Assembly: GCA_046262115.1 (NCBI GenBank)
Contig: JBHENJ010000037.1
Span: 22,993 to 86,992 of the forward strand
Length of the DNA stretch: 64,000 nt
DNA from: Candidatus Limnocylindria bacterium
Lineage (GTDB): Bacteria > Chloroflexota > Limnocylindria > QHBO01
Direction: 5' to 3'
Part shown: positions 1 to 64,000 of the stretch, in pieces
Numbering within the stretch: position 1 is the stretch's first letter
Layout of the letters: each line of letters begins with the position of its first letter
Program-made: the position numbers and the translations under genes
Notes under the pieces: generated by a model
Database searches by the model: none
What the model was told of the DNA's origin: nothing
Seen by the model: the letters and a program-made list of their open reading frames with translations, nothing else

Positions 1-586
1 CGGGCTCGCCCTGGAATTCGCGGTGGCCGTCATGCTGGTGGCGCTCGGCGTGCTCAACCTGACCGGGGTCCTGAGCGCGATCACCGCCCGGCTGACCCCT
101 CCGGCGCCGCTGCACGGGCACGCCCATCACCATCTGCACGCGCACGACGCCCGAGGCGAGCCGCACGGGCACGCGCATGCCCACCTGCACGGTCACGGCG
201 TCGACGAAGACCTCGACGCGCCCCATCCGGGGTGGCTGGCACAGCTCGGGTGGTACCAGCTAGTGCGGCCGGTCTTCGTCGGCCTCGTGCACGGTCTGGC
301 GGGAAGCGCCGCGATCGCCCTTCTGGTGCTCAGCACAATTCACGACACGTCGGCCGCGCTGCTCTACCTGCTGATCTTCTCGGCCGGCGTCGCCACCGGC
401 ATGGCGCTGCTGACGACGCTGCTCGGGCTGCCGATCGCCTACGCGAACGTTCACTACCGCCAGGTCAACCGATGGCTCACTGTCGGATCGGGGGTGCTCT
501 CGATCGCCTTCGGCCTCTATCTCGGCTACCAGATCGGCGTAGTCGACGGGCTGTTCACCGGCGACTTCAGGTGGGAGCCGGCCTGA
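1..586 (+). CDS. NicO/RcnA-like nickel/cobalt transporter (5' partial)
   Basis: ORF runs off window start; polytopic membrane protein with long His-rich loop (HGHAHHHLHAHD...HGHAHAHLHGHG) typical of Ni/Co permease/efflux families. Confidence 0.6.
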   Translation, partial: GLALEFAVAVMLVALGVLNLTGVLSAITARLTPPAPLHGHAHHHLHAHDARGEPHGHAHAHLHGHGVDEDLDAPHPGWLAQLGWYQLVRPVFVGLVHGLAGSAAIALLVLSTIHDTSAALLYLLIFSAGVATGMALLTTLLGLPIAYANVHYRQVNRWLTVGSGVLSIAFGLYLGYQIGVVDGLFTGDFRWEPA

Positions 587-1557
587 CCTCCGACGCACGT
601 ATCGAGATCCAGCGCGTCGATCGCGTCGGAGACCGCGACGCGGCCGCGATCGCGGCGTTGGTCGAGCGGGCAGCCGCTCACGAGCGCCACCCGCCGCTCG
701 GCGAGGACAAGTTCCTCCGGCTGCGCCACGGCGACCCGGACACGTTCGGGCTTGTGGTCCGCGACGGGGACCGACTCGCGGCGTACGCCCACGCCACGCG
801 ATTCGCAGCGCACGGTGCGATGCCGGAGCGCCTGGCGGCGGAGCTCGCGGTGGACCCGCCACGCCGCGGCCGCGGCATCGGTCGACGGCTGTTCGCGGCG
901 GTCGTCGATGCGGCGCGCTCGGCGGGCGTGGAGCGCGTAGACCTCTGGGGCCACCGGGCGGAGGCACCCTGCGCGGCACTCGCCCAGGCGTTCGGCATGC
1001 GCGCGACGCGAGCGCTCTGGCAGCTGTCGCTGGACGTCGACAACGTTCCGCACGAGCTACGAAGCGAGCCGCTGCCCGCCGGGGTGGCGATGCGCTCGTT
1101 CCGGCCGCGGCGCGACGAGGACACCGTGGTCAAGCTCGTCCGCCGCGCGTTTCCGGATCACCCGGAGAACGCGACCTGGACGCGCGGCGACCTTGACGAG
1201 CGTACGACCCAGCCCTGGTTCGATCCATCCGCCGTCCTGCTCGCGGAGTCGGAGTCCGGACAGCTCCTCGGGGTGCACTGGATGAAGCTCGCCGGCGGGG
1301 ACGCGGCGGCGGGCGAGGTGTACATGCTCGGCGTGGCGCCGGAGATGCAGGGCCACGGACTGGGACGGGCGCTGTTGCTCGCAGGGCTGGCCGAGATGCG
1401 CCGGCGCGGGATCGGCCGGGCCTTTCTCTACGTCGAGGCCGACAACGACGCCGCGCTGCATCTGTATCGCGAGGCCGGCTTCCGCCGCGAGCACCTCGAC
1501 ACGTGCTACTCGCTCGACCTCTCCCTCTCGGACGGGACGCGCGGCGTCAGCGGCTAG
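571..1557 (+). CDS. mshD: mycothiol synthase-like acetyltransferase (two tandem GNAT domains)
   Basis: Two GNAT acetyl-CoA motifs (RRGRGIGRRLF; QGHGLGRALL) in ~330 aa; in-frame GTG at 571 overlapping upstream stop; longer listed ORF start at 232 overlaps upstream gene and is rejected. Confidence 0.65.
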   Translation: MGAGLTSDARIEIQRVDRVGDRDAAAIAALVERAAAHERHPPLGEDKFLRLRHGDPDTFGLVVRDGDRLAAYAHATRFAAHGAMPERLAAELAVDPPRRGRGIGRRLFAAVVDAARSAGVERVDLWGHRAEAPCAALAQAFGMRATRALWQLSLDVDNVPHELRSEPLPAGVAMRSFRPRRDEDTVVKLVRRAFPDHPENATWTRGDLDERTTQPWFDPSAVLLAESESGQLLGVHWMKLAGGDAAAGEVYMLGVAPEMQGHGLGRALLLAGLAEMRRRGIGRAFLYVEADNDAALHLYREAGFRREHLDTCYSLDLSLSDGTRGVSG

Positions 1558-1769
1558 CCGTCAGTCCCCCGGCGCTCGTTCAGCACCTGAACGACGACGA
1601 CCACGGCGGCCGCGACGAGAAGCAGGTTCACCAGCGGGCCGAGCTCCAGCAGGAGCCCGATAAGCCACAGCACCAGGATCGCCGCCAGCAGCGCCCAGAG
1701 CGTCACGCCGTGGTCACTCCAGCGGCGACAGGAGCGCCACGAAGCCGAGCACGAGCAGCAGCACCCCAA
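1554..1769 (-). CDS. small hydrophobic membrane protein (hypothetical)
   Basis: C-terminal 50 aa form two strongly hydrophobic helices; Cys-rich N-term may be out of real CDS. Confidence 0.3.
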   Translation of the reverse strand: MGCCCSCSASWRSCRRWSDHGVTLWALLAAILVLWLIGLLLELGPLVNLLLVAAAVVVVVQVLNERRGTDG

Positions 1770-1823
1770 TCCCTGCGGCGGCCACGATCGCGGTCAGCGC
1801 GACCGTGCGCCGATCGAAGCGCA

Positions 1824-2294
1824 TCAGGCGAGCGCGGCAAGCAACTGCCCGGCGTGCTCTGCGGCCTTGACCCGCGGGAAGACGTGCTCGACTCGACCAT
1901 CCGGGCCGATGACGAAGGTCGTTCGCTCGACGCCCATGTATGTGCGACCGAACGAGCTCTTCTCGACCCAGACGCCGTATGCGTCAGCGACGCGATGGCC
2001 CTCATCGGCGAGCAGGCGAAACGGCAGGGCGAACTTCCGCCGGAACTTCACGTGGCTGGCGATCGTGTCGGGCGAGATGCCGAACACCTCGACCCCCAGG
2101 TCGCGGAACGCGGCGAACTCGTCGCGGAGGCCGCATGCCTCGGTCGTGCATCCCGGCGTGTCGTCCTCGGGGTAGAAGTAGAGGACGAACCGACGGCCGG
2201 CGAGCGACTCGAGCGAGACCTCGCTGCCGTCGTCCGCCGGCAGCCCGAAGTCCGGAGCGCGCTCGCCCGGAAGCGGGTAGGTCACGGAACGCAC
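1824..2294 (-). CDS. bcp: thiol peroxidase Bcp (peroxiredoxin)
   Basis: AhpC/TSA motif YFYPEDDTPGCTTEAC; GTG start inferred at VRSVTYPLPG giving ~156 aa. Confidence 0.85.
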   Translation of the reverse strand: MRSVTYPLPGERAPDFGLPADDGSEVSLESLAGRRFVLYFYPEDDTPGCTTEACGLRDEFAAFRDLGVEVFGISPDTIASHVKFRRKFALPFRLLADEGHRVADAYGVWVEKSSFGRTYMGVERTTFVIGPDGRVEHVFPRVKAAEHAGQLLAALA

Positions 2295-2361
2295 CTCACG
2301 TGCTCCATGGACAGGCAGGCCGCCATCGTAGCCCGCTTTAGGTCCGGCGCACGGCGCCCCA

Positions 2362-3354
2362 TCAGCGGTCCTCGTCGATGGCAAGCAGGACCGGCGGCAG
2401 CGCCCTCGGGACGAGGCGTGCCGCCATGTCCGCGGCCAGGTCGTCAATGACGGCGTCGGCCGCCTCGCGCAGGTCGTGGTCTGCGGTCGGGATCACGCGG
2501 AGCGATGGCTCGTTTCCCGCATCCCGCAGCGTGCGCTCAAGGATGCGCACCTCGGCGACCGGCACCCAGCTGTCCGACTCGCCGTGGACGAGCGTCACGG
2601 AGCGGTGCAGCATCGTCGCCAGCGCGAGGGGCGGCGTGTGAAACGCCTCGTGCCACCCCACGAGCGAGAGCGGCACCCGCTCGACCGTCACGCCGCCGTC
2701 CGCCGTCCGGACCGACAGCTCGAAGCTCTCCTCTCGGCGATCGGCGCGTTCGACGATGTCCTCGCTCCATCGGTCGAGCGCCGCGATCAGCGGATCGCGC
2801 AGCGGACGGTGGCGGCGCACGGCGACCTGACGACGGAACACGTCGCGGAACGAGCGGGCCGCCGCGCCGACGAGCGTGAGCGCTCCGACCGCCGGATCGC
2901 CGATCGCGACGCTCAACGCGATCGCCGCTCCTTCGCCGTGCCCGACGATCCCGGTCCGGGCCAGGTCGAGCTCGCGCCGTGAGCGTATGAAGCCGATCGC
3001 GTCGCGCGCGTCGTCGACTAGGGTGAACCAGTCGGCGGCCTCCCACGCACCGGCCGACGCGCGGCAGCCGCGCTTGTCGTAGCGCAGGCTCGCGACGCCC
3101 TGCCTGGCGAGTGCCTCGGCGACGCGCGCCAGCAGCCCGCGCTCCGTCCTCCGCGAGTCGAACCAGCGCGGGTGGCCCCGACGGTCAAGGTCACCATCGC
3201 GATCGCGCGGGTACCAGCTCGGGAGGAGGAGCACGCCCGGCGGTCGGCCACGCCGATCGGCCGCCTGAGTCGCGCTGCTGTCGGGGAGCGTCAGCGTCCC
3301 GGCGAGCGTCACGTCCCCGGCCGTGAAGCGCAGTTCCTCCTCGCGGCCGGCCAT
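2362..3354 (-). CDS. alpha/beta-hydrolase fold protein
   Basis: Hydrolase-like layout (LLLPSW..., VGHGEGAAIA elbow, C-terminal HD...); elbow reads G-H-G-E-G rather than GxSxG. Confidence 0.65.
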   Translation of the reverse strand: MAGREEELRFTAGDVTLAGTLTLPDSSATQAADRRGRPPGVLLLPSWYPRDRDGDLDRRGHPRWFDSRRTERGLLARVAEALARQGVASLRYDKRGCRASAGAWEAADWFTLVDDARDAIGFIRSRRELDLARTGIVGHGEGAAIALSVAIGDPAVGALTLVGAAARSFRDVFRRQVAVRRHRPLRDPLIAALDRWSEDIVERADRREESFELSVRTADGGVTVERVPLSLVGWHEAFHTPPLALATMLHRSVTLVHGESDSWVPVAEVRILERTLRDAGNEPSLRVIPTADHDLREAADAVIDDLAADMAARLVPRALPPVLLAIDEDR

Positions 3355-3455
3355 GCGCCGATGATGCCACCGTTCGGCGGCGCGTCGTCCTCGCAGCCGC
3401 CGCCGAGCGGCCGAGCGCCGAGGCGCCGCGCTCGCCGCGCCGTAGACTGCCCGCC

Positions 3456-4745
3456 GTGACGAGCGCGCTGCGCCTCACGCCACCCGCCGAGCCGGTTGGG
3501 TTTGTGCCCGACCCGGGCGCCGAGCTGCCGCGCTCCGCGGACGCGGTCATCGTGGGCGCCGGGCTGGTCGGTGCCTGGACCGCGTACCACCTCACGCGAC
3601 GCGGCGTCCGTCCCCTCCTGATCGAAGCCAATTCGCCGGCGAGTGGCGCCAGCGGCAGGAATGCCGGCATGCTGCTCCAAGGGCTGGGCGGCCACTTCAC
3701 GCGCGTCACGCGGCTGGCGCAGTCCGCCGGCGCGCGCTCGATCCTCGACTACACGTGTCGCTCGCGTGAGCTCGTCATCGCCGCGCACGACGAGATCCGC
3801 GGCGGCGTCGAGCTCGACCAGGCCGGATCGCTCGACCTGTTCCTCACCGATGACCAGGCGGCCGATGCCGACGCGACGATCGACGCGAAGCGGCGCGAAG
3901 GATTGGACGTGCGCCGCATCGGTCCATCTGATCTCGCCGACATGGAGCCCGCGCTCGACACGAGCCGCGTGGTGGGCGCCTCGTGGACGCCGTCCGATCT
4001 GCTCGTCAACCCGTTTCGCCTCAACCTCGGGTTGCTGCATGCCGCGGTGCGCGCCGGTGCGACGGTCGCCACCGGCGTCCGGGTCGAGCGGCTTCTCGAG
4101 GCCGGAGACGGTGTCGCCGGCGTGCGAACGACACACGGCGACGTGTCGGCACCGCGAGTGGTGGTCGCGGCCAACGCGTGGACGCCTGCGCTCGTCCCCA
4201 CCCTGACCGCCGGCCTGACGCCCATCCGCGAGCACGTCTGCGTCACGGAACCGCTTGCGCGCACGCTGGGTGCGGGCTTCGAGACGAACCGCTGCAACGA
4301 GTACTGGCGACAGATGGCGAGCGGCCAGATCGTGATCGGCGGGTTCGCAGTCGCGGACGAGGGGATGGGGATCGGCACGTACTCGATGGAGACGCGGCCA
4401 CCGGTGCCGCCGCTGCTCGCCGTCCTGCTGGCCGAGCTGTATCCCTCGCTGGCGAACGTCCGGATCGTCCGATGCTGGGCCGGTCTCCTGGACTTCGCGA
4501 CGCTCGAGATCCCGATGGTCGGGCCGCTCCCCACGGTCGACGGAGGCCGCATTGACGGCGCCTTCGTCGCCTGCGGGCTCACCGGCCATGGCATGCCGTA
4601 CGCCCCGATCATCGGGCTCCTGCTTTCCGAGCTCATCGCCGATGGCGGGGCGGCGACGCTCCCGCTCGCTCCGTTCGACCCCGCGCGATACGCCGGCGCC
4701 GCGTACGCCCCGACGTGGCTCGAGCCCTTCGGCGTCTCGAGCTGA
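3456..4745 (+). CDS. FAD-dependent oxidoreductase (DAO/glycine-oxidase family)
   Basis: N-terminal Rossmann GxGxxG (VIVGAGLVGAWTAY), DAO-family length and C-terminal GHGM motif. Confidence 0.8.
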   Translation: MTSALRLTPPAEPVGFVPDPGAELPRSADAVIVGAGLVGAWTAYHLTRRGVRPLLIEANSPASGASGRNAGMLLQGLGGHFTRVTRLAQSAGARSILDYTCRSRELVIAAHDEIRGGVELDQAGSLDLFLTDDQAADADATIDAKRREGLDVRRIGPSDLADMEPALDTSRVVGASWTPSDLLVNPFRLNLGLLHAAVRAGATVATGVRVERLLEAGDGVAGVRTTHGDVSAPRVVVAANAWTPALVPTLTAGLTPIREHVCVTEPLARTLGAGFETNRCNEYWRQMASGQIVIGGFAVADEGMGIGTYSMETRPPVPPLLAVLLAELYPSLANVRIVRCWAGLLDFATLEIPMVGPLPTVDGGRIDGAFVACGLTGHGMPYAPIIGLLLSELIADGGAATLPLAPFDPARYAGAAYAPTWLEPFGVSS

Positions 4746-4751
4746 ACGCGC

Positions 4752-5525
4752 TCAGCCCAGCACGAAACGCCAGGTGCCTGCCGCGACACTGACCGCCGTG
4801 GCGGCCGCTCCGGTCGCGGCGGCGCCCGCCAGCACGAGCCAATCGGCGGCCCCGAATGCGCGGTCCCGGGCCGAGGTCCGGCACGGAAGGGCGCCGAAGC
4901 CGCGAGCGTCCATCGCGTAGGCCAGCCGGAGCCCGCGCCGAATGGCGCCGGTGAGCAGCGTGTGGCTTCGGCTGCCGAAGAGGCTAACCGCAGCGACGGG
5001 TGAGCGGCCGGCGTCGATCCCGCGCGCTCGCCGGGCAAGCCCGAGGATCTCCCACTCCATCCGGAAGAGCGGTACCAGTCGTGTGGCGGCGAGCGCGCCG
5101 ATCGCGAACCGCGCCGGGAGGTGGAGCTGCTGGGTCAACGCGTCGGCGAGCTCGGTCGGCTCGACCCGCGCCAGCCCGACGAGGGCGGTGACCGCGATCG
5201 CGACGAGCCGGACGGCGAGCGACGCGCCGTTCAACAGGCTCGTGTCAGTGAGGCGGAGCGGACCCACGGCCCACAGGAGCTCGCCTGGGCCGCCCGCCGA
5301 CAGGAGTGCGTTCAGCAGGCCGATCGCGATCGCCGCGACGACGACCGGCCAGGCCCGGCTGGCGACGGAACGCAGGGGGACGCCCGATGGCGGCATCGCG
5401 ACGATCACTACTGCGAGCACGAGGGCGGCCGTCACGCCGTCCAGCGCAACGAACACGAAGAGCATGAGCACGAACGCCGCGCCCAGCCTCGCGAGTGGGT
5501 GCCGTCGCGCGAGCGCGCCGCTCAC
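4752..5525 (-). CDS. ykoC: ECF transporter transmembrane (T) component
   Basis: CbiQ/EcfT-like polytopic protein; GTG start at 5525 overlapping ATPase stop (GTGA). Confidence 0.8.
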   Translation of the reverse strand: MSGALARRHPLARLGAAFVLMLFVFVALDGVTAALVLAVVIVAMPPSGVPLRSVASRAWPVVVAAIAIGLLNALLSAGGPGELLWAVGPLRLTDTSLLNGASLAVRLVAIAVTALVGLARVEPTELADALTQQLHLPARFAIGALAATRLVPLFRMEWEILGLARRARGIDAGRSPVAAVSLFGSRSHTLLTGAIRRGLRLAYAMDARGFGALPCRTSARDRAFGAADWLVLAGAAATGAAATAVSVAAGTWRFVLG

Positions 5526-6988
5526 GGCGCCGGTGCCGCGGGTGCGAGCGCCGTGACCCGGTCTGCCACGGCCGCGACGAGGAGCCTGTCGTGCGTCGCC
5601 ATGCACACCGCTCGCCCATCGTCACGGAGCCGGCCGAGCAGCCGGCAGAGCTCGGCATGCGCGCGGCGGTCGAGGCCGAAGGTCGGCTCATCGAGGATCA
5701 GCACATCGGGCCGCGTGGCAAGCGCGGTCGCCACACTCAGGCGGCGCTGCTCGCCTCCCGACAGGGTGTGGGGGTTCGCGGCGGCCAGATGCGTGAGGCG
5801 GAGCAGGTCCATGAGCTCCTGCGCGCGGCGCGTCGCCTCTCGGAGGTCGACGCCGGCACGCACGGGGCCGATGATCATCTCCTCGTCGACGCGCCCCGCG
5901 ACGAACTGGTGGCCGGGTTCCTGAAACACCGAGCCGATGTGCCGGACCAGCCGGCGCGCGGTCCACCGAGCGATCTCGAGCTCGCGCTCGGCGGGCGCGA
6001 GAGCCTTTCCGGCTCGGACGACGCCCGCCGTCGCCCGCCGCAGGCCGCCGAGCAGGTGGGCGAGCGTCGACTTTCCGGAGCCGTTTGGACCCATCACGGC
6101 GACCGCCTCGCCCCGCCGCAGCGTGACGTCGATGGCGGGGAGCGCATCGGCCTGCGAATCACGATGACGGTACGTGACCGCGTCCGCGACGACGAGCTCG
6201 GGACGCGCGCGATTACCGACGTCCACGATCGGTGGCGCCGGCCGCGCTGTTGCCGATGCGCCGAGCGGCGTCCAGACGCCGAGCTCGTCGAGCGCGGTTG
6301 CGTGCCTGCCGAAGACCTCGTCCGGGCGGCCGTCGGCGACGACGCCGGCCTCTCCCCCGAGAACGACCACCCGATCTACGAGTTGGAGCGACTCGTCGAC
6401 GCGATGCTCGACGAGGAGGAGCGTTGTGTCGCCGCCGGCAAGCAGCTCGCGAAGGACCGACCGGAACGCCGCGGCGCCGTCGTCGTCGAGGTTCGAGGTC
6501 GGCTCGTCGAGGAGCAACACCCTCGGCCGCATGGCGAGCACGCCGGCCAGCGCGAGCCGCTGCCGCTCGCCGCCCGAGAGCGCCGACGTCGGATGGCTCG
6601 GCCGGTGCGCGAATCGAACGTCCGCGAGCGCGCGTTCGACGCGTGGCCAGATCTCCGCGCGAGGCACGCATCGGTTCTCTAGGCCGAAGGCGACGTCATC
6701 GCCCGCAGTCGACAGGATGATCTGGCTCTCCGGGTCCTGGAAGACAAGACCGGTGCGGCCGCGACCGCGGTCCGGTGCAATGCCTTCCACGCGAAGGGTC
6801 CCCTCTGCCTCCCCGCCGCGCGACGGGTCGAGCAGCCCGGCCAACGCCATCATGAGCGTGCTCTTCCCGGATCCCGAAGCGCCGAGCACGAGCACGCGCT
6901 CGCCGCAGCGCACCTCGAGATCCACGCCGCGGATCGCCCACCGCTCGCGACCGGGGTGACGCCAACCCCAACGACGCGCCTCGACCAC
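5522..6988 (-). CDS. ykoD: ECF transporter ATPase, duplicated (two ABC ATPase domains)
   Basis: Two Walker A (GASGSGKST; GPNGSGKST), two LSGGE signatures, two Walker B; start reassigned to GTG 6988 (~33 aa before first P-loop); listed N-terminal 170 aa overlap the upstream gene and look non-coding. Confidence 0.85.
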   Translation of the reverse strand: MVEARRWGWRHPGRERWAIRGVDLEVRCGERVLVLGASGSGKSTLMMALAGLLDPSRGGEAEGTLRVEGIAPDRGRGRTGLVFQDPESQIILSTAGDDVAFGLENRCVPRAEIWPRVERALADVRFAHRPSHPTSALSGGERQRLALAGVLAMRPRVLLLDEPTSNLDDDGAAAFRSVLRELLAGGDTTLLLVEHRVDESLQLVDRVVVLGGEAGVVADGRPDEVFGRHATALDELGVWTPLGASATARPAPPIVDVGNRARPELVVADAVTYRHRDSQADALPAIDVTLRRGEAVAVMGPNGSGKSTLAHLLGGLRRATAGVVRAGKALAPAERELEIARWTARRLVRHIGSVFQEPGHQFVAGRVDEEMIIGPVRAGVDLREATRRAQELMDLLRLTHLAAANPHTLSGGEQRRLSVATALATRPDVLILDEPTFGLDRRAHAELCRLLGRLRDDGRAVCMATHDRLLVAAVADRVTALAPAAPAP

Positions 6989-7011
6989 CGGCGCGCCCGT
7001 GGCTCGAGCAG

Positions 7012-7617
7012 TCAGACGCGGCGCTGAAGTCGCCCCGAGGGGAACGCGGCGAGCACGCCTGTCTGCGCGAGCGAGCGCACCAGGAGCCACGAGCCGAGAC
7101 CCGCGATGACCACCCCGCTGGCGAGCATGAACGCCCCGATCGCGAGCTGCAGGTCGAAGGAGAGGCCGGGGTAGTAGAGCGGAACGTCGTGCAGCCACTC
7201 GCCCACCGCCGCCGCGGCGCCGGCGAGGATCGCGATCGGCAGGTTCCAGAGCCGGTACAGCGTGAAGGCGAAGACGAGCTCCGCGGCCGCGCCCTGCAGG
7301 AAGCCCGACACGATCGTGTCGAGCCCCCACACCGACCCGAGAAGGGCGGAGACGGTCGCGGCCACGACCTCGGTGAACACGCCCGCGCCGGGTCTGCGGA
7401 TCACGAGTGGACCGACGACCGCGGGCATCAGCCACACACCGGATATCACGTATCGCGCCGGCGCGAGCGCGAGGAACGCCGGCTCGGCCGCGGCCCACAC
7501 GAATCCCCACGCCCAGAACACGACGCCGAACGCGGCGGCGATCACCGCGGCCACCACGATGTCCTCGGTGCGCCAGCCGCGCTCGGCCGTCAGGTCAGGC
7601 GTCATCGGCCGCTTCAT
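7012..7617 (-). CDS. ykoE: ECF transporter substrate-capture (S) component, YkoE-like (thiamine/HMP)
   Basis: ~200-aa 6-TM protein immediately upstream of duplicated ATPase and T component; ykoEDC arrangement under a TPP riboswitch. Confidence 0.7.
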   Translation of the reverse strand: MKRPMTPDLTAERGWRTEDIVVAAVIAAAFGVVFWAWGFVWAAAEPAFLALAPARYVISGVWLMPAVVGPLVIRRPGAGVFTEVVAATVSALLGSVWGLDTIVSGFLQGAAAELVFAFTLYRLWNLPIAILAGAAAAVGEWLHDVPLYYPGLSFDLQLAIGAFMLASGVVIAGLGSWLLVRSLAQTGVLAAFPSGRLQRRV

Positions 7618-8272
7618 CGCGTGCCTCGCGCGGCGACGTCCGTATCTCGAAGACCAGCAGCGCGCCCGAAGCGAGCGCTACGGACGCCGGCCTCGCGACC
7701 ACCTCGTTGCTCACCCCGCGCGCGCGGCCGAAGCGGAGCCGCTCGCCGTGCAGCGGATACCGAAGCCCTTCGGTCACCACGCCGTCTGCGTCGCCGTCGA
7801 TCGGCAGCAGGCTGACGATGTCGCCGACGCCTGCCTCGAGCACGGCGGAGTCGCCGCCGCGGACCGCGCGCACACGGGTCAGGCCATGGGCGATCTCGAC
7901 CGTCCGTCCGGCGAGCGCGGTATCGCCCAGCAGGAGGAGGTTGGCGACCGCGTGGTCGATGCGGAGCCCGCCGAGGCCACCCAGCAATACGATCCGATCC
8001 GCTCCGGCCTCTACCGCCGCATCGACCGCCAGCTCCATGTCCGTCTCGTCCTTGTCCGGTGGCACGGACCGGAGGCGCGTCCCGGACGCACCGAGACGCC
8101 GCGCAACGGCCTCGTCTATTGAGTCGAAGTCGCCGACCACCAGCGCCGGCCGCCGGTCGAGGCGGTCGAGCGATGACGCGCCACCATCCGCCGCCACGAC
8201 GAGGTCCGCACCCGACAGATGCTCCACATCCGCAGGCGCAAGATCGCCGGCTGCCACGACGACGGCTCTCAC
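7595..8272 (-). CDS. thiN: thiamine pyrophosphokinase
   Basis: TPK motifs (VVVAAGDL..., GDFDSI, DKDETDMELAV, LLGGLGGRIDHAVANL); GTG start at 8272 placed 3' of the riboswitch aptamer; listed ATG at 8365 lies inside the aptamer. Confidence 0.8.
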   Translation of the reverse strand: MRAVVVAAGDLAPADVEHLSGADLVVAADGGASSLDRLDRRPALVVGDFDSIDEAVARRLGASGTRLRSVPPDKDETDMELAVDAAVEAGADRIVLLGGLGGLRIDHAVANLLLLGDTALAGRTVEIAHGLTRVRAVRGGDSAVLEAGVGDIVSLLPIDGDADGVVTEGLRYPLHGERLRFGRARGVSNEVVARPASVALASGALLVFEIRTSPREARDEAADDA

Positions 8273-8337
8273 GTGCTCATCGGTCCTCCGATTCGGCAAC
8301 GAGAAGGCGGCGCGTTGGTGGAACGCGCCGCCTGCCG

Positions 8338-8440
8338 ATCGGTACCCGACTCCCTGCGCTGGCATTACCCAGATCAGGTGTGAGGGTCAGCGGAAGATCC
8401 GCACTCTCAGCGCTTGTCGCGCTCCCCTGTCGTCTTCAGT
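8338..8440 (-). promoter_or_regulatory. TPP (thiamine pyrophosphate) riboswitch
   Basis: Minus-strand read: ACAGGGGAGCGC...GCGCUGAGAGUGCGGAUCUUCCGCUGACCCUCACACCUGAUCUGGGUAAUGCCAGCGCAGGGAGUCGGG contains the CUGAGA, ACCCU, ACCUGAUCUGGGUAAUGCCAGCG and AGGGA hallmarks of the THI element. Confidence 0.85.
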
Positions 8441-8488
8441 TGCGTTGCCAGCGTAGCACGCGTCCGGGCGTGGGGCGCTTGCCGCCGC

Positions 8489-9478
8489 CTACGCGCAGGT
8501 CGCGCAGCCGGACGACGTGACGCGGATGGGGACGTAATACCCACCCAGCGTCGCGTAGTCGAACCACCACAAGGCATTGGCGCGCAGGTTGAAGTACTCC
8601 GTGTACCAGCCGACCGGTGGGGTGGCCTTCAACCCGAAGGTGAACGTCCCGATGCCGTCGGGCGGTATGGAGGACTGCTCGGGCCCACTCGCGAGCCACG
8701 CGCTCGACCAGTCGGCGGCCTGGAACGCACTGTTGCGCGTCGCACCGCCGTTCGACGTCGTCGCCGCGAGCATGATGCGGCCGCGCCCGTAGCCGTCGTT
8801 CCCCGCAGTCCAGGTCCGTCCGCCCGCATTCCTGAACTTCACCCAGTGCGCGACGGTCGTGCCCTGCGTGATGTACTCGGTGCCCCCGTTGCTTTCGCTC
8901 GAGTACACGGCGAGCCACGGCACCCGGCCCGGATCAGTCGTCCAGGTCCCGTTCGGGTTGATCGCGTTGGCGGCGAGCCACCAGTCCCGCGCGGTCAAGA
9001 GGGCGTAATGGAGGTGCGGCGCGCTCGAGACCCCGGTGTTCCCGGACAGAGCGATGTTCTGTCCGGCCGACACCGTGGCGCCGATGCCGGCGGAGTACAC
9101 ACCGTTGTTCTGCAGGTGGTAGTAGAGCGTGAACCGGCTGCTGCTGTGCTCGACGAGGACGTAGTTCCCGCCACGGGGATCGCTGTGGTTGTCCGCGGCG
9201 ACGGCCTCGAGCATCGCCGCGACCTTCCCGGCGCGCGCCGCGGCGACCGGCGCATACCAGAGGCCATAGTCGATCCCGGCGTGCCAATGCGCACAGCTTC
9301 CGTAGGCCGGCTCGGAGGACACGCCGGTGCATCCATACGGCTGCGTCACCGCGACCTTGGGGTCGAAGAACGGGAGTGTGTACGGCCCGGTCGCGCCCGC
9401 GACGGGACCGGGCCGGAGCAGCAGCCCGGCGAACAAGATTGCGAGTGAGCCGACCACAGCGGCGATCCGTACGGTCAT
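8489..9478 (-). CDS. secreted M23 family metallopeptidase with C-terminal domain
   Basis: HxxxD (HWHAGIDY) and HLH (APHLHY) M23 motifs; N-terminal signal peptide from MTVRIAAVVGSLAILFAG; ATGA overlap with upstream gene. Confidence 0.8.
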   Translation of the reverse strand: MTVRIAAVVGSLAILFAGLLLRPGPVAGATGPYTLPFFDPKVAVTQPYGCTGVSSEPAYGSCAHWHAGIDYGLWYAPVAAARAGKVAAMLEAVAADNHSDPRGGNYVLVEHSSSRFTLYYHLQNNGVYSAGIGATVSAGQNIALSGNTGVSSAPHLHYALLTARDWWLAANAINPNGTWTTDPGRVPWLAVYSSESNGGTEYITQGTTVAHWVKFRNAGGRTWTAGNDGYGRGRIMLAATTSNGGATRNSAFQAADWSSAWLASGPEQSSIPPDGIGTFTFGLKATPPVGWYTEYFNLRANALWWFDYATLGGYYVPIRVTSSGCATCA

Positions 9479-10599
9479 GGAGCACATCCTTCCGGGCACT
9501 GCACCCACGCCGCCAGCGGCGACGGGGTTCGGGACAGTTCACGGCCGCCGAGGTCGAGCGCACGGGTGACGCCCGTATCGAGGTCCAGGACACTCAGGCG
9601 GTCACTCGTCGGCGCAAAGCGCGGTCGCGCGCCTCTTCCGAGGTTCCGCGTCAAGCCTCCATCGACCGCGATCAGCTCGACGGTGCCGTCACCGCGCTCG
9701 ACCGCGACGTGGCGGCCGTCAGGACTGACGTCCACGGCGGCGGTCTGGCCGAGCTCGGCCAGCGTCGTCTCGCTCCGGCCGGACAGGAGGCGGAGCGCCG
9801 TGGATCCGTCGGGATTCGAAGCGAAGTAGGCGATCGATCCATCATCCAGGGACGTCGGCTGATACGCCATTCCCGCCTCGGACAGTACGTCCACTCCGCC
9901 GGACTCGACGTCGACGGCGACGACGCGCGACGGGACCGGGACGGTGACCGACGCGACCTGGGCGAGCAGCAACCGGCTGTCGGGGAGCGTGTCGATGGTC
10001 AGGCCGTAGACGAAACCGTCCGACCCGCCGGAGATGAGCGACGGCGCGGCGCTTCCAAGATCGACACGCCACAGCCCGCCCGCGCCGTCCACGGCCGCGA
10101 GCCAGCTCGCATCGGGGGCGAACGCCGCTGCCAGTGGCGCAGCGCCTCCGGACGGCCCAACCGCGACGTCGGCGTCCGAACCATCCGCGTCCAGGACGTG
10201 GAGCGGCCCCGGTGCGCCGAATCGGTCGACGAACGCGGTGAGATCGGCATCGGCGGAGACGCCTAGGAGCCTCGCCGCTTCGTCTCGCGGAGCCGGCCGC
10301 CCGCCGGGCGCGCCAGGCAGAGAGATGGGCACCAGCCGCAACTCACGGAATGCGAAGCTCGCGCTAGACGACGGCGCCGTTGAAGGTGACGGAGTTGCGG
10401 CTGCCGTGGCCGTCTGCGCAGGCGCGGCGGGCGGCCGGCCGACCAGCGTCGGCTCGTCGCTTTGGATCAGGCGAATACCGGCAAGCGTCGCCACGGCGGC
10501 AGCCGTGATGGCGAGCGCGCCGGCCGCAAGCGCGGGGAGTTGACGCCGAAGCCGGCTCGTCTGCCGAGCCGCCCGCGGCGTGCGGGCCCGATGGGGCAT
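9475..10599 (-). CDS. signal-anchored beta-propeller (TolB/WD40-like) protein
   Basis: N-terminal TM anchor, Pro/Ala/Thr linker, repeated DG/GS beta-strand blades; translationally coupled to M23 peptidase. Confidence 0.55.
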   Translation of the reverse strand: MPHRARTPRAARQTSRLRRQLPALAAGALAITAAAVATLAGIRLIQSDEPTLVGRPPAAPAQTATAAATPSPSTAPSSSASFAFRELRLVPISLPGAPGGRPAPRDEAARLLGVSADADLTAFVDRFGAPGPLHVLDADGSDADVAVGPSGGAAPLAAAFAPDASWLAAVDGAGGLWRVDLGSAAPSLISGGSDGFVYGLTIDTLPDSRLLLAQVASVTVPVPSRVVAVDVESGGVDVLSEAGMAYQPTSLDDGSIAYFASNPDGSTALRLLSGRSETTLAELGQTAAVDVSPDGRHVAVERGDGTVELIAVDGGLTRNLGRGARPRFAPTSDRLSVLDLDTGVTRALDLGGRELSRTPSPLAAWVQCPEGCAP

Positions 10600-10668
10600 T
10601 GGGGACCTCCTCAGAAGATGTAGGGCTCGGATGGAGGTCCGTGTGGGGCTCGATCACCGTCCTGGCGT

Positions 10669-11541
10669 GTGGGAAGCTGCCGTGACGCTATGCGACCTGT
10701 CCTTACCGCGCGCTTATCGAGCGACGGCAGGCGCAGCAACCAGCCAGGGGGGAGGCTCCAGCGAGGTGAGACTGCCGCGCCAACGGCCACCGCGCGGGTG
10801 ACTCCGGTCGCTCTCGCCGTCTTCGTGCTGGGTCTCGCGTTGCTGGCGGGCGGCGCATGGCTGGTCCGGCGGAGCGGCGCCCGCGTCCGGATGGCGATCC
10901 GCTTCGCACGAGCGCCGATGATGCGGGTCGGCGATCTCGCTGCGGCGCGTCGGATTCCGCGCGAGGGCGAGGTCCGAGTCGCGGGGCGGGTCCGCTGCTC
11001 GCAGCCCCTCGTGACGCCGGATGGCGAGCGCCTCGTGCTGCTTCACCGCAGGGTCGAGGTCCGGCTGCCCACCGGGACGTGGCGGACCGTCGAGCAGCTC
11101 CGTGAGGCACGCGACTTCGAGCTGTGGGATCACGCCGGACAGCTGACGATCGACGCGGCTCGGTGCACCGAGCCGCTGCTTGCGATCCCCGCAGTGTGGC
11201 GCGGCGGCCCAGACGAGCTCCCGGCGGGGTATCGGGCGGAGATTGCGGCGGTCGAGGAACTGGCCGGGGTGAAGGCCGATGCGGCGCGCGCCGAGACGCG
11301 CGCCGTGAGCGTGGTCGACCGTCTGCTGGTCCTCGCACGCCCTGAGCTCGCTCCGGACGGGTCGGTCTCGCTCGCACCGCCGGAGACCGGGTACGTCATC
11401 AGCGCCGTTCCCATGGACGCTGCGATGCGGCTGCTCGGTGGGACGCGGCGGTTGCTGCTCGCGGGCGTGGCGGCCGCAGCCATCGGCATCGCGGCGCTCG
11501 GTGCCGCGACCCTCATGGCCCTGGCCGACCTGGTCCTCTGA
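10669..11541 (+). CDS. membrane protein (hypothetical)
   Basis: N- and C-terminal TM helices; start uncertain (alternative GTG near 10798 at VTPVALAVFVLGL). Confidence 0.45.
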   Translation: MGSCRDAMRPVLTARLSSDGRRSNQPGGRLQRGETAAPTATARVTPVALAVFVLGLALLAGGAWLVRRSGARVRMAIRFARAPMMRVGDLAAARRIPREGEVRVAGRVRCSQPLVTPDGERLVLLHRRVEVRLPTGTWRTVEQLREARDFELWDHAGQLTIDAARCTEPLLAIPAVWRGGPDELPAGYRAEIAAVEELAGVKADAARAETRAVSVVDRLLVLARPELAPDGSVSLAPPETGYVISAVPMDAAMRLLGGTRRLLLAGVAAAAIGIAALGAATLMALADLVL

Positions 11542-11624
11542 CCTCACGCGGCGATCGTGGCACCCACCCGACGGGTACCTTCGGGTCATGGCGGGGACCC
11601 GCGCCGCGCGCGTAGCGTCACTGC

Positions 11625-12242
11625 GTGGGCACTCCGAGCGCACGCACGCGGACGACGCGGCGAGCGACGAGCGATACCGCCACGCTCGTCGAGCTGGAGC
11701 GTGCCGCACGCGACCTCGGCATCGGCGACGCCGTCTGGCGAGCGACCGTCGAGACCCTTTCCCGCCACCTCGGCGGCACCGTCGCGCTCTACCTCGTCGA
11801 GAACGGGACGATCGAGCTGCGCGCCTCCGCTCTCCGCGACCCTGGAACGCGGCTCGGCTGGACTCCGGGTGACGGCGGCCCGCTGGACGGCGCCCTCCTC
11901 AGCGGTCGCCCGGCGATCTTCCTCCCGCGGCGCCACGCGCCCGCGGAGCCGGTCGGGCAACCGATGATCTGCGTGCCGCTCCGTCACGGAGCGGACGTCA
12001 TCGGGGTCCTCGTCGCGGCGGACGCGCGACCGGGCGCGCTCTCCGAGCGCGACGCGTGGTTCCTGGGAGACGCGGCGCGGCGGATCGCACGCTGGCTCGA
12101 AGCCGACACGTCGATGCAGCCCGTGAGCGACCCCAGTGGCGCATCGGCTCACGAACACCCGCGGCCGCCCGACGTGCGCAGCGTCACGTGGCTCGAGGAC
12201 GCGCGGACCGGTGAGCCGATCGTAACGTCGGGAGCCGCCTAG
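11625..12242 (+). CDS. GAF domain protein
   Basis: GAF-like core (GTVALYLVENGTIELRA...ICVPLRHGADVIGVLVA). Confidence 0.5.
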   Translation: MGTPSARTRTTRRATSDTATLVELERAARDLGIGDAVWRATVETLSRHLGGTVALYLVENGTIELRASALRDPGTRLGWTPGDGGPLDGALLSGRPAIFLPRRHAPAEPVGQPMICVPLRHGADVIGVLVAADARPGALSERDAWFLGDAARRIARWLEADTSMQPVSDPSGASAHEHPRPPDVRSVTWLEDARTGEPIVTSGAA

Positions 12243-12283
12243 ACCCGATCCCTCGGGCGGCACGTGCTACGATCGCGCCTCCC

Positions 12284-12937
12284 ATGACGGCCGCCCCATA
12301 CGTGCCGTGGCGCGCTGCGGCACCGCTCCTGGTCGCGGCTGTCGGGCTTTCCGCGTGCTCCGGGCTCCTCAACGTCGAATCCGGCCCGCCGCCGACGGCC
12401 ACGCCGCTCGCGACCCCCACCCTGACGCCGGTCCCGAGCCCGTCGCCGACCCCCACGCCGTCGCCGACGCCCACCTACACGAATGTCCCCGAACCCGAGC
12501 TGCTGGCCGTCATCCCCGACACCGTCGGTGGCGTCGCGGTCCAGAAACCCAATGCGGTGGCCCTCACACCGGGCGACGTTGGCGAGGTCTTCGGTCCGGT
12601 CGGTGCGCGATTCCGCTCGCTGGTCGTCGCATTCACCGAGGACCCGCGCCTGACGCTGTTCGCCATGCGGATGGACCCGCCCGCAACCACCACGCGGCGT
12701 CTTCGACCGTACCTCGGCGAGATCGGTCAGTACGTGGGCATCGAGAAACCGGATCGCGAGCCGTGGACGCTCGAGACCATCGGCGACAAGGAGGTCTGGA
12801 CGCGGGGCGAGGACGCAGCCACGCTCGTCGGAACCAGCATCTACACCTGGGTCGCGGACGACATGGTGTTCCTGATGGTCGGGACCGATGAGGCAACCAA
12901 CGCGGCGATGCTCGCCGCACTGCCGGGCCAGCCGTGA
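12284..12937 (+). CDS. lipoprotein with Pro/Thr-rich linker (hypothetical)
   Basis: Signal peptide plus lipobox LSAC|S; PT/SP repeat linker; stop overlaps next start (GTGA). Confidence 0.55.
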   Translation: MTAAPYVPWRAAAPLLVAAVGLSACSGLLNVESGPPPTATPLATPTLTPVPSPSPTPTPSPTPTYTNVPEPELLAVIPDTVGGVAVQKPNAVALTPGDVGEVFGPVGARFRSLVVAFTEDPRLTLFAMRMDPPATTTRRLRPYLGEIGQYVGIEKPDREPWTLETIGDKEVWTRGEDAATLVGTSIYTWVADDMVFLMVGTDEATNAAMLAALPGQP

Positions 12938-14004
12938 CGCGCGTCGCGTACGTTGTCAGCGCCGCCGGCTCCGCGGTCGCGATCGTCCTTCGCGTGCTGA
13001 ACGCCGATGCGTCGCTGACCTTCGCCGTCGCCGCGTTCGCCATCCTCGGACTTGCGTACGTCCTCGGCCACGCCACCGAGCAGCTGGGCGCGGTGCTCGG
13101 GCCGCGCGCCGGCGGCGTGCTCAACGCGACCGTCGGCAACATCGGCGAGATCATCATCGCCGGCTTCCTGATCGCGGCGGGCGAGCTCGAGGTGGTGAAG
13201 GCCTCGATCACGGGCTCGATCATCGGCAACCTACTGCTGGTGCTCGGCCTCTCGCTGCTCGTCGGCGGGGTCCGCAACGGGATCCAGCGCTTCGACACGC
13301 GCCTGACCGGGATGAACGCCGCGTCGCTCATCCTCGCCACCATCGGCCTGGTCGTGCCCGCGACGTTCGCCCTGCTGATCGGCGGCGGCGCGGAGACGGG
13401 CGCGGACGAACGCCAGTTCTTTTCGATCGAGGCGCTCAGCGTTGGGGTCGCGGCGCTGCTCATCACCATCTATGGCCTCTCGCTGGTGTACCAGTTCCGC
13501 ACGCCGGGAGCGGCGCCTCCGGACGAGGCTGAGCATGCCGCGGCGTGGCCGTGGAGGCTCTCGCTCGCGGTGATGCTGGGCTCGGCCATCGTGCTCACGG
13601 CAGTCTCGGAGGTCCTGGTCCACACCATCGACCCGGTGGTCGAGACGCTCGGCATCAGCCGCTTCTTTCTCGGGATCATCTTGATCCCGTTCATCGGCAA
13701 CCTCGCCGAGCACGTCGTGGGGATCACGCTCGCCTACAAGAACAAGATGGACTTCAGCCTGTTGACCTCGATCGGCTCGTCCACCCAGATCGCGCTCTTC
13801 GCGGCGCCGGTGCTCGTCTTCTTCAGCCTCCTTATCGGCCAGCCGCTGACGCTCGTGTTTACGACCCTCGAAGTCGTGGCCGTCGCGGTCGGCACCTTCA
13901 TCGCCGCGTACATCGCGGTCGACGGTGAGTCGAACTGGCTCGAGGGGGCGCAGCTCGTCTCGGTCTACCTCATCCTGGCAATCGCCTTCTTCTTCCTGAC
14001 CTGA
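12934..14004 (+). CDS. Ca2+/H+ antiporter (CaCA/ChaA family)
   Basis: Two alpha-repeat motifs (GNIGEIIIAGF; GNLAEHVVGIT), ~11 TM. Confidence 0.85.
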   Translation: MTRVAYVVSAAGSAVAIVLRVLNADASLTFAVAAFAILGLAYVLGHATEQLGAVLGPRAGGVLNATVGNIGEIIIAGFLIAAGELEVVKASITGSIIGNLLLVLGLSLLVGGVRNGIQRFDTRLTGMNAASLILATIGLVVPATFALLIGGGAETGADERQFFSIEALSVGVAALLITIYGLSLVYQFRTPGAAPPDEAEHAAAWPWRLSLAVMLGSAIVLTAVSEVLVHTIDPVVETLGISRFFLGIILIPFIGNLAEHVVGITLAYKNKMDFSLLTSIGSSTQIALFAAPVLVFFSLLIGQPLTLVFTTLEVVAVAVGTFIAAYIAVDGESNWLEGAQLVSVYLILAIAFFFLT

Positions 14005-15029
14005 TGGACGATCGACCGATGGATGGGAGCGAGCGCCGCAAGCGCGATCGCCTGGCGCGTCTCCTGTCCGTTGTCTCGATCCTCTACACCGCCGCCGAGC
14101 GCGACGACGAGGGCGTCGCCGCGATCGAGATCGCGCGGCTCACCGGGATGAACGTGCGCACCGTGTACCGCGACCTGCGCGCGCTGGAGGAGGAGCTCGA
14201 CGTCCCGATCTTCTCGTCCGGCCGCGGCCGCTTCGGGATCGAGCGCAAGTTCTTCCTGCCACCGCTCCGGCTGACCGTGCCGGAGGCGATCGTGTTCTTC
14301 GTCGCGGCGCGGCTCATCACGCAATCCTCGGACGAGTACGACGCGGTCGTGGTCAGCGCGTTCATGAAACTCGCCGATGCGCTCCCGCAACCGATCGCGC
14401 GCCACATCGCGCAGACGATGCTGGCGATCGGCGAGCGGCGCCGGGACGAGGCGTTCACCAGCAATTTCGCCGCGGTCGCACGCGGCTGGGCCGAGGGGCG
14501 TGTCGTCGAGTTCACGTACGAGGGCGGGCACGAGCGGCGGGGCCCGCTCCGGCTGCGCCCGTACTTCATCGAGCCCTCAGCGGCCGGACGGAGCGTCTAC
14601 GTCATCGGCTTCGAGGAGACGAACGGCGGGATGCGGACGTACAAGATCGAGCGCATCCGCCAGGCAAGCGTCACTCTCGACCGATACGAGATACCCCTCG
14701 ACTTCGACGCGGACCGATGGCTTGCGCCGGCGTGGGGCATCTGGTCGGCGGACTCGACACCCCCAGTGACGGTGCGGCTCCGCTTCGATGCCGCAGTCGC
14801 GCGGCGAGTCCGCGAGTCCATCTGGCACCGATCGCAGCGACTGGTCGAGTTGCCGGACGGCCGGGTAGAGCTCCACATGGAAGTCGCAGGCACGGTCGAG
14901 GTGCGGCCGTGGATCCTGGGCTGGGGCGACTCGGTCGAGGTGCTCGAGCCGCCGGAGCTTCGCGCCGCGGTGGCGCAGGCGGTGGGCGCCGCGGCCGACC
15001 ACTATCGCGCCGGCGGGAACGGAGGCTAG
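14004..15029 (+). CDS. WYL-domain transcriptional regulator (HTH-WYL-WCX)
   Basis: N-terminal HTH (IARLTGMNVRTVYRDL), central WYL region (VVEFTYEGGHERRGPLRLRPY...), C-terminal WCX; TGATG overlap with antiporter gene. Confidence 0.8.
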   Translation: MDDRPMDGSERRKRDRLARLLSVVSILYTAAERDDEGVAAIEIARLTGMNVRTVYRDLRALEEELDVPIFSSGRGRFGIERKFFLPPLRLTVPEAIVFFVAARLITQSSDEYDAVVVSAFMKLADALPQPIARHIAQTMLAIGERRRDEAFTSNFAAVARGWAEGRVVEFTYEGGHERRGPLRLRPYFIEPSAAGRSVYVIGFEETNGGMRTYKIERIRQASVTLDRYEIPLDFDADRWLAPAWGIWSADSTPPVTVRLRFDAAVARRVRESIWHRSQRLVELPDGRVELHMEVAGTVEVRPWILGWGDSVEVLEPPELRAAVAQAVGAAADHYRAGGNGG

Positions 15030-15030
15030 C

Positions 15031-15135
15031 TCAGACCTCGCGCGCCACGCGGTCGCGCATCGCCTGCTCGCGTTGCCGCTTGACCAGCTTGCGCAGCCAC
15101 CACACCAGTCCGAAGAGAGCGAGGAATCGGATCAT
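15031..15135 (-). CDS. 34-aa single-TM microprotein (hypothetical)
   Basis: ATG preceded by GAGG 4 nt upstream; MIRFLALFGLVWWLRKLVKRQREQAMRDRVAREV; just downstream of the large membrane protein gene. Confidence 0.3.
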   Translation of the reverse strand: MIRFLALFGLVWWLRKLVKRQREQAMRDRVAREV

Positions 15136-15172
15136 CGCCTCGGGTCAGCGCAAGAACCGCGCCGTGCCGTGG

Positions 15173-17545
15173 TCACCGGCACCAAGCGAGCGGCGCGCGA
15201 GGCGCGCCGCGCCCGGCCGCTCCCCGGGGATCACGCAGCCACTCGCTCGCGCCACCCGCGGACGTCGGCAGAACGACCTGCCGGTTGATGTCGGGAAGGC
15301 TCTCGCGTCGGTACATCCGGCCATCCTCCTCGGGGTCGGCGATCGGGGAATACTCCGGCGGGACGGCGGTGGCGAGATAATAGAGGTTCCCCGAGCGAAC
15401 CCGGGTCAGCGCAAGCACCCGGGCCTCGTTCGCGGCGTCTCGCGCGACGCGACCGGCGACGATTCGCGCGGCCCAGTAGTCCGCGGCGTGCGACTCCGTC
15501 CCGGCTGCACGCTCGAGCAGATCGATCGCTTCCTTGCCGCCGCACGAGAGCGCCAGCGTCAGTGATTCCGCTGCCGCCGGCGTCGCGATCGCCTCGGCGT
15601 GTGCCGTGTCGGCGAGATCGGACCGGCCCGCGAGCCCAACGAGCCAGGTGGGCTGCATGCTGACGATGACGGACGTCCCCTCGCCCGACGCCCACTCGTC
15701 CGCGGCGCTGGACAGCAGGGCGGCCAGGTCGTTGCCGGTGGCGAAATACCGCCCCCACTGACGCGAGCCGGGAAGCCACGGAGCAAGCTGGAGCGCCTCG
15801 CGCAGGTGCTCGTCGGCGGGGGCGCTCCTCCCGCCGCGCTGCTCCACGAGGGCGAGCGTCAGGAGGTTCGCGGTGTCGATCCGCTCGACGGCGACCGCGT
15901 GACGCGCAGCGTCGATCGCCTCTGCGTGGCGTGCGTCGAGCGAGCGGATGATGGCAAGCGCGCGGAACGCGGCATCGTCTACGGGGTTGAGGGCGCTCGC
16001 GCGCTCCAGCTCGGATTCCGCACGTTGCGCATCGCCGATGACGAGCGCCACTGCGGCACGTTCGCGGTGGTACAGCGCGAACGACGGGTCCAGGGCCAGC
16101 GCCACGTCGAGGTCGTGCGCGGCGGCGGCCGGATTGCCCGCGTACAGCTCACGCCGTGCCTCATCGAACCGGGCCGACGCGACGAGCGTCATGCTCATCC
16201 CGACCGCCACGACGGCGAGCACCGTCACGGCGGCGGCCCGCAGCCGGCGCGACGCGACGCCTGGTGAGCCCGAGCCGCGTGGCTCGGCCGCGCCCCCGGC
16301 GGGCGGGCCGACAACGGCCGGCCTGGGTGCCGCGAACGCCGCCCACACCAGGAGAACACCGACGAGGTAGGCGGTGTCGGTCGGGTTGTCGCCCAACGAA
16401 GCGAGCATGAAGAAGCTCACCGCCCAGGCGGCGGCGCCGGATCGCGCCGAGGCGCCGCGGCGGAAGACCATCGAGAACCACACCACGCACGCCGCGAGCA
16501 CCCCGGCCGCTGCGACAAGCCCGCCCTCCGCCAGCAGCTGGATGAGGGCGTTGTCCGCGTGCCGCGGCGTGAACGGCGACTCGTCGTAGAAGCCGGATGT
16601 GCCCAGCGTCATGACGAAAGTCCCCGGGCCGGCGCCGGTCAGAAGACTCTCCATCAACGTCCCGAACGCGCTCGCCCATATCCGGCCGCGGGCACCCAAC
16701 GTCGAGATGTCCGTGAGCCGCTCCGCGGCGTCACCCGCGCCGCCCGGCGAGGCGACCATCAGCGCAACCACGACCATGACCACGAGACCGGCCGCGACGG
16801 ATCCCGCGACGGTCCGCCACCCGATGCGCGACCGATGCGAGCTGGCGCGGAGGGCCAGTGCGGCCGGCACGCAGAGCGCGACGGCCGCCGCGAGCCAGGT
16901 GGTGCGCGAACCGCTCATCACCATGACAGCAAGCGTGGAGACGATCGCGACGATCGCGACGCCCCGCGCAGCGGGCCGTCCCGCTCGCAGGACGAGCACC
17001 TGCGCCGGAAGCAGCAGCGCCACGAACATGCCGATCACCTGGGGGTGCCGGTACGCGCCGGCCGGAAGCGGGAGATCTGTAAACGGCAGCGTCCGGAAGT
17101 CCGTGAGCCGAAGCCACTCGAGCCATACGAGGCTCCACGCGAGCGCAAAGCTCAACGAGATGCCGAGCGACAGGCCCGCCAGCGCCCCGACTACGAGACG
17201 TCGTGCGTCGGGTCGGGCCAGGAGCCGCCGCGCCAGGTAGAACGCCGCAACGTACGCCGTCGCCGCGACGCCGGCGTCGAACGACTGACGGGCGAACCTC
17301 GAAAAGGTACACGCCGCCAGGAACCCGAGGAGCGCGAGGAGCGCGATTCGATCGAGCGCGTCTGCCTCCCTGGGCATCCGTTGCACCCAGAGCCAGATCA
17401 GGACGCCTCCGATCGCGGCGTCGAGCGCACGGAGCAACGTCCCGGTCACCGCCAGCTCGGTGCCGCCCAGGAGGACGAAGAAGACCAGGAGCCCGAGCCA
17501 GGCCAGCAGGGACCGGTCGGCTATCCTGCGGCGGATGAGCATCCG
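15173..17545 (-). CDS. O-antigen ligase (Wzy_C)-like polytopic membrane protein with C-terminal TPR repeats
   Basis: ~12 TM helices with large loop, then ~300 aa of TPR-like helices; start set at MLIRRR (17545), alternative 17653. Confidence 0.65.
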   Translation of the reverse strand, partial: RMLIRRRIADRSLLAWLGLLVFFVLLGGTELAVTGTLLRALDAAIGGVLIWLWVQRMPREADALDRIALLALLGFLAACTFSRFARQSFDAGVAATAYVAAFYLARRLLARPDARRLVVGALAGLSLGISLSFALAWSLVWLEWLRLTDFRTLPFTDLPLPAGAYRHPQVIGMFVALLLPAQVLVLRAGRPAARGVAIVAIVSTLAVMVMSGSRTTWLAAAVALCVPAALALRASSHRSRIGWRTVAGSVAAGLVVMVVVALMVASPGGAGDAAERLTDISTLGARGRIWASAFGTLMESLLTGAGPGTFVMTLGTSGFYDESPFTPRHADNALIQLLAEGGLVAAAGVLAACVVWFSMVFRRGASARSGAAAWAVSFFMLASLGDNPTDTAYLVGVLLVWAAFAAPRPAVVGPPAGGAAEPRGSGSPGVASRRLRAAAVTVLAVVAVGMSMTLVASARFDEARRELYAGNPAAAAHDLDVALALDPSFALYHRERAAVALVIGDAQRAESELERASALNPVDDAAFRALAIIRSLDARHAEAIDAARHAVAVERIDTANLLTLALVEQRGGRSAPADEHLREALQLAPWLPGSRQWGRYFATGNDLAALLSSAADEWASGEGTSVIVSMQPTWLVGLAGRSDLADTAHAEAIATPAAAESLTLALSCGGKEAIDLLERAAGTESHAADYWAARIVAGRVARDAANEARVLALTRVRSGNLYYLATAVPPEYSPIADPEEDGRMYRRESLPDINRQVVLPTSAGGASEWLRDPRGAAGRGAPRAPLAWCR

Positions 17546-18530
17546 ACTCGACCCGGTGCCGGACGGCGCGCCCTCGTCCGCGAGCGAGTCCCTGTTGTAC
17601 GACCCCGCCTCGGAGGGGCGCGCCCTCGGGCGACTCGCCGCCATCGCGATCACCGCCTACCTGCTGCTCGTGGCGTACGCGATGATCCTGACCGGGACCT
17701 GGGTCACGCCCGACCTCCTCGTGATCGCCATCGGCATCGTCGCGATCCTGATCGGGCAGGCCCGGCTCTTCGTGCGCGACTGGGTCCCGTTCATTCTGAT
17801 CTTCCTCGCCTGGGAGGCGATGCGCGGGTACGCCGACAACCTCGGCGCGCCGGTCCACTCGGACGGCGTGATCGCCCTGGAGCGCCTCATCTCCTTCGGC
17901 ACCGTGCCCACCGTGGAGCTTCAGCGTCTGCTGCATCGCGCCGATGTGGTCACGCCGCTCGACATCGCGACGTCGCTGATCTACGCCGCGCACTTCGTCT
18001 TCCCGCTCGCGGTCGCGTTTATCTTCTGGCTCCGCGACCGGCGGCTCTACTACCGGTTCGTCGGAACGCTGATGCTCATGGCGCTCGTTGGGTTTGTCTT
18101 CTACCTGCTGCTTCCCGTGGCGCCGCCGCGCTTCGCACTCCTCCACGGCGAAAACCTGCACGTCCAGGACGTCATTCACAACACGCTGGTCAACCTCGGC
18201 CTCAACGCGAACGCGGACTGGGTCTACTCGAACCTGAACCCGAACGACAACGCGGCCTTCCCGTCACTCCACGCGGCGTTCCCCGTGCTTGCGTTCCTCT
18301 TCGTCCGGCGCATCGCGCCGCGTGCGGCATGGCTGCTCGCGGTGTACGCGTTAGCGGTCTGGTTCGCGATCGTCTACCTCGGCCACCACTACATCGTCGA
18401 CGTCCTTGGTGGCGTGGCGCTCGCCTTGGCAGCCTACTGGGTCGTGATCCGCAAAGGCATACTGGATCGCCTGCTGGTGAGGCTGATGGCGATCCGCATC
18501 CACCCGCCGGCACGAGCCGGGGCCGGCTGA
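17535..18530 (+). CDS. PAP2-superfamily membrane phosphatase/phosphotransferase
   Basis: PAP2 motifs PSLHAAF and GHHYIVDVLGG; start uncertain (17460 or 17535). Confidence 0.65.
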   Translation: MSIRLDPVPDGAPSSASESLLYDPASEGRALGRLAAIAITAYLLLVAYAMILTGTWVTPDLLVIAIGIVAILIGQARLFVRDWVPFILIFLAWEAMRGYADNLGAPVHSDGVIALERLISFGTVPTVELQRLLHRADVVTPLDIATSLIYAAHFVFPLAVAFIFWLRDRRLYYRFVGTLMLMALVGFVFYLLLPVAPPRFALLHGENLHVQDVIHNTLVNLGLNANADWVYSNLNPNDNAAFPSLHAAFPVLAFLFVRRIAPRAAWLLAVYALAVWFAIVYLGHHYIVDVLGGVALALAAYWVVIRKGILDRLLVRLMAIRIHPPARAGAG

Positions 18531-18557
18531 GGGGGACGCCGCGGCGGGCGGCGACCG

Positions 18558-19244
18558 TCAGAGCGGGAGCTTCTGGATGACGCTCAGCGTCGGCCGCACG
18601 GCGCGCGGCGCGGGCTGCGCGATCGGCAGACGGATCCACGCGTCGCCCGCCGGACCGGGCCGATAGCGCGCGGACAGGCGCCGCGCCGAGATCGCTTCCA
18701 TGCCGAGCTCTCCGAGCGCCTCGGCGACGGTCATGCCCTCCTCGCGGAACCCGCGGCCCACGATCGTGGTCTCGCCCCTGCGGACGAGCGCTCGAAGGCG
18801 GTCGCGGCGCTCGACGAACGGTCGGGACGCGAGCGTCTGGCCCTCGAGATAGAGCAGGTCCGTCGCGACGAATGCGGCGCGGCCGGCGGTGACGCCGCGG
18901 ACCGCCAGACGGCGGCGCAGGAGCTCCGGGTCGGGACGGCCGTCGCCGTCCAGCACGAGGAGCGTCCCATCCATGACCACCGCGTCGCCGCGAAGCTGCT
19001 CGCCCAGCGAGCCGAGCTCGGGGAAGCTTTCCAGGAGGTCGGTGAGCTGCTCGCTCTGGAGCCGGACCTGGCGAGACTCGACGAAGGGCAGGGCGCGCAC
19101 GCCAGGCCACCACGGCTCGAAGTAGTACCCCGGGTCATCGAACGGACCGACGCCATCGGTCGCCTGCATCGGTCGCACGTGGAGCGGCAGCCGGCCGCCC
19201 GAGTCGGGTGTGTCGATCGAGAGCGGAAGCTGCACGGCCCCCAC
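18558..19244 (-). CDS. ATP-dependent DNA ligase-fold protein lacking catalytic lysine (LigC/LigD-ligase-domain-like, probably inactive)
   Basis: Nucleotidyltransferase-domain homology (motifs III, IIIa, IV, V recognisable), but motif I KxDG reads EPWWPGVRAL and motif V Lys is Arg; no OB domain; 17 nt downstream of ku. Confidence 0.6.
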   Translation of the reverse strand: MGAVQLPLSIDTPDSGGRLPLHVRPMQATDGVGPFDDPGYYFEPWWPGVRALPFVESRQVRLQSEQLTDLLESFPELGSLGEQLRGDAVVMDGTLLVLDGDGRPDPELLRRRLAVRGVTAGRAAFVATDLLYLEGQTLASRPFVERRDRLRALVRRGETTIVGRGFREEGMTVAEALGELGMEAISARRLSARYRPGPAGDAWIRLPIAQPAPRAVRPTLSVIQKLPL

Positions 19245-19261
19245 CGTGGCTGACCGCCGGG

Positions 19262-20104
19262 TCAGGCGGTCTTGCGCGCCGCTCGCCGCTGGGTGGCGGG
19301 CTCCTCGCCCGCACCCTTCCGGCGCGACTCTCGTGCGGCCGCCACGCTCGCCTCGAGCGCCTGCATCAGGTCGGTGAGCTTGGTCGCCGGCGCGCGCTCG
19401 ACGCGTACGGGCGCCTGCCCCTCGACCTTGGCCTGGATGACGTTCATCAGCGCCTGCCGGTATTCGTCGTGGTACTGGTCGATCTGGAACTCGCCTGTCA
19501 TGGATTCCACGAGCTGCTCGGCCATCTTGCGCTCCGCCGGCTTGAACTCGTGCTCCTCCTCGGGAAGGTCCAGGTCGCGCACGGCACGGATCTCGTCCGG
19601 CCAGTGGAGCGTGGTGAGCAGGAGCGTCTTGTCGAACGGGTTGAGCGACGCCAGCTGCTCGCGATCCTTGAGGACGATCTTGGCGATCGCGGTCCTGCCG
19701 GTGTCATCGAGCACCGATTTCAGCAGGTAGAACGCCTTGCGGCCGATGGGCTCCGGCTCGAGGTAGTAGGCCTGCTTGACGAACTGCACGCCCTGCGTGT
19801 CGCGCCTGGCCTCGGTGAAGAGCTCGATATCGATGGCACGCATCGTCTTGAGCGGCAGCGAGTCGAGGTCCTCGTCGGTGACCACCACGTACTGGCCCTT
19901 CGACCACTCGTAGCCCTTCACCGTGTCGGTCCGGCTGATGACCTCGTCGTCGTACGGACAGTAGGTCTTCATCTGGATCCGGTTCAGACATTTGGCGTGC
20001 AGCATGTTGAAGCCGATGCCGCCGCTTTCGGTGGCGAGGTACAGCTTGACCGGGATCGTCACCAGCCCGAACTGGATCGCGCCCCGCCACATCGGACGTG
20101 CCAT
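19262..20104 (-). CDS. ku: Ku (NHEJ DNA end-binding protein)
   Basis: Canonical start MARPMWRGAIQFGLVTIPVKLY, Ku core and C-terminal basic tail. Confidence 0.9.
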   Translation of the reverse strand: MARPMWRGAIQFGLVTIPVKLYLATESGGIGFNMLHAKCLNRIQMKTYCPYDDEVISRTDTVKGYEWSKGQYVVVTDEDLDSLPLKTMRAIDIELFTEARRDTQGVQFVKQAYYLEPEPIGRKAFYLLKSVLDDTGRTAIAKIVLKDREQLASLNPFDKTLLLTTLHWPDEIRAVRDLDLPEEEHEFKPAERKMAEQLVESMTGEFQIDQYHDEYRQALMNVIQAKVEGQAPVRVERAPATKLTDLMQALEASVAAARESRRKGAGEEPATQRRAARKTA

Positions 20105-20295
20105 GGATCTCCTCGAAGTTCGTGATCGGGTGTGCCCTCCCCGATCGGCCGCAAGACGATACGCCAAACAAGCAAGCCCTTGATGGCATTTCCATGCTCG
20201 CACGGCTGATGCCTGCGGGCAACGATCTTCAGTACCAGCCGCACCGGACGCTGCGGCCATTGTTCGGGCATACCGAAACGACGAGATTCCCGCCG

Positions 20296-20706
20296 ATGGA
20301 ACACGCGCACCTGCCCGTCGCCCAGCGGGCATACGTCCTCGAGGACGAGCCCGCGATCGCCGCGATGGAGGCCGACCTTCTTCGCGAGATGGGGTTCTCG
20401 GTCGTCACCTGCAGCCGGATCGTCGAGCTTGGCGACCTGATCGAGCTGTCACTGCCACACCTACTGATCGTCGACCTGAACCTGCCGGACGGCGACGGCG
20501 ATCAGGTGGCTCGGCTGCTCGCCCACGAGTGGCCGGGCATCCCGGTCGTGTTCGTGAGCGGGGCGCGACGCGAGCGCCTCTACCCGTTGCGCGAGCTCGG
20601 CCCGGTAGTCCAGAAGCCGTTCGACCTCGATGACTTCACCAGCGCGGTGCAGGAGGCGCTCGATCACCCGTACGCCGCGCGGCTCGGTCTCGCGTCAGGA
20701 GGCTGA
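20296..20706 (+). CDS. single-domain response regulator (CheY-like receiver)
   Basis: Receiver motifs (VLEDEP, LLIVDLNLPDGDG, KPFD); start at MEHAHL inferred. Confidence 0.65.
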   Translation: MEHAHLPVAQRAYVLEDEPAIAAMEADLLREMGFSVVTCSRIVELGDLIELSLPHLLIVDLNLPDGDGDQVARLLAHEWPGIPVVFVSGARRERLYPLRELGPVVQKPFDLDDFTSAVQEALDHPYAARLGLASGG

Positions 20707-20713
20707 GCGCCGG

Positions 20714-21199
20714 CTAAATCACCCGGTCGCCTTCCGGTCCCGTGACCGCGACGAGCGCCGACGCCACCTCGCCACCGGCGCGGCTCAGTCGGTATCGGTG
20801 CTCGATCTCGAGCGCCTTCGACAGCATCCTGCTCACCGGGCAGTACTTCATCGCGGAGAGTTCGACCGCGCGACGCACCGCTTCCGCCTCGATCTCGCCT
20901 TCGACCTGGTGCTCGACGACGATGTGGAGGAAGACTGACGGGGTCTCGTCCGCCTTCTGAGCGGTGATCGCGACGCCGTAGCGTGCCGGCGCCTGTCGTT
21001 TCTTGCCGAGGATGCTGACCACGTCGACCGCGGTGCACGACGCGAGGGCGGCGAGCACGAGCTCGGTCGGGCGCGCGGCGCTGTCGCCGCCGGTGGGCGG
21101 GAGCACGTCGGCAACGACCTCGTGACCCGACGCGGTGCGTGACTGGACGCGCGCGCCGCCGTCGAGCGAGACACTCGCCTCGAGCCGGACCTCAGCCAT
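20714..21199 (-). CDS. OsmC/Ohr family peroxiredoxin-like protein
   Basis: OsmC fold signature (ELVLAALASCTAVD... AMKYCPVS). Confidence 0.8.
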   Translation of the reverse strand: MAEVRLEASVSLDGGARVQSRTASGHEVVADVLPPTGGDSAARPTELVLAALASCTAVDVVSILGKKRQAPARYGVAITAQKADETPSVFLHIVVEHQVEGEIEAEAVRRAVELSAMKYCPVSRMLSKALEIEHRYRLSRAGGEVASALVAVTGPEGDRVI

Positions 21200-22916
21200 C
21201 AGCCGCGATCGTATCCTCGCGGATCCCCTTCGTCGCACCGGCGACGCCCTCGGCCAGCAGCACGCGCCCCCCGGCCAGGGACTCGTACAACGCCTCGACG
21301 CGCTCGAGCGTGTCGATCTCGTCGGGCGTCTTGTCGTCGCGAATGCGCACGATGCGCGGAAAACGCATCGCGAAGCCGCTCTTGTGGCGGTTGCTGCGCT
21401 GGATCAGGTCGAAGGCGATCTCGACGACGACCTCCGGCGCGACGCTGCGGAAGCGCCCGAAGTCACGGATCGTGATCGCCTGGAAGTGCTCGGTGTACGC
21501 AGTGATCTCCGCATCTGTCAGCCCGGTGTAGGCCTTGCCTATCGTGACGAGCCGGTCGTTGGCGGTGTCCCGCACGGCGAACGTGTAGTCGGAGAGCACC
21601 GCCCGCCGCTTGCCGTGGCCCCATTCCACGCCGACCACCACACAGTCCAGGGTTGCGAGCGCGCGCTTCAGCTTCAGCCAGCCGAGCCCGCGGCGCCCTG
21701 GCTGATACACCGACGACGGGTTCTTGATCATCAGCCCCTCGTTGCGCCGGGCCTGCGCGTCGTCGAACAACCGGTCGACCTCCTCCGCCGAGCGCGCCTG
21801 GACGAGGTGCGTGTAGAGCAGCCGCTCGCCGCTGCACTCCGGGAGCTCGAGCGCCTCCAGGGCAGCCCGGCGTTCTCTCAGCGGCTCGTCCAGCAGGTCG
21901 CGTCCGTCGAGGTGCAGCACGTCGAACGCCACGAAGACGACCGGTATCCGCTCCTGGAGCGCGGCGTCCGGCGCGACGCGTCCAAGCCGCTGCTGGAGGT
22001 CCTTGAACGAAAGCGCCGCACCTTCGCGGTATGCGAGCAGCTCACCGTCCAGAACGATCTCGCGGCCGAGCGCGGCTCCCGCGGCTGCTGCCTCGGGGAA
22101 TGAGCGCGTCACCTCCTTGAGATCTCGACTGAAGAGGCTCGCCCGTCCGGCGGCGGCGTGCAGTTGGGCACGCACGCCGTCGTACTTGTCCTCGACCCAC
22201 GCCTCGGCGCCGACACGCCGCATGACCTCGTCCGCATCCTCGACCGGCGAGGCGAGCATGAACCGGAGCGGCCTGCCGAGCTGGAGCCGCGCCTCGTCGA
22301 GCCGCCCGGCGCGGGCAAACGTCGCGGCGACACCGATGTCGCCGACGACCATCACCGCCCGCCGGAGCTCGTCGAGCGCCACGTCGAACGCGGCCGCCAC
22401 GGCCTCCTCCAGCAGCCCCTCGCGCAGCCCGATGCGCAGGTCGCGCTGGAGGATCTTGGCGATGTAGCGCGCCTCGCCTCCGCTCGCCCGGCCGAACAGC
22501 GTCGCGAGGCGCGCCGCGCGCTGCTCCCCGCTCGACGACCGCGATATCTCCTCAAAGGCGTCGTGCACGTCCGCCAGTGTCAGCGGCCGCGAGTCCGGCG
22601 TCCGACCCTCCAGGAGCTCGCCGGCCACGTCGCCCAGATCCGAGTGGCGGAGGTAGCTGTCGCCGAATCGTTCGACGTCGACGCCGGCGAGCCCGGTCAG
22701 CGCCGCCGACACCTGGACCCAGCCCAGCCCGAGCCGGTCATCGGCGCCCGGAAGCGGCCTCCCTGCCAGGAAGGTGCAGGCGATCCGCAGGTCCTCGTCG
22801 CGAAGAGCACGGAGGTAGTCGGCCAGGACCGCGCGCTTGCGGAGCTTGCTGGTCGTCGCGGCGGCCGCATCGGCCGCAACCACGAAGTCGGCGAGGGCGG
22901 CCGATCGGGCGGTCAC
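21192..22916 (-). CDS. ligB: ATP-dependent DNA ligase (LigB/Lig I type: DBD-NTase-OB)
   Basis: Motif I EDKYDGVRAQ, motif V/VI present, 574 aa. Confidence 0.85.
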   Translation of the reverse strand: MTARSAALADFVVAADAAAATTSKLRKRAVLADYLRALRDEDLRIACTFLAGRPLPGADDRLGLGWVQVSAALTGLAGVDVERFGDSYLRHSDLGDVAGELLEGRTPDSRPLTLADVHDAFEEISRSSSGEQRAARLATLFGRASGGEARYIAKILQRDLRIGLREGLLEEAVAAAFDVALDELRRAVMVVGDIGVAATFARAGRLDEARLQLGRPLRFMLASPVEDADEVMRRVGAEAWVEDKYDGVRAQLHAAAGRASLFSRDLKEVTRSFPEAAAAGAALGREIVLDGELLAYREGAALSFKDLQQRLGRVAPDAALQERIPVVFVAFDVLHLDGRDLLDEPLRERRAALEALELPECSGERLLYTHLVQARSAEEVDRLFDDAQARRNEGLMIKNPSSVYQPGRRGLGWLKLKRALATLDCVVVGVEWGHGKRRAVLSDYTFAVRDTANDRLVTIGKAYTGLTDAEITAYTEHFQAITIRDFGRFRSVAPEVVVEIAFDLIQRSNRHKSGFAMRFPRIVRIRDDKTPDEIDTLERVEALYESLAGGRVLLAEGVAGATKGIREDTIAADG

Positions 22917-22932
22917 GCGCGGAGTCTAGGAG

Positions 22933-23166
22933 TCAGCCCTCCGCCAGGCTTCGCTTGCCCTTGTCGATGAGGTCGGCCACCTTGCGGCCGCCCTTGCGTC
23001 CGATGGCTTGGAAGTGCTCGTGCGAGTACTTCTGGCTGACGGTCTTGCCGCCCTTCTGGCCGATCTCCTGGTAGAACTCCGGGCCGTACTTGGCTCGCGT
23101 CGTCTTGCCGCCCTTGCGGCCGGCTTCCCGGACGCTCATGTTCCCATTGCCACCGGTGTCGACCAT
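22933..23166 (-). CDS. KGG-repeat general stress protein
   Basis: Repeated GxKGGKT motifs (GRKGGKT, GQKGGKT, GRKGGRK). Confidence 0.6.
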   Translation of the reverse strand: MVDTGGNGNMSVREAGRKGGKTTRAKYGPEFYQEIGQKGGKTVSQKYSHEHFQAIGRKGGRKVADLIDKGKRSLAEG

Positions 23167-23247
23167 GCGGGCTCCCGGGTGCAGAGCGAGCTGTGGACCC
23201 CAGCGCGCGACGGGTTGCAAGATCGATACCGCCTAGAATGCGCGCCC

Positions 23248-23568
23248 ATGCACCCCCTGCTGCGCAACGCCGTCGTCGGCGCAGTGGGGTTCCTGATCGC
23301 CGCCAGCCTCGCCGTGCTTGCCCTGCTCGGCGCCGAGACGCCCAGCTTCCAGGTGCTCGCCATGATCGCCGCCGCAGTCCTTGCGGTGGGCACCGCCGCC
23401 TACCTCTTCGTGCAGGCGTGGCGCTGGTCGGTCCTCGCCTACCGCGAGGGATATACCGGCCGATCGGTGGCGATCGCCTTCGCCGGCGGACTCGTGGCGC
23501 TCGTCGGAATGGCCGCCCTGGCGGGCGCGGTGATCATGGTGCTGCTGTTCGCCGGAACGCTCGGATAG
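23248..23568 (+). CDS. small membrane protein (3 TM, hypothetical)
   Basis: ATG at 23248; 106 aa, hydrophobic helices. Confidence 0.45.
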   Translation: MHPLLRNAVVGAVGFLIAASLAVLALLGAETPSFQVLAMIAAAVLAVGTAAYLFVQAWRWSVLAYREGYTGRSVAIAFAGGLVALVGMAALAGAVIMVLLFAGTLG

Positions 23569-23574
23569 CGACGC

Positions 23575-23796
23575 CTAGGTTCCCGGCTCCTCGTCGTCCT
23601 CGTAGCGGAACGAGATCTTGAGCGAGACGCGGTAGCGCACGATCTCGCCCTGCTCGACGTCCGCCGTCGACTTCACGACCTCGATGCCCTCGATGTTGCG
23701 GACCGTCTTCGCGGCCGTCTCGACGGCCCGCCGGGCCGCGTCGGACCAGCTGCGCGGCGACAGGCCGACCATCTCGCGGACGATGATCACGGACAC
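23575..23796 (-). CDS. dodecin-family flavin-binding protein
   Basis: ~70 aa, dodecin-like sequence (VVKSTADVEQGEIVRYRVSLKISFRY). Confidence 0.65.
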   Translation of the reverse strand: MSVIIVREMVGLSPRSWSDAARRAVETAAKTVRNIEGIEVVKSTADVEQGEIVRYRVSLKISFRYEDDEEPGT

Positions 23797-23861
23797 GGCG
23801 GGACTCCTCTCACGGGCGGGTCGCGAAGCGGCTCGTTGCTAGCATAGGTTCGATCGTCCGC

Positions 23862-23938
23862 GCCCCCATCGTCTAGAGGCCCAGGACGCCACCCTTTCAA
23901 GGTGGAGATCAGGGGTTCGAATCCCCTTGGGGGCACCA
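23862..23938 (+). tRNA. tRNA-Glu (anticodon UUC), CCA encoded
   Basis: Cloverleaf: acceptor GCCCCCA/TGGGGGC, anticodon stem CCACC/GGTGG, loop CTTTCAA, T-loop TTCGAAT, 3' ACCA. Confidence 0.9.
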
Positions 23939-24118
23939 CTAGACATGGTTGATCTCGACGCGGTCCCCGCAGTCGGGGCAGTACAGCATCACGAGCTTGG
24001 GATTCTCGGGATCGGGACGCCAGACCGATACGTCCTTCTCGTACACCCGCTCCCCGCAGTGCGGGCACTCCGCGCCGATCTCGAGCCACTGCTCGCGCGG
24101 GACGTTCTGGCGGCCCAC
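23939..24118 (-). CDS. C4 zinc-ribbon microprotein (59 aa, hypothetical)
   Basis: GTG immediately after upstream stop (TAGGTG); two CxxC pairs (CPHCGERV ... CPDCGDRV); abuts tRNA-Glu 3' end; below the ORF-track length cutoff. Confidence 0.4.
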   Translation of the reverse strand: MGRQNVPREQWLEIGAECPHCGERVYEKDVSVWRPDPENPKLVMLYCPDCGDRVEINHV

Positions 24119-24469
24119 CTAGCGGCGACCCCGGGACTCTTCGCGCGGCTGCGGAGGAGCGATGAGCGGGTAGGCATGCGCCTCGTACCCCCGCCAGCGA
24201 CCCACGTCGCCCTGGCGGATCATGACCTGGCGCTTGATGAAGCGGCCCGTCACGTCGCCGCTGCTGCGGTCGAGCACCTGGAGGTCGGTCCGTCCGGTCA
24301 CCTCTCGGAGTGCCCCGGGCAACGTCTCGACCAGGTACGCGGGGTCCGGGTTCTCGCGCAGCGCGATGTCGAGCGCCGCGACCACGTCCTCGTCGGGGAG
24401 GTCCCGGGGCAGCGGCCGGCTGATGTAGGCCATGCGGACGTCGTTGCTCGGCCCCCGGAAGGTCCGCAT
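24119..24469 (-). CDS. hypothetical protein
   Basis: C-terminal ~116 aa of listed ORF look protein-like; start set at MRTFRGP; divergent from galU. Confidence 0.4.
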   Translation of the reverse strand: MRTFRGPSNDVRMAYISRPLPRDLPDEDVVAALDIALRENPDPAYLVETLPGALREVTGRTDLQVLDRSSGDVTGRFIKRQVMIRQGDVGRWRGYEAHAYPLIAPPQPREESRGRR

Positions 24470-24653
24470 CAGCCCTCGAAACACGCCGGCATGATACGGG
24501 CGAGACCGGCGTGCGTCAGCGAGCAGTGACCGCCGGGCGAGGCGTCGGCTCGTGGGGCCCCGCCTATAATGTGACGCCCCCGGAGCTCGTCCTCCGACTG
24601 CGCGCGGCCGCCGAACGGCCCGGCGTGGCGGCGGCCCACCAGGGAGGAACAGC

Positions 24654-25526
24654 GTGCGCGTCAGAAAGGCAGTCCTCCCGGCGGCGGGATTCGGGACGCG
24701 CTTCCTCCCGGCGACCAAGGCGCTCCCCAAGGAGATGCTGCCGCTCGTCGACCGGCCGATCATCCAGTACGCGGTGGAGGAGGCGGTTGCCTCCGGGATC
24801 GAGCAGCTCATCATCGTTGTCGCGCCGGGCCGGACGGCCATCGCCGATCACTTCGACGCGAATCCGGAGCTCGAGCGCTGGCTCGAGGAGCGCGGCGACA
24901 TCGAAATGCTGCGCTGGGTGCGCCGGATCACCGAGATCGGCCCCATCGCGTTCGTCCACCAGAAGGAGCAGCTCGGTCTCGGCCACGCGGTGCTGATGGC
25001 CAAGGAGCTGGTCGGCAACGAGCCGTTCGCCGTGCTCCTCTCCGACGACGTGATGATCAACCCGCAGCTCCCGATCACGCGGCAGCTGATCGAGACGTAC
25101 CAGGCCCACCGCGGATCGGTGGTCGCGGTGCAGACAGTGCCGCGCGAGGAGGCGACCCGCTACGGCATCATCGTCCCCGTGCGCGAGGAGGGGCGGCTGT
25201 ACGAGATCGGCCGCCTGGTCGAGAAACCGCCCGTCGACGAGGCACCATCGGACCTCGCGGTGTTGGGTCGGTACGTCCTGACGCCCAAGATCTTCGACAT
25301 GCTCGAGCACACCCAGCGCGGCGCCGGCGGCGAGATCCAGCTCACCGACGCGATCAACATGCTGATGGGCGAGCAGCCGGTCTTCGGCTACCGCTTCGAG
25401 GGCACGCGGCACGACGCGGGCACCCGCATCGGCTGGCTCAAGGCCAACGTGGCGATGGCACTCGACTCGACGGACGTGGCCGACGACTTCCGCAGCTACG
25501 TCCGAGGGCTGGACCTGCGCGACTGA
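24654..25526 (+). CDS. galU: UTP--glucose-1-phosphate uridylyltransferase
   Basis: N-terminal KAVLPAAGFGTRFLPATKALPKEMLP motif. Confidence 0.9.
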   Translation: MRVRKAVLPAAGFGTRFLPATKALPKEMLPLVDRPIIQYAVEEAVASGIEQLIIVVAPGRTAIADHFDANPELERWLEERGDIEMLRWVRRITEIGPIAFVHQKEQLGLGHAVLMAKELVGNEPFAVLLSDDVMINPQLPITRQLIETYQAHRGSVVAVQTVPREEATRYGIIVPVREEGRLYEIGRLVEKPPVDEAPSDLAVLGRYVLTPKIFDMLEHTQRGAGGEIQLTDAINMLMGEQPVFGYRFEGTRHDAGTRIGWLKANVAMALDSTDVADDFRSYVRGLDLRD

Positions 25527-27127
25527 TGGACATGATCGGCAGGGTGATCGGCGGTCGCTACACCCTGCAGGCGCCGCTCGGCGAGGGCGGCATGGCCACG
25601 ATCTACCGCGCCCACGACACGCAACTCGACCGCGACGTCGCGGTCAAGATCCTCCGTCCGCAGTACGGCACCGATTCCGGGTTCGCCGCCCGCTTCCGCC
25701 AGGAGGCGCGCAGCGCCGGGTCGCTGTCACACCCGAACATCGTCAGCGTCTACGACTACGGGACCGATGGCGATGCGCACTACATCGTCATGCAGCTGGT
25801 CGACGGACGCGACCTCTCCAGCGTGCTGGCGGAGCGGGGACGCCTGCCGCCCAACGAGGCAGCCGGAATCGCCGCGCAGGTCGCGCTCGCGCTCGAGGCC
25901 GCTCACCGCAATGGGATCGTCCACCGCGACGTGAAGCCGGGAAACATCCTGCTCACCGAGGAGGGCGAGGTTCGCGTCACCGACTTCGGGATCGCGCGCG
26001 CCGTCAGCGAGGCGTCGATGACGATCACCGGCACCACGCTCGGCTCGGTGCACTACTTCAGCCCCGAGCAGGCGCGCGGCGACGAGGTCACCGGCGCCAG
26101 CGACGTATACGCGCTCGGCATCGTGCTGTACGAGATGCTCACTGGCCGGCGGCCGTTCACCGGTGACTCGGCCGCCGGTGTGGCGCTCAAGCGCCTGTCG
26201 GAGGACCCGCCGCCGCCATCGGTCTTCGACCGGTCGCTGCCGCCCGGACTGGTCGCGATCGTCATGCGCGCGCTGGAGCGCGAGCCTGAGGATCGCTTCC
26301 GCGGCGCCAATCCGTTCGCCGAGGCGCTCCGACGGTGGCAGCGTGATCCCGGCGCGATGCCGGTGCCATTCCCGCCGCCACGCCCGCCGACCGGGGACCC
26401 GACGGTCTACATGCCGCGTCCCACGCCGCCGATCCGCCAGGTGAACGTCGCGCCGCCGCCGCCCCGCTACGTCGAGGAAGAGCGCCGCGGCCAGCCGTGG
26501 TGGATCTGGCTGCTCGTCCTTCTCGCGCTCGGCATGCTCGGCGTGGTGGGCTTCATCGGCGTCCAGATCTTCACAGGCTTCGGACCCGGTGGATCACCCA
26601 CGCCGGCCGCCGATGAGTTCGAACTCCCGAACTGGGGAGGCGACCCGATCACCGCCGTGCGGCTGGACGCCGACCGGCTCGGCGTCGACCTCGACGAGGA
26701 CACCGAGAACAGCGACGACGTCGCGGCCGACAGCGTCATCCGCACCGAGCCGGAGGCGGGGACCCTCGTCTCGCGCGGCGACATCGTCCGCGTGATCGTC
26801 AGCAGCGGAGAGGAGACGGTCGCGGTTCCTCCCCTCGCCGGCCAGACGCGGAGGGAGGCGCGCGACACGCTCCGGAATCGTCAGCTCGAACTCGGAAGCG
26901 TCACTTCGGAGGCATCGGGAGCGCCGGAGGGCACTGTGCTGCACAGCACTCCGGCCGAAGGCGTCGAGGTCCCGGTCGGCAGCTCGGTCAACATCGTGCT
27001 GTCCAGCGGCCCGACGCCGACGCCCAGCCCGACCCCCACGCCGACCCCGACGCCGACCCCCACGCCGACCCCCACGCCGACGCCCACTCCGGTCCCGCCG
27101 CCGATCACCCCGCTGCCCAGCTTCTAG
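25526..27127 (+). CDS. Ser/Thr protein kinase with TM segment, two PASTA-like domains and C-terminal (PT)n tail
   Basis: Hanks kinase motifs (VAVKIL, HRDVKPGNILL, DFGIA, APE), TM helix, PASTA-like repeats. Confidence 0.9.
   Translation: MDMIGRVIGGRYTLQAPLGEGGMATIYRAHDTQLDRDVAVKILRPQYGTDSGFAARFRQEARSAGSLSHPNIVSVYDYGTDGDAHYIVMQLVDGRDLSSVLAERGRLPPNEAAGIAAQVALALEAAHRNGIVHRDVKPGNILLTEEGEVRVTDFGIARAVSEASMTITGTTLGSVHYFSPEQARGDEVTGASDVYALGIVLYEMLTGRRPFTGDSAAGVALKRLSEDPPPPSVFDRSLPPGLVAIVMRALEREPEDRFRGANPFAEALRRWQRDPGAMPVPFPPPRPPTGDPTVYMPRPTPPIRQVNVAPPPPRYVEEERRGQPWWIWLLVLLALGMLGVVGFIGVQIFTGFGPGGSPTPAADEFELPNWGGDPITAVRLDADRLGVDLDEDTENSDDVAADSVIRTEPEAGTLVSRGDIVRVIVSSGEETVAVPPLAGQTRREARDTLRNRQLELGSVTSEASGAPEGTVLHSTPAEGVEVPVGSSVNIVLSSGPTPTPSPTPTPTPTPTPTPTPTPTPTPVPPPITPLPSF
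27010..27095 (+). repeat. (PT)n-encoding tandem hexanucleotide repeat inside kinase gene
   Basis: ccgacgcccacg-type units encoding PTPSPTPTPTPTPTPTPTPTPTP. Confidence 0.6.
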
Positions 27128-27211
27128 GTCCGCCCGCCCGGGTTCGAGTCCCACGTCGTGCTACGATTCGAGGGCATTTCCGCGTTTCCCATGGAGGTTC
27201 CCACGCTCATC

Positions 27212-27535
27212 ATGTCTGCCCCGGTCACGGTCGAGGAATCGACCTTCGAGGAGCAGGTCCTCAAGGCTGAGAAGCCGGTGCTCGTCGACTTCTGGGCTCC
27301 CTGGTGCGGCCCGTGCCGCCTGGTCTCCCCGGTCATCGAGGCCGTCGGTCAGGCGCACAGCGAGAAGATCTCGGTCGCCAAGGTCAACACCGATGAGAAC
27401 CAGCAGCTGGCCTTCAAGTACAACATCTTCAGCATCCCCACCCTGATCGTCTTCCAGGGCGGCCGGGAGGTGGAACGCCTCGTCGGCTACATGCCGCAGG
27501 AGGCGATGGAGCGAAGGCTGGCGCAGTACCTCTAG
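27212..27535 (+). CDS. trxA: thioredoxin
   Basis: WCGPC active site; start at MSAPVTVEE gives 107 aa. Confidence 0.85.
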   Translation: MSAPVTVEESTFEEQVLKAEKPVLVDFWAPWCGPCRLVSPVIEAVGQAHSEKISVAKVNTDENQQLAFKYNIFSIPTLIVFQGGREVERLVGYMPQEAMERRLAQYL

Positions 27536-27560
27536 CTGTTGCCAACTACCCTCAATGACC

Positions 27561-27584
27561 GATGGCCGGCGGCAACGCCGGCCA
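27561..27584 (+). terminator. GC-rich hairpin downstream of trxA (candidate intrinsic terminator)
   Basis: Perfect 10-bp inverted repeat atggccggcg-gcaa-cgccggccat; weak U-tract. Confidence 0.4.
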
Positions 27585-27685
27585 TCATGCTGTTCGGTAC
27601 AAGCTGGCCCCCGAGTGGACGCCGCCAACGGCTACACTCCGCACGCTTTCCCGCCCGCAGCCTCCCGCAGGAGCTCTCGCCCTGA

Positions 27686-28243
27686 ATGATCATCAAGCCC
27701 GACCGCCGCGAGCAGGAGCGGAGGCGCAGCGAGGCGGCGGGGACGCCGGCCACGGAGCGCCGACAGAGCGATCGCCGCACGATGTGCTGGGAGGTCGAGC
27801 AGTGCGACCTCACCATCCGGTACCGGTGCCCGGCCTTCATCCTCCGCAGGCCGTGCTGGGAGCTGTGGGCGGTCGAGGGTGTCGGTCCGGCGCGCGCCTG
27901 TTGTTACAACGACAAGGAGTGCGAGCCCGGTCGCTGCGTCATCGCCGAGAAGCATCTCGCCGAGCGGCAGCCGTTGCCGGTCCACGTCGGGCGACGCGGC
28001 GTCCCGCTCGGCTACGGCCGGCCGCGTCGCCACCACTGCCCGCACTTCTACGTGACCGCGGGCAGCAGAGGGCCGATCCCGATCCAGGCGCCACAGCTGA
28101 TGCGGACCGTCATGAAGCAGGAGGGCACGGTGGCGCGTTGCGAGCTGCGCGGCGGCGTGCACCTCGACGGCGGGTACGTCAACGACCTGTGCCTGACGTC
28201 GCAGTTCAACCAGTGCGTCTTCTACGAGGACGAGCGGGAGTGA
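27686..28243 (+). CDS. Cys-rich protein with duplicated CWE motif (hypothetical metal/redox protein)
   Basis: 12 Cys in ~150 aa incl. MCWEVEQC, PCWELW, ACCYNDKECEPGRC, HHCPH; basic N-terminal tail; alternative start at M33 (27782). Confidence 0.5.
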   Translation: MIIKPDRREQERRRSEAAGTPATERRQSDRRTMCWEVEQCDLTIRYRCPAFILRRPCWELWAVEGVGPARACCYNDKECEPGRCVIAEKHLAERQPLPVHVGRRGVPLGYGRPRRHHCPHFYVTAGSRGPIPIQAPQLMRTVMKQEGTVARCELRGGVHLDGGYVNDLCLTSQFNQCVFYEDERE

Positions 28244-28256
28244 CGCGCCGGGCGCG

Positions 28257-29579
28257 GTGAACTACGCCGCCGCGGTCGGCGAGCTCCAGCGGCGCGGCCG
28301 GTTCCGGATCAGCCTGGGTTTGGCGCGCATCGAGCGGCTGCTCGACGAGCTGGACCACCCGGAGCGTGCGCTCCGCGGCGCGCTCGTGGCGGGGACCAAC
28401 GGCAAAGGAAGCGTCGTCGCGCTGGTGACCGCGGCGCTGCACGCCGCCGGCGTGCGGACCGGCAGCATGCCGAGCCCGCACCTGGTCACGTACCGCGAGC
28501 GCATCGCCGTGGACGGCACGCCGATATCCGAGCCGCGCTTCGCGACCGCGGTCGAGCGGGTGATGCCGGCGGTCGATGCCGTGGCCACGACGCTTGGCGA
28601 GCCGACCGAGTTCGAGCTGCTCACCGCGGCCGCGGTGGCTGAGTTCACCGCGGCCCGCGTGGACGCCGCGATCGTGGAGGTCGGGATGGGCGGCCGGCTC
28701 GACGCCACGAACGCGCTCGACCTGGGCGTGGCCGCGATCACCAACGTGCAGCACGACCACGAGCGCCACCTGGGGAGGAGCCTGCGCGCGATCGCGGTCG
28801 AGAAGGCGGCGATCGTGAAGCGTGGCGACCTTGCCGTGACCGGCGCCCGCGGATCAGGATTCACCGTGGTCAGCGAGCGTTGTGCCGCCCTTGATGTCCC
28901 GCTCCGGCGCGCCGGCGGTTCCTCGGCCGACTATCGGACGACGGTACGCCATACCGGCTGGGACGGCGTCGTGGTCGATCTCGCGCGCCCGTCCGGCGAG
29001 CTCGGAGCGCTCCGCATAGGTCTGCTCGGTAGGCACCAGGCGGACAACGCCGCGGTGGCGGTGGCGATCCTGGACGCGCTGGGCGAGCGATTCGGCGGAC
29101 GGCTACGGACGGACGAGCGCGCCGTGCGTCGTGGCTTCGCCGTCGCGCGCTGGCCGGGCCGACTGGAGGTCGTGACTCCGTCGCGCGGCGTGCGCGTCGT
29201 GCTCGATGGCGCCCACAACCCGGCCGGGTGCGCGGTCCTGCGACGCGCGCTCGAGGAGCTCGGGGTGCGGCGCCCGGCCATCGTCTTCGGCGCGATCCGC
29301 GGCAAGCGGGTGACGGCCATGCTGCGGACGCTCGCCGCGCTGGAGCCGACTCCCGTGTTCACCTCGGTCCCGGAGGCGAACGCGATCCCGACCGAACGGC
29401 TCGCCGCGACGTGGCGGCGCCTCACCGGCCGGCGCGCGCGCGTCCGCGAGGCGCCGGTCGAGGCTATGGCGCTTGCGGCGGACCTGGCGCCGGCGGACAC
29501 GCCGGTGGTCGTCTGCGGCTCGCTCTACCTGGTCGGCGCCGTGCGGCGCGCGCTGGTTGGCGACGGCGCCGCCGCATGA
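28257..29579 (+). CDS. folC: folylpolyglutamate synthase / dihydrofolate synthase
   Basis: Mur-ligase P-loop GTNGKGS, FolC family length. Confidence 0.85.
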   Translation: MNYAAAVGELQRRGRFRISLGLARIERLLDELDHPERALRGALVAGTNGKGSVVALVTAALHAAGVRTGSMPSPHLVTYRERIAVDGTPISEPRFATAVERVMPAVDAVATTLGEPTEFELLTAAAVAEFTAARVDAAIVEVGMGGRLDATNALDLGVAAITNVQHDHERHLGRSLRAIAVEKAAIVKRGDLAVTGARGSGFTVVSERCAALDVPLRRAGGSSADYRTTVRHTGWDGVVVDLARPSGELGALRIGLLGRHQADNAAVAVAILDALGERFGGRLRTDERAVRRGFAVARWPGRLEVVTPSRGVRVVLDGAHNPAGCAVLRRALEELGVRRPAIVFGAIRGKRVTAMLRTLAALEPTPVFTSVPEANAIPTERLAATWRRLTGRRARVREAPVEAMALAADLAPADTPVVVCGSLYLVGAVRRALVGDGAAA

Positions 29580-30466
29580 GCACCGCCGTGGCGGAGACGC
29601 GGGCCGGCAGCCACACCCTTCGCTGGGGTGAGCGGACCTACGTCATGGGCATCATCAACGTCACGCGAGACTCGTTCTCGGGCGACGGCCTGCTCGCGGG
29701 AGGTCGCGGCCCCGATGAAGCGGTGGCCGCGGCCGTGGATCTCGCGCGGCGCTTCGTCGACGAGGGCGCCGACATCCTGGACGTCGGGGCCGAGTCGACG
29801 CGTCCACGGGCGGTCTACGGAGAGCACCCCGAGGTCGGCGCCGCCACCGAGGCCCGCGCTGCCGTGCCGGTCGTCGCAGCGCTTGCCCGTGAGCTCGGCG
29901 AGCACGTCCCGATCAGCATCGACACGTCGAAGGGCGAGGTTGCGCGCCAGGCACTCGCCGCCGGCGCCAGCATCGTCAACGACGTGTGGGCAGCACGCCG
30001 CGACCCACGAACCGCCGAGGCCGCCGCCGAGACGGGCGCCGCGCTGGTCCTGATGCACAACAAGGAGCGCGCCGAGTACCCGGGCGGCATGATGGCCGAG
30101 ATCACCGCCTGGCTCCGCGACGCGGTCGACGGCGCGCTCGCCGCCGGCGTGCAGCGGGGGCAGCTGATCGTGGATCCGGGGATCGGCTTCGGAAAGGACT
30201 CGGCGATGAACCTCGAGCTGCTGCACCGGCTGGGCGAGCTGCGGGCCCTGGGGCTGCCGATCCTGGTGGGGCCCAGCCGCAAGCGCTTCATCGGGGAGCT
30301 GCTCGATGACGCTCCTCCGGGCGATCGTCTCGAAGGGACCGCCGCGGCCGTATCGCTGGCGATCTCCGCGGGGGCGGACATGGTCCGCGTCCACGATGTC
30401 CGCAAGATGGCCCGGGTCGTCCGTGTCGCCGACGCGATCACGCGGCTGACGCCGAGCTTTGGATAG
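29576..30466 (+). CDS. folP: dihydropteroate synthase
   Basis: ATGA overlap with folC; pterin-binding motifs (MGIINVTRDSFSGDG, DVGAESTRP). Confidence 0.9.
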   Translation: MSTAVAETRAGSHTLRWGERTYVMGIINVTRDSFSGDGLLAGGRGPDEAVAAAVDLARRFVDEGADILDVGAESTRPRAVYGEHPEVGAATEARAAVPVVAALARELGEHVPISIDTSKGEVARQALAAGASIVNDVWAARRDPRTAEAAAETGAALVLMHNKERAEYPGGMMAEITAWLRDAVDGALAAGVQRGQLIVDPGIGFGKDSAMNLELLHRLGELRALGLPILVGPSRKRFIGELLDDAPPGDRLEGTAAAVSLAISAGADMVRVHDVRKMARVVRVADAITRLTPSFG

Positions 30467-30842
30467 CGGCGTGCCACAGGCCGATCGTCTGACCCTGACC
30501 GGCATGGTCTTCCGAGCGCGCCATGGCGTGCTGCCAGAGGAACACGTCGAGCCCCAGCGCTTCGTGGTCGACGTGGAGCTGTCGGTTGACGCGGCCGCCG
30601 TCGCGGCGCGCGACGAGGTCAGCGCCGCGGTCGACTACCGCGAGGTGTTCGAGGCCGTGCGTGGCCTCGTGGAGGATGCCAGCCATCGGCTGATCGAGAC
30701 GCTCGCAGAGTCGATCGCCGGCGAACTGCTCCGCCGCTTTCCCGTCGAAGAGGTCGAGGTCCGGGTGCGCAAGCCCGACGCTCCGCTACCGGGCCCCTTC
30801 GATCACGTCGAGATCGCGATCCGCCGTCCCGTCAGCCGCTGA
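30459..30842 (+). CDS. folB: dihydroneopterin aldolase
   Basis: FolB motif LTGMVFRARHGVLPEE...VDVEL; alternative GTG start at 30471. Confidence 0.8.
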   Translation: MDSGVPQADRLTLTGMVFRARHGVLPEEHVEPQRFVVDVELSVDAAAVAARDEVSAAVDYREVFEAVRGLVEDASHRLIETLAESIAGELLRRFPVEEVEVRVRKPDAPLPGPFDHVEIAIRRPVSR

Positions 30843-32138
30843 TCACGGCTGATCCGGCATCGTGCCGAGCGTCACACGCATGTTCCGCTCCGTGTCGCCA
30901 CGCAGCACGCGCAGCGTGACGACGTCGCCCGGCTGGTAGCCGAGCACCAGCGCCGAGAGCTCATGCTGCGTGTCGATCTGGACTCCGTCGATGGACACGA
31001 TCACGTCGCCCTCGCGGAGGCCTGCTTCCTCGGCCGGACTGCCCGGGATGATCGCCGGGCTGTCGGTGCTCGTCGGCGCGCTGAGCAGGACGCCGTTCGA
31101 GACAGGAAGGTCGCGCTCCGCGCGCAGCTGCTCGGTGACCGGCACGTAGTAGATCCCGATCCACGGGCGCCGGATCTCCTGCCCGTTGCGCGCCTGCTCC
31201 ATCACGGGCTTGGCGATGTCGATGGGGATAGCGAAGCTGATGCCCTGCGCCGTGGCCGCCACGGCGGTGTTGATTCCGATGACCTGCCCGCCGCTGTTGA
31301 TCAGCGGCCCGCCCGAGTTGCCACGGTTGATCGCGGCATCGGTCTGGATCAGGTTGTTCAGCTGCTCGGAGGTGGTGCCCGTCACGTCTCCGGCCTGGAT
31401 CTGGCGGCCAAGGCCGCTCACCACGCCGGTCGTCACCGAGTTCGGGTAGTTGCCCAGCGGGCTGCCGATGGCGATCGTCAACTGCCCGACCTGGAGGTCC
31501 TGGCTGCTGCCGATCGGCGCCGGCGGCAGGTCGTTCCCCTCGATCTTGACGATGGCGAGGTCGGTGAGGGTGTCCACGCCGATGACGCGACCCTCGAACT
31601 GGCGCGTGTCCTGGAGGACGACGGTCAGTGCCTCGGCGCCCTCGACGACGTGCCGGTTGGTTACGATCCAGCCGTCGGAGTCGTAGATGAAGCCGGATCC
31701 GACTCCCTCGGCGCCGAACAGGTCGCCGCTCTGCGTTCTGATCCGGACGACGGCCGGACCGACCTTCTCGGTGGCGCTGATGACCGCCGAGGACTCGTCG
31801 ATGCGCAGGCTCTGATGCGCCGGCTCGGCGTTCGGTGTCGCGGCCGCCCCCGGCGCGCCGCCACTCGGCCGCACGACGTTGGTGACCGCGAGAGCGCTCA
31901 GCGCACCGGAGATGATGCTGGCCAGGAGCGCGACGAGGAGCACCGGTCCGAGCCCCAGCCGGACACCGCGGTCGCGACGCTCCGCCTCCACGGCGCGCTG
32001 CTGCGGCCACGCTGGGGCGGCCTGCCACGTTGCGGGTCGCTGCGCCTCTACCGGGGGTGGCCCGTAATGCTGGTACTCGATCAGTTCGGTCGGTTCCTGG
32101 CCGCTGCGCGGCTTGTCGGGTTGGTCGGGGAAGCTCAT
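30843..32138 (-). CDS. HtrA/DegP-family serine protease with TM anchor and PDZ domain (PepD-like)
   Basis: Trypsin-like catalytic triad region incl. GNSGGPL; C-terminal PDZ; Pro-rich cytoplasmic N-term. Confidence 0.85.
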   Translation of the reverse strand: MSFPDQPDKPRSGQEPTELIEYQHYGPPPVEAQRPATWQAAPAWPQQRAVEAERRDRGVRLGLGPVLLVALLASIISGALSALAVTNVVRPSGGAPGAAATPNAEPAHQSLRIDESSAVISATEKVGPAVVRIRTQSGDLFGAEGVGSGFIYDSDGWIVTNRHVVEGAEALTVVLQDTRQFEGRVIGVDTLTDLAIVKIEGNDLPPAPIGSSQDLQVGQLTIAIGSPLGNYPNSVTTGVVSGLGRQIQAGDVTGTTSEQLNNLIQTDAAINRGNSGGPLINSGGQVIGINTAVAATAQGISFAIPIDIAKPVMEQARNGQEIRRPWIGIYYVPVTEQLRAERDLPVSNGVLLSAPTSTDSPAIIPGSPAEEAGLREGDVIVSIDGVQIDTQHELSALVLGYQPGDVVTLRVLRGDTERNMRVTLGTMPDQP

Positions 32139-32238
32139 CTCGTGTCTCGTGCGGTGCGGGATAGATGAAGGCGGGACTTGCCGTTTGACTCAGCGTAGGC
32201 GGCGCCGATTGCGCGTGATGCGTTTGGTCCATGAAGTT

Positions 32239-33726
32239 TCATTGATCTTGCTCCGCCGGAAGGTGGACGCGGAAGGTGGTGCCGGCGCCAACCCGGCTCT
32301 CGACCTCGATCGTGCCGCCGTGCATCTCGACGATCGACCTGGCGATGGCGAGCCCGAGACCGCTCCCCGCGCCACGCGCCTCACCGATGTTCGTGCCCCG
32401 GTAGAACCGCTCGAAGATGCGCGGTAGCTCCTCGGCCGGGATGCCAGGTCCCGTGTCGCGCACCTCGAGGATGGCGCCCTCGGGACGTTCCATGAGGCGC
32501 ACGTCGACCACGCCGCCGGGTGGCGTGAACTTCAGCGCGTTTCCGATCAGGTTCGTGAGCAGCTGCACGATGCGCTGACGGTCGAATGGCAGCTGCACCG
32601 GCGCCCCGGGGACCTCGGCGCTGAGCGAGATGTGCCGTTCCTCGGCGATGGCGGCATGCGCCTCGACCGCGGCCCGGATCGGGTCGCGCAGGTCGCCGGG
32701 ACGGACGTCGAGCGGGAAGATGCCCGCCTCGATGCGCGACAGGTCGAGCAGGTTGGAGCTCAGCCACTCGAGGCGGCTGATCTGCTCCGCGGAGCGGTCG
32801 AGAAACTCGCGGCGCGTGCCTTCGTCCACCTCGCCGTCGCGCTGAAGCTCGGTGAAGGTTCGGAGCGCGGCGATGGGCGTCCGCAGCTCGTGGCTCACGT
32901 CGGCGACGAATTCACGGAGCCGATCTCGATCGGCGCTGGTGTCGGTCAATGAGTCGCGTAGGCGGTCGGCCATCACGTTGAAGCGCTCGGCGAGCTGGTC
33001 GAACTCGGCGATCCCGGAGGGCCGGACACGCTCGTTGAGGTCTCCCTGCGCCAGCCGCGTCGACGCCCTCTGCACGCGCTCGAGCGGGGTGGTGACGCGG
33101 CGCGCGGCGATCACGCCCACGATGAACGAGACCGCCAGCGCCAGGACGCTCGCCGCGAGGAGCGCGCTACGCACACCGTTCAGTGTCTCCATCCGCGACG
33201 TGAACGGCTCACTCAGCTCGACGGTGAGTCGGAGCACCGCATCGGGCCCCGTCAGCGCCGGCTCCGGCGCGGGGAGCTGCACGTCGAACGGGCGCGCCTG
33301 CGCCGGCACGAGTGGGTCGCCGGCCAGCCCCTGGTCGCGGAGCGCCGCGACGTTTCTCGGCTCGGCGTGCGCGAAGACCGATCCATCCGGGTTGCTGACC
33401 TCCACCGTCGCCGGCGTCTGGTCCGCCACGAGCTGCGTCAGCCGCGGGATCAGGCTGCCCTCACGCAGCTCCCGCGTGCCCAGCATCTCGGGACGGGCCA
33501 CGCCCAGAATCTGTGTGAGGAAGGCCGCGGAGCTGTCCGCGGCCTGCGCGAGCCGCCGGCCCTCCTGCTCTTCGAAGTACGAGTTGAGGATCTGGTTCAG
33601 CGCGACGCCGAGCACGAGCAGCGCGATGAGCGAGACGACACTCAGGAGCAGGATGAGCCGAAATCGCAGTCCGGCGAGGGCGCGAAGCAGCCGGCGTCGC
33701 GCGGCGTCAGTCCTCGGCGAAGGCAT
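32239..33726 (-). CDS. sensor histidine kinase (HAMP-HisKA-HATPase; MprB-like)
   Basis: H-box HELRTPIAAL, N/G1/G2 boxes; 2 TM; start at MPSPRT inferred. Confidence 0.85.
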   Translation of the reverse strand: MPSPRTDAARRRLLRALAGLRFRLILLLSVVSLIALLVLGVALNQILNSYFEEQEGRRLAQAADSSAAFLTQILGVARPEMLGTRELREGSLIPRLTQLVADQTPATVEVSNPDGSVFAHAEPRNVAALRDQGLAGDPLVPAQARPFDVQLPAPEPALTGPDAVLRLTVELSEPFTSRMETLNGVRSALLAASVLALAVSFIVGVIAARRVTTPLERVQRASTRLAQGDLNERVRPSGIAEFDQLAERFNVMADRLRDSLTDTSADRDRLREFVADVSHELRTPIAALRTFTELQRDGEVDEGTRREFLDRSAEQISRLEWLSSNLLDLSRIEAGIFPLDVRPGDLRDPIRAAVEAHAAIAEERHISLSAEVPGAPVQLPFDRQRIVQLLTNLIGNALKFTPPGGVVDVRLMERPEGAILEVRDTGPGIPAEELPRIFERFYRGTNIGEARGAGSGLGLAIARSIVEMHGGTIEVESRVGAGTTFRVHLPAEQDQ

Positions 33727-34411
33727 ACCCCGCCCCGCGCAGCGTCTTGATGTAGCGCGGCTGGGACGGGTCCGGCTCGATCTTGTCGCGGATGTGGCTG
33801 ATGTGGACGTTGATGGTGCGCTCATCCTGGTCGAGGGAGTCGTAGTCGCGCACAAGCTCGAGCAGCTCACGGCGGGTATAGACGCGGCCCGGTCGCGCGG
33901 CGAGATAGCGGAGCAGCTCGAACTCGGTCGTGGTGAGGCTGATCCGATCGCCGTTCCGGCTGACCCGCCGACGCTCGAGGTCTATCAGCAGGTCGCCGCG
34001 GCGGATGAGGCGGCCGCTCTGCGTATCGGCCAGCTCGCCATACGCCCTGCGCAGTTGCGCCTTGACGCGTGATACGAGCTCACGCACGGAGAAGGGCTTG
34101 ACGAGGTAATCGTCGGCACCGATCTCGAGGCCGACGACCTTGTCGACCTCGTCCGCCCTCGCGGTCAGGAAGATCACGGGCGCGCGCGTGCGCGACCGGA
34201 GGCGGCGGCAGACCTCGAAGCCGTCAATCCCCGGCAGCCGCACGTCGAGCAGGACGAGGTCCGGCGCGACGTCCTCGAACGACTCGAGCGCCTGCTCCCC
34301 GTTAGGCACGACCGTGACCGAGTGGCCCTCGCGCTCGAGCGCGAACTGCACGCCGCGCGCGACTGCGGCCTCGTCCTCGACGACCATCACGGTTCCCGCC
34401 ATGCCGGCCAT
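33707..34411 (-). CDS. OmpR-family response regulator (MprA-like)
   Basis: Receiver (MVVEDE..., LLDVRLPGIDGF) plus winged-helix output; start among three clustered ATGs (34387-34411). Confidence 0.85.
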   Translation of the reverse strand: MAGMAGTVMVVEDEAAVARGVQFALEREGHSVTVVPNGEQALESFEDVAPDLVLLDVRLPGIDGFEVCRRLRSRTRAPVIFLTARADEVDKVVGLEIGADDYLVKPFSVRELVSRVKAQLRRAYGELADTQSGRLIRRGDLLIDLERRRVSRNGDRISLTTTEFELLRYLAARPGRVYTRRELLELVRDYDSLDQDERTINVHISHIRDKIEPDPSQPRYIKTLRGAGYAFAED

Positions 34412-34460
34412 TATCGGCGCCTTGCCGCTGCACGGCACCGCTGCTACCCTTCGCGGGCCC

Positions 34461-35144
34461 ATGGAACTCGAGCTCTCCGTCGACGCGCGCACGATCTCCG
34501 GCAAAGCCAACAAGCGCCTCCGACGGGAGGGCATCGTGCCGGGCGTCGTGTTCGGCAAGGGCAGCGACTCGCAGCTGGTGCAGCTGGACGCCAAGGAGCT
34601 CGACGCGCTGTATCGGGCCGCCGGGAAGACGTCCATCGTGCGCCTCCGCATGCCCGATGGCGGCCGCCCCAAGAGCGTGCTCATCAAGGACCTCCAGCGC
34701 CACCCGCTCACCGGCCGGCCGCTGCACGTCGACCTGTTCCTGGTCGACCTGACCCAAGAGATGCAGGCGGACATCCCGCTCGTGTTCACCGGTGAGGCGC
34801 CTGTCGTCACGCTGGGCGAGGGCACGCTGCTCACCAACCTCGACCACCTCAAGGTACGCGCACTCCCCGTCGACCTGCCTCACCAGCTCGACGTCGACAT
34901 CGCCTCCCTGGTCGATCTCGATGCCACGATCCACGTCCGCGACATCCCCGTGCCGGGCGAGGGGAAGGTGACCGTCCTCAACGACCCGGACGAGCTCGTG
35001 GCGAAGGCGACGCCGCTGCGCGCGAAGGAGGTCGTCGAGGTGCCCGAGGCCGAGGCTGCCGAGGCAGTGGAAGGCGAGGAGCCGGCAGAGGGCGGCGTCG
35101 GCGAAGAGGGTGGCCGCCAGGCGGCCGCGGAACCGGAGAGCTAG
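34461..35144 (+). CDS. rplY: 50S ribosomal protein bL25 / general stress protein Ctc
   Basis: ATG at 34461; L25 N-terminal and Ctc C-terminal domain with acidic tail. Confidence 0.85.
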   Translation: MELELSVDARTISGKANKRLRREGIVPGVVFGKGSDSQLVQLDAKELDALYRAAGKTSIVRLRMPDGGRPKSVLIKDLQRHPLTGRPLHVDLFLVDLTQEMQADIPLVFTGEAPVVTLGEGTLLTNLDHLKVRALPVDLPHQLDVDIASLVDLDATIHVRDIPVPGEGKVTVLNDPDELVAKATPLRAKEVVEVPEAEAAEAVEGEEPAEGGVGEEGGRQAAAEPES

Positions 35145-35199
35145 CCGGCCCTCGTAGGTCGCCTACTGCACCTCGTACAGGTAGCCGCGGGGTCGCGCC

Positions 35200-35349
35200 G
35201 CTACCGACGATCGCGGCCGCCACGTCGCGTCCGACGTACCGGTAGTGCCACGGCTCGTAGTCGTATCCGTCATGACTCGCTGCATGCACCCACGATCGAT
35301 CGCGGCGGCGGCCGCTCGACACGTCCGGACGACCCGATTTGAAGCTCAA
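35200..35349 (-). pseudogene. remnant of M15-family D-Ala-D-Ala carboxypeptidase (VanY-like) C-terminus
   Basis: Short reading frame ...SWVHAASHDGYDYEPWHYRYVG... matches conserved C-terminal YEPWHYRYVG motif of peptidase M15B; no upstream catalytic domain. Confidence 0.3.
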
Positions 35350-35516
35350 CGTTTGCGCGAGGCGGTGCGCGATCGGCGTACGTCCAATGCCCGCTCCGGC
35401 GCTCGACCGATACGTCGAACGTCACATCCTCGGTCGCGTCAGATCGCCCGCATCCGGTTGTTGCGCGGGTTGTGCTCGACGTCCGCGAGACCCAGCGCCT
35501 CGAGAAGCGGCGGCAT

Positions 35517-35591
35517 TGGAGCCGAAGGTGGGATTCGAACCCACGACCGACGGTTTACGAAACCGTTGCTCTACCCCTGAGCTACTTCGGC
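35517..35591 (-). tRNA. tRNA-Thr (anticodon CGU)
   Basis: Minus-strand cloverleaf GCCGAAG...TTCGTAA loop...GTGGGTTCGAATCCCAC...CTTCGGC-T-CCA. Confidence 0.85.
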
Positions 35592-35661
35592 CTCGGCGCG
35601 AGGCCGGATTCTAGCAGGGGCCGCCGTCCCGGCAGCTGGTCGAGCGAGGACTGAGTCGCGG

Positions 35662-36810
35662 TCAGCGCGACGCGAGCGCTGCGCCGAGCGAGATGGTGCG
35701 CGCAAGGCGGGCCGCGGCCGCCCCGAGCAGCGCCTGAGTCGACCTCATTGCGTCATCGAGCGACATCGGCCGGTCCGCGATCGGTTGGACGAGCGCGAAC
35801 CCGGCGTCGTCGAGCGCCGCGGCGCCCTCACCGAGCGCGCCGCACAACAGGACCACCGGCGTGCCGCCCACGAGCGCCAGGACCCCGGCCGCGGTCTTGC
35901 CGCTCAGCGTGGATGCGTCAGCGCGGCCCTCGCCGGTGATGACCAGGTCGCTGGTCGCCAGCGCCTCACCGAGACCGATGACCTCCGCCACGACCTCGAA
36001 CCCCGGCCGGAGCACTCCGTGCGTGAAGGCGAGCAGGCCGAACACCGTCCCTCCCGCGGCGCCCGAGCCGGGCACGTCCGCGACGCGGCGCCCGTTCATG
36101 GCCGCCACGACGGCAGCGAGCCGGCCGAGACTTGCATCGAGCTCGGCCACGGCCGCGGGATCGGCGCCCTTCTGCGGACCGTACACGGCCGATGCGCCGT
36201 GCGGGCCGCACAGCGGGTTGGTGACATCGGTCGCGATCACGAGCTCGACCGATGCCAGTCGCGGGTCGAGCCCGGAAGCGTCGACGCGCTCCAGACCAGC
36301 GAGCGCGGCGCCGCCCTCCGGCAGCTCGTGACCTTCGGCGTCGAGAAAGCGCATGCCCAGAGCCGCGAGCAGCCCGGTGCCGCCGTCGTTCGTCGCGGAG
36401 CCTCCGACACCGATCGTGATCCGGTCGACGCCGGCATCGAGCGCCGCGCGGACCAGCATGCCGGTCCCGCGGGTCGTCGTGCGCCGCGGATCCCGCTCTT
36501 CGGGCCGCAGCATCGCCAGGCCGCTGGCCGCGGCGAGCTCCACGAACGCGGCTCGCCCGCCCTCGAGCACGAGCCACTCCGCGGAGAGCGGCCGGCCCAG
36601 TGGGTCGAGCGCGGCGGCCGTTCGGAGCTCGGCGTCGTCGAGGAGCGCGGCCCGGATCGCGCGGAGCGTGCCCTCGCCGCCATCGGCCATCGGGCGGCGG
36701 ATCAGCTCGTCGTCGCCGCGAACGCCGCTCCAGCCATCCGCGATCGCGTCCGCGGCGTGCACCGAGTCGAGCGCACCGCCGAACGAATCGGGCGCGACGA
36801 CGACCCTCAT
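35662..36810 (-). CDS. glxK: glycerate kinase
   Basis: Glycerate kinase family motifs (MRVVVAPDSFGG, GGSATNDGGTGLLAALG); start at MRVVVAP. Confidence 0.85.
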   Translation of the reverse strand: MRVVVAPDSFGGALDSVHAADAIADGWSGVRGDDELIRRPMADGGEGTLRAIRAALLDDAELRTAAALDPLGRPLSAEWLVLEGGRAAFVELAAASGLAMLRPEERDPRRTTTRGTGMLVRAALDAGVDRITIGVGGSATNDGGTGLLAALGMRFLDAEGHELPEGGAALAGLERVDASGLDPRLASVELVIATDVTNPLCGPHGASAVYGPQKGADPAAVAELDASLGRLAAVVAAMNGRRVADVPGSGAAGGTVFGLLAFTHGVLRPGFEVVAEVIGLGEALATSDLVITGEGRADASTLSGKTAAGVLALVGGTPVVLLCGALGEGAAALDDAGFALVQPIADRPMSLDDAMRSTQALLGAAAARLARTISLGAALASR

Positions 36811-36820
36811 GCCGCCGCCG

Positions 36821-37438
36821 TCAGCCTTCGGGCATCGAGTCGCGATCGCGGCGGCCGAACATGACGTCCAGCATCCCGGGCTGGCGCACGCGGTCGATGG
36901 CGATGCGCACCCACTCCTCATTGCGCTCGCCCGCGAGATAGCGCGAGTTGGCGTGCTTGGCGAGGCTGGCGCGGAATCCCTGTGCGCGCCAGATCGCGAA
37001 CTGCGGACCGAGCGGGGCGCGGACCGCGGGTGTCACCCGCAGCACGTCGCTCTCCGCGACGATCGCCTCGAGCAGCCGCCGGCGCTCGAGGAGCGGGATG
37101 TCCAGCAGCTCCTGGCCGTCGACGACGAGCAGGTCGAGCGCGATGAGCAACGGACGCCCATCCGTGGCGCCCTCCGCGGGAATCCAGCTCTGCGCCCACA
37201 CCGCGTCGATCACGGCGTCATCGGCCTGCACGCCTGCACGCAGTGCGGCGATCGCATCCGGGAAGGAGCGGTCGACGCGCGCGCCGCCCGGATCGGTCAG
37301 ATGAACGGCACCGCCGCGGACGAAGCCGAGCAGCCGCTCACCGTTCCAGTACGGCTCGAAGAGCCACTCGGCACCGGTGCGGACGGATTTGGCCCTGCCC
37401 GCGTACTGCGGAAGGAGCACCCGCCCGGCCACGGTCAT
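36821..37438 (-). CDS. ATP-dependent DNA ligase-fold protein lacking catalytic lysine (paralog of 18558..19244)
   Basis: Motif I reads EPYWNGERLL (K->Y, D->N); motifs III (LDLLVVDG), V (LAKHANSRYLAG) recognisable; no OB domain; ATGA-coupled to DEAD-box helicase gene. Confidence 0.6.
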   Translation of the reverse strand: MTVAGRVLLPQYAGRAKSVRTGAEWLFEPYWNGERLLGFVRGGAVHLTDPGGARVDRSFPDAIAALRAGVQADDAVIDAVWAQSWIPAEGATDGRPLLIALDLLVVDGQELLDIPLLERRRLLEAIVAESDVLRVTPAVRAPLGPQFAIWRAQGFRASLAKHANSRYLAGERNEEWVRIAIDRVRQPGMLDVMFGRRDRDSMPEG

Positions 37439-38712
37439 GCCACGTCGTAGAGCTTCAGGCGTCCCTGCTCGATGTCCGCGTCCAGGCTGGCCATCATCTC
37501 CTGCCACGGCTGGATGTCCCACTCCGCGACGAAGGTGATGGCGGTGCCTTCCTTGCCGGCGCGGCCAGTGCGGCCGATGCGGTGCACGTACGTCTCCGCG
37601 TCCTCCGGGATGTCGTAGTTCAGGACGTACGGAAGGTCGGTGATGTCCAGGCCGCGCGACGCGACGTTCGTGGCGATGAGGAGCTGGAACTTGCCGGCCT
37701 TGAAGTCGGCGAGCGTCCGGTCGCGCTCTCGCTGCGAGAGGCCGCCGTGGAGCGCCGCCGCGCGCTTGCCGCGCCCTTTGAGGCTCGCGGCCAAGCGGTC
37801 GACGCCGATCTGGGTGTGCCGGAAGACGAGCAGCCGATCGAAACCGAAGTCCTCGACCAGCTCGATCAGCGCCGCGACCTTATCCCGCTCCGCGACCTCG
37901 TAGTAGAGCTGCTTCACGGTGTCGACCGGCTGGAGCATGGGCGCGACGCTGATGTGATCGGCGTCGTGGCGCATGAATCGGTCGCAGATGCGGAGGATGG
38001 CGTACGGCATCGTGGCGCTGAAGAGCGCCGTCTGCCGATGGCGAGGGCACCGCGCCAGGATCGTCTCGACGTCGACGATGAAGCCCATGTCGAGCATGCG
38101 ATCGGCCTCGTCGAGGATGACGACCGATACGTGCGCGAGGTCGAGCTCGCGACGCCGGATGAGATCGAGGACGCGCCCCGGCGTGCCGACCACCATCTGT
38201 GCCCCGGCGGCGAGGCCGCGGATCTGGCGGTCCATGCTCGAGCCGCCGTAGATGGCGACCGGTCGCACGTTGCGGAACTGACCGAGCTTGGCGATCTCGT
38301 CGGTGACCTGCACGCACAGCTCGCGCGTCGGAGTGAGGATGAGCGCCTGAACGTGGCGGGCGGCGGGGTCGATGTGCTGCACGATGGGAATTCCGAAGGC
38401 GGCGGTCTTGCCCGTGCCCGTCTGCGCCTGTCCGATCAGGTCGTGCCCCGCCTGGAGCACCGGGATCGAACGCGCCTGGACCTCGGTCGGCTCGGTGTAG
38501 CCCATCCGCTCGAGGGCGCGCGCGATGGTCACCGGGATCGGAATCTCGCCGAACCGATGGGCCGGGAAGGCGGCGACCGCTGCGGTCAGCTCGTCTGCGT
38601 CCGGGGCTGGTGCGTTGCCTGCGCCGTTGGTGTGGTCTGGTCGTTGGGCGGGAGCGGAGCGGCCCCTGCGCCTTGGTGGCCCTGTGGGGGCCCGGCGATG
38701 TGTTTCTAGCAA
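37435..38712 (-). CDS. DEAD-box ATP-dependent RNA helicase
   Basis: Q motif, AQTGTGKT, DEAD, SAT, HRIGRTGRAG motifs. Confidence 0.85.
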   Translation of the reverse strand: MLETHRRAPTGPPRRRGRSAPAQRPDHTNGAGNAPAPDADELTAAVAAFPAHRFGEIPIPVTIARALERMGYTEPTEVQARSIPVLQAGHDLIGQAQTGTGKTAAFGIPIVQHIDPAARHVQALILTPTRELCVQVTDEIAKLGQFRNVRPVAIYGGSSMDRQIRGLAAGAQMVVGTPGRVLDLIRRRELDLAHVSVVILDEADRMLDMGFIVDVETILARCPRHRQTALFSATMPYAILRICDRFMRHDADHISVAPMLQPVDTVKQLYYEVAERDKVAALIELVEDFGFDRLLVFRHTQIGVDRLAASLKGRGKRAAALHGGLSQRERDRTLADFKAGKFQLLIATNVASRGLDITDLPYVLNYDIPEDAETYVHRIGRTGRAGKEGTAITFVAEWDIQPWQEMMASLDADIEQGRLKLYDVA

Positions 38713-38774
38713 ATCTTCTCCATTACTTCGCGCACCGTACCACGCGAAGGGCCGATCGCGCGAGCGGCGTGCGC

Positions 38775-39530
38775 TCAGTCGAGCGTCAGCAGGAGGGCCA
38801 TGATCGCCACGCCGCCGAGCACGCCGGCGAGCTGGAGGACGGAACGGAGCGCCTCGGGCTCCTTGTGGAGCTCGGGGAAGAGATCGGTGCTGGCGATGTA
38901 GATGAAGCCGCCGGCGGTGATCGGCAGCAACACCCGCTCGAAGCCGGCCGTGGCCGAGGCGACAACCAGGGTCACGCCAGCTCCCAGCACTGCCGCCAGC
39001 GCGCTGAGCAGGTTAAGCGCGAGCGCGCGCCGCGTGCCGAGGCCGGCGTGGATCAGGATCCCGAAGTCGCCGAGCTCCTGCGGGATCTCGTGGAGCGCGA
39101 CGGCGAGCGCGGTCGCGACCCCGAGCCCCGGCGACAGGAGGAATGCGCCGGCGACGATCCCGCCGTCGATGAAGTTGTGGAGCGCATCGCCCACGAGGTT
39201 GGTCGCAGCCACGGGATGCAGCACGCGCGGGTCCTCGGACGGTACGTGCGCGTGGTGCCAGTGCAGGATCTTCTCGAGGACGAAGAACAGCACCATCCCG
39301 CCCAGCAAGCCGAACGACGCGAACAGGTCGAGCCCGGACTCGGACTCGGCGAGCTCGGGGATGAGATGGAGGAACGCGTCGCCGAGAAGGGCGCCGGCGG
39401 CGAACGCGATCAGCGTGGGAAGGACCCGGCGCAGCGTGCCCGGCCGCAGGACGAGCGTGATCGCACCGACGAGCGAGACAAGGCTGATCCCCAGGACCGC
39501 GACGAGGGTGGATGCCCAGACGGTCAGCAT
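38775..39530 (-). CDS. ZIP-family zinc/iron permease (ZupT-like)
   Basis: ZIP signature HEIPQELGDF, His-rich loop; start at MLTVWAS. Confidence 0.8.
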   Translation of the reverse strand: MLTVWASTLVAVLGISLVSLVGAITLVLRPGTLRRVLPTLIAFAAGALLGDAFLHLIPELAESESGLDLFASFGLLGGMVLFFVLEKILHWHHAHVPSEDPRVLHPVAATNLVGDALHNFIDGGIVAGAFLLSPGLGVATALAVALHEIPQELGDFGILIHAGLGTRRALALNLLSALAAVLGAGVTLVVASATAGFERVLLPITAGGFIYIASTDLFPELHKEPEALRSVLQLAGVLGGVAIMALLLTLD

Positions 39531-39570
39531 GCCGTCCGGTTCCGCGGGCGAGCGCGCGTCGGATTGCCCC

Positions 39571-40668
39571 TCAGAAGAGGGGTGCGGTGTGCCCCGCCGC
39601 CGCTGCCGCCTCTTCGGCCCGGCTCTCGCGGCCGTCCCCGACCGGCTGGTACTGCCCCTCGTCGCCGGGCACCGCGGGCGGCGCATCCTCGTACCCGTTC
39701 GGATGCGCCTGCTTCCACGCCCAGGCGTCAGCGATCATCTCGTCGAGCTTCGAGACGCGTGGCTGCCAGCCGAGCTCGCGTCGCGCTCGACGGGAGCTCG
39801 CCACGAGCACGGGCGGGTCACCCATGCGGCGCCGAACGACGCGGGCCGGGATCGCGCGGCCGGTAACGCGGCGCGCCGCCTCGATGACCTCCTTGACGCT
39901 GAACCCGGCGGCAGAGCCGAGGTTGTAGACCTCGAGACTCGCTTCGCCCTCGCCGGTGGCGTCGAGCGCGAGCAGGTGCGCCTGCCCGAGGTCGCGGACG
40001 TGGATGAAGTCGCGGATGCACGAGCCGTCCGGGGTCGGGTAGTCCTGCCCGTAGATCTGGACGTGACCGCTCTCGCCGGCCGCGACGCGCAGCACCAGCG
40101 GAATGAGGTGCGTCTCGGGGCGGTGGTCCTCCCCGTTGCGCTCGGTCGCGCCGGCGCAGTTGAAGTACCGAAGACTGATGCAGCGGAACCCGTGCGCGGC
40201 CGCGAACCAGCGCATCGCGCCCTCGAAGGCGAGCTTGGTCGCGCCGTACGGGTTGATGGGGTCGGTGCGATCGGACTCCGCGATCGGCACGCGGCGCGGC
40301 TCGCCGTACACCGCTGCGGTCGAGCTGAACACGAGACGGGTGACGCCGGTGTCACGCATGGCCTCGAGGAGGCTCACGCCGGCCGAGACGTTGTTGCGGT
40401 AATAAGCCGCCGGGTCGTTCATCGACTCCGCGACGAGCGAGCGAGCGGCGCTGTGCAGGACGGCATCGATGCGCTCGCCGCGCAGGATGTGCGCAATCCG
40501 GTAACGGTCCGCCATCTCCCCGACGACCAGGCGCGCGCCGGATAGATCGGCCTTCGGGTGTCCGGTGCTGAGGTTGTCGAGGACGACGACCTCATGGCCC
40601 GCTTCGACGAGGGACTCGACGGTGGTTGAGCCGACGTAGCCCGCTCCGCCCACGACGAGGATCCGCAA
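39571..40668 (-). CDS. galE: UDP-glucose 4-epimerase
   Basis: N-terminal GGAGYVGS Rossmann, YxxxK SDR motif. Confidence 0.9.
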   Translation of the reverse strand: MRILVVGGAGYVGSTTVESLVEAGHEVVVLDNLSTGHPKADLSGARLVVGEMADRYRIAHILRGERIDAVLHSAARSLVAESMNDPAAYYRNNVSAGVSLLEAMRDTGVTRLVFSSTAAVYGEPRRVPIAESDRTDPINPYGATKLAFEGAMRWFAAAHGFRCISLRYFNCAGATERNGEDHRPETHLIPLVLRVAAGESGHVQIYGQDYPTPDGSCIRDFIHVRDLGQAHLLALDATGEGEASLEVYNLGSAAGFSVKEVIEAARRVTGRAIPARVVRRRMGDPPVLVASSRRARRELGWQPRVSKLDEMIADAWAWKQAHPNGYEDAPPAVPGDEGQYQPVGDGRESRAEEAAAAAGHTAPLF

Positions 40669-40762
40669 TAGGGCCTCCCTTGTGCACGGAACGAGGCTAT
40701 CCCGCCGGTCGAGGTTGGTTCGGGCGCACGATTGTAGCAGCCACTCGCCGGCTGCAACCCGA

Positions 40763-42172
40763 CTACTTCGTCGGCTCGCCGGCCTCGGTCGATGGCGCCA
40801 ACCTTCCCGAAGCGGAAAGGTCTTCGCGGGCGATCGCGAGCAGCTCGTCGCGACGGTTGCGCGTGGGATCCTCCATCACGACGTCGAGCAGCCGATGCAG
40901 CAGCCTCCCGATGCGCGGGCCGGCCTCGAGCCCCAGCTCGTCCATCAAGACTTTCCCGTCGATGGCGAGCTGGCGCGTCTCGACCGCTGCGTCGCGCATC
41001 GCCACGTCGATGCGCCGCTCCAGCTCGGAGAGGCCGCCGCGCGGGGGCTCCGCGACGCCTGACGCGGCGTTGTCTGCGCGCCGCAACGCGAAGAGGTCGG
41101 CGAGCTGGTCGCTGCCGACGCGGCGGACGAAACGGCGCACGGCCGCATCGGTCCAATCGGGTGCATAGGCGAACATGTGGTGCCGAACCAGGTGCGTGAC
41201 ACGTTCGATCTCGGCGCGCGAGTACCGAAACCGCTCGAGGATGCCGCGCGCGAGGTCCGCGCCCACGACCTCGTGGCCGACGAACCGATCCTCGACCAGA
41301 GTCTGCGGCTTTCCGAGGTCGTGCAGCAGACCCGCTAGCCGCAACACCGGGTCGTCGGCGGGCAGCGCGTCCATCGTTCGCAGCGAGTGGTCGAGCGCAT
41401 CGCCCGGGAGCGCCTTGGCCTGCAGGACGCCGCGCAGCGCGGCGACCTCCGGCAGCAGCTCGCCCAGGAGCCGCAGCTCCTCCATCAGCGCGAACGCGAC
41501 CGATGGGGGCGGCTCACGCGAGCCGAGGATGCGGCCTAGCTCGTCGCGCACGCGCTCCCCGGAGAGCAGGCGCGCGTCGGCGGCGCGGCGGGCGATCGCC
41601 TCGCGCGTCGCGCTCTCCAGACGCAGGCCGAGCCGGAACGCGAAGCGGACCGCGCGCAGGAGGCGGAGCGCGTCCTCGGAGAGGCGTCGATCCGGGTCGC
41701 CGACCGCGCGCAGGATGCCCGCCCGCAGGTCATCTCGCCCGCCGTGCGAGTCGATCAGCTCCCCGTCCCGCGCCACGCCGCCGTCGGTCGCGTCGCCACG
41801 CCCGGTCGGCGACCATGCCATGGCGTTGATCGTGAAGTCGCGGCGCTGGAGATCCTGGAGCAGACCCGCGCCGAAGCGGACGACGTCGGGGCGGCGGTGA
41901 TCGGCGTACGTGCCCTCGCTCCGGAACGGTGTGACCTGGAGGACGACGCCGTTACGCCGCACCGTGACGGTTCCGAATCGGTTCTCGAGCGAGGACCCCG
42001 CGAAGAGCTCCAGGGTGCGCTCGGGATCGGCCGCCGTCGCGACGTCCCAATCCCCCGGCCGCTCGCCGCGCACGAGGTCGCGCACGCACCCGCCGACCAG
42101 GACAGCCTCGTGCCCGGCGTCGATCAGCACGTCGAGCGCCTCCGACACGGGCGCCGGCAACTCCAGCCGCAT
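40763..42172 (-). CDS. cca: CCA tRNA nucleotidyltransferase (Pol-beta NT + HD domain)
   Basis: LVGGCVRDLV head motif, HD domain (HDLGK). Confidence 0.8.
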   Translation of the reverse strand: MRLELPAPVSEALDVLIDAGHEAVLVGGCVRDLVRGERPGDWDVATAADPERTLELFAGSSLENRFGTVTVRRNGVVLQVTPFRSEGTYADHRRPDVVRFGAGLLQDLQRRDFTINAMAWSPTGRGDATDGGVARDGELIDSHGGRDDLRAGILRAVGDPDRRLSEDALRLLRAVRFAFRLGLRLESATREAIARRAADARLLSGERVRDELGRILGSREPPPSVAFALMEELRLLGELLPEVAALRGVLQAKALPGDALDHSLRTMDALPADDPVLRLAGLLHDLGKPQTLVEDRFVGHEVVGADLARGILERFRYSRAEIERVTHLVRHHMFAYAPDWTDAAVRRFVRRVGSDQLADLFALRRADNAASGVAEPPRGGLSELERRIDVAMRDAAVETRQLAIDGKVLMDELGLEAGPRIGRLLHRLLDVVMEDPTRNRRDELLAIAREDLSASGRLAPSTEAGEPTK

Positions 42173-42192
42173 CGGCGCCCGGCGATCGGCGC

Positions 42193-42732
42193 TCAGTCGC
42201 TCCGCGGCAGAGCCTCCTGCCCGGCGAGGACGAGATAGTTGCGCCACGGGTCGTTGTGCTCGTCTGCGAGGTACGACCCGAACAGGTAGGCGTGGTCGGC
42301 GCGCGGCACGCGCGGCTCGCGGAGGAGCTTCATGCGCGCGTCAGACAGCGTCTTGGACCCCTTCCGGTGGTTGCACACCCGACAGGCCGCGACCAGGTTG
42401 TCCCAGTCATGCCGCCCACCGCGATGCTTGGGCACGACGTGGTCAAGCGTGAGGTCGCGCGTCGATTGCCCGCAGTACTGGCAGGTGTGCCGGTCGCGGG
42501 TGAAGACCTCGCGGCGCGTGAGACGGACGCGCGGGCGGGGCCGCTTCACCAGGTAGACCAGGCGGATGACCGAGGGCGCGTGGAGGCTGCGCGACGGCGT
42601 GTGGATGATCAGGTGGTTGAGCTCGAGCACCTCGGCCTTCTCCGCGCCGAGCAGATTGAACGCACGGCGGATGTCGCACACGTTGAGTGGCTCGTAATTC
42701 GAGTTGAGCACTAGTACCGGTGCGTTCGTCAC
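42193..42732 (-). CDS. HNH endonuclease family protein
   Basis: CQYCG...LDHVVP...H...[11 protein letters not shown]/zinc motif. Confidence 0.7.
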
Positions 42733-42872
42733 GGGAAGCCTCCGCGCGGGATGATAGCCGAGACGCGGCGTTGTCCCCGGGAGACGCGAATTCGGCTCGC
42801 CAGAGCAGTCGCCGGCGCGGCTGCGGCGGAGGAAGGCCTCGTGGAGGGCGGCGGTACAATGTCAAGCACACC

Positions 42873-43763
42873 ATGACCACCATCGAGACCTCGACCTGGG
42901 TGACCAAGGTCGGCCTGGCCAAGATGCTCAAGGGCGGCGTCATCATGGACGTCGTCAACGCCGAGCACGCCCGCATCGCCGAGGACGCGGGGGCGGTGGC
43001 GGTGATGGCGCTCGAACGCGTGCCGTCCGACATTCGCAAGTTCGGTGGCGTGGCGCGCATGAGCGATCCGCGGATGATCGAGTCGATCATGGGCGCGGTG
43101 AGCATTCCGGTGATGGCCAAGTGCCGCATCGGTCACTTCGCGGAGGCGCAGATCCTCGAGTCGCTGGGCGTCGACTACATCGACGAGTCCGAGGTGCTCA
43201 CGCCCGCCGACGAGGAGCATCACATCGACAAGACCCAGTTCAAGGTGCCGTTCGTGTGCGGCTGCCGCGACCTCGGGGAGGCGCTGCGCCGCATAGGCGA
43301 GGGTGCCGCCATGATCCGGACGAAGGGCGAGGCGGGCACCGGCAACATCGTCGAGGGCGTGCGCCACATGCGCGCCGTACAAAGGGGCATCCGCCAGCTC
43401 CAGTCGATGCGTGAGGACGAGCTCTTCGCCGCCGCGAAGGAGCTGCGCGCGCCAAACGAGGTGGTCAAGGAGACCGCGGAGCGCGGTGAGCTTCCGGTCC
43501 CCAACTTCGCCGCGGGCGGGATCGCCACGCCGGCGGACGCCTCACTCATGATGCAGCTCGGCGCCGAGGCGGTCTTCGTGGGGAGCGGGATCTTCAAGAG
43601 CGAGGACCCCGAGCGCGTGGCCAAGGCGATCGTCAAGGCCACCACCCACTATCAGAATCCCGACGTGCTGGCCGAGGTCAGCGCGGGCCTGGGTGAGCCG
43701 ATGCGCGGACTCGAGCTCTCGGAGATCCCCGTCGAGGAGCGCCTGGCCGTCCGAGGCTGGTGA
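42873..43763 (+). CDS. pdxS: pyridoxal 5'-phosphate synthase lyase subunit
   Basis: ATG at 42873 (MTTIETS...[18 protein letters not shown]). Confidence 0.9.
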
Positions 43764-44395
43764 CGCGGGCGATGGCCCATCGAGATCCGTCGACGCCCGC
43801 GCGCGTGGGCGTCCTCGCGCTGCAGGGCGCGGTCCGCGAGCACGCCGAGGCGATCCGCGATGCGGGCTGCGAGCCCGTGGAGGTGCGACTCCCCGAGGAC
43901 CTGCGCGACGTCGACGCGCTCATCCTTCCCGGTGGCGAGAGCACCGCGATCCGGAAGCTGATCGACCACGCCGGTCTCCGCGAGCCGATCCTGGACGCGG
44001 CACGCGAGGGACGGCCGATGCTCGGCACCTGCGCCGGGATGATCCTGCTGGCGTCCGAGATCGCCGATGGCGACGAGTGGGTCTTCGGCCTGCTCGACAT
44101 CACCGTGCGAAGGAACGCCTTCGGCCGTCAGATCGCCTCGTTCGAGACCGATCTCGACGTTCCGTCGTTGGGCGACGCTCCGATGCACGCCGTATTCATC
44201 CGCGCGCCGGTGGTCGAGCATGCTCGGCCGGGCGTGGAGGTGTTGGCGCGCGACGAGCGCGGCCGCGCGGTCGCGGTGCGCCAGGGCTCGCTGCTCGCGA
44301 CCGCGTTCCACCCCGAGCTCACGCCGGACCGCCGGTTCCACCGGCTGCTCGCGTCACTCATCACCGAGCCGGCGCCCGCCGAGGCGCCGGCTTGA
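43760..44395 (+). CDS. pdxT: pyridoxal 5'-phosphate synthase glutaminase subunit
   Basis: [23 protein letters not shown] motifs; start overlaps pdxS stop. Confidence 0.9.
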
Positions 44396-45390
44396 TCCGT
44401 AACGCGCGCCTCACCGACCGCCCTGCGCTCGCCGAGCTGGCGCGGCGCGTCGCTGAGCGCGGCAACGACGACCGCCACACGCTGGGCCTCCCCGGTCGGC
44501 GCGAGGACACCGAGCGCGTCCCCCTGGCGACGCTGATCCCTTCGTGGCTGCCGCTGCGCGCGCCGTCGCTGCATCTCGTGTACGAGGAAAACGGGCGCAT
44601 CATGGGGAGCTGCCGCGCGCTCGAAGAGCCACACCGCCCGGACTGGGTGATCGTCGAGCTCGACGCCGGCGACCATCCGATGGCCTCGGAGGTCCGCTTC
44701 CAGCTCCTCCAGGGCGTCGTCGCGGAGGGTGCGCAGCGTCACGTCGCGCGCTTCCACGCCGCGTGCTCGGCAGCGCCCGAGAACCTCGAGCTATTCAACC
44801 AGCTCGCGTTCGTCGCGTATGCCGAGGAGCAGATCCTCTACCGCGCGCCTGACGCCACACGCAGCGGCGCTAACGGCGCGCCCGGCGGCGGCGCCGACGA
44901 GTTCGTCCCGGCCCAGCCGGCGCATGCGTGGCACATGTTCCGACTCTGGTCGGAGGTGACGCCACCCACGGTCGCGCGCACCGACGGGTATCGCGCCGCC
45001 GACTGGGAGACCGCCGATCGCGAGGCGGTCGTGCCGCGCAGCAGCCTGACGCCGCTGCTTCGCTTCGCCGACGTCCGGTCGTGGCTGCTCCCCGACGACG
45101 GTGGAGCGGCGGCGTTCGTCCAGCACGGGCTCAGCCGGCGCGGACCGCACTACCTGCGCATGCTCGCGGGACCCCGGATCGATCCGGCGCGCGTCGTGGC
45201 CGCCGCGATCTCGGCAGCCGGTCCGGCGGCGCGGCGCGCCGGGATCCTGACCCCGGTGCGGACCTACGAGCCGCCGCTGCGGATCGCGGCAGAGGACGTA
45301 GGATTCGAGCTCGCCGGCGTCGTGACGCTGCTGATCCGCGAGGTGCGCGCCTCGGTCCGACAGCCCGCCATGGTTCCGGCGGTACAGTGA
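44392..45390 (+). CDS. GNAT-like acetyltransferase-fold protein (two-domain, hypothetical)
   Basis: TTG start overlapping pdxT stop; N-terminal GNAT-like region; listed longer ORF N-terminus overlaps pdxS/T and is rejected. Confidence 0.45.
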
Positions 45391-45398
45391 CCGGCGCC

Positions 45399-47204
45399 AT
45401 GCAGGAACAACCTCAGCGACCGCACGACCGTCGCGAGGCGACCGACGACCTCGACGCGCTCATGGCGGCGCTGCCGCCGGAGATCACCCAGCGCCTCGCA
45501 TCGTTCGTGAACCGCGCGGACCTGCTCGAGATCGTCCTCGACCTGGGACGCAAGCCGGAGGCGCGCTTCATCCACGGCGAGGAGGTGCTGCTCGACCGTG
45601 AGGTCGAGGAAGCCGATCTCGCCTACGTGACGGGGCACATCGGCGTCTTCGGCGACGACAACCGCGCCGGCATCGAGCGCACGCTCCACCGCATCAGCGC
45701 CCTGCGCAATCGAGCCGGCAAGATCGTGGGCCTGACGTGCCGCATCGGTCGCGCGGTATTCGGGACGATCGACATCATCCGCGACATCGTCGAGTCGGGG
45801 CAGAGCATCCTGATCCTGGGACGCCCCGGCATCGGTAAGACGACCATGCTCCGCGAGGTCGCGCGGGTGCTGGCCGATGACGCCGGGAAGCGCGTGATCG
45901 TGGTCGACACCAGCAACGAGATCGCCGGCGATGGCGACATCCCGCACCCCGGCATCGGCGACGCGCGGCGAATGCAGGTCCGCACGCCGAATCTCCAGCA
46001 CAACGTGATGATCGAGGCGGTCGAGAACCACATGCCCGAGGTCATCGTGATCGACGAGATCGGCACGGAACTGGAGGCGCAGGCGGCGCGCACGATCGCC
46101 GAGCGCGGCGTCCAGCTTGTCGGCACGGCGCACGGCAAGACGCTCGACAACCTGATGCTCAATCCGACCCTCTCCGACCTCGTGGGCGGCATCCAGACCG
46201 TCACGCTGGGCGACGAGGAGGCGCGCCGCCGCGGCACGCAGAAGAGCGTGCTCGAGCGCAAGGCGCCGCCCACGTTCGACGTATTGGTCGAGATCGTCGA
46301 CCGCGACCGGGTGATCGTGCACCGCAACGTGGCCGAGACCGTCGACGCCATCCTGCGCGGCCAGATGGTCCCGCCCGAGGGGCGATGGCGCGACGAGAGC
46401 GGCGAGCTGCAGGCGGCCGTTCGCTATGACTACCAGATCAGCGAGACCGCGGCCGGCAACCCGGCCTTCCTGCCGCTCGAGCCGGCCGGCGGATACGGGA
46501 GCTTCGGCCGCAACTCGAGGAGCGGCTACGGCCGCGAGAGCTCGACGCGGACGCTTTCGGGGTTCAACGGCGGGCGGAGCAGGGGACGCACGCCGCACGG
46601 GGCGCGCGGCGACAATCAGCCCGACCTGCGCGAGGTGACGAGCGCGATGCCGCCCGCGGACGACGTCGGACAGGGCGCGGCGGCGGTGACGTTCGGCGAG
46701 GCGGCCGCGCCACGCGCGAGCGGAAGCCATCGGCCGATGACCGTCTTCCCGTTCGGTGTGAGCCGCAAGCGTTTCGAGCAGGCAGTGCGCGAGCTTGCCG
46801 TCCCGGTGACCGTGGCGCGTGACATGGACGACTCCGATGCGGTCATCACGCTGCGCAACTACTACCGCCGGAAGCCGGCCGTGCTGCGCGAGGCGGAATC
46901 GGCGGGCGTCCCGATCTACGTCCTCAAGAGCAACACCATCCTCCAGATCCAGAACATGCTGGCCAGCCTGTTCGATCTCGACGTCGACCCGCGGGAGGCC
47001 GCGCTGCGCGAGACCGAGGAGGCGATCGGCATCGCGCAGACGAGCGGACGGCCCGTGGAGCTGGCGCCGCAGAACGCGTACATCCGCCGCCTCCAGCACC
47101 AGATGGCCGAGCGGCACAACCTGATGAGCCGATCGCGCGGGAGCGAGCCGCACCGTCGCGTCGAGCTCGTGCCGGAGGACGGCAGCTCGGCGTCGTGGCG
47201 CTGA
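45399..47204 (+). CDS. Ycf45/SpoIIIAA-like AAA ATPase with C-terminal R3H domain
   Basis: P-loop GRPGIGKTT, Walker B VIVIDEIG; long low-complexity linker; C-terminal R3H-like motif ([13 protein letters not shown]). Confidence 0.65.
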
Positions 47205-47905
47205 ACGCGCTCACTCACGCCGACGCCGCGCACAGCCGCGGCCGATTCATCACCCTCGAGGGTCCCGAGGGAAGCGGAAAGACGACCGCGGCGCGCCACC
47301 TCGCCGACTGGCTGCAGCAGCGCCGCGAGCCGGTCCTGCTCACCGGGGAGCCAGGCGGGACGCCGCTCGGCCAAGAGCTGCGCCGGCTGCTCCTTCACCT
47401 CCGGGACCTGAGCCTGGACCTCGACCCGCGCGCCGACGCGCTGTTGTTCGCCGCGGGCCGCGCGCAGCACGTGGCGCGGCGGATCACGCCGTCACTCGAG
47501 AGCGGCTCGTGGGTCGTGTGCGCCCGCTACCTCGACTCGTCGATCGCGTACCAGGGCTATGGCTACGGCCTGGACGTCGACGCGCTGCGCCAGATCCAGC
47601 GCTTTGCGACACACGACCTGACACCCGACCTCACGATCCTGCTCGACGTGCCGGTGGAGATCGGCCTCACCCGCAAGCAGAGAGAGGCATGGAACCGATT
47701 CGAAAACGAGGCGGGCGCGTCCTTCCTCGACCGCGTTCGCGAGGGCTACCGCCAGCTGGCGAGCGCCGAGCCCGATCGGTTCGTGGTGATCGACGGCTCG
47801 CGGACGGTCGCCGCGGTCGACGCGGACATCCAGCGGCTGCTCCTCGAGCGGTACCCGGCCCTGACACGACCGATGGAGCCCGAAACGTCCAGAACGCCGC
47901 ACTGA
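47195..47905 (+). CDS. tmk: thymidylate kinase
   Basis: [15 protein letters not shown]-loop, DRY-like and lid motifs. Confidence 0.85.
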
Positions 47906-47944
47906 CGGTGCGATAATCGGGCGCCCACGGAGGACCGCTCTGGC

Positions 47945-48274
47945 GTGAAGCTCGTCGCCGCCATCGTCCACAACGAAGACGCCGGCAGCCTGGTCGACGC
48001 GCTCCTCGAGCGCGAGCACCGCGCCACGCGCCTGCACAGCTCGGGCGGCTTCCTCAAGCAGGGCAACGCGACCATCCTGGTCGGCGTCGAGGACGACCGC
48101 GTCGACGACGTGCTCGGGATCATCTCGGCGAACTGCCACTCGCGGCGCCAGTTCGTGAACCCCATGCCGCCGATCCTCGAGCCCGGCGAGTTCTACATGC
48201 CGTACCCGGTCGAGGTGGAGGTCGGCGGCGCGACGGTCTTCGTCGTGCCCGTCGAGCGCTTCGAGCGCATCTAG
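47945..48274 (+). CDS. darA: cyclic-di-AMP receptor DarA/PstA (PII-like)
   Basis: Strong match to YaaQ/DarA incl. C-terminal YVPYPVEVEVGGATVFV; conserved tmk-darA synteny. Confidence 0.8.
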   Translation: MKLVAAIVHNEDAGSLVDALLEREHRATRLHSSGGFLKQGNATILVGVEDDRVDDVLGIISANCHSRRQFVNPMPPILEPGEFYMPYPVEVEVGGATVFVVPVERFERI

Positions 48275-48300
48275 CGCTCGCTCCGCCGTCCGATTGACCG

Positions 48301-48873
48301 ATGGCCGGCTGGATCGACGCCCTGGAGTCCAAGGCGCCGGACGTCGTGGCCGTGTGGCACGTCTGCGACGGCCCGTTCCGCGAGTTCCGTCGCGAGTTGC
48401 GGCGGCGTGCGAGCCGCGAGACGGCGGCGGGCGTACTCAAGCAGCAGGAGGCCGTCGCCGACGTGCTCCGCGACGTGCTCAAGTCGCTCCCCGACGCCGC
48501 CCTGCTGTTGCCCGGCAACGAGGGCGACTGGAACGTGGCGCAGACGTTCGCGCACACCACGGCGGCACGCCGCTTCCTCGCCCGCGGCGCCGCGCTCGCC
48601 GCGACCGGCGGCTGGCCTGCTGACGACCCGCCGACCCCGATCGCCGGCATCCCAGGCCGTGACGCCGACCGGGAGATGCTGCTCGCGCTGCTCGAAAAGT
48701 CCCGGCGCTCGATCGCGGAAAGCGCGGCGCTGATCGCCGGCCACGAAAGCGATCCATGTCCGATGGATCACCCGCTGGTCGGCCATTTGCGCTGCGGAGA
48801 GTGGCTGCTGTTCATCGGCGTCCACGACCTCATGCACCTGGAGCAGCTCGAGACGCTCGCCGCTCGTGTCTGA
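48301..48873 (+). CDS. DinB/YfiT-like (DinB_2) metal-dependent protein
   Basis: His-containing four-helix-bundle motifs (FAHTTAARRF..., HDLMHLEQ). Confidence 0.55.
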   Translation: MAGWIDALESKAPDVVAVWHVCDGPFREFRRELRRRASRETAAGVLKQQEAVADVLRDVLKSLPDAALLLPGNEGDWNVAQTFAHTTAARRFLARGAALAATGGWPADDPPTPIAGIPGRDADREMLLALLEKSRRSIAESAALIAGHESDPCPMDHPLVGHLRCGEWLLFIGVHDLMHLEQLETLAARV

Positions 48874-49957
48874 CGCGCGTGGCGCGCCGGATCGCGCGCC
48901 GCTGGTCCTCCTCGCCGAGCCCGCGGTGGCTGTGACGGGCCCCTACACCGCGCTGGCCGCCGAGGGACGCAGGCTCCTGGGCGACGAGCTGGCGCGGCGG
49001 TTGACGCGAGCTGGAGCTCGGGTCGTGCCAGTCGCCGCCGCGCCCGAGGAGGGCTTCCGGTGGGGGCGCTGGTTCGCCAACGCGGCGCGCCCGCTGCTCG
49101 CCGAGGGCGACGTCGACATGCTCGGATACGCGACCGCGGGGTCGCTCGCACTCGTCGACGACGAGTTCCTGCGCGCGTTGCTCTCACCGGACGACGTCGT
49201 CGTCGTCGCGAACAACCGCTTCAGCGCCGATGCCTTCGTGGTGCGCGGCGACGTGGCGCGCGCCGTATCGGTCCTCGAGGAGGTGGCGAGCGACAACGCC
49301 GCGGTCCGTTGTCTTGCCGACGCCGGTTTCGCCGCCACCGACCTGTCGGACCGACCATTCGCGAGCGCCGATGCGGACACGCCGCAGGACCTCGAGCTGC
49401 TTCGCCTGGGCGGAGCGACAACCGCGTCGCGGTCGATCGCGGAGCTGCCGCGCGTCGGTGATCTCGGGCGCGTTGTTCGCGATCGCAACGCCGAGATCGT
49501 GGTCGCGGGCCGAGTCTCCACGTCCACGGCGCGCTACGTCGAGAGTGAGACGGCGTGCCGGGTGCGGCTCTTCATCGAGGAGCGCGGCATGCGCGCCGGA
49601 CCGGGGGCGCCTCGATCGCTGCTGGCGGCGTGGCTGGATCGTCACGGCGCGACGGCGCTGATCGAGCAGCTCGGATCGCTCGGTGACGCCGTCGTGCTCG
49701 ACACGCGCGTGCTGATGGCGACCATCGGCCGCTCGTCGGATGCGGCGGCCTGGCCGCCGGCCGAGGAACGCTTCGCGTCCGACTTCCTCGACGCGAGCGT
49801 CATCGAGACACCCTGGCTGCGAGACCTGACCGAGGCGGCGAGCGCGAGCCAGATCCCCGTCCTCGTCGGCGCTCACCTGCTCGTCAACGACGGGTTGCGC
49901 ATCCTCGTCCAGCGCGCCTGGGAGGCCGCGGACCTGTCCGAGTCCGCTCCGCGCTAG
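48866..49957 (+). CDS. hypothetical protein
   Basis: 363-aa ORF with coding-like composition, no recognisable motif. Confidence 0.45.
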   Translation: MSDARGAPDRAPLVLLAEPAVAVTGPYTALAAEGRRLLGDELARRLTRAGARVVPVAAAPEEGFRWGRWFANAARPLLAEGDVDMLGYATAGSLALVDDEFLRALLSPDDVVVVANNRFSADAFVVRGDVARAVSVLEEVASDNAAVRCLADAGFAATDLSDRPFASADADTPQDLELLRLGGATTASRSIAELPRVGDLGRVVRDRNAEIVVAGRVSTSTARYVESETACRVRLFIEERGMRAGPGAPRSLLAAWLDRHGATALIEQLGSLGDAVVLDTRVLMATIGRSSDAAAWPPAEERFASDFLDASVIETPWLRDLTEAASASQIPVLVGAHLLVNDGLRILVQRAWEAADLSESAPR

Positions 49958-50069
49958 GACTGCACGTGCCAGGTCGCCGGCCGGCGCAAAAACCGACCGA
50001 AGGAGCGAGCAAGCGCCGGGTCACTCATCGGCCGTGGACCGCCCCCGATGCTAGACTCAACTCAGGACG

Positions 50070-50429
50070 ATGGATCTGACCGGGCTGCTCTACGTCATCG
50101 GTTTCGCGGTGGCCACGACGATCTTCGTGGGCGCCACGATCGCGTTCGCGTGGCTCATCTCGCATCGGCGGCAGCGACCGCAGAAGGGGCTGCCGTACGA
50201 GTCGGGGATCGATACCATCGGCGACACCTGGTCGCGCTTCGGCCTCGCGTTCTACCTCTACGCGCTGCTGTTCGTGGCCTTCGACGTCGAGATCATCTTC
50301 GTGTACCTGTGGGCGACCGTGATCCGGGCGATCTCGATCGAGGGGATCGTGCTCATGGGGATCTTCCTCACGATCCTGATGTTCGGTGAGCTGTACGCAT
50401 GGAAGAAGGGTGACCTTCGATGGCACTAG
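50070..50429 (+). CDS. nuoA: NADH-quinone oxidoreductase subunit A
   Basis: 3-TM NuoA signature. Confidence 0.9.
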
Positions 50430-51082
50430 ATCAGACCGATACGACCCTCACCGGGTCGTCGACGAATGGCGGGAACGGCGGCGGGCCGCTGGTCATCCGT
50501 GACGAGGCCGGCGAGGATCCGGCGCTCCGCGAGTTCGGCATGGAGGACCACCCCCGGGGCGGCTTCCACGGCCTGCTCGAGGTCATCCCCACCAAGGCCG
50601 ATTACGTCCTCGACCTCATCCGCGCGAACTCGCTATGGCCGCTGCTGTCGGGGTTGAGCTGCTGCGCGATCGAGATGATGAGCACGGCGACGGCGGTCAA
50701 CGACATCGACCGATTCGGGATGTTCCCGTTCCGCGCCAGCCCGCGGCAGGCGGACGTGCTGATCGTCGCCGGGACCCTGACGACCAAGATGGCCGGGCCG
50801 CTGGTCCGGCTGTGGGAGCAGATGCCCGAGCCCAAGTGGTGCGTCGCGATGGGAACCTGCACGACGTCGGGCGGTCGCTTCAAGCGGAGCTACAGCGTCG
50901 TGCAGGGCGTGGATCGGCTGATGCCGGTGGACGTCTACGTGCCCGGCTGCCCGCCACGCCCTGAGGGGCTGATCTACGGGATGATGAAGCTCCAGGAGCT
51001 GATCAAGCAGCGCCGCGGCCAGTGGCGCGAGTACGTCGATCGCGGCCCGCAGCGCCAGTCCTGGGAGGGAGACGTCCGATAG
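50420..51082 (+). CDS. nuoB: NADH-quinone oxidoreductase subunit B (N2 cluster)
   Basis: [23 protein letters not shown] cluster-ligand motifs. Confidence 0.9.
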
Positions 51083-51726
51083 CCACCGCCGCTCCGCCGA
51101 GCTCGGGGAGGCTCATCCGGCTCCTCCGCGACCGCTTCGAGATCGACCCGGACCAGGTCTGGGCCGATGGAGGCATCGACGGCGGGCAGGTCGAGATCGA
51201 GATCGGCACTGACCGCATCCACGCCGTGCTGCAGGCGCTGCGCGACGAGGAGGCGTTCGACTTCTACTTCCTCGCCGACCTCGCCGCGGTCGACTACGGG
51301 CCGGGCAATTGGTTCGAGGTGGTCTACCACCTCCACTCGGACCGCCATCCGGCATGGCTGCGCATCCGCACCCGCGTCGACCGGGAGGAGCCGCACGTCC
51401 CGAGCGTCACCGACCTGTGGAAGGGCGCGATGTTCCACGAGCGCGAGGCCTACGACATGATGGGCATCGTCTTCGACGGCAACCGCGACCTGCGGCGGAT
51501 CTTCATGTCGCCGGACTACCGCAGCTTCCCGCAGCGACGCGACTTCCTACTGCCCGATGACGCCGCCGACTCGTCGGCGGCGGGGATCAACCCGCTCGAG
51601 CGTCCCGAAACGTGGGACCTGGGCGCCTTCGCCACCGCGGTCGATCCGGCGGGCACGTGGCCGGCCGCCGACGCGGCATCGGTCGAGGACTCGACCACGC
51701 TGGCCGACGAGAGCCGGCCACGCTGA
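51022..51726 (+). CDS. nuoC: NADH-quinone oxidoreductase subunit C (30 kDa)
   Basis: NuoC core ([26 protein letters not shown]); only in-frame start is GTG 51022 (61-nt overlap with nuoB); CTG at 51061 alternative. Confidence 0.8.
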
Positions 51727-51730
51727 CGCC

Positions 51731-53056
51731 ATGACCGAGTCTACGACGCGACCCGCGACGCCGCCCGAGGAGACCTCGGACGCTCGGCAGGACCAGGCCC
51801 GCGACGAGGACCTGCGGCTCCGCCGCGCGGCAGGCCTCGAGCCGGCGGCGGAGAGCGCGGCGGCGGTCAGGCGGCGGCCCGCGTTCGAGTCGGCGGGCTT
51901 CGAGCAGATCGGGCTTCCGGATCGGCCGCCGCAGACGGAACGCGAGCGCGACTTCTTCACCCTCGGAGAGGGCGAGATGCTGCTCAACATGGGCCCGCAG
52001 CACCCGTCTACGCACGGGGTGATGCGGCTCCTCGCCAAGATCCGCGGCGAGGTCGTGACCGACATGGACCCGGTGCTGGGCTACCTGCACCGCGGGATCG
52101 AGAAGATCTGCGAGAACGCGACCTATACCACCGTCCTGACCTACGTCGACCCGATGGACTACCTGTCGGCGATGCACAACGAGCACGCGCCGGCGATCGC
52201 GTTCGAGAAGCTCTACGGGGTCAAGTGCCCGCCGCGCGCCGAATACATCCGCGCGCTGGTGGTCGAGCTGAACCGCTGCTTCAGCCACGGCCTGATGATC
52301 GGCTTCCTGGGGCTCGACATGGGCGGGCTCACGCCGATTCTGTACAGCTTCATCAACCGCGACGAGATCGTCGACATGCTGTCCGCGATCTCCGGGCAGC
52401 GCATGCTCTTCAACTTCTTCCGCGTCGGCGGGGTGAACTTCGACACCAACGACGAGTTCCTCTCCCGCCTGGGCCGCTGGATGAGCCACGCGCTCAGCAC
52501 GGTGGAGTACAACGAGCGCCTACTCACACAGAACGAGATCTTCACCGCCCGCACGCGTGGGATGGGCGTGCTGACCGGCAGGGAGGCCATCGCGCTGGGC
52601 GTCAGCGGGCCGAACCTGCGCGCCAGCGGCGTGCCGTTCGACGTCCGCAAGGCGCACCCGTACTCGATCTACCCGGAGCTCGAGTTCGACGTCATCACCC
52701 ACGAGAACGGCGACGTCTACGCCCGCTACCTCCAGCGCATCGCCGAGATCAAGCAGAGCATCCACCTGATCGACCAGATCATGGACAAGATGCCGCACGG
52801 TCCCGTGCAGGCGCAGGTGCCGGGCATCATCCGGCCGCGGCCCGGCCGGGCATACGCGGCCATCGAGAGCCCGCGCGGGCTGTACAGCGTCTACGTCATC
52901 AGCGACGGCGGCCCCAACCCGTATCGGTTCCGCATGCGCGACCCGAGCTACATCAGCCTCCAGGCCATCCCGCACCTCATGCCCGGGCACCTGCTCGCCG
53001 ACACCATGGCGATCATGGCGAGCTTCGACCCGGTCATGGGTGGCGTCGACAAGTAG
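51731..53056 (+). CDS. nuoD: NADH-quinone oxidoreductase subunit D (49 kDa), with ~60-aa N-terminal extension
   Basis: GPQHPSTHG, no [NiFe] Cys motifs; ATG 4 nt after nuoC stop. Confidence 0.9.
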   Translation: MTESTTRPATPPEETSDARQDQARDEDLRLRRAAGLEPAAESAAAVRRRPAFESAGFEQIGLPDRPPQTERERDFFTLGEGEMLLNMGPQHPSTHGVMRLLAKIRGEVVTDMDPVLGYLHRGIEKICENATYTTVLTYVDPMDYLSAMHNEHAPAIAFEKLYGVKCPPRAEYIRALVVELNRCFSHGLMIGFLGLDMGGLTPILYSFINRDEIVDMLSAISGQRMLFNFFRVGGVNFDTNDEFLSRLGRWMSHALSTVEYNERLLTQNEIFTARTRGMGVLTGREAIALGVSGPNLRASGVPFDVRKAHPYSIYPELEFDVITHENGDVYARYLQRIAEIKQSIHLIDQIMDKMPHGPVQAQVPGIIRPRPGRAYAAIESPRGLYSVYVISDGGPNPYRFRMRDPSYISLQAIPHLMPGHLLADTMAIMASFDPVMGGVDK

Positions 53057-53076
53057 CCACGCCCCCGGGCTGACCC

Positions 53077-54096
53077 ATGGACTTCGAGCTCGTCCTGGGG
53101 ATCCTTCGCTTCCTCCTGGCGACCACGCTGCTGCTCCTGCTCACCGTGCCGAGCGCGTTCCTGATCATCTACCTCGAGCTGAAGGTGATCGCGCTCATGC
53201 AGCTGCGCATCGGTCCCAACCGGGTCGGCCCGTATGGGATCTTCCAGGCTGCGATCCACGGCTTCAAGGTGCTCGGCAAGGAGGACGTCAGTCCGGACCA
53301 GGCCGACAAGCCGATGTTCACCATCGCCCCGTGGATGGTGTTCATGGCCTCGGCGATGAGCATGCTCGTCATCCCGTTCGCGCCCGGGCTGATCGCCGCG
53401 GACTTCAACATCGGCGTCATCTACTTCTTCGCCGTCATCGGCCTCTCGGTGGTCGGGCTGCTGGTCGCCGGCTGGGCGAGCTACAACAAGTACTCGCTCC
53501 TCGGCGGGCTGCGCAGCGCGGCGCAGATGGTGAGTTACGAGATCCCGCTGACGCTCTCCGTGGTCGGCGTGGTGATCCTCGCGGGAACCCTGTCGTTCAG
53601 CGACATCATCGAGTGGCAGCGGCTGCACGGCTGGGCGGTGCTGTGGCAGCTGCTGGGCTTCCCGATCTTCTATATCGCATCGACGGCCGAGATCAATCGG
53701 GCGCCGTTCGACCTGGTGGAGGCCGATTCGGAGATCGTCGCCGGCTTCGCCACCGAGTACTCCGGCATGCGCTTCGGCTTCTTCTTCTTCGCCGAGTACG
53801 TGAGCCTGTTCATCATGAGCGCGATCGTGGTGGCGCTCTTCTTCGGCGGCTGGCTGGCGCCGTGGCCGTTCCCCGCCGAGCTCGACCCGGAATGGGGCAT
53901 CCTGCGCTCGATCTACGGGCTGCTGTGGTTCTTCGGCAAGACCTACTTCTTCGTCTTCGTCTCGATCTGGCTGCGCGCCACGCTGCCGCGAGTGCGGGTC
54001 GACCAGCTGATGGGGCTGGCGTGGAAGGTGCTCCTGCCGCTGGCGCTGGTGAACCTGTTCGTGACCGCGATCGTCGTCGCGGTCTTCGAGCTCTAA
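53077..54096 (+). CDS. nuoH: NADH-quinone oxidoreductase subunit H
   Basis: 8-TM NuoH/ND1 signature. Confidence 0.9.
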   Translation: MDFELVLGILRFLLATTLLLLLTVPSAFLIIYLELKVIALMQLRIGPNRVGPYGIFQAAIHGFKVLGKEDVSPDQADKPMFTIAPWMVFMASAMSMLVIPFAPGLIAADFNIGVIYFFAVIGLSVVGLLVAGWASYNKYSLLGGLRSAAQMVSYEIPLTLSVVGVVILAGTLSFSDIIEWQRLHGWAVLWQLLGFPIFYIASTAEINRAPFDLVEADSEIVAGFATEYSGMRFGFFFFAEYVSLFIMSAIVVALFFGGWLAPWPFPAELDPEWGILRSIYGLLWFFGKTYFFVFVSIWLRATLPRVRVDQLMGLAWKVLLPLALVNLFVTAIVVAVFEL

Positions 54097-54117
54097 CCGC
54101 AAGGAGCGCATAGGCAA

Positions 54118-54957
54118 ATGGCTGTGGTCGGCGTCGGGATCCTCAAGGGCATGGCGACGACGCTGCGCAACCTGTTCGCGGCCAAGGTCACGCGCCAGTA
54201 CCCCGAGGTCCGGCCGGAGATCCCCGACCGATGGCGTGGCCGCCTCGACCTGATCTACGACGCCTTCGGCGAGCACAAGTGCGAGGTCTGCTTCCAGTGC
54301 GCGCAGGTCTGCCCGGTCGAGGCGATCGACATGAGCGGCTTCGACCAGGAGGGGAACCGGATCCGCTACGGCGTCCCGGAGATCTACGACGAGCGCAAGG
54401 ACCCCAACGCCTACCGCCGGGCGGGCCTGCCGGCGCGGCCGATGCGCAACCCGGCCCGCTGGGACGAGGGAATCGACACGCCGTTCGTGACCGAGGTCGT
54501 CGCGCGCTATCACGCGCGTCCCGAGGCACTGGTGGCGATCTTCAACGCCGTGCAAGCGCGGTTCGGGTACCTCCCCGAGCGGGCGCTGCGCATCATCAGC
54601 GACCGCATGACGATCCACTGGGCGCAGGTCTTCGGCGCCGCCGGGCTCGGCGGGTTCCGCCTGCTCCCCGCCGAGGGCCACGTCATCACCGTGTGCGACT
54701 GCGCCGCGTGCCGCTTCGCGGGCGGCGATCGCCTGCTGGCGGCGCTGCGCGAGCAGCTGGGCGTGGCGCCGGGCGAGACCACCGCCGACGGCCGCTTCAC
54801 GCTCGAGGTCGACTCGGATGTCGCTGCCGGCACCATCGCGCCGGCGATCCGCGTCGACACCCTGGTCTACGGGCCCGTGACGCCGGACCAGGCGCTGCAC
54901 ATCCTGAACGAGCGCCGTCGGACCGCGGACGAGCGCACCGCAACGCCCGTCAGCTGA
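54118..54957 (+). CDS. NuoI-like (single 4Fe-4S motif) fused to NuoE-like thioredoxin-fold domain
   Basis: AAGGAG RBS; N-half matches NuoI but only one CxxCxxCxxxCP (CEVCFQCAQVCP); C-half matches NuoE but has only CDCAAC (second Cys pair absent). Confidence 0.7.
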   Translation: MAVVGVGILKGMATTLRNLFAAKVTRQYPEVRPEIPDRWRGRLDLIYDAFGEHKCEVCFQCAQVCPVEAIDMSGFDQEGNRIRYGVPEIYDERKDPNAYRRAGLPARPMRNPARWDEGIDTPFVTEVVARYHARPEALVAIFNAVQARFGYLPERALRIISDRMTIHWAQVFGAAGLGGFRLLPAEGHVITVCDCAACRFAGGDRLLAALREQLGVAPGETTADGRFTLEVDSDVAAGTIAPAIRVDTLVYGPVTPDQALHILNERRRTADERTATPVS

Positions 54958-54959
54958 CC

Positions 54960-56357
54960 GTGGCGACCAACCTCTCGCCCGGCATCACCAGCGTGCCGGG
55001 CGGCGAGCCGCGGCTGCTGACCGACATCGGTCGGGTGGACCCGGACACCATCGGCAGCTATCTCGAGCTCGGCGGATACGCCGGACTGCGGCGCGCGATC
55101 GAGCAACTATCGCCCGAGCAGGTCATCACGGAGGTGGAGGCCGCTGGCCTGCGTGGCCGCGGCGGAGCCGGCTATCCCGCGGCGGCCAAGTGGCGCGTCG
55201 CGCGCGGCGAGGAGGCGGCCCGCAAGATCGTCGTCGCCAACGTGATGGGCGCCGATCCCGCCGCGCTGGGCGACCGGGCGCTCGCCGAGGGCAACCCTCA
55301 CCTGATCCTCGAGGGGCTGCTGATCGCGGCGTTCGCTGTCGGCGCCGGCGAGGCGATCATCGCGGTGCGCCGCGACTGGACGCTCGCCATCGAGCGGCTG
55401 CGCCGCGCCATCGCTGAGGCCGATGAGGCCCATCTCGGCGGACCGCTGATTCTCGGCACCGACGTCAGCGTCGCGGTCAGCGTCTGGGAGGGATCGGGCG
55501 CCTACGTCGCCGGCGAGGAGACCGCACTGATGCACGCCCTCCAGGGCGACCGAGGCATGCCCATGATCCGGCCGCCCTACCCCGCCGAGCGCGGCCTGTG
55601 GGGCGTGCCGACCGTCATCCAGGGCGCCGAGACGCTGGCGCACGTGGCGTGGATCCTCCTGCACTCCGAGGAGGCGTTCCGCTCGGTGGGCAGCGAGGCG
55701 TCGCACGGCACGAAGCTCGTCACGCTCCAGGGCCGCGTCCGGAACCCCGGCCTGATGGAGATCGCGATGGGCACGCCGCTGCTCGCAGTCCTCGAGGCAG
55801 CGGGCGGCGGGAGCGGCGTCACCAAGGCGCTCTTCGTGGGCGGGCCCGGCGGCGGGGCGATCGCCGACGAGGGGCTCAACACGCCGTTCGACTACGAGCC
55901 ACTTGCCGCGGCGGGCGCCGTCGTCGGCTCGGGCTCGATCCTCGTGACCGACACCGACACCTGCATGGTCGACACGGCACGCTTCTTCCTGAACTTCTCG
56001 TCGCGTGAGGCCTGCGGCAAGGCGGTCCCGTGTCGCATCGGCACCAAGCGTCTCGTCGAGGCGCTGGACCGCGTGCTGGCTGCGCGCCCGCGGCCAGACG
56101 ACTTCACGCTCCTCCGAGCCCTCTCACGCAAGGTGGCCGATACGGCCCTCTGCCAGCTCGAGGCGCTCGCGCCTCAGCCGATGCTCACCACGCTCGCTCT
56201 CTTCCCGGAGGAGTACCGCGCGCACGCCGAGCGCGGCGAGTGCCTTGCCGGCGCATGCGACGTGAGCGGCGTGACGCCGCTCCTCCAGCCGCTTACCGAC
56301 CTCGACCCCACCCCGCAGCTCGCGACCGAGGCCGATACCGCGCCGCCCGCGAACTGA
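54960..56357 (+). CDS. NuoF-like (51 kDa) subunit, divergent
   Basis: GLRGRGGAGYP NADH-binding loop, FMN-region AGEETALMHAL...PTV; Fe-S motif reads ACGKAVPC (second Cys replaced by Ala); GTG start at 54960. Confidence 0.75.
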   Translation: MATNLSPGITSVPGGEPRLLTDIGRVDPDTIGSYLELGGYAGLRRAIEQLSPEQVITEVEAAGLRGRGGAGYPAAAKWRVARGEEAARKIVVANVMGADPAALGDRALAEGNPHLILEGLLIAAFAVGAGEAIIAVRRDWTLAIERLRRAIAEADEAHLGGPLILGTDVSVAVSVWEGSGAYVAGEETALMHALQGDRGMPMIRPPYPAERGLWGVPTVIQGAETLAHVAWILLHSEEAFRSVGSEASHGTKLVTLQGRVRNPGLMEIAMGTPLLAVLEAAGGGSGVTKALFVGGPGGGAIADEGLNTPFDYEPLAAAGAVVGSGSILVTDTDTCMVDTARFFLNFSSREACGKAVPCRIGTKRLVEALDRVLAARPRPDDFTLLRALSRKVADTALCQLEALAPQPMLTTLALFPEEYRAHAERGECLAGACDVSGVTPLLQPLTDLDPTPQLATEADTAPPAN

Positions 56358-56710
56358 CCGCAACGGCGCCACCGCGCCGACTCGTACTGAGCCGCGATAC
56401 GGCATGACTCCATCCAGCCGGCGGCATAACGGCACCCGCGTGTCGCTGCATCCGGTTGAGATATGGAGCGTATGCCAGTTAGTAACGTCGGCGACCGCCG
56501 GGGGCGCTCGGATATGCCAGGCATCCATGTTCTCGCGCCGCGATCGCGCGAGGCATGTCAGTAATAAGGCACGACTGCATATCTGCGCCCCGATCCCGGC
56601 TGGGAGCGTTGGATTAGGCGCCCGGTGCATACACCGCCGCCAGGCGGGCAAAACGGACCCTTGGCGCGCGATGAACGGCTCGCCGAAAGTGCCGGTACCA
56701 TAGCGGCGCG

Positions 56711-59167
56711 ATGACGTTCGGCTCGACCAACGGTCACGGCCCCGGCGGCCCCGGCGGCCCCGGCGGACCCGGCGGACCCGGCGGCGACGGAGTGGGCGCG
56801 CGCGAGGGCGACGGCGTCCACGCCACGCGATCGGTCGTCGACGAGTACACGCCCCTGTGGCCGATGGTCCCGGGCACGAAGCCACTTGCCGTCACCCTGA
56901 ACGGCGCGGAGGTGCTCGCCGAGGAAGGGCAGACGATCCTCCAGCTCTGCCGCGTGCAGAACGTGGAGATCCCTACGCTGTGCTACGAGCCCAAGCTCGC
57001 GCCGTACGGCGCGTGCCGCATCTGCGTCGTCGAGGTCGAGGGCGCCGCCGGAACGCCGATCTCCTGCGGCACCCAGGTCGAGGAGGGGATGGTCATCACC
57101 ACCCACTCCGACCGCGTGCTCGAGAACAGGCGCATGGTCCTGGAGCTCATCTTCAGCGACCACGACGCGTACTGCCTGCCGCCGTGCCAGTTCAAGTGCC
57201 CGACCCGCGTCGACATCCCGGGCTACCTGAAGCAGAACACGCTGGGCAACTGGGAAGAGGCAACGCGCATCCTCAAGCGCTCCCTGCCGTTCCCCGCGAT
57301 CCTGGGCCGTGTCTGCCCCGCGCCGTGCGAGACGCACTGCCGGCGCGAGGAGGTGGACACGCCGATCGCGATCCGCGACAGCCACCGGTATTGCGCGGAC
57401 CGCGTGCTCGAGGTCGACGCCCCGGCGCCGATCCCGTGGCCCAAGGAGCCGCCGAGCGGCAAGCGGGTGGCAGTCATCGGCGCCGGACCGGCGGGACTGG
57501 CAAACGCCTACTACCTCCAGCTGCGCGGCCACCAGTGCGACGTCTACGAGGCCGATCCGGAGCAGGGCGGCATGCTGCGCTACGGCATCCCGCAGTACCG
57601 GCTGCCCAAGGGCTGGATGGACCGCGAGCTGAACCACGTCTGGGAGCTGGGCGCGACGTTCCACCCGAACATGCGGCTGGGCCGCGACTTCCACCTCGCC
57701 GATCTGAAGGCCCAGGGCTACGACGCGATCTACGTGAGCATCGGCTGCTACAAGCCCAACGAGCTGGGCATCCCGGGCGAGGACGCCGACGGCGTCATCA
57801 ACGCGCTCGAGAACCTCTACAACTCGACGCGCGGCATCCCGATCCCGCGGCTGCGCGACTCGCGGATCGTGGTCATCGGCGGCGGGTTCACGGCGATCGA
57901 CTGCACGCGGACCAGCATCCGCCAGGGCGCCGCCGAGGTGAACCTCGTCTACCGCCGCGACCTGAAGGACATGCCGGCGCAGGACGAGGTGCACGAGGCG
58001 ATCGAGGAGGGGGCGCGGGTCATCTTCCAGGCCGCGCCGACGCGGATCATCACCGACGAGCGCAATCGCGTCACCGGCATGGAGTTCCAGCGCATGAAGC
58101 TGGGCGAACCCGATGAGAAGGGCCGCCGCCGCCCGACGCCCATGGCGGGCACCGAGTTCGTGATCGAATGCGACGTGGTACTGGGAGCCATCGGTCAGGG
58201 ACCCGAGCTGTCATGGATCGAGAGCGAGCCGGAAGAGATCCGCAACGGCCTCACGGTGAGCCGGCGCAACACCCTCGAGTCCGAGGAGGACACCTTCCGC
58301 ACCGGGGTCGACGGCATCTTCGTCTCGGGCGACGTGCGGACCGGGTCGGCGACCGTGGTCGAGGCCATCGGGGAGGCGCGGCGCGCCTCGTACGCCATGG
58401 ACTACTGGCTGCGCGGCCACGACCTGGACGATCCGCAGGTGCGCCGCATCGTCGCCGAGCCGCAGCCGCAGTTCCTGACCATCGTGCCCTTCACGGACGA
58501 CGTGAAGGAGCCGCGCGCGATCATGGGCAAGCTGGGCGCCGAGGACCGCAAGACGAACTTCGGCGAGTACGAGCACGGCTACACCCACGACCAGGCGATG
58601 GCCGAGGCGGGCCGATGTCTCCAGTGCACCTGCGAGGCCATCGGCCACTGCGACCTCCGCGAGGCGGCGATCGAATACGAGACGACGCTCAACATGGCGA
58701 TCGACGAGCGCTCGATCCAGGACAACCCGTACGTCGGGGTCAACCACGGCTACGGCCGGGACGAGACGCACTCCTTCATCCTGCGCGACTACTCGCGCTG
58801 CATCGACTGCGGCCGATGCGCGCAGGTCTGCAAGGACATCGTGGGCGCCGGCTGTTACGACTTCATCCGCAAGGGCTTCGACTCACTGGTCACGACGGCC
58901 GATGAGGTCTCGCTCAACGAGACCCCGTGCGTCTCATGCGGCCGGTGCGCGGAGACGTGTCCGGTCGGCGCGCTCATGCCGCGGCCGCGGATCCTGGAGA
59001 CGTATCAGCTCGACGTCGCGCGCTGCATCTTCTGCGGCATCTGCGCCGATGCCTGCCCGTACGACGCCCTGCGCTGCGGGCCGGAGTTCGAGTTCAGCGA
59101 GTACCAGCGCGACCTGCCGATGCTCGACATCCTGGAGATGTCCGACCGGGAGCGGCCAACGCGCTGA
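56711..59167 (+). CDS. mosaic redox protein: NuoG-type 2Fe-2S N-terminus + GltD-like NAD(P)H/FAD oxidoreductase + NuoG/NuoI-like 4Fe-4S ferredoxin C-terminus
   Basis: LCYEPKLAPYGACRICVVEV (2Fe-2S); GltD-like Cys clusters, VAVIGAGPAGL and GGGFTAIDC dinucleotide motifs; C-terminal CIDCGRCAQVC, CVSCGRCAETCP, CIFCGICADACP motifs. Confidence 0.75.
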   Translation: MTFGSTNGHGPGGPGGPGGPGGPGGDGVGAREGDGVHATRSVVDEYTPLWPMVPGTKPLAVTLNGAEVLAEEGQTILQLCRVQNVEIPTLCYEPKLAPYGACRICVVEVEGAAGTPISCGTQVEEGMVITTHSDRVLENRRMVLELIFSDHDAYCLPPCQFKCPTRVDIPGYLKQNTLGNWEEATRILKRSLPFPAILGRVCPAPCETHCRREEVDTPIAIRDSHRYCADRVLEVDAPAPIPWPKEPPSGKRVAVIGAGPAGLANAYYLQLRGHQCDVYEADPEQGGMLRYGIPQYRLPKGWMDRELNHVWELGATFHPNMRLGRDFHLADLKAQGYDAIYVSIGCYKPNELGIPGEDADGVINALENLYNSTRGIPIPRLRDSRIVVIGGGFTAIDCTRTSIRQGAAEVNLVYRRDLKDMPAQDEVHEAIEEGARVIFQAAPTRIITDERNRVTGMEFQRMKLGEPDEKGRRRPTPMAGTEFVIECDVVLGAIGQGPELSWIESEPEEIRNGLTVSRRNTLESEEDTFRTGVDGIFVSGDVRTGSATVVEAIGEARRASYAMDYWLRGHDLDDPQVRRIVAEPQPQFLTIVPFTDDVKEPRAIMGKLGAEDRKTNFGEYEHGYTHDQAMAEAGRCLQCTCEAIGHCDLREAAIEYETTLNMAIDERSIQDNPYVGVNHGYGRDETHSFILRDYSRCIDCGRCAQVCKDIVGAGCYDFIRKGFDSLVTTADEVSLNETPCVSCGRCAETCPVGALMPRPRILETYQLDVARCIFCGICADACPYDALRCGPEFEFSEYQRDLPMLDILEMSDRERPTR

Positions 59168-59211
59168 TCTCCGGACCGAACGGCCTTGGCGGATCGGCGG
59201 CTCTCGTCCGC

Positions 59212-59240
59212 GACACCGGATTCGCGGCGCGAATCGGGTG
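59212..59240 (+). terminator. GC-rich hairpin after the 818-aa gene (candidate terminator)
   Basis: ccggattcgcg-gc-gcgaatcggg near-perfect inverted repeat; no clear U-tract. Confidence 0.3.
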
Positions 59241-59264
59241 GTGAAGTGCACGTCCTGCGGCCGA

Positions 59265-59484
59265 GGCGTATTCGTCCGGTGAATGTATCGGTCAATCCTC
59301 GGGCCTCAATCGTCCTTTGGTTGGCCGTCGACGCTCACCGTAGTCGCCTGACGCATGGCGTGATCACGAATGGCCCGTCCGATCCGGCATCGAAGGACGT
59401 CGTTGTCCGATAGATCCGTCGGGCGAATACCGACCCCCTGCGGCGCGTCGACCGTTGCACCGCATTCGTCGGCCGAATCCGATG
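59265..59484 (+). repeat. ~220-bp noncoding repeat element, copy A
   Basis: ~75-80% identical to 61391..61609 in direct orientation with conserved blocks GGTGAATGTATCGG, GAATGGmCCGTCCGA, TTGTCCGATAsATCCGTCGGGCGAATAC, CCGAATCCG; 5' block and internal block are mutually complementary (long-range stem). Confidence 0.55.
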
Positions 59485-59530
59485 GGCGGCGGCGGCCGTG
59501 GATGTGCGACTTGCGACGGTAACGTGGCTC

Positions 59531-60505
59531 GTGAAAGCGATCGTTCGGTCGGAGTACGGGACGCCTGACATCCTCCGGCTCGAGGAGATCCCAACCCCCG
59601 AGCCCGGTGACGGTGAGGTGCTGGTCAGAATCCGGGCGTCATCGGTCAACCGAACGGATCTGGAGTCACTCGCGGGCAGACCGCTGGTGTATCGGGCGTT
59701 CATGGGGCTGCGCAGGCCTCGCAACGGACGGCTTGGGCTGGACGCCGCGGGCGAAGTCGAGGCGGTCGGGCCGGGCGTGGAGCGCTTCAAGCCGGGCGAC
59801 AAGGTGTTCGCGGATCTGCTCTACCACGGGATGTGCGCCTTCGCGGAGTACGCCTGCGCGCGGGAGAAGGCGTGGCGCCCGATCCCTGACGGCGTCGACT
59901 TCGAGACGGCGGCGACGCTGCCGGCGTCGGCGGTGCTCGCGCTCCAGGGACTCGGCGGCCGCGACGGCGTCCGCGCGGGCGAGCGGGTTCTCATCATCGG
60001 CGCCTCCGGGTCGGTCGGGATCTTCGCGGTGCAACTTGCGAAGGCAGCCGGGGCGCACGTGACCGGCGTGTCGAGCGCCGGGAAGTTCGATCTCGTCCGC
60101 TCCATCGGTGCCGACGACGTCATCGACTACGCCCGCGAGAACTACACGCGCGGCGACCGACGCTACGACCGCATCCTCGATGCCGTCGCGATGCACTCCG
60201 TTTTCTCGGTGCGCCGCGCCCTGACCGCTGGCGGCGTCTACGGCGCCCACGGCGGTCGGTCGAGCGGCGGCCTCCTCCAGGCGATGGCGCTCGGGCCTTT
60301 GCTCTCCGTGGGGCGCAAGCGGCGGATCGGGGTCGTGATGGGCAGACCGAACGACGCCGCGGACCTCGCGACCGTGGGCGAGATGGTGCGGGCGGGCACG
60401 CTGGTCCCGCTGATCGATCGCACCTTCACGCTCGCTGGGGTGCCCGAGGCGTTGCGCATCTATGCAGCGGGTGAGGCGCGCGGCAAGCTCGTGATCAGGA
60501 TCTGA
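59531..60505 (+). CDS. zinc-type alcohol dehydrogenase/quinone oxidoreductase (MDR family)
   Basis: MKAIVRSEYG start (GTG), GxGxxG (GASGSVGIFAVQLAK); listed start 59498 extends into repeat A. Confidence 0.8.
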   Translation: MKAIVRSEYGTPDILRLEEIPTPEPGDGEVLVRIRASSVNRTDLESLAGRPLVYRAFMGLRRPRNGRLGLDAAGEVEAVGPGVERFKPGDKVFADLLYHGMCAFAEYACAREKAWRPIPDGVDFETAATLPASAVLALQGLGGRDGVRAGERVLIIGASGSVGIFAVQLAKAAGAHVTGVSSAGKFDLVRSIGADDVIDYARENYTRGDRRYDRILDAVAMHSVFSVRRALTAGGVYGAHGGRSSGGLLQAMALGPLLSVGRKRRIGVVMGRPNDAADLATVGEMVRAGTLVPLIDRTFTLAGVPEALRIYAAGEARGKLVIRI

Positions 60506-60532
60506 CGGGCGCCAAAGTCCAAGGAGGCCGAT

Positions 60533-60946
60533 GTGGAGATCCGACCGAAGCCGCCGTCCAGGAAGGGCGGCTCCGACATGTTCATCGGCGACGTCTGGAT
60601 CGACCAGATCACCGGGGGCGAGGGCGGCTCGCGCATCCGGGTCAACGTCGTGCGCTTCGCACCCGGCGCGCGCAACGCCTGGCACGCGCACGCGCTCGGT
60701 CAGACGCTACACGTGACCGAGGGCCTCGGGCGGACCCAGGCGCGCGGCGGCGACGTCATCGAGATCCGGCCCGGCGACACGATCTATACCGCGCCGCGCG
60801 AGTGGCACTGGCACGGGGCTGGGCCCGACCACTTCATGACCCACGTCGCGATCTGGGAGGCGCCCGCGGAAGGGCCCGAGACCGAGTTCGCCGAGCAGGT
60901 TACGGACGCCGAGTACGACGCCGAGGGTGCGGATCGCGGCCGGTAA
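60533..60946 (+). CDS. cupin-domain protein
   Basis: AAGGAGG RBS; cupin motifs (NAWHAHALGQTLHVTEG, GDTIYTAPREWHWHGA). Confidence 0.7.
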   Translation: MEIRPKPPSRKGGSDMFIGDVWIDQITGGEGGSRIRVNVVRFAPGARNAWHAHALGQTLHVTEGLGRTQARGGDVIEIRPGDTIYTAPREWHWHGAGPDHFMTHVAIWEAPAEGPETEFAEQVTDAEYDAEGADRGR

Positions 60947-60966
60947 CCGACCGTGTACGGCCTCGG

Positions 60967-61332
60967 CTACATCGCTTCCGTCATCGGGCTCATGAGCTGG
61001 AAGTAGTTGCCGTCGGGATCGCTGAACGTGGCGATCAGGAACTCCGGCGGACCACCGGGGTTGTAGGGCTCGCGGACGACGGTCGCGCCGGCGGCGACGA
61101 ATCGGTCGAAATCGGCCTTGACGTCCTCGCTCTCGATGTTCCAGATCAGGCGGCCCGGCTGCGGATTCTTGCCGGTGACCTCATCGTGCGCGCCGATGCT
61201 GATGAAGCCGTTGCCGAGCTGCCACCCGGTGTACGCGCTGTCCTCGAAGCCCGGCTTGCCGAGGACCCTTGTGTAGAACTCCGTCAGGGCCTTTGGGTTC
61301 TCGGAGCCGATCAGGATGCTGTTGAAGTTCAC
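60967..61332 (-). CDS. VOC/glyoxalase-family protein
   Basis: AAAGGAGGAG RBS 5 nt before GTG (MNFNSILIG...); listed longer N-terminus rejected. Confidence 0.75.
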   Translation of the reverse strand: MNFNSILIGSENPKALTEFYTRVLGKPGFEDSAYTGWQLGNGFISIGAHDEVTGKNPQPGRLIWNIESEDVKADFDRFVAAGATVVREPYNPGGPPEFLIATFSDPDGNYFQLMSPMTEAM

Positions 61333-61390
61333 GCTCTCCTCCTTTGACGCTAGTCGGCGATGGATGACCGATCCGTATCGATCGGCGTCG

Positions 61391-61609
61391 GCGCGTTCGT
61401 GCGGTGAATGTATCGGCCATTCTTCGGTCGCGATCGGTACGTAGATCGCCGCCCGACGCGCACCGCAGTCGCTCGGTGCATGCCTTGACGCTGAATGGAC
61501 CGTCCGAGCCACACGGCGACGATCTACTTGTCCGATACATCCGTCGGGCGAATACGGATCGGCGACCGAGCTTTGACCGTTTCACCGTATTCACCAGCCG
61601 AATCCGGTG
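61391..61609 (+). repeat. ~220-bp noncoding repeat element, copy B
   Basis: Direct repeat of 59265..59484; here the 5' GAATGTATCGG and downstream CCGATACATCC are perfectly complementary. Confidence 0.55.
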
Positions 61610-61645
61610 CTAGCGAGGTCCGCCTGGCGACCTGGATCCGCGTCG

Positions 61646-62157
61646 TCACGACGTTGGCGGCACCTCGATGACGCGGCCATTCGCGACGCCGAAGTCCCAG
61701 ACATCGATGTCGGGCGGCTCAACGCCGAGCGCCGTGAGCGCAGTGCAGATCTGGCTCCGATGATCGCTGCCGTGATGCAGCGCCTGCGCGAGCCGGATGC
61801 CGATCGGCGCGTCTCTCTGATACCCGTCGTCCTCGTCGACCTCGCGCACGACGGCGTCGGGATCGAGGCCCTCTGCCAGGAACCGCGACCAAGCGGCGCC
61901 GTTGCGCTCCATGACGCCCCGGAGCTCGGCAAGGCCCATGCGCTCGTCGTCGATGGCGTGGGTCCGATCGCCAGTCAGATAGAACAGGTACCCGGCGTCG
62001 CCGCCGATGAAGTGGCGCTGCGTGTCGAGGATCGAGCCGTAGGTCCCGGGCACGACGCTGTCGAGCTGCTCCGGCTCAGCTCGACGCACGCATCGATCAA
62101 ACGCAGCGTCGCCCACACGTGGTGGGCGAACGCGTCTGCCATCAGGGATCTGCTCAT
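61646..62157 (-). pseudogene. DinB_2-family protein with apparent -1 frameshift
   Basis: N-terminus (MADAFAHHVWATLRLIDACVELS) in one frame, remainder (AEPEQLDSVVPG...HHGSDHRSQI...) in another; switch around 62075-62085. Confidence 0.5.
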
Positions 62158-62167
62158 CTCGTCCGCG

Positions 62168-62908
62168 ACTATAGCGACGAGCGAAGACGCGTCCGCGGCA
62201 GCCGATCAGCCCTTCTCGAGCACCTCCCGAGCTCCAGCAGCCGATCGCGCCAGTAGGCCTTCATCCGGTCGGCCGTCGACTCATCGGGAAGCCACTCGTG
62301 CCCGATCGTGACCACCGTCTTCGCGTCGCCCTTGGCGGTGAAGTAGACGACGACGATCGATGTCGGGTCGTCCCAGTCGAAGCGGACCGATGTTGCCGAT
62401 TTCGTCGGCCGCTGTCGCAGTGAGACGCCCGCGAGCCAGAGGCCCGCTGCGCCGCATCGGTGAAGGCGGCGAACGCACGGTCCGCCGACGCGTTGATCGT
62501 GCGGTTGACCGTGATCGTGAACCCGGTCGCCATCTGTCCCTTGGCGCGGAGGCCCCGTGCTCGCTCATAGCCGACGGTGACGCTTTGCGCCCACCAGCCG
62601 TCGACGCCGTGCTCCTCGCGCAGCCAGTGCGCGATCTCCGGGTGGCGACGTTCCGTGCCACCCCACTCGTCGAGGAGGCCGAACCAATCGGTCCAGCCCC
62701 TGCCGGTCGCGCTGCGGATGGCTTCATCGGTCGTCGGCATCTCGACGGCGGACTCGGCCGGCGCAACGGCCGGCGCCGATGTCTCTCCCGACGCTCCGGC
62801 GCCTGCATCGGCTCGGCGGATCAGCTGGGCCCGAGCCGCGGTGTACGACTCGCCGGTCTTCTCGGAGCGCGCGCGGACGCGGCGCTTGAAGGTCTTCTGC
62901 GTGGGCAT
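62168..62908 (-). pseudogene. DUF4287-like N-domain + SRPBCC/AHSA1-like C-domain protein with apparent frameshift
   Basis: Frame 1 reads MPTQKTFKRRV...TITVNRTINASADRAFAAFTDAAQ then low-complexity; SRPBCC-like continuation (SVRFDWDDPTSIVVVYFTAKGDAKTVVTIGHEWLPDEST...) is in another frame; 3' end uncertain. Confidence 0.4.
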
Positions 62909-63099
62909 GATTCGCTTCCTTCCCGCGACGGCGCTCCGGACTCACGCTCCCTTGCTCCGTCGAGAGAGGGCGAAACACGTCCCGGGGAAGCGAGTTCCCC
63001 TTTTCCCGCGAGGCCGATGGCGTGAGCACCGGATTCGGGGTTCGGCTGGGAGACGCCGTTGCGCGAGAGTCTAGCGCGCAGTCACAGTCGAATGGAAGA

Positions 63100-63627
63100 C
63101 CGATGCTCGACGTCACCATCCGCCCCGAACGCCCGGGCGAGGCCGATGCGGTCCGCGCCGTCAACGACGCTGCCTTCGGCGAGCCCGTCGAGGGCCGCAT
63201 CGTCGACGACATCCGTGGCACGGACCGATGGATCGACGGCGGGTCGCTCGTCGCGGAGGACGCCAGTGGCCGCATCGTGGGCCACCTCCTGCTCAGCGAA
63301 GGCGACCTCGAGACCGATTCCGGCGCGGCGCGCCGGATCTGGATGCTCGGCCCGGTGGCGGTGCTCCCCGCGGTGCAGCGGCGGGGCGTCGGCGCGGCGC
63401 TGATGCGCGCGGCGATCGAGCTCGCGACTTCACGCGGACAGCCGCTGATCTGTCTGCTCGGCCACGCCAGCTACTACCCACGGTTCGGCTTCGAGCCGGC
63501 GCGAGAAATCGGCATCCAACCGCCGCGACCGTGGCGCGACGCGAACTGGATGGCGCTGCGCCTCCCCGCCTGGACGCCGGATCTCCGCGGCGCCGCCCGC
63601 TACCCCTCCGCGTTCCCCGACGACTGA
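63100..63627 (+). CDS. GNAT family N-acetyltransferase
   Basis: Acetyl-CoA motif (VQRRGVGAALMRAAIE); start at MLDVTIRPE. Confidence 0.75.
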   Translation, partial: PMLDVTIRPERPGEADAVRAVNDAAFGEPVEGRIVDDIRGTDRWIDGGSLVAEDASGRIVGHLLLSEGDLETDSGAARRIWMLGPVAVLPAVQRRGVGAALMRAAIELATSRGQPLICLLGHASYYPRFGFEPAREIGIQPPRPWRDANWMALRLPAWTPDLRGAARYPSAFPDD

Positions 63628-63654
63628 CCCTGGGCCACCCGACGCTCGGCACAA

Positions 63655-63690
63655 AGGAAAACGCCCGCTATAGCGGACGTTTCTACGCAC
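63655..63690 (+). terminator. hairpin + T-tract downstream of GNAT gene (candidate intrinsic terminator)
   Basis: aacgcccgc-tata-gcggacgtt stem-loop followed by tct. Confidence 0.4.
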
Positions 63691-63869
63691 CAGGGGCTCG
63701 GAACACTTGTGGAATCTTTAGCAATGATCCCACCCCTTGCGGGGCCGCCCTGTTGTTCCCTGGTGCGCGAGGACCATAGCGGCCGCGCCGAGCGGTCGTC
63801 AAATGCGCACCCTGCGCCGGGTCATCCGGATCTCGTAGCGGCGGCTGCGCCTCGATCTGGTCGGCGACT

Positions 63870-64000
63870 CTAGGCTCGCGGATTCGGCCGATGTTCGAGC
63901 GCCGCCACGGCATCGGTCAGGAAGGCCCTCGCATCCGGGTGCTTGCCTTCGGCGTGGAGCCGGAGCGCGACGTCGAGTGACTCGGCGGCGACCCACCAGT
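63870..64000 (-). CDS. hypothetical protein, 3' end only (runs off window)
   Basis: Reading frame ...AAESLDVALRLHAEGKHPDARAFLTDAVAALEHRPNPRA* helical/TPR-like. Confidence 0.3.
   Translation of the reverse strand, partial: WWVAAESLDVALRLHAEGKHPDARAFLTDAVAALEHRPNPRA

Follow-up and report, generated by a model that had tools for sequence, protein, structure and literature searches.

In complex I the membrane heel is formed by NuoA and NuoH together with NuoJ and NuoK, and all characterised complex-I-like enzymes known to us (Nuo, NDH-1, Fpo, Mbh, Mbx, Ech, Hyc) retain at least one antiporter-like subunit. A different electron-input module has been proposed for the predicted 'Nuo-Bfu' complexes, which the relevant sections of Schut et al. 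2022 (PMC9304861) describe for Deferribacteres, Proteobacteria, Planctomycetes and Nitrospirae as 14-subunit assemblies with a complete bifurcating BfuB. For the StnABC/NfnABC (Nfn-Bfu) bifurcating transhydrogenases, the electron path has been described (PMC10482914, PMC12018979); bifurcation and ferredoxin binding are tied, in the sections of PMC9304861 and PMC12018979 that treat them, to the N- and C-terminal Fe-S domains of BfuB and to B1 and C1 sites with four cysteines each, and StnC tetramer formation needs an FdhF-like domain (PMC10482914).

The locus examined here lies in a 64-kb stretch of DNA (the window) from Candidatus Limnocylindria; in it, nuoA, B, C, D and H are followed by genes for a NuoI/NuoE-like fusion, a NuoF-like protein and a mosaic protein of 818 aa. 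Limnocylindria are Chloroflexota of soil and freshwater. We consider it likely that these are the front eight genes of a 13-gene complex I operon of this lineage, interrupted downstream, with nuoJ-N probably lying just past the window. The locus is non-canonical in three respects, namely its input module, its altered Fe-S sites and its split NuoI, and we found no published description of such a gene layout. All eight genes are intact and carry a strong coding signal (GC3 0.91-0.96):

50070..50429, plus strand: nuoA (119 aa); Pfam Oxidored_q4 (E 1.7e-30), about 3 predicted membrane helices
50420..51082, plus strand: nuoB (220 aa), carrier of cluster N2; Pfam Oxidored_q6
51022..51726, plus strand: nuoC, as the listed ORF, its true start uncertain; Pfam Complex1_30kDa (E 5.9e-39)
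51731..53056, plus strand: nuoD (441 aa), of the quinone type, extended by about 80 residues at the N-terminus; Pfam Complex1_49kDa
53077..54096, plus strand: nuoH (339 aa); Pfam NADHdh (E 1e-114), about 7 predicted membrane helices
54118..54957, plus strand: fusion of a NuoI N-terminal half and an E-like domain (279 aa); Pfam single 4Fe-4S motif and 2Fe-2S_thioredx
54960 (GTG)..56357, plus strand: NuoF/BfuB-like core (465 aa); Pfam Complex1_51K, SLBB and NADH_4Fe-4S
56358..56710, no strand: 353-bp non-coding spacer separating the F-like and mosaic genes; no frame with coding GC3
56711..59167, plus strand: mosaic subunit (818 aa), StnC/NfnA-like; Pfam Fer2_4, Fer4_20, Pyr_redox_2, Fer4_Nqo3 and Fer4

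The gene identities assigned by an earlier sequence-only reading hold up, since Pfam domains were found for each gene and, in the HMM searches it had proposed, NuoB, NuoD and NuoH scored above curated NCBIfam cutoffs (TIGR01957, 222.9 vs 142.7, with NF005012 also passed, for NuoB; NF004739, 415.7 vs 360, for NuoD; NF004741, 335.1 vs 305, for NuoH). NuoC scored 118.5 against TIGR01961, slightly below the cutoff of 122.45; its listed ORF overlaps the end of nuoB, and the nuoD ATG at 51731 lies 5 nt past the nuoC stop. NuoA is 75-88% identical to its relatives, the NuoB translation shows the CC...C...C-P cysteines, and NuoD, closest among solved structures to T. thermophilus Nqo4 (E 1.4e-91), retains the GPQHPSTHG and DYL motifs. 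Pfam, homology and NCBIfam results likewise bear out the description of the locus as a non-canonical complex I locus whose peripheral-arm genes are fused and altered and whose input domain is of the NAD(P)H type.

The three input proteins scored below the NCBIfam cutoffs of the NuoE, NuoF (338 vs 558.65) and NuoG families, respectively. Residues ~118-266 of the fusion protein form a NuoE/BfuC-like thioredoxin-like domain, closer to NfnC, HydC and StnA (E ~1e-23 to 1e-21) than to NuoE (1e-13), and the F-like protein, which lacks Fe-S domains at both termini, is closer to 9bov_B, HydABCSL B, StnB and NfnB (E 1e-118 to 1e-121) than to NuoF (1e-80). Cysteines are lost at both the NuoE-like 2Fe-2S site, which reads C193-x-C195-xx-C198 with the second Cys pair replaced (conservation of the fusion's cysteines was measured across 67 relatives), and the N3/B1 site of the F-like protein, which has three cysteines (C-G-K-A-x-P-C ... 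C); the F-like motif changes are kept in 73-74 of 74 relatives. The mosaic subunit begins with a [2Fe-2S] domain; next come an inserted, intact GltD-type domain for FAD and NADPH, which has two 4Fe-4S sites, then a CxxCxCx5C site and a 2x[4Fe-4S] ferredoxin domain, whereas a molybdopterin-like domain is missing. Its residues 59-782 align to 9bov_A (E 5e-172), StnC (1e-143) and NfnA (1e-138), and the protein resembles StnC/NfnA more closely than NuoG. At least 84 of 85 relatives keep each cysteine of the assigned Fe-S sites, and Y414-R415-R416, the YRR motif for NADPH, is invariant. With dN/dS of 0.12-0.15, matching that of nuoB, D and H, the fusion, F-like and mosaic genes evolve under purifying selection equal to that on the core subunits.

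The fusion of NuoI and NuoE had also been recognised from sequence alone, but it holds only the N-terminal half of NuoI rather than the whole subunit, and the C-terminal half ends the 818-aa protein. Alignments thus point to a NuoI split between two proteins. Residues ~1-90 of the fusion correspond to the N-terminal half with the first CxxCxxCxxxCP motif (C55, C58, C61, C65), residues 8-90 aligning to E. coli NuoI residues 23-82 and M. smegmatis NuoI residues 7-88, and mosaic residues ~758-818 correspond to the C-terminal half (C772, C775, C778, C782-P, FEF), separately matching E. coli residues 90-128. On the 121-position NCBIfam NuoI model the fusion covers positions 1-77 and mosaic residues 760-801 cover 71-112, and when joined in silico the halves give one colinear alignment to NuoI/TYKY with E 2e-22, compared with 1e-9 and 8e-13 when each is aligned separately. 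No other NuoI-like gene was found between nuoH and nuoJ in the related loci L001, L002 or L004, and the same split is present in the distant lineages L085 and L086. With the Pfam dicluster model, the last two motifs may also be paired inside the mosaic protein itself, and in AlphaFold2 models the pLDDT stayed under 50 across mosaic residues 621-818 and was 40.6 in the virtual chimera.

Because the trio of E-like, F-like and mosaic proteins is nearest to StnABC/NfnABC over almost its full length, and a related locus, L003, has the trio without nuoA-H, the three could form a soluble Stn/Nfn-type NADH/NADPH/ferredoxin transhydrogenase encoded within a nuo operon, leaving an 11-subunit membrane complex dependent on ferredoxin or another donor. 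This we judge highly improbable, since both putative NuoI halves are covalently fused to trio members in an operon with no other NuoI gene, the trio's position between nuoH and nuoJ is kept in distant lineages, and the trio is missing the BfuB N- and C-terminal Fe-S domains, the four-Cys B1 and C1 sites and the FdhF-like domain.

The absence of nuoJ-N noted in the sequence-only reading holds throughout the window: the nuoJ-N genes of L001 gave zero tblastn matches in the whole 64 kb, and the only ORFs with at least 6 predicted membrane helices encode a Na/Ca exchanger, an O-antigen ligase-like protein, a PAP2 protein and a ZIP transporter. Its observation of none in the 5 kb downstream is bounded by the edge of the window, which ends 4833 bp past the mosaic gene (59167 to 64000). 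The flanking genes are, as it had said, unrelated to nuo by Pfam:

59168..64000, mixed strands: unrelated genes downstream of the mosaic gene, up to the window end at 64000
59498-60505, plus strand: Zn-ADH
60533-60946, plus strand: cupin
60967-61512, minus strand: glyoxalase
62261-62908, minus strand: DUF4287
63022-63627, plus strand: GNAT

The five genes from Zn-ADH to GNAT are all without tblastn matches at E up to 1e-3 across 84 related loci. A tblastn map of these 84 loci placed nuoJ-K-L-M-N on the same strand after the identical eight genes in 65 Limnocylindria loci, at a distance from the mosaic gene of 141-6741 bp (median 1037 bp); in L001, L002 and L004, for example, the same gene order is followed by Oxidored_q3, Oxidored_q2 and three Proton_antipo genes. 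The remaining 19 loci, without a nuoJ match, all have less than 4.7 kb of sequence past the mosaic gene, and no relative with sufficient downstream sequence is without nuoJ. The operon order in the lineage is thus nuoA-B-C-D-H-[NuoI N-half~E-like]-[F-like]-[G-like/GltD~NuoI C-half]-nuoJ-K-L-M-N. The spacer cargo is unrelated to nuo and varies by species (glyoxalase, VanZ and iron permease; elsewhere HAD hydrolase, ECF sigma factor and MFS transporter), and the upstream neighbours (DarA, DinB and an unknown gene) are syntenic between the relatives and the window. Between the mosaic gene and nuoJ, the Limnocylindria lineage has a hot-spot for the insertion of unrelated genes. One related locus, L003, consists of only the E-like part, the F-like gene, the mosaic gene and a nuoJ fragment, so degraded versions exist.

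The sequence-only reading had proposed a complex lacking the antiporter arm, that is, a stand-alone Q-module with NuoA, NuoH and the input proteins acting as a non-pumping NAD(P)H:quinone oxidoreductase at the complex I quinone site. The window without any nuoJ-N is consistent with this, as are the failure of the source contig to appear among the best 120 matches in a search with a relative's NuoM and the rarity of spacers longer than the visible 4.83 kb (1 of 65 relatives). Nevertheless, all relatives with enough downstream sequence carry nuoJ on the same strand and the visible sequence stops 4.83 kb past the mosaic gene, so the proposal is unsupported; it also runs counter to the partnership of NuoA/H with NuoJ/K in the heel and the retention of antiporter-like subunits across the family, and we give it very little weight. 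Synteny points instead to an interrupted or split operon, the outcome that the same reading had said would downgrade its proposal.

Alternatively, the operon may truly have been split, with nuoJ-N moved or being lost as in L003 and the eight genes left as a separate transcription unit or relic. In favour of such a split or decay, the spacer lies in the extreme tail of the relatives' distribution, its genes have no counterpart in relatives, the L003 locus is rearranged with a truncated nuoJ, and the window-specific 353-bp spacer, where relatives have a gene overlap or a short gap, already breaks the cluster between the F-like and mosaic genes (it has no blastn match across the 84 loci, no Rfam match and no promoter- or terminator-like site). 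The intact eight genes with their high GC3, the purifying selection on the family and the five relatives that still have nuoJ-N after spacers of 4.0-6.7 kb argue against it, and we regard it as unlikely, if less so than the arm-less complex. With an insert of at least 4.8 kb at this hot-spot, nuoJ-N of the present genome therefore most likely lie just beyond the window, their relocation elsewhere in the genome being less likely.

Since the locus is probably the front of a 13-gene operon with nuoJ-N likely beyond the window, a complete, proton-pumping quinone reductase is expected, and it is probably a novel complex I variant whose motifs suggest the use of NADPH. Its input module probably descends from a Stn/NfnABC (Bfu-family) transhydrogenase rather than from NuoEFG, the ancestral enzyme having presumably been stripped down and joined to the Q-module by splitting NuoI, so that the E-like subunit gained the N-terminal helix and first Cys motif of NuoI, and the G-like subunit its second Cys motif and C-terminus. 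Paired, these halves would restore a ferredoxin fold with two clusters (N6a/N6b) and pass electrons to N2 in NuoB. Electrons would enter from NADPH, probably the donor as judged from motifs, as is cofactor occupancy, at the FAD of the GltD-like domain, pass to that domain's two 4Fe-4S clusters and continue through the NuoG-like cluster chain and the split-NuoI clusters to N2 and (mena)quinone, with protons pumped by NuoH/A/J/K/L/M/N. The flavin-plus-two-cluster site driving bifurcation in the parent enzymes is altered in the F-like and E-like subunits, which may be a second, modified NADH entry or a scaffold. Ferredoxin bifurcation is unlikely and has probably been lost, because the FdhF-like domain, the extra Fe-S domains of BfuB and the B1/C1 cysteines are missing.

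The locus has orthologues of NuoA, B, C, D and H of canonical 14-subunit complex I (NuoA-N; T. thermophilus Nqo1-14, E. coli Nuo), relatives of the locus also have NuoJ, K, L, M and N, and the logic of nucleotide-linked flavin, Fe-S chain, N2 and quinone is shared. In contrast to the canonical enzyme, the locus places H ahead of the input genes, has NuoI as two apparent halves on other subunits with no separate protein, encodes E-, F- and G-like proteins below the NuoE, NuoF and NuoG cutoffs, carries an inserted GltD-type NADPH/FAD domain and no molybdopterin-like domain in its G-like protein, and is missing cysteines at the N1a and N3 sites.

Among solved structures, the three input proteins are closest to the StnABC/NfnABC enzymes (PDB 8oh5, 9n5u; also 9bov), and the mosaic subunit shares the layout of the first ~700 residues of StnC/NfnA ([2Fe-2S], GltD insertion with FAD/NADPH, ferredoxin domain). 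Unlike these enzymes, the module would be membrane-linked through the fused NuoI halves, its mosaic subunit has no FdhF-like C-terminal domain, its F-like protein is without BfuB's extra Fe-S domains, and its B1 site reads C-x2-A-x2-C...C with a C1 site devoid of the second Cys pair. As in the predicted Nuo-Bfu complexes, a BfuABC-type module replaces NuoEFG in the middle of a complex-I-like operon, according to the relevant sections of Schut et al. 2022 (PMC9304861); those sections mention no GltD/NADPH domain, split NuoI or Chloroflexi, and the F-like protein here has no ferredoxin domain of the kind they give as required in the search for BfuB homologues. A related layout occurs in a wider split-NuoI family (L085, L086 and L087), in which the fusion of the NuoI N-terminal half and the E-like domain also directly follows nuoH. 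In L086 a short NuoG-like protein likewise ends in the NuoI C-terminal half and precedes nuoJ-N, whereas its GltD domain lies on the F-like C-terminus and is not inserted in the G-like protein, and L085 and L086 differ from the present locus in retaining the BfuB N-terminal 2Fe-2S domain, canonical E-like 2Fe-2S cysteines and canonical BfuB motifs (CN[GA][DE]EG[DE]PG, NNVET, SC[GS]KCVPCR).

Between 50070 and 59167, the window (G+C content ~70%) carries eight genes on the + strand with a third-position G+C of 0.91-0.96, which were assigned using Pfam as follows:

50070-50429, + strand, nuoA
50420-51082, + strand, nuoB
51022-51726 (open reading frame), + strand, nuoC
51731 (ATG) to 53056, + strand, nuoD
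53077-54096, + strand, nuoH
54118-54957, + strand, the E-fusion, 279 aa, combining a single 4Fe-4S motif with a thioredoxin-like 2Fe-2S domain
54960 (GTG) to 56357, + strand, a NuoF-like protein
56711-59167, + strand, an 818-aa mosaic protein with Fer2_4, Fer4_20, Pyr_redox_2, Fer4_Nqo3 and Fer4 domains

The identification of a non-canonical nuo cluster made in the sequence-only reading was upheld, since Pfam names all eight genes and three core subunits exceed the curated NCBIfam cutoffs (NuoB, TIGR01957, 222.9 vs. 142.7; NuoD, NF004739, 415.7 vs. 360; NuoH, NF004741, 335.1 vs. 305). NuoA scored 105.6 against a Pfam cutoff of 23.3 and passed no NCBIfam equivalog. The four N2 cysteines (CC, C and C-P) are seen in the NuoB translation, and alignment of NuoD to its nearest structural counterpart, Nqo4 of T. 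thermophilus, indicated a quinone-reducing type, with GPQHPSTHG and DYL retained and a C-terminus (DPVMGGVDK) devoid of the NiFe cysteines. Both NuoB and NuoD begin with low-complexity extensions (~50 residues, 50420-50580, and ~80 residues, 51731-51975, respectively) before alignment with solved structures of complex I begins.

The earlier observation that nuoJ-N are missing also holds for the whole 64-kb window, because a tblastn search with the nuoJ-N of a relative returned no match and the membrane-rich ORFs all belong to other families. The window ends, however, 4833 bp past the mosaic gene, which limits the scope of this absence. We scanned one genome per species for the mosaic protein, whose homologs number in the thousands, and recovered 80 loci with a mosaic identity of 81-90%, overwhelmingly labeled as Limnocylindria or Chloroflexota MAGs and in a few cases as another phylum. 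A single conserved order (DarA, DinB, an unknown gene, nuoA-B-C-D-H, E-fusion, F-like gene, mosaic gene, spacer, nuoJ-K-L-M-N) emerged from the gene tables of three related loci (L001, L002 and L004) together with a tblastn map of 84 loci. In this map, nuoJ was found downstream on the same strand in 65 loci, comprising 64 with nuoJ-N directly downstream and one (L003) with a nuoJ fragment, and each of the 19 loci lacking a nuoJ match has less than 4.7 kb of sequence past the mosaic gene. The proposal that this is a complex built without an antiporter arm is therefore not sustained; the missing arm most probably reflects the edge of the window together with an insertion hot-spot specific to the lineage.

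In the 65 loci, the mosaic gene and nuoJ are separated by a spacer of 141 to 6741 bp (median 1037 bp, 90th percentile 2675 bp), whose cargo differs among species, with glyoxalase, VanZ and iron permease genes in L004 and HAD hydrolase, ECF sigma factor, MFS transporter and unknown proteins in four others (L056, L071, L072 and L073). These differences in length and content establish the junction as an insertion hot-spot. The spacer of the window is at least 4.83 kb, which places it in the upper tail of the distribution because just one of the 65 relatives has a longer one, and its genes have a counterpart in none of the 84 related loci. Nothing points to a misassembly at 59167, and the genes downstream share the GC3 of the remainder. 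Thus, the window most likely contains an interrupted operon whose distal half lies past the window end. True relocation or loss of nuoJ-N in this genome is less likely, but a degraded relative is known: L003 (ENA ERZ25039541 contig_107320, 8153-15311) retains only the E-like domain, the F-like gene, a mosaic gene at 85% identity and a nuoJ fragment covering residues 1-89, and lacks nuoA-H. Many adjoining genes in L003 appear fragmented, and this locus reflects either operon degradation or an assembly rich in errors. When the NuoM of the related locus L082 was used as a query, the NuoM of this genome was not among the best 120 matches (83-94% identity); most subunits of the window genome share only ~76-81% identity with those of L082.

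As previously noted from the sequence, the flanking genes are unrelated to nuo, encoding PdxS, an AAA/R3H protein, a c-di-AMP receptor (DarA), a DinB-family protein and an unknown protein upstream, and a Zn-ADH, a cupin, a glyoxalase, a DUF4287 protein and a GNAT acetyltransferase downstream. DarA, the DinB-family protein and a 363-aa protein lie directly upstream of nuoA (47945-49957) and are syntenic in most related loci whose sequence includes this region. The 363-aa protein matches nothing in Pfam or NCBIfam, shares only ~50% identity among these loci and could be an accessory or assembly factor. Downstream, a direct repeat of ~225 bp (72% identity; 59265-59484 and 61390-61609) has one copy just past the mosaic gene and the other overlapping the glyoxalase gene on the minus strand at its 5' end, and may be what is left of a gene that was duplicated or displaced in connection with the junction insertion. 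Within the cluster, a 353-bp non-coding spacer between the F-like and mosaic genes (56358-56710) is particular to the window genome, with no match in the 84 related loci or in Rfam and a G+C content apparently below that of the adjacent sequence; in relatives the two genes overlap or are separated by a short gap. This spacer might be the scar of an insertion or contain a promoter internal to the cluster. A promoter scan of 49500-61000 found no promoter-like site, the terminator scan of the same region found a single terminator-like site, inside nuoH and within chance expectation, and an Rfam scan of 49500-64000 returned nothing at E values up to 1.

Comparison with solved structures indicated that the electron input module is of the Stn/Nfn type rather than NuoEFG. 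The E-like domain is nearest NfnC, HydC and StnA (E ~1e-23 to 1e-21; NuoE at best 1e-13), the F-like protein is nearest 9bov_B, HydABCSL subunit B, StnB and NfnB (1e-118 to 1e-121; NuoF 1e-80), and residues 59-782 of the mosaic protein can be aligned over their full length to the ~700 N-terminal residues of 9bov_A (5e-172), StnC (1e-143) and NfnA (1e-138). The NuoE, NuoF and NuoG equivalog cutoffs were all failed (TIGR01958, 62.2 vs. 142.4; TIGR01959, 338.2 vs. 558.65; TIGR01973, 84.5 vs. 470.05). Relative to the soluble enzymes, the module is a stripped-down form. Unlike BfuB, the F-like protein lacks the N-terminal 2Fe-2S and C-terminal 2x4Fe-4S domains, its match being confined to the core (chain residues ~107-525 of 584-630). 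In place of the four cysteines of the BfuB B1 cluster, its N3/B1 motif reads C-G-K-A-x-P-C...C, with the alanine found in 73 of 74 relatives and replaced by threonine in L002; this C-x2-A-x2-C...C pattern appears to resemble [3Fe-4S] signatures. In addition, A-N-(L/V)-(M/I)-(G/A)-A-D-P stands where CNADEGDPGAF is canonical. In the FMN loop at residue 225, where NNVET is canonical, 72 of 74 relatives have Q-N-(A/G)-E-T and the window has Q-G-A-E-T, so that this genome has lost one more conserved asparagine.

Whereas BfuC/StnA ligate their [2Fe-2S] cluster (C1/A1) with four cysteines, the E-like domain keeps the invariant C193-x-C195-xx-C198, and the second cysteine pair is gone in all 67 relatives compared (Asp/Glu at position 234 in 58, Gly at position 238 in 66). 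The mosaic protein resembles Nfn-type BfuA in having a [2Fe-2S] domain, a GltD-like FAD/NADPH insertion and a ferredoxin domain, but lacks the C-terminal FdhF/molybdopterin-like domain of StnC and NfnA, ending at residue 818 where StnC and 9bov_A run ~470 residues further; the FdhF-like domain is required for StnC tetramers (PMC10482914). At least 84 of 85 relatives retain each cysteine of the Fe-S sites assigned to the mosaic protein, and across 81 sequences most dinucleotide-motif glycines are invariant, including G257, G259 and G262 of the first motif and G390-G392, as are Y414-R415-R416, the NADPH signature. The mosaic protein opens (56711-56850) with a Gly-Pro-Gly repeat, GPGGPGGPGGPGGPGG, that lengthens it by ~22 residues compared with the closest relatives (796-798 aa). 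Since the bifurcating site of NfnABC is formed by FMN, B1 and C1 together (PMC12018979) and both B1 and C1 are altered here, bifurcation has probably been lost.

We rejected the idea that the E- and F-like genes, described as degenerate in the earlier reading, are pseudogenes. Their dN/dS values (E-fusion 0.14, F-like 0.12; mosaic 0.15) are at the level of the core subunits nuoB, nuoD and nuoH (0.14-0.155), although all of these values are rough because the sequence pairs were pre-filtered to 85-98.5% amino-acid identity.

No single NuoI (TYKY) protein with two CxxCxxCxxxCP motifs is encoded in the cluster; the halves of NuoI sit on two proteins. The first ~90 residues of the E-fusion correspond to the N-terminal half (residues 23-82 in E. 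coli and 7-88 in M. smegmatis) and the 68 C-terminal residues of the mosaic protein to the C-terminal half (90-128 in E. coli and 85-126 in Nqo9, E ~1e-12). Against the 121-position NuoI model TIGR01971, the two segments cover positions 1-77 (52.5 bits) and 71-112 (55.6 bits), both below the cutoff of 113. When joined in silico, the halves gave one colinear alignment to NuoI/TYKY of bacteria, plants and mammals (E 2e-22), stronger than either half. The NuoI cysteine motif of the E-fusion is invariant and 84 of 85 relatives have that of the mosaic protein, and the gene tables of L001, L002 and L004 contain no further NuoI-like gene between nuoH and nuoJ. These alignments indicate that NuoI is split between the E-fusion and the mosaic protein. 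The NuoI/NuoE-like fusion proposed earlier is thus correct as to its E-like domain, but contains only the N-terminal half of NuoI. AlphaFold2 models gave a mean pLDDT of 59.7 for the mosaic protein (81 sequences; below 50 at residues 621-818), at which the pairing of the cysteine motifs was unreadable, and a pLDDT of 40.6 for the virtual NuoI chimera (single sequence).

Full-length fusions of the NuoI N-terminal half to an E-like domain were recovered at identities as low as 30% from 1.8 billion cluster representatives; several of these fusions retain the canonical four 2Fe-2S cysteines. Two loci from distant lineages are informative. In L085 (68% G+C), nuoA-B-C-D-H and the fusion accompany a complete BfuB with canonical motifs. 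In L086 (49% G+C; 1321-6023), nuoH is followed by the fusion, a 1048-aa BfuB, a 265-aa NuoG-like protein and then nuoJ-N; here the GltD-type NADPH domain is at the C-terminus of the full BfuB and the 265-aa protein terminates in the NuoI C-terminal half, making this a second fusion layout within the same family as the Limnocylindria locus. A split NuoI together with an NADPH-type flavin domain therefore characterizes a broader family in which two or more fusion layouts occur, the Limnocylindria form being a reduced one, and the layout predates Limnocylindria.

Limnocylindria are an abundant, largely uncultured Chloroflexota class of soil and freshwater. Complex I is usually defined as an NADH:quinone oxidoreductase, and NuoI is counted among its 14 invariant core subunits. 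In the StnABC structure, electrons travel from FAD/NADPH towards the flavoprotein by way of the two GltD clusters and the NuoG-like ones (PMC10482914). From this path, and from the corresponding chain at this locus, which ends, via the ferredoxin domain, in a NuoI half, we infer an NADPH-to-quinone route for the window enzyme, in which electrons would flow from NADPH to FAD, the Fe-S chain, the split-NuoI clusters, N2 and quinone. Protons would be pumped by the membrane arm encoded downstream in relatives, and the F-like/E-like pair would serve as a modified NADH entry or as a scaffold. The most far-reaching interpretation is tentative and has a less than even chance of being right as a whole: respiration in Limnocylindria would rely on a proton-pumping complex I fed physiologically by NADPH, or by both NADPH and NADH, with a GltD-type flavin domain wired into the NuoG-like chain, the essential NuoI ferredoxin formed from halves of two polypeptides and a remodeled bifurcating FMN site, possibly of a 3-Cys/[3Fe-4S] kind, and L085 and L086 would record the stepwise conversion of a soluble bifurcating transhydrogenase to a respiratory input module.

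If true, the NADPH-binding flavin domain in the chain would widen the donor range known for the pump, and the locus would provide a natural case of a split two-cluster ferredoxin at the junction of the input module and the Q-module. It would also be a record of how a respiratory complex came to recruit its input module from a soluble Stn/Nfn-type transhydrogenase, which bears on the evolutionary acquisition of the N-module. Because these proteins appear in databases as "formate dehydrogenase major subunit", "glutamate synthase beta-like" and "NuoE", metabolic reconstructions of Limnocylindria could overlook NuoG and NuoI or wrongly score complex I as incomplete.

The literature searched contained no description of the present layout, the nearest systems being the Nuo-Bfu complexes and a remark on mbx-like operons. 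Nuo-Bfu complexes with a full bifurcating BfuB have been predicted for other phyla by Schut et al. (PMC9304861), in the available portion of which neither a GltD domain nor a split NuoI is mentioned. In some mbx-like operons, a GltD-like flavoprotein occupies the place of NuoI (PMC4758237).

Follow-up and report, generated by a model that had tools for sequence, protein, structure and literature searches.

A split NuoI and an inserted Nfn/Stn-type module in a predicted non-canonical complex I of Candidatus Limnocylindria

Respiratory complex I is commonly viewed as an NADH-specific enzyme with 14 fixed core subunits and an N-module that was acquired once. A nuo-type locus in the 64-kb window analysed here (the whole stretch of DNA, from a Candidatus Limnocylindria bacterium) raises the question of where electrons enter such an enzyme when its E- and F-like proteins lack iron-sulfur ligands. 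A previous sequence-only reading had described coordinated partial decay of the cofactor sites, consistent with a canonical NADH module that is structurally retained but functionally remodelled.

Our results suggested that the locus probably codes for a non-canonical respiratory complex I, namely its peripheral arm and membrane heel. The gene order in the window is nuoA-B-C-D-H-[I_N.E]-F-[G.GltD.I_C], in which I_N and I_C are the N- and C-terminal halves of NuoI. The Q-module is intact, with NuoA, NuoC, NuoH, the N2 ligands of NuoB and the quinone-site His/Tyr of NuoD all present. Its genes are:

50070..50429, + strand: nuoA (119 aa); Pfam Oxidored_q4, E = 1.7e-30; syntenic in 56+ orthologous loci
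50420..51082, + strand: nuoB (220 aa); Pfam Oxidored_q6; N2 cluster cysteines present
51022..51726, + strand: nuoC, start codon uncertain; Pfam Complex1_30kDa
51557..53056, + strand: nuoD; Pfam Complex1_49kDa; best PDB match T. thermophilus Nqo4, E = 9.5e-92
53077..54096, + strand: nuoH (339 aa); Pfam NADHdh, E = 1e-114

NuoC is the least conserved subunit (conservation 0.57). The true start of nuoD is probably near 51908 and not at the ORF start 51557, because the homology to Nqo4 begins only around 51968. NuoD contains the quinone-site motifs HPSTHGV and GYLHRGIEK and has no NiFe cysteines. No NuoJ, K, L, M or N was detected by tblastn within the 64-kb window. In orthologous genomes nuoJ-K-L-M-N come next. 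In most orthologous loci they follow the G-like gene after a gap of between about 100 bp and about 4.7 kb, and in the distant lineages L084, L087 and L088 they follow it directly. From these relatives we infer that the source genome encodes a complete complex, membrane subunits included.

The arrangement is kept in 80 Limnocylindria loci, sampled from 246 species-level genomes, and also in the distant lineages L081, L082/L089, L084, L087 and L088; in three of these, nuoJ and the genes beyond it come immediately after. No separate nuoI was observed between nuoH and nuoJ in the loci where J directly follows. When the insert is subtracted, the backbone shows the 11-subunit nuo operon order A-B-C-D-H-I-J-N. 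The insert is a three-gene Nfn/Stn-type Bfu operon (C-B-A order), which interrupts nuoI at the hairpin between the two ferredoxin motifs. The features of the interrupted region are:

54118-54957, + strand: 279-aa ORF (I_N, linker and E-like domain)
54118..54381, + strand: I_N, N-terminal NuoI half (residues 1-88 of the 279-aa protein), from TIGR01971 and the E. coli NuoI alignment
54382..54489, + strand: conserved linker joining I_N to the E-like domain (residues 89-124)
54490..54957, + strand: NuoE/BfuC-like thioredoxin-type domain; Pfam PF01257; best PDB hits NfnC 9n5u_C and HydC
54960..56357, + strand: NuoF/BfuB-like core, 465 aa; Pfam Complex1_51K, SLBB and NADH_4Fe-4S
56358..56710, no strand: 353-bp intergenic spacer between the F-like and G-like genes, specific to the source genome
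Start of the 818-aa protein: poorly conserved N-terminal extension
56711..58975, + strand: NfnA/StnA-like part of the 818-aa protein; residues 60-782 against 9bov_A residues 5-699, E = 5e-172, and Pfam
56879-57115, + strand: [2Fe-2S] Fer2_4 domain of the 818-aa protein
57176-58420, + strand: GltD-type 2x[4Fe-4S] and FAD/NADPH domain of the 818-aa protein
57947-57961, + strand: VYRRD, the NADPH motif of the 818-aa protein
58601-58975, + strand: NuoG/HydA-type [4Fe-4S] sites of the 818-aa protein
58976..59167, + strand: I_C, C-terminal NuoI half (residues 756-818 of the 818-aa protein), from TIGR01971

The F-like gene begins with a GTG at 54960, 2 nt past the upstream stop; a start at 54231 from the ORF list was rejected as an out-of-frame overlap. 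The spacer before the G-like gene measures ~10-100 bp in orthologs versus 353 bp in the source genome. It showed no similarity to other loci, no Rfam hit and no promoter or terminator match, and as far as can be told it is not a functional part of the module. The source records carry the labels 'NADH-quinone oxidoreductase subunit E', 'NAD(P)H-dependent oxidoreductase subunit E' and 'formate dehydrogenase subunit gamma'.

The first half of NuoI is readily recognized in the 279-aa protein. Positions 1-77 of the TIGR01971 NuoI model match its residues 11-88, and its residues 18-77 match E. coli NuoI residues 23-82. It has a single CxxCxxCxxxCP motif (C55-P66, 54280-54315), whose four cysteines are all present in 80/80 orthologs; in Pfam, this gives only one weak Fer4 match. 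The sequence-only reading had regarded the single motif as a loss. However, the second motif and the tail were found in the 818-aa protein, where residues 760-801 match TIGR01971 positions 71-112. I_C contains the motif C772-P783 at 59024-59059 and the NuoI tail GPEFEFSEY at 59078-59104; its four motif cysteines are invariant in 51/51 orthologs, and its conservation is 0.96-1.0. Both halves are nearly invariant overall, and residues 79-124 of the 279-aa protein are more conserved (about 0.86) than the E-like domain. The concatenated halves are colinear with E. coli NuoI (E = 5.5e-23), TYKY and Nqo9, aligning to E. coli NuoI 23-128 and TYKY 85-205. This artificial concatenation scored 107.9 bits on TIGR01971 versus a cutoff of 113.05, and AlphaFold run on it without an alignment gave an unusable model (pLDDT 42). 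The N6a and N6b motifs are on separate proteins rather than in one polypeptide. Judged from the sequence, the NuoI gene is split in two by the inserted module and its second motif is not lost. The two halves would reassemble across two polypeptides into the 2x[4Fe-4S] fold (N6a/N6b), which would tether the inserted module to the Q-module. We found no published description of a split-NuoI complex I with an inserted Nfn/Stn-type NADPH module.

The E-like domain matches PF01257 (2Fe-2S_thioredx) over residues 125-265 (E = 2.7e-26, 92.6 bits versus a cutoff of 24.8) and falls below the NuoE equivalog cutoff (82.6 versus 141 bits). Its CDCAAC motif occupies residues 193-198 (54694-54711) as C193-x-C195-xx-C198. 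The segment S-D-V-A-A-G (residues 233-238, 54814-54831) aligns with x-C-L-G-(A/C)-C of the NfnC, HydC and NuoE chains, which places Asp234 and Gly238 at the distal C1 ligand positions. Of the four cysteines in the NuoE pattern Cx4C...Cx3C, C193 and C198 are kept and the distal pair is D234/G238. The motifs thus agree with the previous description of a kept CDCAAC without the second Cys pair, and so do 80/80 orthologs. The previous pairing of ECLGAC with DVAAGT was right about the replacement of the distal cysteines and off by one residue in register. C193, C195, C198 and G238 are each found in 80/80 orthologs, and none of the 80 has a distal Cys of the C1 site; Asp/Glu takes the former distal Cys position in 73/80. 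Cys195 is an acquired cysteine, invariant among orthologs, and two His are also 100% invariant. In the NfnABC structures, Zn was found at former cluster sites (3Cys+His, 3Cys+Glu) (PMC11829005). The three invariant Cys at C1, together with Asp/Glu or His, plausibly form a structural metal site like the Zn sites of NfnB.

The F-like protein retains GLRGRGGAGYP (55146-55178), and its B1/N3 motif reads ACGKAVPC (56010-56033). Aligned with (E)SCGKC(T/V)(Y/P)C, this motif has Ala in place of the second Cys, exactly as the sequence-only reading had stated, and the Ala is present in 65/65 orthologs. The fourth B1/N3 cysteine is retained in LCQLE (residue 398), so three of the four Cys remain, as CxxAxxC plus C398. 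A CxxCxxC motif whose second Cys is replaced is the classic mark of [3Fe-4S] clusters, known from 7Fe ferredoxins and SdhB/FrdB. The B1/N3 site, CxxAxxC...C, has the pattern typical of 3-Cys ([3Fe-4S]-type) sites. The statement that the FMN-region residues are kept held only in part. GEETAL, the Gly-rich loops, Lys-Trp and both adenine-stacking aromatics are present, but CNADEGD has become ANVMGAD (55236-55277) and NNVET has become QGAET (55614-55634; QN in orthologs, QG in the source genome). An NLMG motif is found in 62-64 of 65 F-like orthologs, and the aromatics equivalent to F159 and F294, the Lys and GEE, which belong to the NAD(H) adenine/ribose site, are conserved among them. The protein matches the Pfam domain models and misses the TIGR01959 NuoF equivalog cutoff (338.3 versus 558.65 bits). 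Its alignment with the 584-aa chain 9bov_B covers only residues 107-525 of that chain; the N-terminal thioredoxin-like domain and the C-terminal 2x[4Fe-4S] domain of BfuB are absent, and its own C-terminal tail is Cys-free and unconserved. Conservation is 0.67 for the whole F-like protein and 0.80 for its 4-helix/B1 region. A candidate B2-type Cys/His set (TCMVD, H...C....C) is also kept. The intervals previously proposed for checking against reads (54700-54760 and 55985-56010) cover the altered sites only partly.

The 818-aa protein also aligns to 8oh5_C StnA and 9n5u_A NfnA, and its GltD domain is inserted at NfnA's own insertion point. The GxGxxG, GGMLRYGIPQYRLPK and VYRRD motifs are conserved in its orthologs, and 34/34 of its Cys are invariant (51/51 orthologs). 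Compared with 9bov_A, the cysteines for A1-A4, A6 and A7 are all matched, as in an Nfn-type BfuA. The A5 cluster and the C-terminal Fdh-like domain of NfnA are not present: the protein stops at residue 818, and the second motif and tail of NuoI stand at the position of A5. Its cluster-binding regions are 96-98% identical across orthologs versus 75% for the A1 domain facing the F-like subunit. The end-to-end NfnA/StnA alignment, the invariant cysteines and this identity fit the previous idea that electron input has moved to the GltD-like protein.

The closest relatives of the E-, F- and G/GltD-like proteins are the Bfu-family bifurcating transhydrogenases NfnABC/StnABC, with C-B-A gene order. 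Their best PDB matches (9n5u NfnABC, 8oh5 StnABC, 9bov and HydABC) rank ahead of complex I subunits. The F-like protein scored 408 bits against the Bfu family versus 270 against complex I, and the E-like domain scored 85 versus 44-53 bits. Decayed canonical NuoEFG was therefore rejected as the origin, since the three proteins score far higher on NfnC/B/A, StnC/B/A and HydC/B than on NuoE/F/G, and the retention of a canonical NADH module does not hold. The ligand substitutions are coordinated and lineage-wide, as had been proposed. However, 'decay' is too simple a word, because the altered residues are themselves strictly conserved (Cys195, Asp/Glu at the distal position, NLMG). The pattern looks like a stable remodelled state, with bifurcation and the ferredoxin branch removed, rather than ongoing erosion.

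The distant lineages form a graded series. In the motif tables, the sites are intact in L084 and L081, and a graded loss is seen in L082/L089, L087, L088 and Limnocylindria. L088 has lost the E-like thioredoxin domain entirely. In L082/L089 a B1 Cys is lost and a new Cys gained (LCGLC), an apparent compensation which suggests that B1 matters in this family. The Asp and Glu of CNADE(G/S)(D/E) are Leu/Val, Met and Gly in every remodelled lineage.

In the NfnABC structures, the bifurcation site is B1-FMN-C1, the ferredoxin branch is B3/B4, and the input path runs FAD-A7-A6-A3-A2-A1 with a side branch A4/A5 (PMC11829005). The Limnocylindria module resembles NfnABC/StnABC (PDB 9bov, 9n5u, 8oh5) in its C-B-A order, in the placement of the GltD-type FAD/NADPH domain in A, and in the Cys of A1-A4, A6 and A7. 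Unlike it, those enzymes are soluble and bifurcate NADPH electrons to NAD+ and ferredoxin through B1-FMN-C1 plus B3/B4. The B subunit of the window is without the N- and C-terminal cluster domains, C1 and B1 ligands are missing, the C-half of NuoI replaces A5 and the Fdh-like domain, and the module is embedded in a nuo operon. The B1-FMN-C1 flavobicluster is thus not intact, with two of the four ligands left at C1 and three of the four at B1, and the extra B2-B5 sites of a true bifurcating BfuBC core (Schut 2022; Li 2025) are incomplete in the F-like protein. Removal of the ferredoxin-reducing C-terminal domain (B3/B4) and the N-terminal domain (B5) of BfuB would have eliminated or remodelled parts needed for bifurcation. 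Taken together, C1, B1/N3, the BfuB terminal cluster domains and part of the nicotinamide-contacting motif indicate that the bifurcation apparatus is likely to have been dismantled in Limnocylindria. The GltD NADPH/FAD domain, in contrast, is invariant, as are all the Cys that lead to NuoI.

Nuo-Bfu (Schut et al. 2022, PMC9304861), a complex I predicted to carry a BfuABC module, is likewise a quinone-reducing, proton-pumping complex I-like enzyme whose input module is of Bfu type instead of canonical NuoEFG. In contrast, it is described as a 14-subunit A-N cluster of Deferribacteres, Proteobacteria, Planctomycetes and Nitrospirae, and its full BfuBC core is predicted to carry out confurcation of NADH and reduced ferredoxin. 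The F-like protein of the window is without the B3-B5 sites that define true bifurcating BfuB there, and a split NuoI, a GltD/NADPH domain and Chloroflexota members are not mentioned in that study. Canonical 14-subunit complex I (NuoA-N; T. thermophilus Nqo1-14, E. coli) shares NuoA, B, C, D and H (J-N in relatives), N2, the quinone-site residues, the NuoI cluster-chain logic and homologous E, F and G subunits. It differs in that the E-F-G genes are placed between D and H, NuoI is a single chain, the GltD domain is absent, NuoG has a large C-terminal molybdopterin-like domain, and N1a and N3 each have all four ligands. The 11-subunit complex I/NDH-1 type operons (A-B-C-D-H-I-J-K-L-M-N, no N-module) have the same backbone order after removal of the insert; they use ferredoxin or unknown donors with an intact nuoI, whereas the dehydrogenase module of the window is built into nuoI. 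In Mbx-like operons, too, a flavoprotein of the GltD type, using NAD(P)H, is coupled to a membrane module related to complex I (Degli Esposti 2015, PMC4758237). There, GltD is described as taking the place of NuoI in an Mrp/Mbx-type, non-quinone complex, whereas the window keeps NuoI (split) and a quinone-type site in NuoD.

The most far-reaching interpretation, a tentative one, is that an Nfn-type bifurcating operon was inserted into nuoI of an 11-subunit ancestor, giving a dehydrogenase module independent of NuoEFG, a two-chain NuoI and an NADPH-driven (or dual NADPH/NADH) proton pump. The function is most likely that of a proton-pumping NADPH:quinone oxidoreductase, possibly using NAD(P)H. 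Electrons would pass from NADPH to the FAD of the GltD domain, the two GltD [4Fe-4S] clusters and the NuoG-type [4Fe-4S] clusters (A3/A4), and then through the N6a/N6b of the split NuoI and the N2 of NuoB to quinone, coupled to proton pumping. The F-like subunit might supply the same chain via B1-A1-A2 from a second NAD(H) site that does not bifurcate, or might serve mainly as a scaffold.

NADH input through the FMN of the F-like subunit may still operate, even as the main route, because the NAD(H) adenine/ribose site, the A1/A2 Cys and three B1 Cys are conserved, along with the 4-helix/B1 region. If NADH were the main substrate, the F-like subunit would bind FMN and NADH, B1 would work as a 3-Cys cluster, either [3Fe-4S] or a [4Fe-4S] that has a non-Cys ligand, and electrons would run FMN-B1-A1-A2-A3-A4-NuoI as they do in ordinary complex I. 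Because C1 (the N1a equivalent) lies off this main path, its loss would be tolerated, and GltD would be an auxiliary NADPH entry or a transhydrogenase. The NADH contacts (Gly-rich loop, Lys-Trp, GEETAL, adenine-stacking aromatics and loop 3), conserved in 65-67 orthologs and all distant lineages, agree with this, as do the wholly invariant A1 and A2 Cys, the CxxAxxC signature and the compensatory Cys in L082/L089. We nevertheless consider it unlikely. The Asp/Glu replaced in all remodelled lineages lie in the nicotinamide-contacting Glu95-Ser96-Glu97 region, NN is changed to QN (QG in the window), the flavin-side Tyr position is variable (Y/L/M), and the E-like thioredoxin domain is dispensed with in L088. 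Constraint is also lower on the F-like protein (0.67) and on the A1 domain (0.75) than on the GltD-to-NuoI route (0.96-0.98).

The progressive loss that ends in L088 could also mean that the E- and F-like proteins are cofactor-less pseudoenzymes, kept solely as a scaffold holding the G/GltD subunit and I_N on the complex, which would be the extreme form of the earlier idea of structural retention; the ligands missing from C1 and B1 in all orthologs, the catalytic-motif substitutions and a conservation below that of neighbouring subunits would fit. A purely structural role would not predict the observed retention of Cys and NAD(H) residues: C193, C195, C198, the three B1 Cys and the two His never vary (100%), and neither do the NAD(H)-site residues; Cys195 was gained, and the 4-helix/B1 region stays at 0.80. 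This makes a purely structural, cofactor-less role improbable. Sequencing or assembly errors, or pseudogenes in a MAG, are conceivable for high-GC metagenome-derived sequence with fragmented hits at some related long-read MAG loci (L027, L061, L064), but are effectively refuted, since the same residues recur in 65-80 independent orthologous genomes, no reading frame is broken, an independent NCBI record from a Candidatus Limnocylindria MAG contains a protein 100% identical to the 279-aa sequence, and purifying selection acts across all three genes.

Read as an Nfn-type insertion, the locus suggests a second, independent way in which the 11-subunit core could have gained a dehydrogenase module: the module would have entered a core Fe-S subunit, which then has to be rebuilt from two chains, and the likely entry point is for NADPH rather than NADH. 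Automatic annotation labels hide this split-NuoI architecture. The lineage series from an intact bifurcation site to complete dismantling could show which Bfu/NuoEF cofactors are dispensable after loss of the ferredoxin branch, and it bears on the debated role of cluster N1a/C1. If the reading is true, the relatives that keep an intact flavobicluster (L084 and L081) would represent an undescribed type of Bfu enzyme, bound to the membrane and linked to quinone. With 246 species-level genomes matched, Limnocylindria are a widespread class, abundant in soil and freshwater, and the enzyme may matter for their balance between NADPH and respiration.

The window, with a G+C content of ~70%, carries an operon of nuo genes and of genes related to NuoE, NuoF and NuoG (here E-like, F-like and G-like), with the 818-aa ORF containing the G-like part.

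The nuo operon in the window
50070-50429, +, nuoA
50420-51082, +, nuoB, N2 cysteines retained
51022-51726, +, nuoC, lowest conservation of any subunit (0.57)
51557-53056, +, ORF containing nuoD, a quinone-type Nqo4 homolog with HPSTHG and GYLHRG motifs
53077-54096, +, nuoH
54118-54957, +, 279-aa ORF
54960-56357, +, F-like ORF, GTG start 2 nt past the preceding stop
56358-56710, 353-bp spacer between the F-like and 818-aa ORFs
56711-59167, +, 818-aa ORF

The nuoC and nuoD ORFs as listed overlap by ~170 nt and their start codons need checking; the nuoD ORF opens with an Arg/Pro-rich extension of ~117 residues without homology (51557-51910). The spacer before the G-like gene (66% GC) is long compared with the ~10-100 bp of orthologous loci. 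It has no similarity to other loci, and Rfam, promoter/terminator and repeat scans of it were all empty. The first ~56 residues of the 818-aa ORF (56711-56878) are weakly conserved (0.28), and a 9-bp tandem repeat (5.4 copies, 56737-56785) codes for (GPG)n near its start. NfnA homology begins at residue ~59, and Met52 (56864) may be the true start. Directly upstream of nuoA lies a 363-aa ORF (48866-49957) without a Pfam match, syntenic at 46-63% identity in almost every Limnocylindria locus extending that far, which may encode an accessory or assembly factor of the complex. A 109-aa cyclic-di-AMP receptor (47945-48274, full-length PF06153 match) is found ~1.8 kb upstream of the operon.

The 279-aa protein, a fusion of the N-terminal half of NuoI with the E-like domain, contains a single CxxCxxCxxxCP motif (C55-P66), which a sequence-only reading had taken as the loss of a NuoI motif. 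This was ruled out, since the other half is found on the 818-aa protein, whose C-terminal end is CIFCGICADACPYDALRCGPEFEFSEY. The NuoI model of NCBIfam (TIGR01971) matched both proteins, with its positions 1-77 falling on the 279-aa protein and 71-112 on the 818-aa protein. When the two pieces were artificially concatenated, the product was colinear with E. coli NuoI (E = 5.5e-23), mitochondrial TYKY and T. thermophilus Nqo9, and the alignment covered both motifs and both flanks. Two [4Fe-4S] clusters require eight Cys, of which each piece supplies half; none of the eight varies, and the two pieces are nearly identical across ~55 genomes. The break point is the hairpin joining the two ferredoxin motifs. 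An alignment-free AlphaFold2 model of the concatenated halves reached a pLDDT of only 42 and was discarded. Judged from the sequence, the NuoI gene is split, not truncated, and its two halves would reassemble.

For the E-like domain, the F-like protein and residues 1-755 of the 818-aa protein, the best matches lay in the Bfu family, namely NfnABC (9n5u, 9bov), StnABC (8oh5) and HydABC. The F-like protein scored 408 bits against 9bov_B versus 270-273 bits against Aquifex NuoF and Thermus Nqo1, and the E-like domain 85 bits against NfnC versus 53 bits against E. coli NuoE and 44 bits against Nqo2. Residues 60-782 of the 818-aa protein align with NfnA/StnA, all Cys of clusters A1-A4, A6 and A7 are matched, and the NuoI half starts at the position of NfnA's A5 motif. 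Its GltD-type FAD/NADPH domain is inserted at the same point as in NfnA. These best matches and the shared insertion point rule out the earlier proposal of a decayed canonical NuoEFG module. The gene order E-F-G is that of BfuC-B-A, and the operon minus this insert has the 11-subunit complex I order A-B-C-D-H-I-J-K-L-M-N. Compared with BfuB, the F-like protein lacks the N-terminal thioredoxin-like domain (B5) and the C-terminal 2x[4Fe-4S] domain (B3/B4), which reduces ferredoxin in Bfu enzymes. The locus has the expected folds, the NfnA-type GltD insertion and the Q-module. It has no single-polypeptide NuoI, no full set of four NuoE or four N3 ligands, no NuoF equivalog score, no true bifurcating BfuBC core, and neither the A5 cluster nor the Fdh-like domain of NfnA.

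All motifs quoted in the sequence-only reading were located in the window. In the E-like domain, CDCAAC occupies residues 193-198, and S-D-V-A-A-G aligns to x-C-L-G-x-C of NfnC, HydC and NuoE chains. The distal ligands of this site (C1, corresponding to N1a of NuoE) are therefore lost as proposed, but the register given was off by one, and the lost ligands are D234 and G238. In the F-like protein, GLRGRGGAGYP was found, and ACGKAVPC aligns to SCGKCxxC of BfuB/NuoF chains with the fourth Cys retained (site B1, corresponding to N3 of NuoF). A three-Cys ([3Fe-4S]-type) pattern with the second Cys replaced is classic in 7Fe ferredoxins and SdhB/FrdB, and presumably the B1 site fits it. The claim that the FMN region was kept held for the Gly-rich loops, Lys-Trp, GEETAL and both adenine-stacking aromatics, but CNADEGD has become ANVMGAD and NNVET has become QGAET. 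Residue 222 (55623-55625), the second Asn of NNVET, is Gly in the window's genome and Asn in 66 of 67 orthologs, an additional flavin-side motif change peculiar to this genome.

Relatives turned up in 246 genomes when one genome per species was scanned, and 80 of the loci were retrieved; because the scan used the closer alignment, these 246 genomes are essentially all Limnocylindria. A protein identical to the 279-aa one exists at NCBI, from a Candidatus Limnocylindria MAG, and hundreds of homologs share its length at 75-93% identity. C193, C195, C198, H167, H188 and G238 were each present in 80/80 orthologous loci, position 234 was Asp or Glu in 73/80, and no distal Cys occurred in the E-like domain of any of the 80. 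The F-like site was C-G-K-A-(V/I)-P-C in 65/65 orthologs. The suggested comparison with orthologs thus bore the substitutions out as common to Limnocylindria relatives, and conservation across 65-80 genomes rules out a sequencing error or pseudogene. The substitutions are fixed traits of the lineage under purifying selection.

Loci of more distant lineages (L081, L082, L084, L087-L089) form a graded series with those of Limnocylindria.

Sites across lineages (E-like Cys; nicotinamide region; B1/N3)
L084, L081: four Cys; canonical (CNAEEGE / CNGDEGD, NNVET); CxxCxxC
L082/L089: extra Cys (CxCxxC); ANAYGAD; third Cys lost, new Cys beside the fourth (LCGLC)
L087: CxCxxC plus one distal Cys; ANGFEAD; CGKTIPC
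L088: thioredoxin domain lost; ANGYGAD; CGKTIPC
Limnocylindria: only CxCxxC; ANLMGAD, QNAET; CGKAVPC

The third B1/N3 Cys is Gly (CGRCIPG) in L082 (2811-4217) and L089 (9115-10521), and the new Cys lies three residues past the fourth ligand, which suggests that one ligand was swapped for another in compensation. Of the E-like domain, the fusion protein of L088 (10001-10726) retains the helical portion alone, having lost the thioredoxin-like portion with all its Cys; the remaining operon is complete from A through N. L084 (2076-6023) has the same parts arranged otherwise: a 1048-aa F-like protein retains the N-terminal thioredoxin-like domain and bears GltD at its C-terminus, a 265-aa G'-NuoI_C protein follows, and the flavobicluster residues are all canonical. 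A search with this G'-NuoI_C protein found the intact variant to be rare (2 protein clusters). At L085 (97-7726), a soluble Stn/Nfn-like C-B-A set adjoins pyruvate:ferredoxin oxidoreductase genes, and its C subunit is extended at the N-terminus by a ferredoxin-like stretch weakly similar to the N-terminal NuoI region. This set could resemble the donor operon.

The 11-subunit backbone order is directly visible in three relatives.

Gene order (IE, fusion of N-terminal NuoI half and E-like domain; I_C, C-terminal NuoI half)
L088: A-B-C-D-H-IE'-F-G-J-K-L-M-N
L084: H-IE-[F+GltD]-[G'+I_C]-J-K-L-M-N
L087: D-H-IE-F-G-J

Many Limnocylindria relatives carry nuoJ-N downstream of the G-like gene after a gap of ~100 bp to ~4.7 kb, and this variability makes the G-to-nuoJ interval look like an insertion hot spot. 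No nuoJKLMN was found in the 64-kb window by tblastn with L084 and L087 proteins. Its end (59168-64000) is taken up by unrelated genes: a Zn-ADH-like gene, then cupin, glyoxalase, DinB-like ORF, DUF4287 and GNAT genes.

In Csac NfnABC, electrons pass from FAD through A7-A6-A3-A2-A1 to the bifurcating flavobicluster B1-FMN-C1 and from there via C1 and B3/B4 to ferredoxin, with A4 and A5 branching off to the side; B2 (3Cys+His) and B5 (3Cys+Glu, thioredoxin-like domain) carry Zn in place of clusters (PMC11829005). Read from the ligand positions, the parts that Limnocylindria have lost or changed coincide exactly with the bifurcation and ferredoxin branch (C1, B1, B3/B4, B5). The E-like C1 site combines three invariant Cys with Asp/Glu234 or His188 and, by analogy to the Zn sites of NfnB, probably binds a metal in a structural role.

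The strongest constraint lies along the path leading from the GltD domain into NuoI: conservation was 0.97 in the Fer4_20 region, 0.96-0.98 in the A2/A3/A4 regions and 0.96-1.0 in the C-terminal NuoI half, and VYRRD, the NADPH motif of the GltD domain, is retained. The A1 domain, facing the F-like subunit, scored 0.75 and the whole F-like protein 0.67. In the F-like protein, no lineage has lost the Gly-rich loop, Lys-Trp, GEETAL (GEETVL in L087 and L088), the two adenine-stacking aromatics or loop 3, which are NADH-binding residues in NfnB and NuoF (PMC11677225, PMC11829005). The F-like subunit may still contain FMN and oxidize NADH; that NADH is still the main input is unlikely, though worth weighing. 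That the E/F pair serves as scaffold only is more doubtful still.

The architecture, homologies and conservation pattern of the locus are direct observations, and beside them we propose, as most likely, input through the GltD domain. Its FAD would be reduced by NADPH, and its pair of [4Fe-4S] clusters would pass the electrons on to A3 and A4 and then to N6a/N6b, built jointly by the two NuoI halves. From there they would reach N2 and quinone, powering proton pumping.

True bifurcating BfuB was defined by extra B2-B5 sites, and 'Nuo-Bfu' (complex I with a Bfu module) and 'Mbh-Bfu' were predicted, by Schut et al. 2022 (PMC9304861). Their Nuo-Bfu is the closest described idea, with Mbh-Bfu and Mbx-like GltD operons also among the nearest, but neither a split NuoI nor a GltD-bearing Nuo was described there (PMC9304861). 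We found no description of split NuoI, a GltD-NuoI fusion or Limnocylindria nuo genes in the literature, our coverage of which was incomplete, and an earlier one is possible. In its predicted working, the locus resembles a complex I with an alternative N-module.

What the first reader, a model, noticed from the sequence alone, without database searches (positions are those of the whole stretch)
56711..59167. 818-aa mosaic protein with a NuoG-type 2Fe-2S N-terminus, a GltD-like NAD(P)H flavoprotein, and a NuoG/NuoI-type poly-ferredoxin C-terminus
The N-terminus (LCYEPKLAPYGACRICVVEV) is the N1b-type 2Fe-2S motif of NuoG and Fe-hydrogenases. The middle resembles the glutamate-synthase small-subunit / PreT family. 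That region has Cys-rich cluster motifs, VAVIGAGPAGL and GGGFTAIDC dinucleotide folds, and GMLRYGIPQYRLPK. The C-terminus has CIDCGRCAQVC and then a complete NuoI-like 2x[4Fe-4S] pair (CVSCGRCAETCP ... CIFCGICADACP). This pair includes the second NuoI motif that is missing from the upstream NuoI-like gene. The molybdopterin-like bulk of NuoG is absent. I do not recognise this architecture as a described complex-I subunit. It suggests NADPH (via FAD) as an alternative electron entry into the Q-module.
Basis: partly seen in the sequence, partly recalled or inferred. Interest (0 to 1): 0.8.

Follow-up and report, generated by a model that had tools for sequence, protein, structure and literature searches.

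The report
Complex I with a built-in NADPH module
This gene encodes the subunit that takes the place of NuoG in an undescribed form of respiratory complex I, whose electron-input part derives from an NADPH-using transhydrogenase (NfnABC/Stn) inserted into the nuoI gene, so these common soil bacteria probably feed NADPH directly into a proton-pumping respiratory enzyme.

Summary
It is not a chimera. More than 240 full-length homologues exist, and at least 196 species-representative genomes hold a relative.

Over about 720 residues it is a homologue of NfnA/StnC, the NADPH-binding subunit of the Nfn-Bfu (Stn) transhydrogenase (PDB 9bov_A, E 4e-172; model TM 0.81). It lacks the formate-dehydrogenase-like domain and ends instead in the C-terminal half of NuoI. 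The N-terminal half of NuoI is fused to the NuoE-like gene two genes upstream. Rejoined in silico, the halves match solved NuoI chains in one stretch (E 4e-33).

In relatives the operon reads nuoA-B-C-D-H-[NuoI'::E]-F-[this gene]-J-K-L-M-N, with no separate nuoG or nuoI. It occurs in Limnocylindria (Chloroflexota), where the window sits, and in Thermoleophilia. In Thermoleophilia the NuoF-like subunit keeps the full bifurcating-type Fe-S domains. The window's version is a reduced form.

Most likely function: NADPH is oxidised at FAD, electrons pass through the Fe-S chain to the split NuoI and NuoB, then to quinone, with an NADH/FMN site probably kept. I found no description of this in the literature. 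The function is inferred, not shown.

The parts
56711..59167 (+). Subunit 'T': an NfnA/StnC-like protein (2Fe-2S, GltD-type FAD/NADPH domain, five predicted 4Fe-4S clusters) fused to the C-terminal half of NuoI. It occupies the NuoG position.
56879..57109 (+). aa 57-133: [2Fe-2S] domain of NuoG-N1b / HydA / NfnA-A1 type (C91, C102, C105, C119).
   Evidence: Pfam Fer2_4. All four Cys are conserved in the family and in NfnA-like proteins.
57161..57412 (+). aa 151-234: junction motif HxxxCxxxCxxxCP followed by the Fer4_20 region. Eight ligands for the two GltD-type 4Fe-4S clusters: H151, C155, C159, C163, C202, C206, C210, H225. H225 replaces the Lys ligand of StnC/NfnA.
57464..58378 (+). aa 252-556: FAD and NADPH Rossmann folds (VAVIGAGPAGL; GIPQYRLPK; VVIGGGFTAIDC; LVYRRDLKDMPA).
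   Evidence: Pfam Pyr_redox_2. Y-R-R and the glycine motifs are at least 90% conserved with NADPH-using NfnA/StnC homologues.
58616..58651 (+). aa 636-647: CxxCxCx5C motif (one further 4Fe-4S). It marks the return from the GltD insert into the NuoG-like fold.
58769..58975 (+). aa 687-755: HydA/NuoG/NfnA-type two-cluster ferredoxin domain (CIDCGRCAQVC ... CVSCGRCAETCP).
58979..59164 (+). aa 757-818: C-terminal half of NuoI (RILETYQLDVARCIFCGICADACPYDALRCGPEFEFSEYQRDL...). It carries the second Cys motif of the N6a/N6b pair.
   Evidence: TIGR01971 profile positions 71-112, 51 bits. Rejoined profile against solved NuoI chains, E 4e-33. pLDDT below 50 when modelled alone.
54118..54957 (+). NuoI(N-half)::NuoE-like fusion, 279 aa. 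The NuoI part is aa 1-~78 (54118-54351) with CEVCFQCAQVCP. The NuoE/NfnC-like thioredoxin fold is aa ~117-267, with a non-canonical ligand set (CxCxxC ... D ... G).
54960..56357 (+). NuoF-like FMN subunit, GTG start. It is closest to NfnB/StnB/HydB but lacks their N-terminal 2Fe-2S and C-terminal 2x4Fe-4S domains. The second Cys of the N3/B1 motif is lost (CGKAVPCR).
50070..50429 (+). nuoA
50420..51082 (+). nuoB. N2 ligands are present (SCCAIEM, GTC, GCPP).
51022..51726 (+). nuoC
51731..53056 (+). nuoD. The quinone-site motifs GPQHPSTHG and GYLHRG are present.
53077..54096 (+). nuoH, directly after nuoD as in 11-subunit-type operons.

Best explanation
The gene encodes the subunit that stands where NuoG stands in a variant respiratory complex I. 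The electron-input module of this complex was not inherited as NuoEFG. It derives from an Nfn-Bfu (Stn-type) NADPH transhydrogenase operon (NuoE-like, NuoF-like, NfnA-like) that sits inside nuoI. The insertion left NuoI split in two. Its N-terminal half, with the first Cys motif, is fused to the front of the NuoE-like protein. Its C-terminal half, with the second Cys motif, is fused to the end of this protein, where it replaces the formate-dehydrogenase-like domain of NfnA.

Shown by sequence:
- the homologies
- the complementary NuoI halves
- the conserved gene order in two phyla
- the conservation of every Fe-S ligand and of the FAD/NADPH motifs

Inferred:
- The two NuoI halves assemble in trans into the usual two-cluster (N6a/N6b) domain. 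This bolts the module onto NuoB/D/H.
- NADPH reduces the FAD. Electrons then pass through the two GltD-type clusters and the NuoG-like clusters. The branch that is a dead end in soluble NfnA/StnC carries them on to N6a/N6b, then to N2 in NuoB, then to quinone, driving proton pumping.
- The [2Fe-2S] cluster links to the NuoF-like FMN subunit. That subunit probably still handles NAD(H), giving a second entry or a built-in NADPH/NADH exchange.
- In the window's lineage (Limnocylindria) the parts specific to bifurcation have been lost, so electron bifurcation to ferredoxin is unlikely there.
For: Homology:
- T aa 60-782 matches Csac NfnA 9bov_A residues 5-699 (E 4e-172), StnC 8oh5_C (1e-143) and T. 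sibiricus NfnA 9n5u_A.
- The AF2 model has pLDDT 86 and superposes on these structures with TM 0.79-0.83.
- The NuoF-like subunit scores 408 bits against NfnB and 273 against true NuoF.
- The NuoE-like part hits NfnC/HydC best.

Split NuoI:
- The halves cover TIGR01971 profile positions 1-78 (55.7 bits) and 71-112 (51.1 bits).
- Concatenated, they give one stretch over positions 1-112 at 104 bits.
- A profile of rejoined halves from 10 genomes matches NuoI/TYKY chains in a single stretch. Only 3 residues are missing at the joint (E 4e-33).
- Four Cys motifs add up to four clusters only if the two orphan motifs pair.

Context:
- The order A-B-C-D-H-IE-F-T-J-K-L-M-N, with no separate nuoG or nuoI, holds in L001, L002, L083-L088 and in the GTDB loci that extend far enough.
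- NuoB, NuoD and NuoH pass NCBIfam cutoffs and keep the N2 and quinone-site residues.

Cofactor sites:
- All Fe-S ligands are 100% conserved in about 240 family members.
- The Y-R-R and GxGxxG/A NADPH/FAD motifs are conserved.

Pathway logic:
- In NfnA/StnC the A2-A4-A5 (C1/C2) branch is described as a non-functional remnant.
- In complex I the equivalent clusters lead to NuoI (established knowledge of Nqo3/Nqo9).

Selection:
- dN/dS is 0.16-0.31 for all subunits, including F and IE.
Against: - No biochemical or structural data exist for any member. NADPH use, quinone reduction and trans-assembly of NuoI are all inferred.
- The single-sequence AF2 model of the rejoined NuoI was uninformative (pLDDT 42).
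- The low confidence of the tail in the T model could simply reflect a shallow alignment there.
- In the window itself nuoJKLMN do not follow the gene. Completeness of the complex in this organism is therefore not shown.
- The NuoF-like and NuoE-like subunits have altered cluster ligands and an altered NADE motif. Their activity is uncertain in either direction.
- About 10 of 120 Thermoleophilia homologues have lost the NADPH motif. The GltD domain is therefore not indispensable as an NADPH site in every lineage.
- I could not check whether these genomes also carry a canonical nuoEFG/nuoI set elsewhere.
Confidence: 0.65

Rival explanations
1. NADH remains the respiratory donor through the NuoF-like FMN subunit. 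On this view the GltD-type FAD/NADPH site of T does not feed quinone in vivo. It serves instead as a built-in, non-bifurcating NADPH/NAD+ transhydrogenase, as a redox sensor, or as a structural relic.
For: The NuoF-like subunit keeps GLRGRGGAG, GEETAL and three of the four N3 Cys, and is under purifying selection (dN/dS 0.31). The [2Fe-2S] cluster that connects to it is fully conserved. Some Thermoleophilia members have lost the NADPH motif but keep the rest of T.
Against: The FAD/NADPH motifs and all ligands of the FAD-proximal clusters are conserved in all Limnocylindria members and in about 90% of Thermoleophilia members. T is the slowest-evolving protein of the input module (61% identity between Limnocylindria groups, against 41% for F and 39% for IE). 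Once both flavins are wired to the same chain, electrons from NADPH can reach quinone thermodynamically.
Confidence: 0.2
2. The complex runs mainly in reverse. Proton-motive force drives electrons from quinol uphill to NADP+, and NAD+, to supply biosynthetic NADPH.
For: Complex I is reversible (established knowledge). Nfn/Stn enzymes physiologically produce NADPH in many organisms. The module would give direct access to NADP+.
Against: Nothing in the window points to a lithotrophic lifestyle that needs reverse electron flow. The neighbours are housekeeping genes. This cannot be tested with sequence alone.
Confidence: 0.08
3. The E-F-T trio forms a soluble Nfn/Stn-like transhydrogenase that merely lies within a nuo operon and does not attach to complex I.
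For: All three proteins are closest to the soluble NfnABC/StnABC subunits.
Against: The two NuoI halves are covalently fused to E and T. The operon has no other nuoI or nuoG, so the complex would lack N6a/N6b. The order is conserved in two phyla. The Fdh-like domain that mediates tetramerisation of the soluble enzymes is absent.
Confidence: 0.04
4. The ORF is an assembly chimera or a decaying pseudogene.
For: None found. The window does have an unusual 353-nt insert just upstream and lacks nuoJ-N downstream.
Against: More than 240 full-length homologues come from independent assemblies, including Mb-scale contigs and a record titled 'chromosome: 1' (OY969424.1, locus L053). GC3 is 0.95 and dN/dS is 0.20. 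The frame is intact.
Confidence: 0.01

Closest known systems
NfnA / StnC, the NADPH-binding subunit of the Nfn-Bfu (Sporomusa-type Nfn, StnABC; formerly NsoC) electron-bifurcating transhydrogenase (PDB 9bov, 8oh5, 9n5u)
   Same: - The order is the same over about 720 residues: 2Fe-2S, HxxxCxxxCxxxCP, GltD/NfnL-type FAD+NADPH domain, CxxCxCxnC, then the two-cluster ferredoxin domain.
- Identity is about 40%.
- The gene order E-like, F-like, A-like matches stnABC.
   Different: - It lacks the C-terminal formate-dehydrogenase-like domain with its 4Fe-4S cluster. That domain mediates tetramerisation in the soluble enzymes.
- It ends instead in half of NuoI.
- The 'strictly conserved' Lys ligand of the FAD-proximal cluster is His in all ~240 members.
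- It is encoded inside a nuo operon.
- In the window's lineage the partner B subunit lacks the Fe-S domains that define Bfu.
NuoG (Nqo3) of canonical complex I
   Same: It holds the same position in the electron path: N1b-type 2Fe-2S, a His-containing motif and an N4-type cluster domain upstream of NuoI.
   Different: - It has a ~480-residue GltD insert with FAD/NADPH and two extra clusters.
- It has no molybdopterin-like domain.
- TIGR01973 scores 84.5 bits against a cutoff of 470.
- It lies after nuoH and nuoF rather than between nuoF and nuoH in an A-N operon.
NuoI (Nqo9 / TYKY / NDUFS8)
   Same: The last ~60 residues are a typical NuoI C-half (YD(L/I)D..RCIFCGxCxxACP...FE..EY). The head of the upstream gene is a typical NuoI N-half.
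   Different: It is split between two polypeptides, each fused to another subunit. No intact nuoI is in the operon.
Predicted 'Nuo-Bfu' complexes (Schut et al. 2022, PMC9304861)
   Same: [quoted passage not shown]
   Different: - Those were reported for Deferribacteres, Proteobacteria, Planctomycetes and Nitrospirae.
- They have a NuoG-like BfuA and 14 subunits A-N.
- No Nfn-type (GltD-containing) BfuA, no split NuoI and no Actinobacteria are mentioned. The only Chloroflexi it mentions are Dehalococcoides-type Por-Bfu and Mbh-Bfu.
Mbx-like operons in which a GltD-related flavoprotein replaces NuoI (Degli Esposti 2015, PMC4758237)
   Same: A GltD-type NAD(P)H flavoprotein attached to a complex-I-like membrane module, predicted from genomes.
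   Different: - Those are Mrp/Mbx-type ferredoxin-oxidising complexes.
- There GltD substitutes for NuoI and NADP+ is the acceptor.
- Here NuoI is retained (split), and the Q-module is a canonical quinone-reducing NuoB/D/H.

Membership tests
NfnA/StnC (Nfn-Bfu BfuA) | N-terminal 2Fe-2S, then a GltD/NfnL-type FAD/NADPH domain inserted into a NuoG/HydA-like Fe-S domain, with junction motifs HxxxCxxxCxxxCP and CxxCxCxnC | tested here: met
NfnA/StnC (Nfn-Bfu BfuA) | C-terminal formate-dehydrogenase/molybdopterin-like domain with its 4Fe-4S cluster (A5/C1) | tested here: not met
   No molybdopterin Pfam hit. The protein ends at aa 818 with a NuoI tail. Homology to 9bov_A stops at its residue 699 of 1178.
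NfnA/StnC (Nfn-Bfu BfuA) | Lys ligand (StnC K170) at the FAD-proximal 4Fe-4S, reported as strictly conserved | tested here: not met
   His225 in 119/119 Limnocylindria-type and 120/120 Thermoleophilia-type sequences. Lys in 60/60 NfnA-like representatives.
Bfu family (electron-bifurcating BfuABC) | BfuB with additional Fe-S domains (N-terminal thioredoxin-like 2Fe-2S/Zn site and C-terminal 2x4Fe-4S) around the FMN core, and BfuC with a canonical 2Fe-2S | tested here: not met
   The window's F is 465 aa with only Complex1_51K, SLBB and NADH_4Fe-4S. It aligns to NfnB residues 107-525. One B1 Cys is lost. The NuoE-like part has lost canonical Cys3 and Cys4. The feature is met in the Thermoleophilia relatives.
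NuoG | Full-length match to the NuoG equivalog, including the molybdopterin-like domain | tested here: not met
   TIGR01973 scores 84.5 bits against a cutoff of 470, over aa 61-155 only.
NuoI | Single polypeptide with an N-terminal helix and two CxxCxxCxxxCP motifs | tested here: not met
   T holds only profile positions 71-112 and IE only 1-78. Together they give 104 bits against a cutoff of 113. The rejoined profile matches NuoI chains at E 4e-33.
Respiratory complex I (quinone-reducing Nuo) | NuoB with N2 ligands, NuoD with quinone-site His/Tyr and without NiFe ligands, NuoH, NuoA, and antiporter-like NuoL/M/N with NuoJ/K | tested here: inconclusive
   A, B, C, D and H are present and B, D and H pass their cutoffs. 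J-N are present in relatives but are absent from the window.
GltD (glutamate synthase small subunit) / PreT | Stand-alone ~450-490 aa protein scoring above the family cutoffs, partnered with GltB or PreA | tested here: not met
   TIGR01318 scores 317 against a cutoff of 483, and TIGR01317 scores 220 against 448. No gltB or preA lies nearby.
NADPH-oxidising flavoenzyme (functional claim) | NADPH oxidation and electron delivery to quinone | not testable with these tools
   Only motif conservation is available: Y-R-R and GGGFTA(I/M)D. That the Arg pair binds the 2'-phosphate rests on my own knowledge of GltD/NfnB/DPD structures.

The most novel reading that the evidence does not exclude
These operons encode a proton-pumping NADPH:quinone oxidoreductase, meaning a complex I that respires NADPH directly. 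It would have arisen by an independent, second recruitment of an input module onto the 11-subunit core. In Thermoleophilia the same complex keeps a complete bifurcating Nfn-Bfu core. That form would couple NADPH, NAD(H), ferredoxin and quinone in one membrane enzyme of aerobic soil bacteria.
Probability: 0.45. Interest if true: 0.9.

Novelty: new variant of a known kind. Interest (0 to 1): 0.8.

Why it matters
- **A missing enzyme.** Complex I is textbook-specific for NADH. The long-sought 'NADPH dehydrogenase' role of cyanobacterial NDH-1 turned out to be ferredoxin-dependent. A complex I with a conserved NADPH/FAD entry would be the first of its kind. It would change how redox balance and energy yield are modelled for two bacterial classes represented here by hundreds of soil and environmental MAGs (Limnocylindria, Thermoleophilia).
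- **Modular evolution.** The core A-B-C-D-H-I-J-K-L-M-N acquired an input module a second time, at a different place (inside nuoI). The result is a naturally split NuoI that can be used to test how the peripheral arm assembles.
- **The 'dead-end' branch.** This gives a function to the cluster branch described as a non-functional remnant in soluble NfnA/StnC. A Lys-to-His ligand switch correlates with membrane attachment.
- **A natural series.** The Thermoleophilia and Limnocylindria forms run from a full bifurcating core to a reduced one. This is useful for the open question of what makes Bfu enzymes bifurcate.

Tried and rejected
- **AF2 of the rejoined NuoI.** A single-sequence model of an in-silico rejoined NuoI gave pLDDT 42 and was uninformative. 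I replaced it with profile tests.
- **Window's contig.** I tried to look it up through the 100%-identical IE protein P0271, to see past position 64000 and find nuoJ-N. The contig is not on record.
- **Downstream region.** tblastx of window 59168-64000 against all fetched loci found no similarity. tRNA and Rfam scans of the region were empty.
- **F-T fusions.** I first suspected that F and T are fused in some genomes. This was an artefact of my ORF bookkeeping, since stop codons are present.
- **Decay of NuoE/NuoF.** I first thought the NuoE-like and NuoF-like subunits were cofactor-less relics. I rejected this as stated, for three reasons:
  - dN/dS is 0.25-0.31.
  - The glycine loop and GEET motif are conserved.
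  - An extra conserved Cys (CxCxxC) plus Asp/Glu or Cys could still ligate a 2Fe-2S cluster.
- **A5 motif reading.** MAFFT aligned the C-terminal Cys motif with the A5 (molybdopterin-type) motif of NfnA. I rejected that reading because the flanks are unmistakably NuoI.
- **Literature.** Eight searches and seven papers read found no description of this architecture.
Full report
**1. Observation**

The ORF 56711-59167 (+) encodes 818 aa with an ATG start. Its third-position GC is 0.94-0.95, like the flanking nuo genes in this ~70% GC window.

Pfam finds the following:
- Fer2_4 at aa 57-133
- Fer4_20 at aa 156-234
- Pyr_redox_2 at aa 252-556
- a weak Fer4_Nqo3 at aa 690-755
- Fer4/Fer4_7 at aa 740-788
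- no molybdopterin domain

NCBIfam's best model is PRK12814 ('putative NADPH-dependent glutamate synthase small subunit') over aa 58-710, at 541 bits against a cutoff of 916. NuoG models hit only aa 61-155. NuoI (TIGR01971) hits only aa 760-801, matching profile positions 71-112.

**2. Not a chimera**

The first protein search returned 120 full-length homologues of 794-888 aa. Ten are 85-88% identical and the rest 59-62%. They come from many independent assemblies named Chloroflexota, Limnocylindria or Limnocylindrales.

A scan of species-representative genomes found 196 loci encoding a relative. The best 80 are 84-90% identical. Most are titled Limnocylindria, Chloroflexota or 'uncultured Chloroflexia'. 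Six carry other names (for example Zixiibacteriota and Steroidobacteraceae), which I take to be mis-binned contigs. The set includes Mb-scale contigs and a complete chromosome.

The neighbouring fusion protein is 100% identical to an NCBI protein from a Candidatus Limnocylindria MAG contig of 104,636 bp. This identifies the source of the window.

**3. What the protein is**

Against solved structures the protein (from M51) aligns over query residues 10-732 to three chains:
- residues 5-699 of 9bov_A, NfnA of the Caldicellulosiruptor NfnABC transhydrogenase (E 4e-172)
- 8oh5_C, StnC of Sporomusa ovata (1e-143)
- 9n5u_A, Thermococcus sibiricus NfnA (8e-139)

Stand-alone NfnB/GltD chains cover only the middle, and NuoG/HydA chains only the first ~100 residues.

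An AF2 model built on a 97-sequence alignment has pLDDT 86.4 and pTM 0.82. It superposes on those three chains with query-normalised TM 0.79-0.83, against 0.49 for NfnI-L/GltD.

The two junction motifs that Kremp et al. describe for StnC are both present:
- HxxxCxxxCxxxCP, as H151/C155/C159/C163
- CxxCxCxnC, as C636/C639/C641/C647

All ligands are conserved with 60 NfnA-like representatives:
- four Cys for the 2Fe-2S
- eight ligands for the two GltD-type clusters
- four for the CxxCxC cluster
- eight for the two-cluster ferredoxin domain

The FAD motif, R of GIPQYRL (StnC R239), GGGFTAIDC and LVYRR are conserved too.

Two differences from NfnA/StnC stand out:
- The ~470-residue formate-dehydrogenase-like domain is missing.
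- The Lys that ligates the FAD-proximal cluster (StnC K170, 'strictly conserved') is His in every family member. The count is 119/119 and 120/120 in the two lineages, against Lys in 60/60 NfnA-like proteins.

**4. The tail and the split NuoI**

The last ~60 residues (RILETYQLDVARCIFCGICADACPYDALRCGPEFEFSEYQRDL...) are a NuoI C-terminal half.

Two genes upstream, ORF 54118-54957 begins with a NuoI N-terminal half (…VTRQYPE…RGRL…CEVCFQCAQVCPVEAIDM) and continues as a NuoE-like thioredoxin fold.

Against TIGR01971:
- the head covers profile positions 1-78 (55.7 bits)
- the tail covers positions 71-112 (51.1 bits)
- the two joined in silico give one stretch over positions 1-112 at 104 bits (cutoff 113)

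A profile of rejoined halves from ten genomes of three lineages matches NuoI/TYKY/NDUFS8 chains in one uninterrupted stretch. One example is 9f5x_G residues 85-205, at E 4e-33. Only three residues are missing at the joint.

That leaves exactly two orphan motifs, one on each polypeptide. They can only make the usual N6a/N6b pair together.

In the T model the tail alone has pLDDT below 50. This is consistent with a missing partner, though the alignment is also shallow there. A single-sequence model of the rejoined NuoI was uninformative.

**5. Context**

The window holds:

| Gene | Coordinates |
|---|---|
| nuoA | 50070-50429 |
| nuoB | 50420-51082 |
| nuoC | 51022-51726 |
| nuoD | 51731-53056 |
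| nuoH | 53077-54096 |
| NuoI'::NuoE | 54118-54957 |
| NuoF-like | 54960-56357 |
| T | 56711-59167 |

NuoB, NuoD and NuoH exceed NCBIfam cutoffs. NuoB has the N2 ligands, and NuoD has GPQHPSTHG and GYLHRG.

In relatives the operon continues with nuoJ-K-L-M-N and has no separate nuoG or nuoI. This holds for L001, L002, L083 and L084, and for the GTDB loci that extend far enough.

nuoH follows nuoD directly, as in 11-subunit-type operons. The E-F-T block sits exactly where nuoI should be. The simplest reading is an stnABC-like operon lying inside nuoI, with in-frame fusions at both junctions.

The NuoF-like subunit is closer to NfnB/StnB/HydB (408 bits) than to true NuoF (273 bits). The NuoE-like part is closest to NfnC/HydC.

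**6. A second lineage and a reduction series**

A representative search showed that nearly all other relatives are 1000-1400 aa NfnA-like proteins. One 816-aa cluster (P0166, 42% identity) also carries a NuoI tail.

Its loci and those of two relatives show the same operon (L085-L088; L087 is from NCBI GCA_040769125.1). There the F subunit is 636-642 aa, with the N-terminal 2Fe-2S and C-terminal 2x4Fe-4S domains of a genuine BfuB. It has CGKCVPCR and NGDEGDPGAF. The NuoE part has all four canonical Cys.

More than 120 homologues of this type exist. The eight that carry an organism name are from Thermoleophilia or Actinobacteria MAGs. They keep His225, every Fe-S Cys and the NuoI motif at 100%. 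They keep the NADPH motif in about 108 of 120 and have lost it in about 10, including P0166.

In the window's lineage:
- F (465 aa) has lost both extra domains.
- The second Cys of the N3/B1 motif is lost (A or T in all members).
- The NADE motif reads NVMG or NGFE.
- The NuoE part has CxCxxC ... D/E (or C) ... G/D instead of Cx4C...Cx3C.

F and IE also diverge fastest. Between Limnocylindria groups they are 41% and 39% identical, against 61% for T and 79% for NuoB. They remain under purifying selection, with dN/dS of 0.31 and 0.25, so they are not relics.

**7. Mechanism**

Shown:
- the homologies
- the ligand and motif conservation
- the complementary NuoI halves
- the gene order

Inferred: NADPH reduces FAD. 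Electrons pass the two GltD-type clusters and the CxxCxC cluster into the two-cluster domain. In soluble NfnA/StnC the side branch from there is called a non-functional remnant. In complex I the homologous NuoG clusters hand electrons to NuoI (established knowledge of Nqo3/Nqo9). Here that branch would feed the reconstituted N6a/N6b, then N2, then quinone.

The 2Fe-2S cluster connects to the NuoF-like FMN subunit. This gives a probable NADH entry or an NADPH/NADH exchange.

Without the ferredoxin-reducing C-terminal domain of BfuB, bifurcation is unlikely in Limnocylindria. It remains possible in Thermoleophilia.

**8. Comparison with the literature**

- Schut et al. (PMC9304861) predict 'Nuo-Bfu' complexes in Deferribacteres, Proteobacteria, Planctomycetes and Nitrospirae, with a NuoG-like BfuA. 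They list Nfn-Bfu only as soluble enzymes of Firmicutes, Euryarchaeota, Synergistetes and Bacteroidetes. They do not mention Actinobacteria, Thermoleophilia or NuoI.
- Kremp et al. list Stn only in Firmicutes, Synergistetes and Euryarchaeota.
- Degli Esposti notes Mbx-like operons where a GltD-like flavoprotein replaces NuoI.
- Spero et al. remark that many Chloroflexi have 13 of 14 nuo genes and lack NuoG.
- Searches on Limnocylindria, Thermoleophilia, NADPH, N-module and fusion terms found nothing describing this architecture.
- Public annotations call T 'FAD-dependent oxidoreductase' or 'formate dehydrogenase major subunit'.

**9. Peculiarities of this window**

- nuoJ-N are not downstream. 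Instead there are a zinc-type alcohol dehydrogenase, a cupin, a glyoxalase, a DUF4287 protein and a GNAT gene, none similar to any relative's flank.
- Three relatives (L029, L049, L052) also lack nuoJ within 3.5-4.6 kb.
- A 353-nt lower-GC insert separates F from T, where relatives have a few to a few tens of bases. It has no Rfam match.
- The N-terminus of T carries an expanded (GGP)n run.

**10. Verdict**

It missed that the whole input module is a domesticated Nfn/Stn transhydrogenase and that NuoI is split. This is a new variant of complex I. It is conserved in two phyla and, as far as I could find, undescribed. Its function is plausible and testable but untested.

Noticed in passing
window 56358-56710: A 353-nt non-coding stretch of visibly lower GC lies between the NuoF-like stop and the T start. 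In relatives the F stop lies only ~100-155 nt upstream of the conserved LAVTLNG motif of T, against 531 nt here, so their gap is a few to a few tens of bases. It has no similarity to any fetched locus and no Rfam match. Its origin and role (promoter? remnant of an insertion?) are unknown.
   Followed up: partly
window 59168-64000: nuoJ-K-L-M-N, which follow T in almost all relatives, are absent. They are replaced by a zinc-type alcohol dehydrogenase (59498-60505), a cupin (60533-60946), a glyoxalase (60967-61512, -), a DUF4287 protein (62261-62908, -) and a GNAT gene (63022-63627). Relatives L029, L049 and L052 also lack nuoJ within 3.5-4.6 kb of T. The operon is therefore broken after T in several genomes.
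   Followed up: partly
window 56735-56790 (T aa 9-26): An in-frame 9-bp repeat encodes GPGGPGGPGGPGGPGG in the N-terminal linker of T. Relatives have short N/G-rich runs (NGNGNG) there. It is a variable low-complexity spacer in front of the conserved YTPLWPMVPGT motif.
   Followed up: no
L085-L088 (Thermoleophilia loci), e.g. L087 7084-8994: The same split-NuoI operon occurs in Thermoleophilia (Actinomycetota) with a full-length BfuB-type F subunit (N-terminal 2Fe-2S, C-terminal 2x4Fe-4S) and a canonical NuoE-like part. This is a possible membrane-bound, quinone-linked Nfn-Bfu. About 10 of 120 members, including P0166, have lost the NADPH motif of T (SPCA/GDGFAA in place of YRR/GGGFTA).
   Followed up: partly
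T aa 225 (window 57383-57385) and homologues: The ligand of the FAD-proximal 4Fe-4S cluster is Lys in all 60 soluble NfnA/StnC-like proteins compared. It is His in all ~240 complex-I-linked members of both phyla. The switch correlates perfectly with membrane attachment and may retune the cluster potential.
   Followed up: partly
window 54694-54711 (IE aa 193-198) and aa 232-238: The NuoE-like domain has a family-specific CxCxxC in place of Cx4C and has lost the canonical second Cys pair. In the window's group that pair is D/E and G. In the 60%-identity group it is C and D/S. Whether a 2Fe-2S cluster is still bound through the extra Cys and an Asp is open.
   Followed up: partly
window 48866-49957: A 363-aa ORF with no Pfam match lies directly upstream of nuoA. 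It is conserved at that position, together with a DinB_2 protein (48301-48873), in nearly all close relatives, but not in the 60%-identity group or in Thermoleophilia. It could be a lineage-specific accessory gene.
   Followed up: no
window 50420-50580 (NuoB aa 1-55): NuoB carries a ~55-residue N-terminal extension with a G/N-rich low-complexity run ([13 protein letters not shown]) before the conserved core.
   Followed up: no
window 44928-47204: A 758-aa protein combines a SpoIIIAA-like AAA ATPase, a phosphotyrosine-phosphatase-like domain and a C-terminal R3H domain. It is followed by thymidylate kinase (47195-47905) and a cyclic-di-AMP receptor protein (47945-48274).
   Followed up: no
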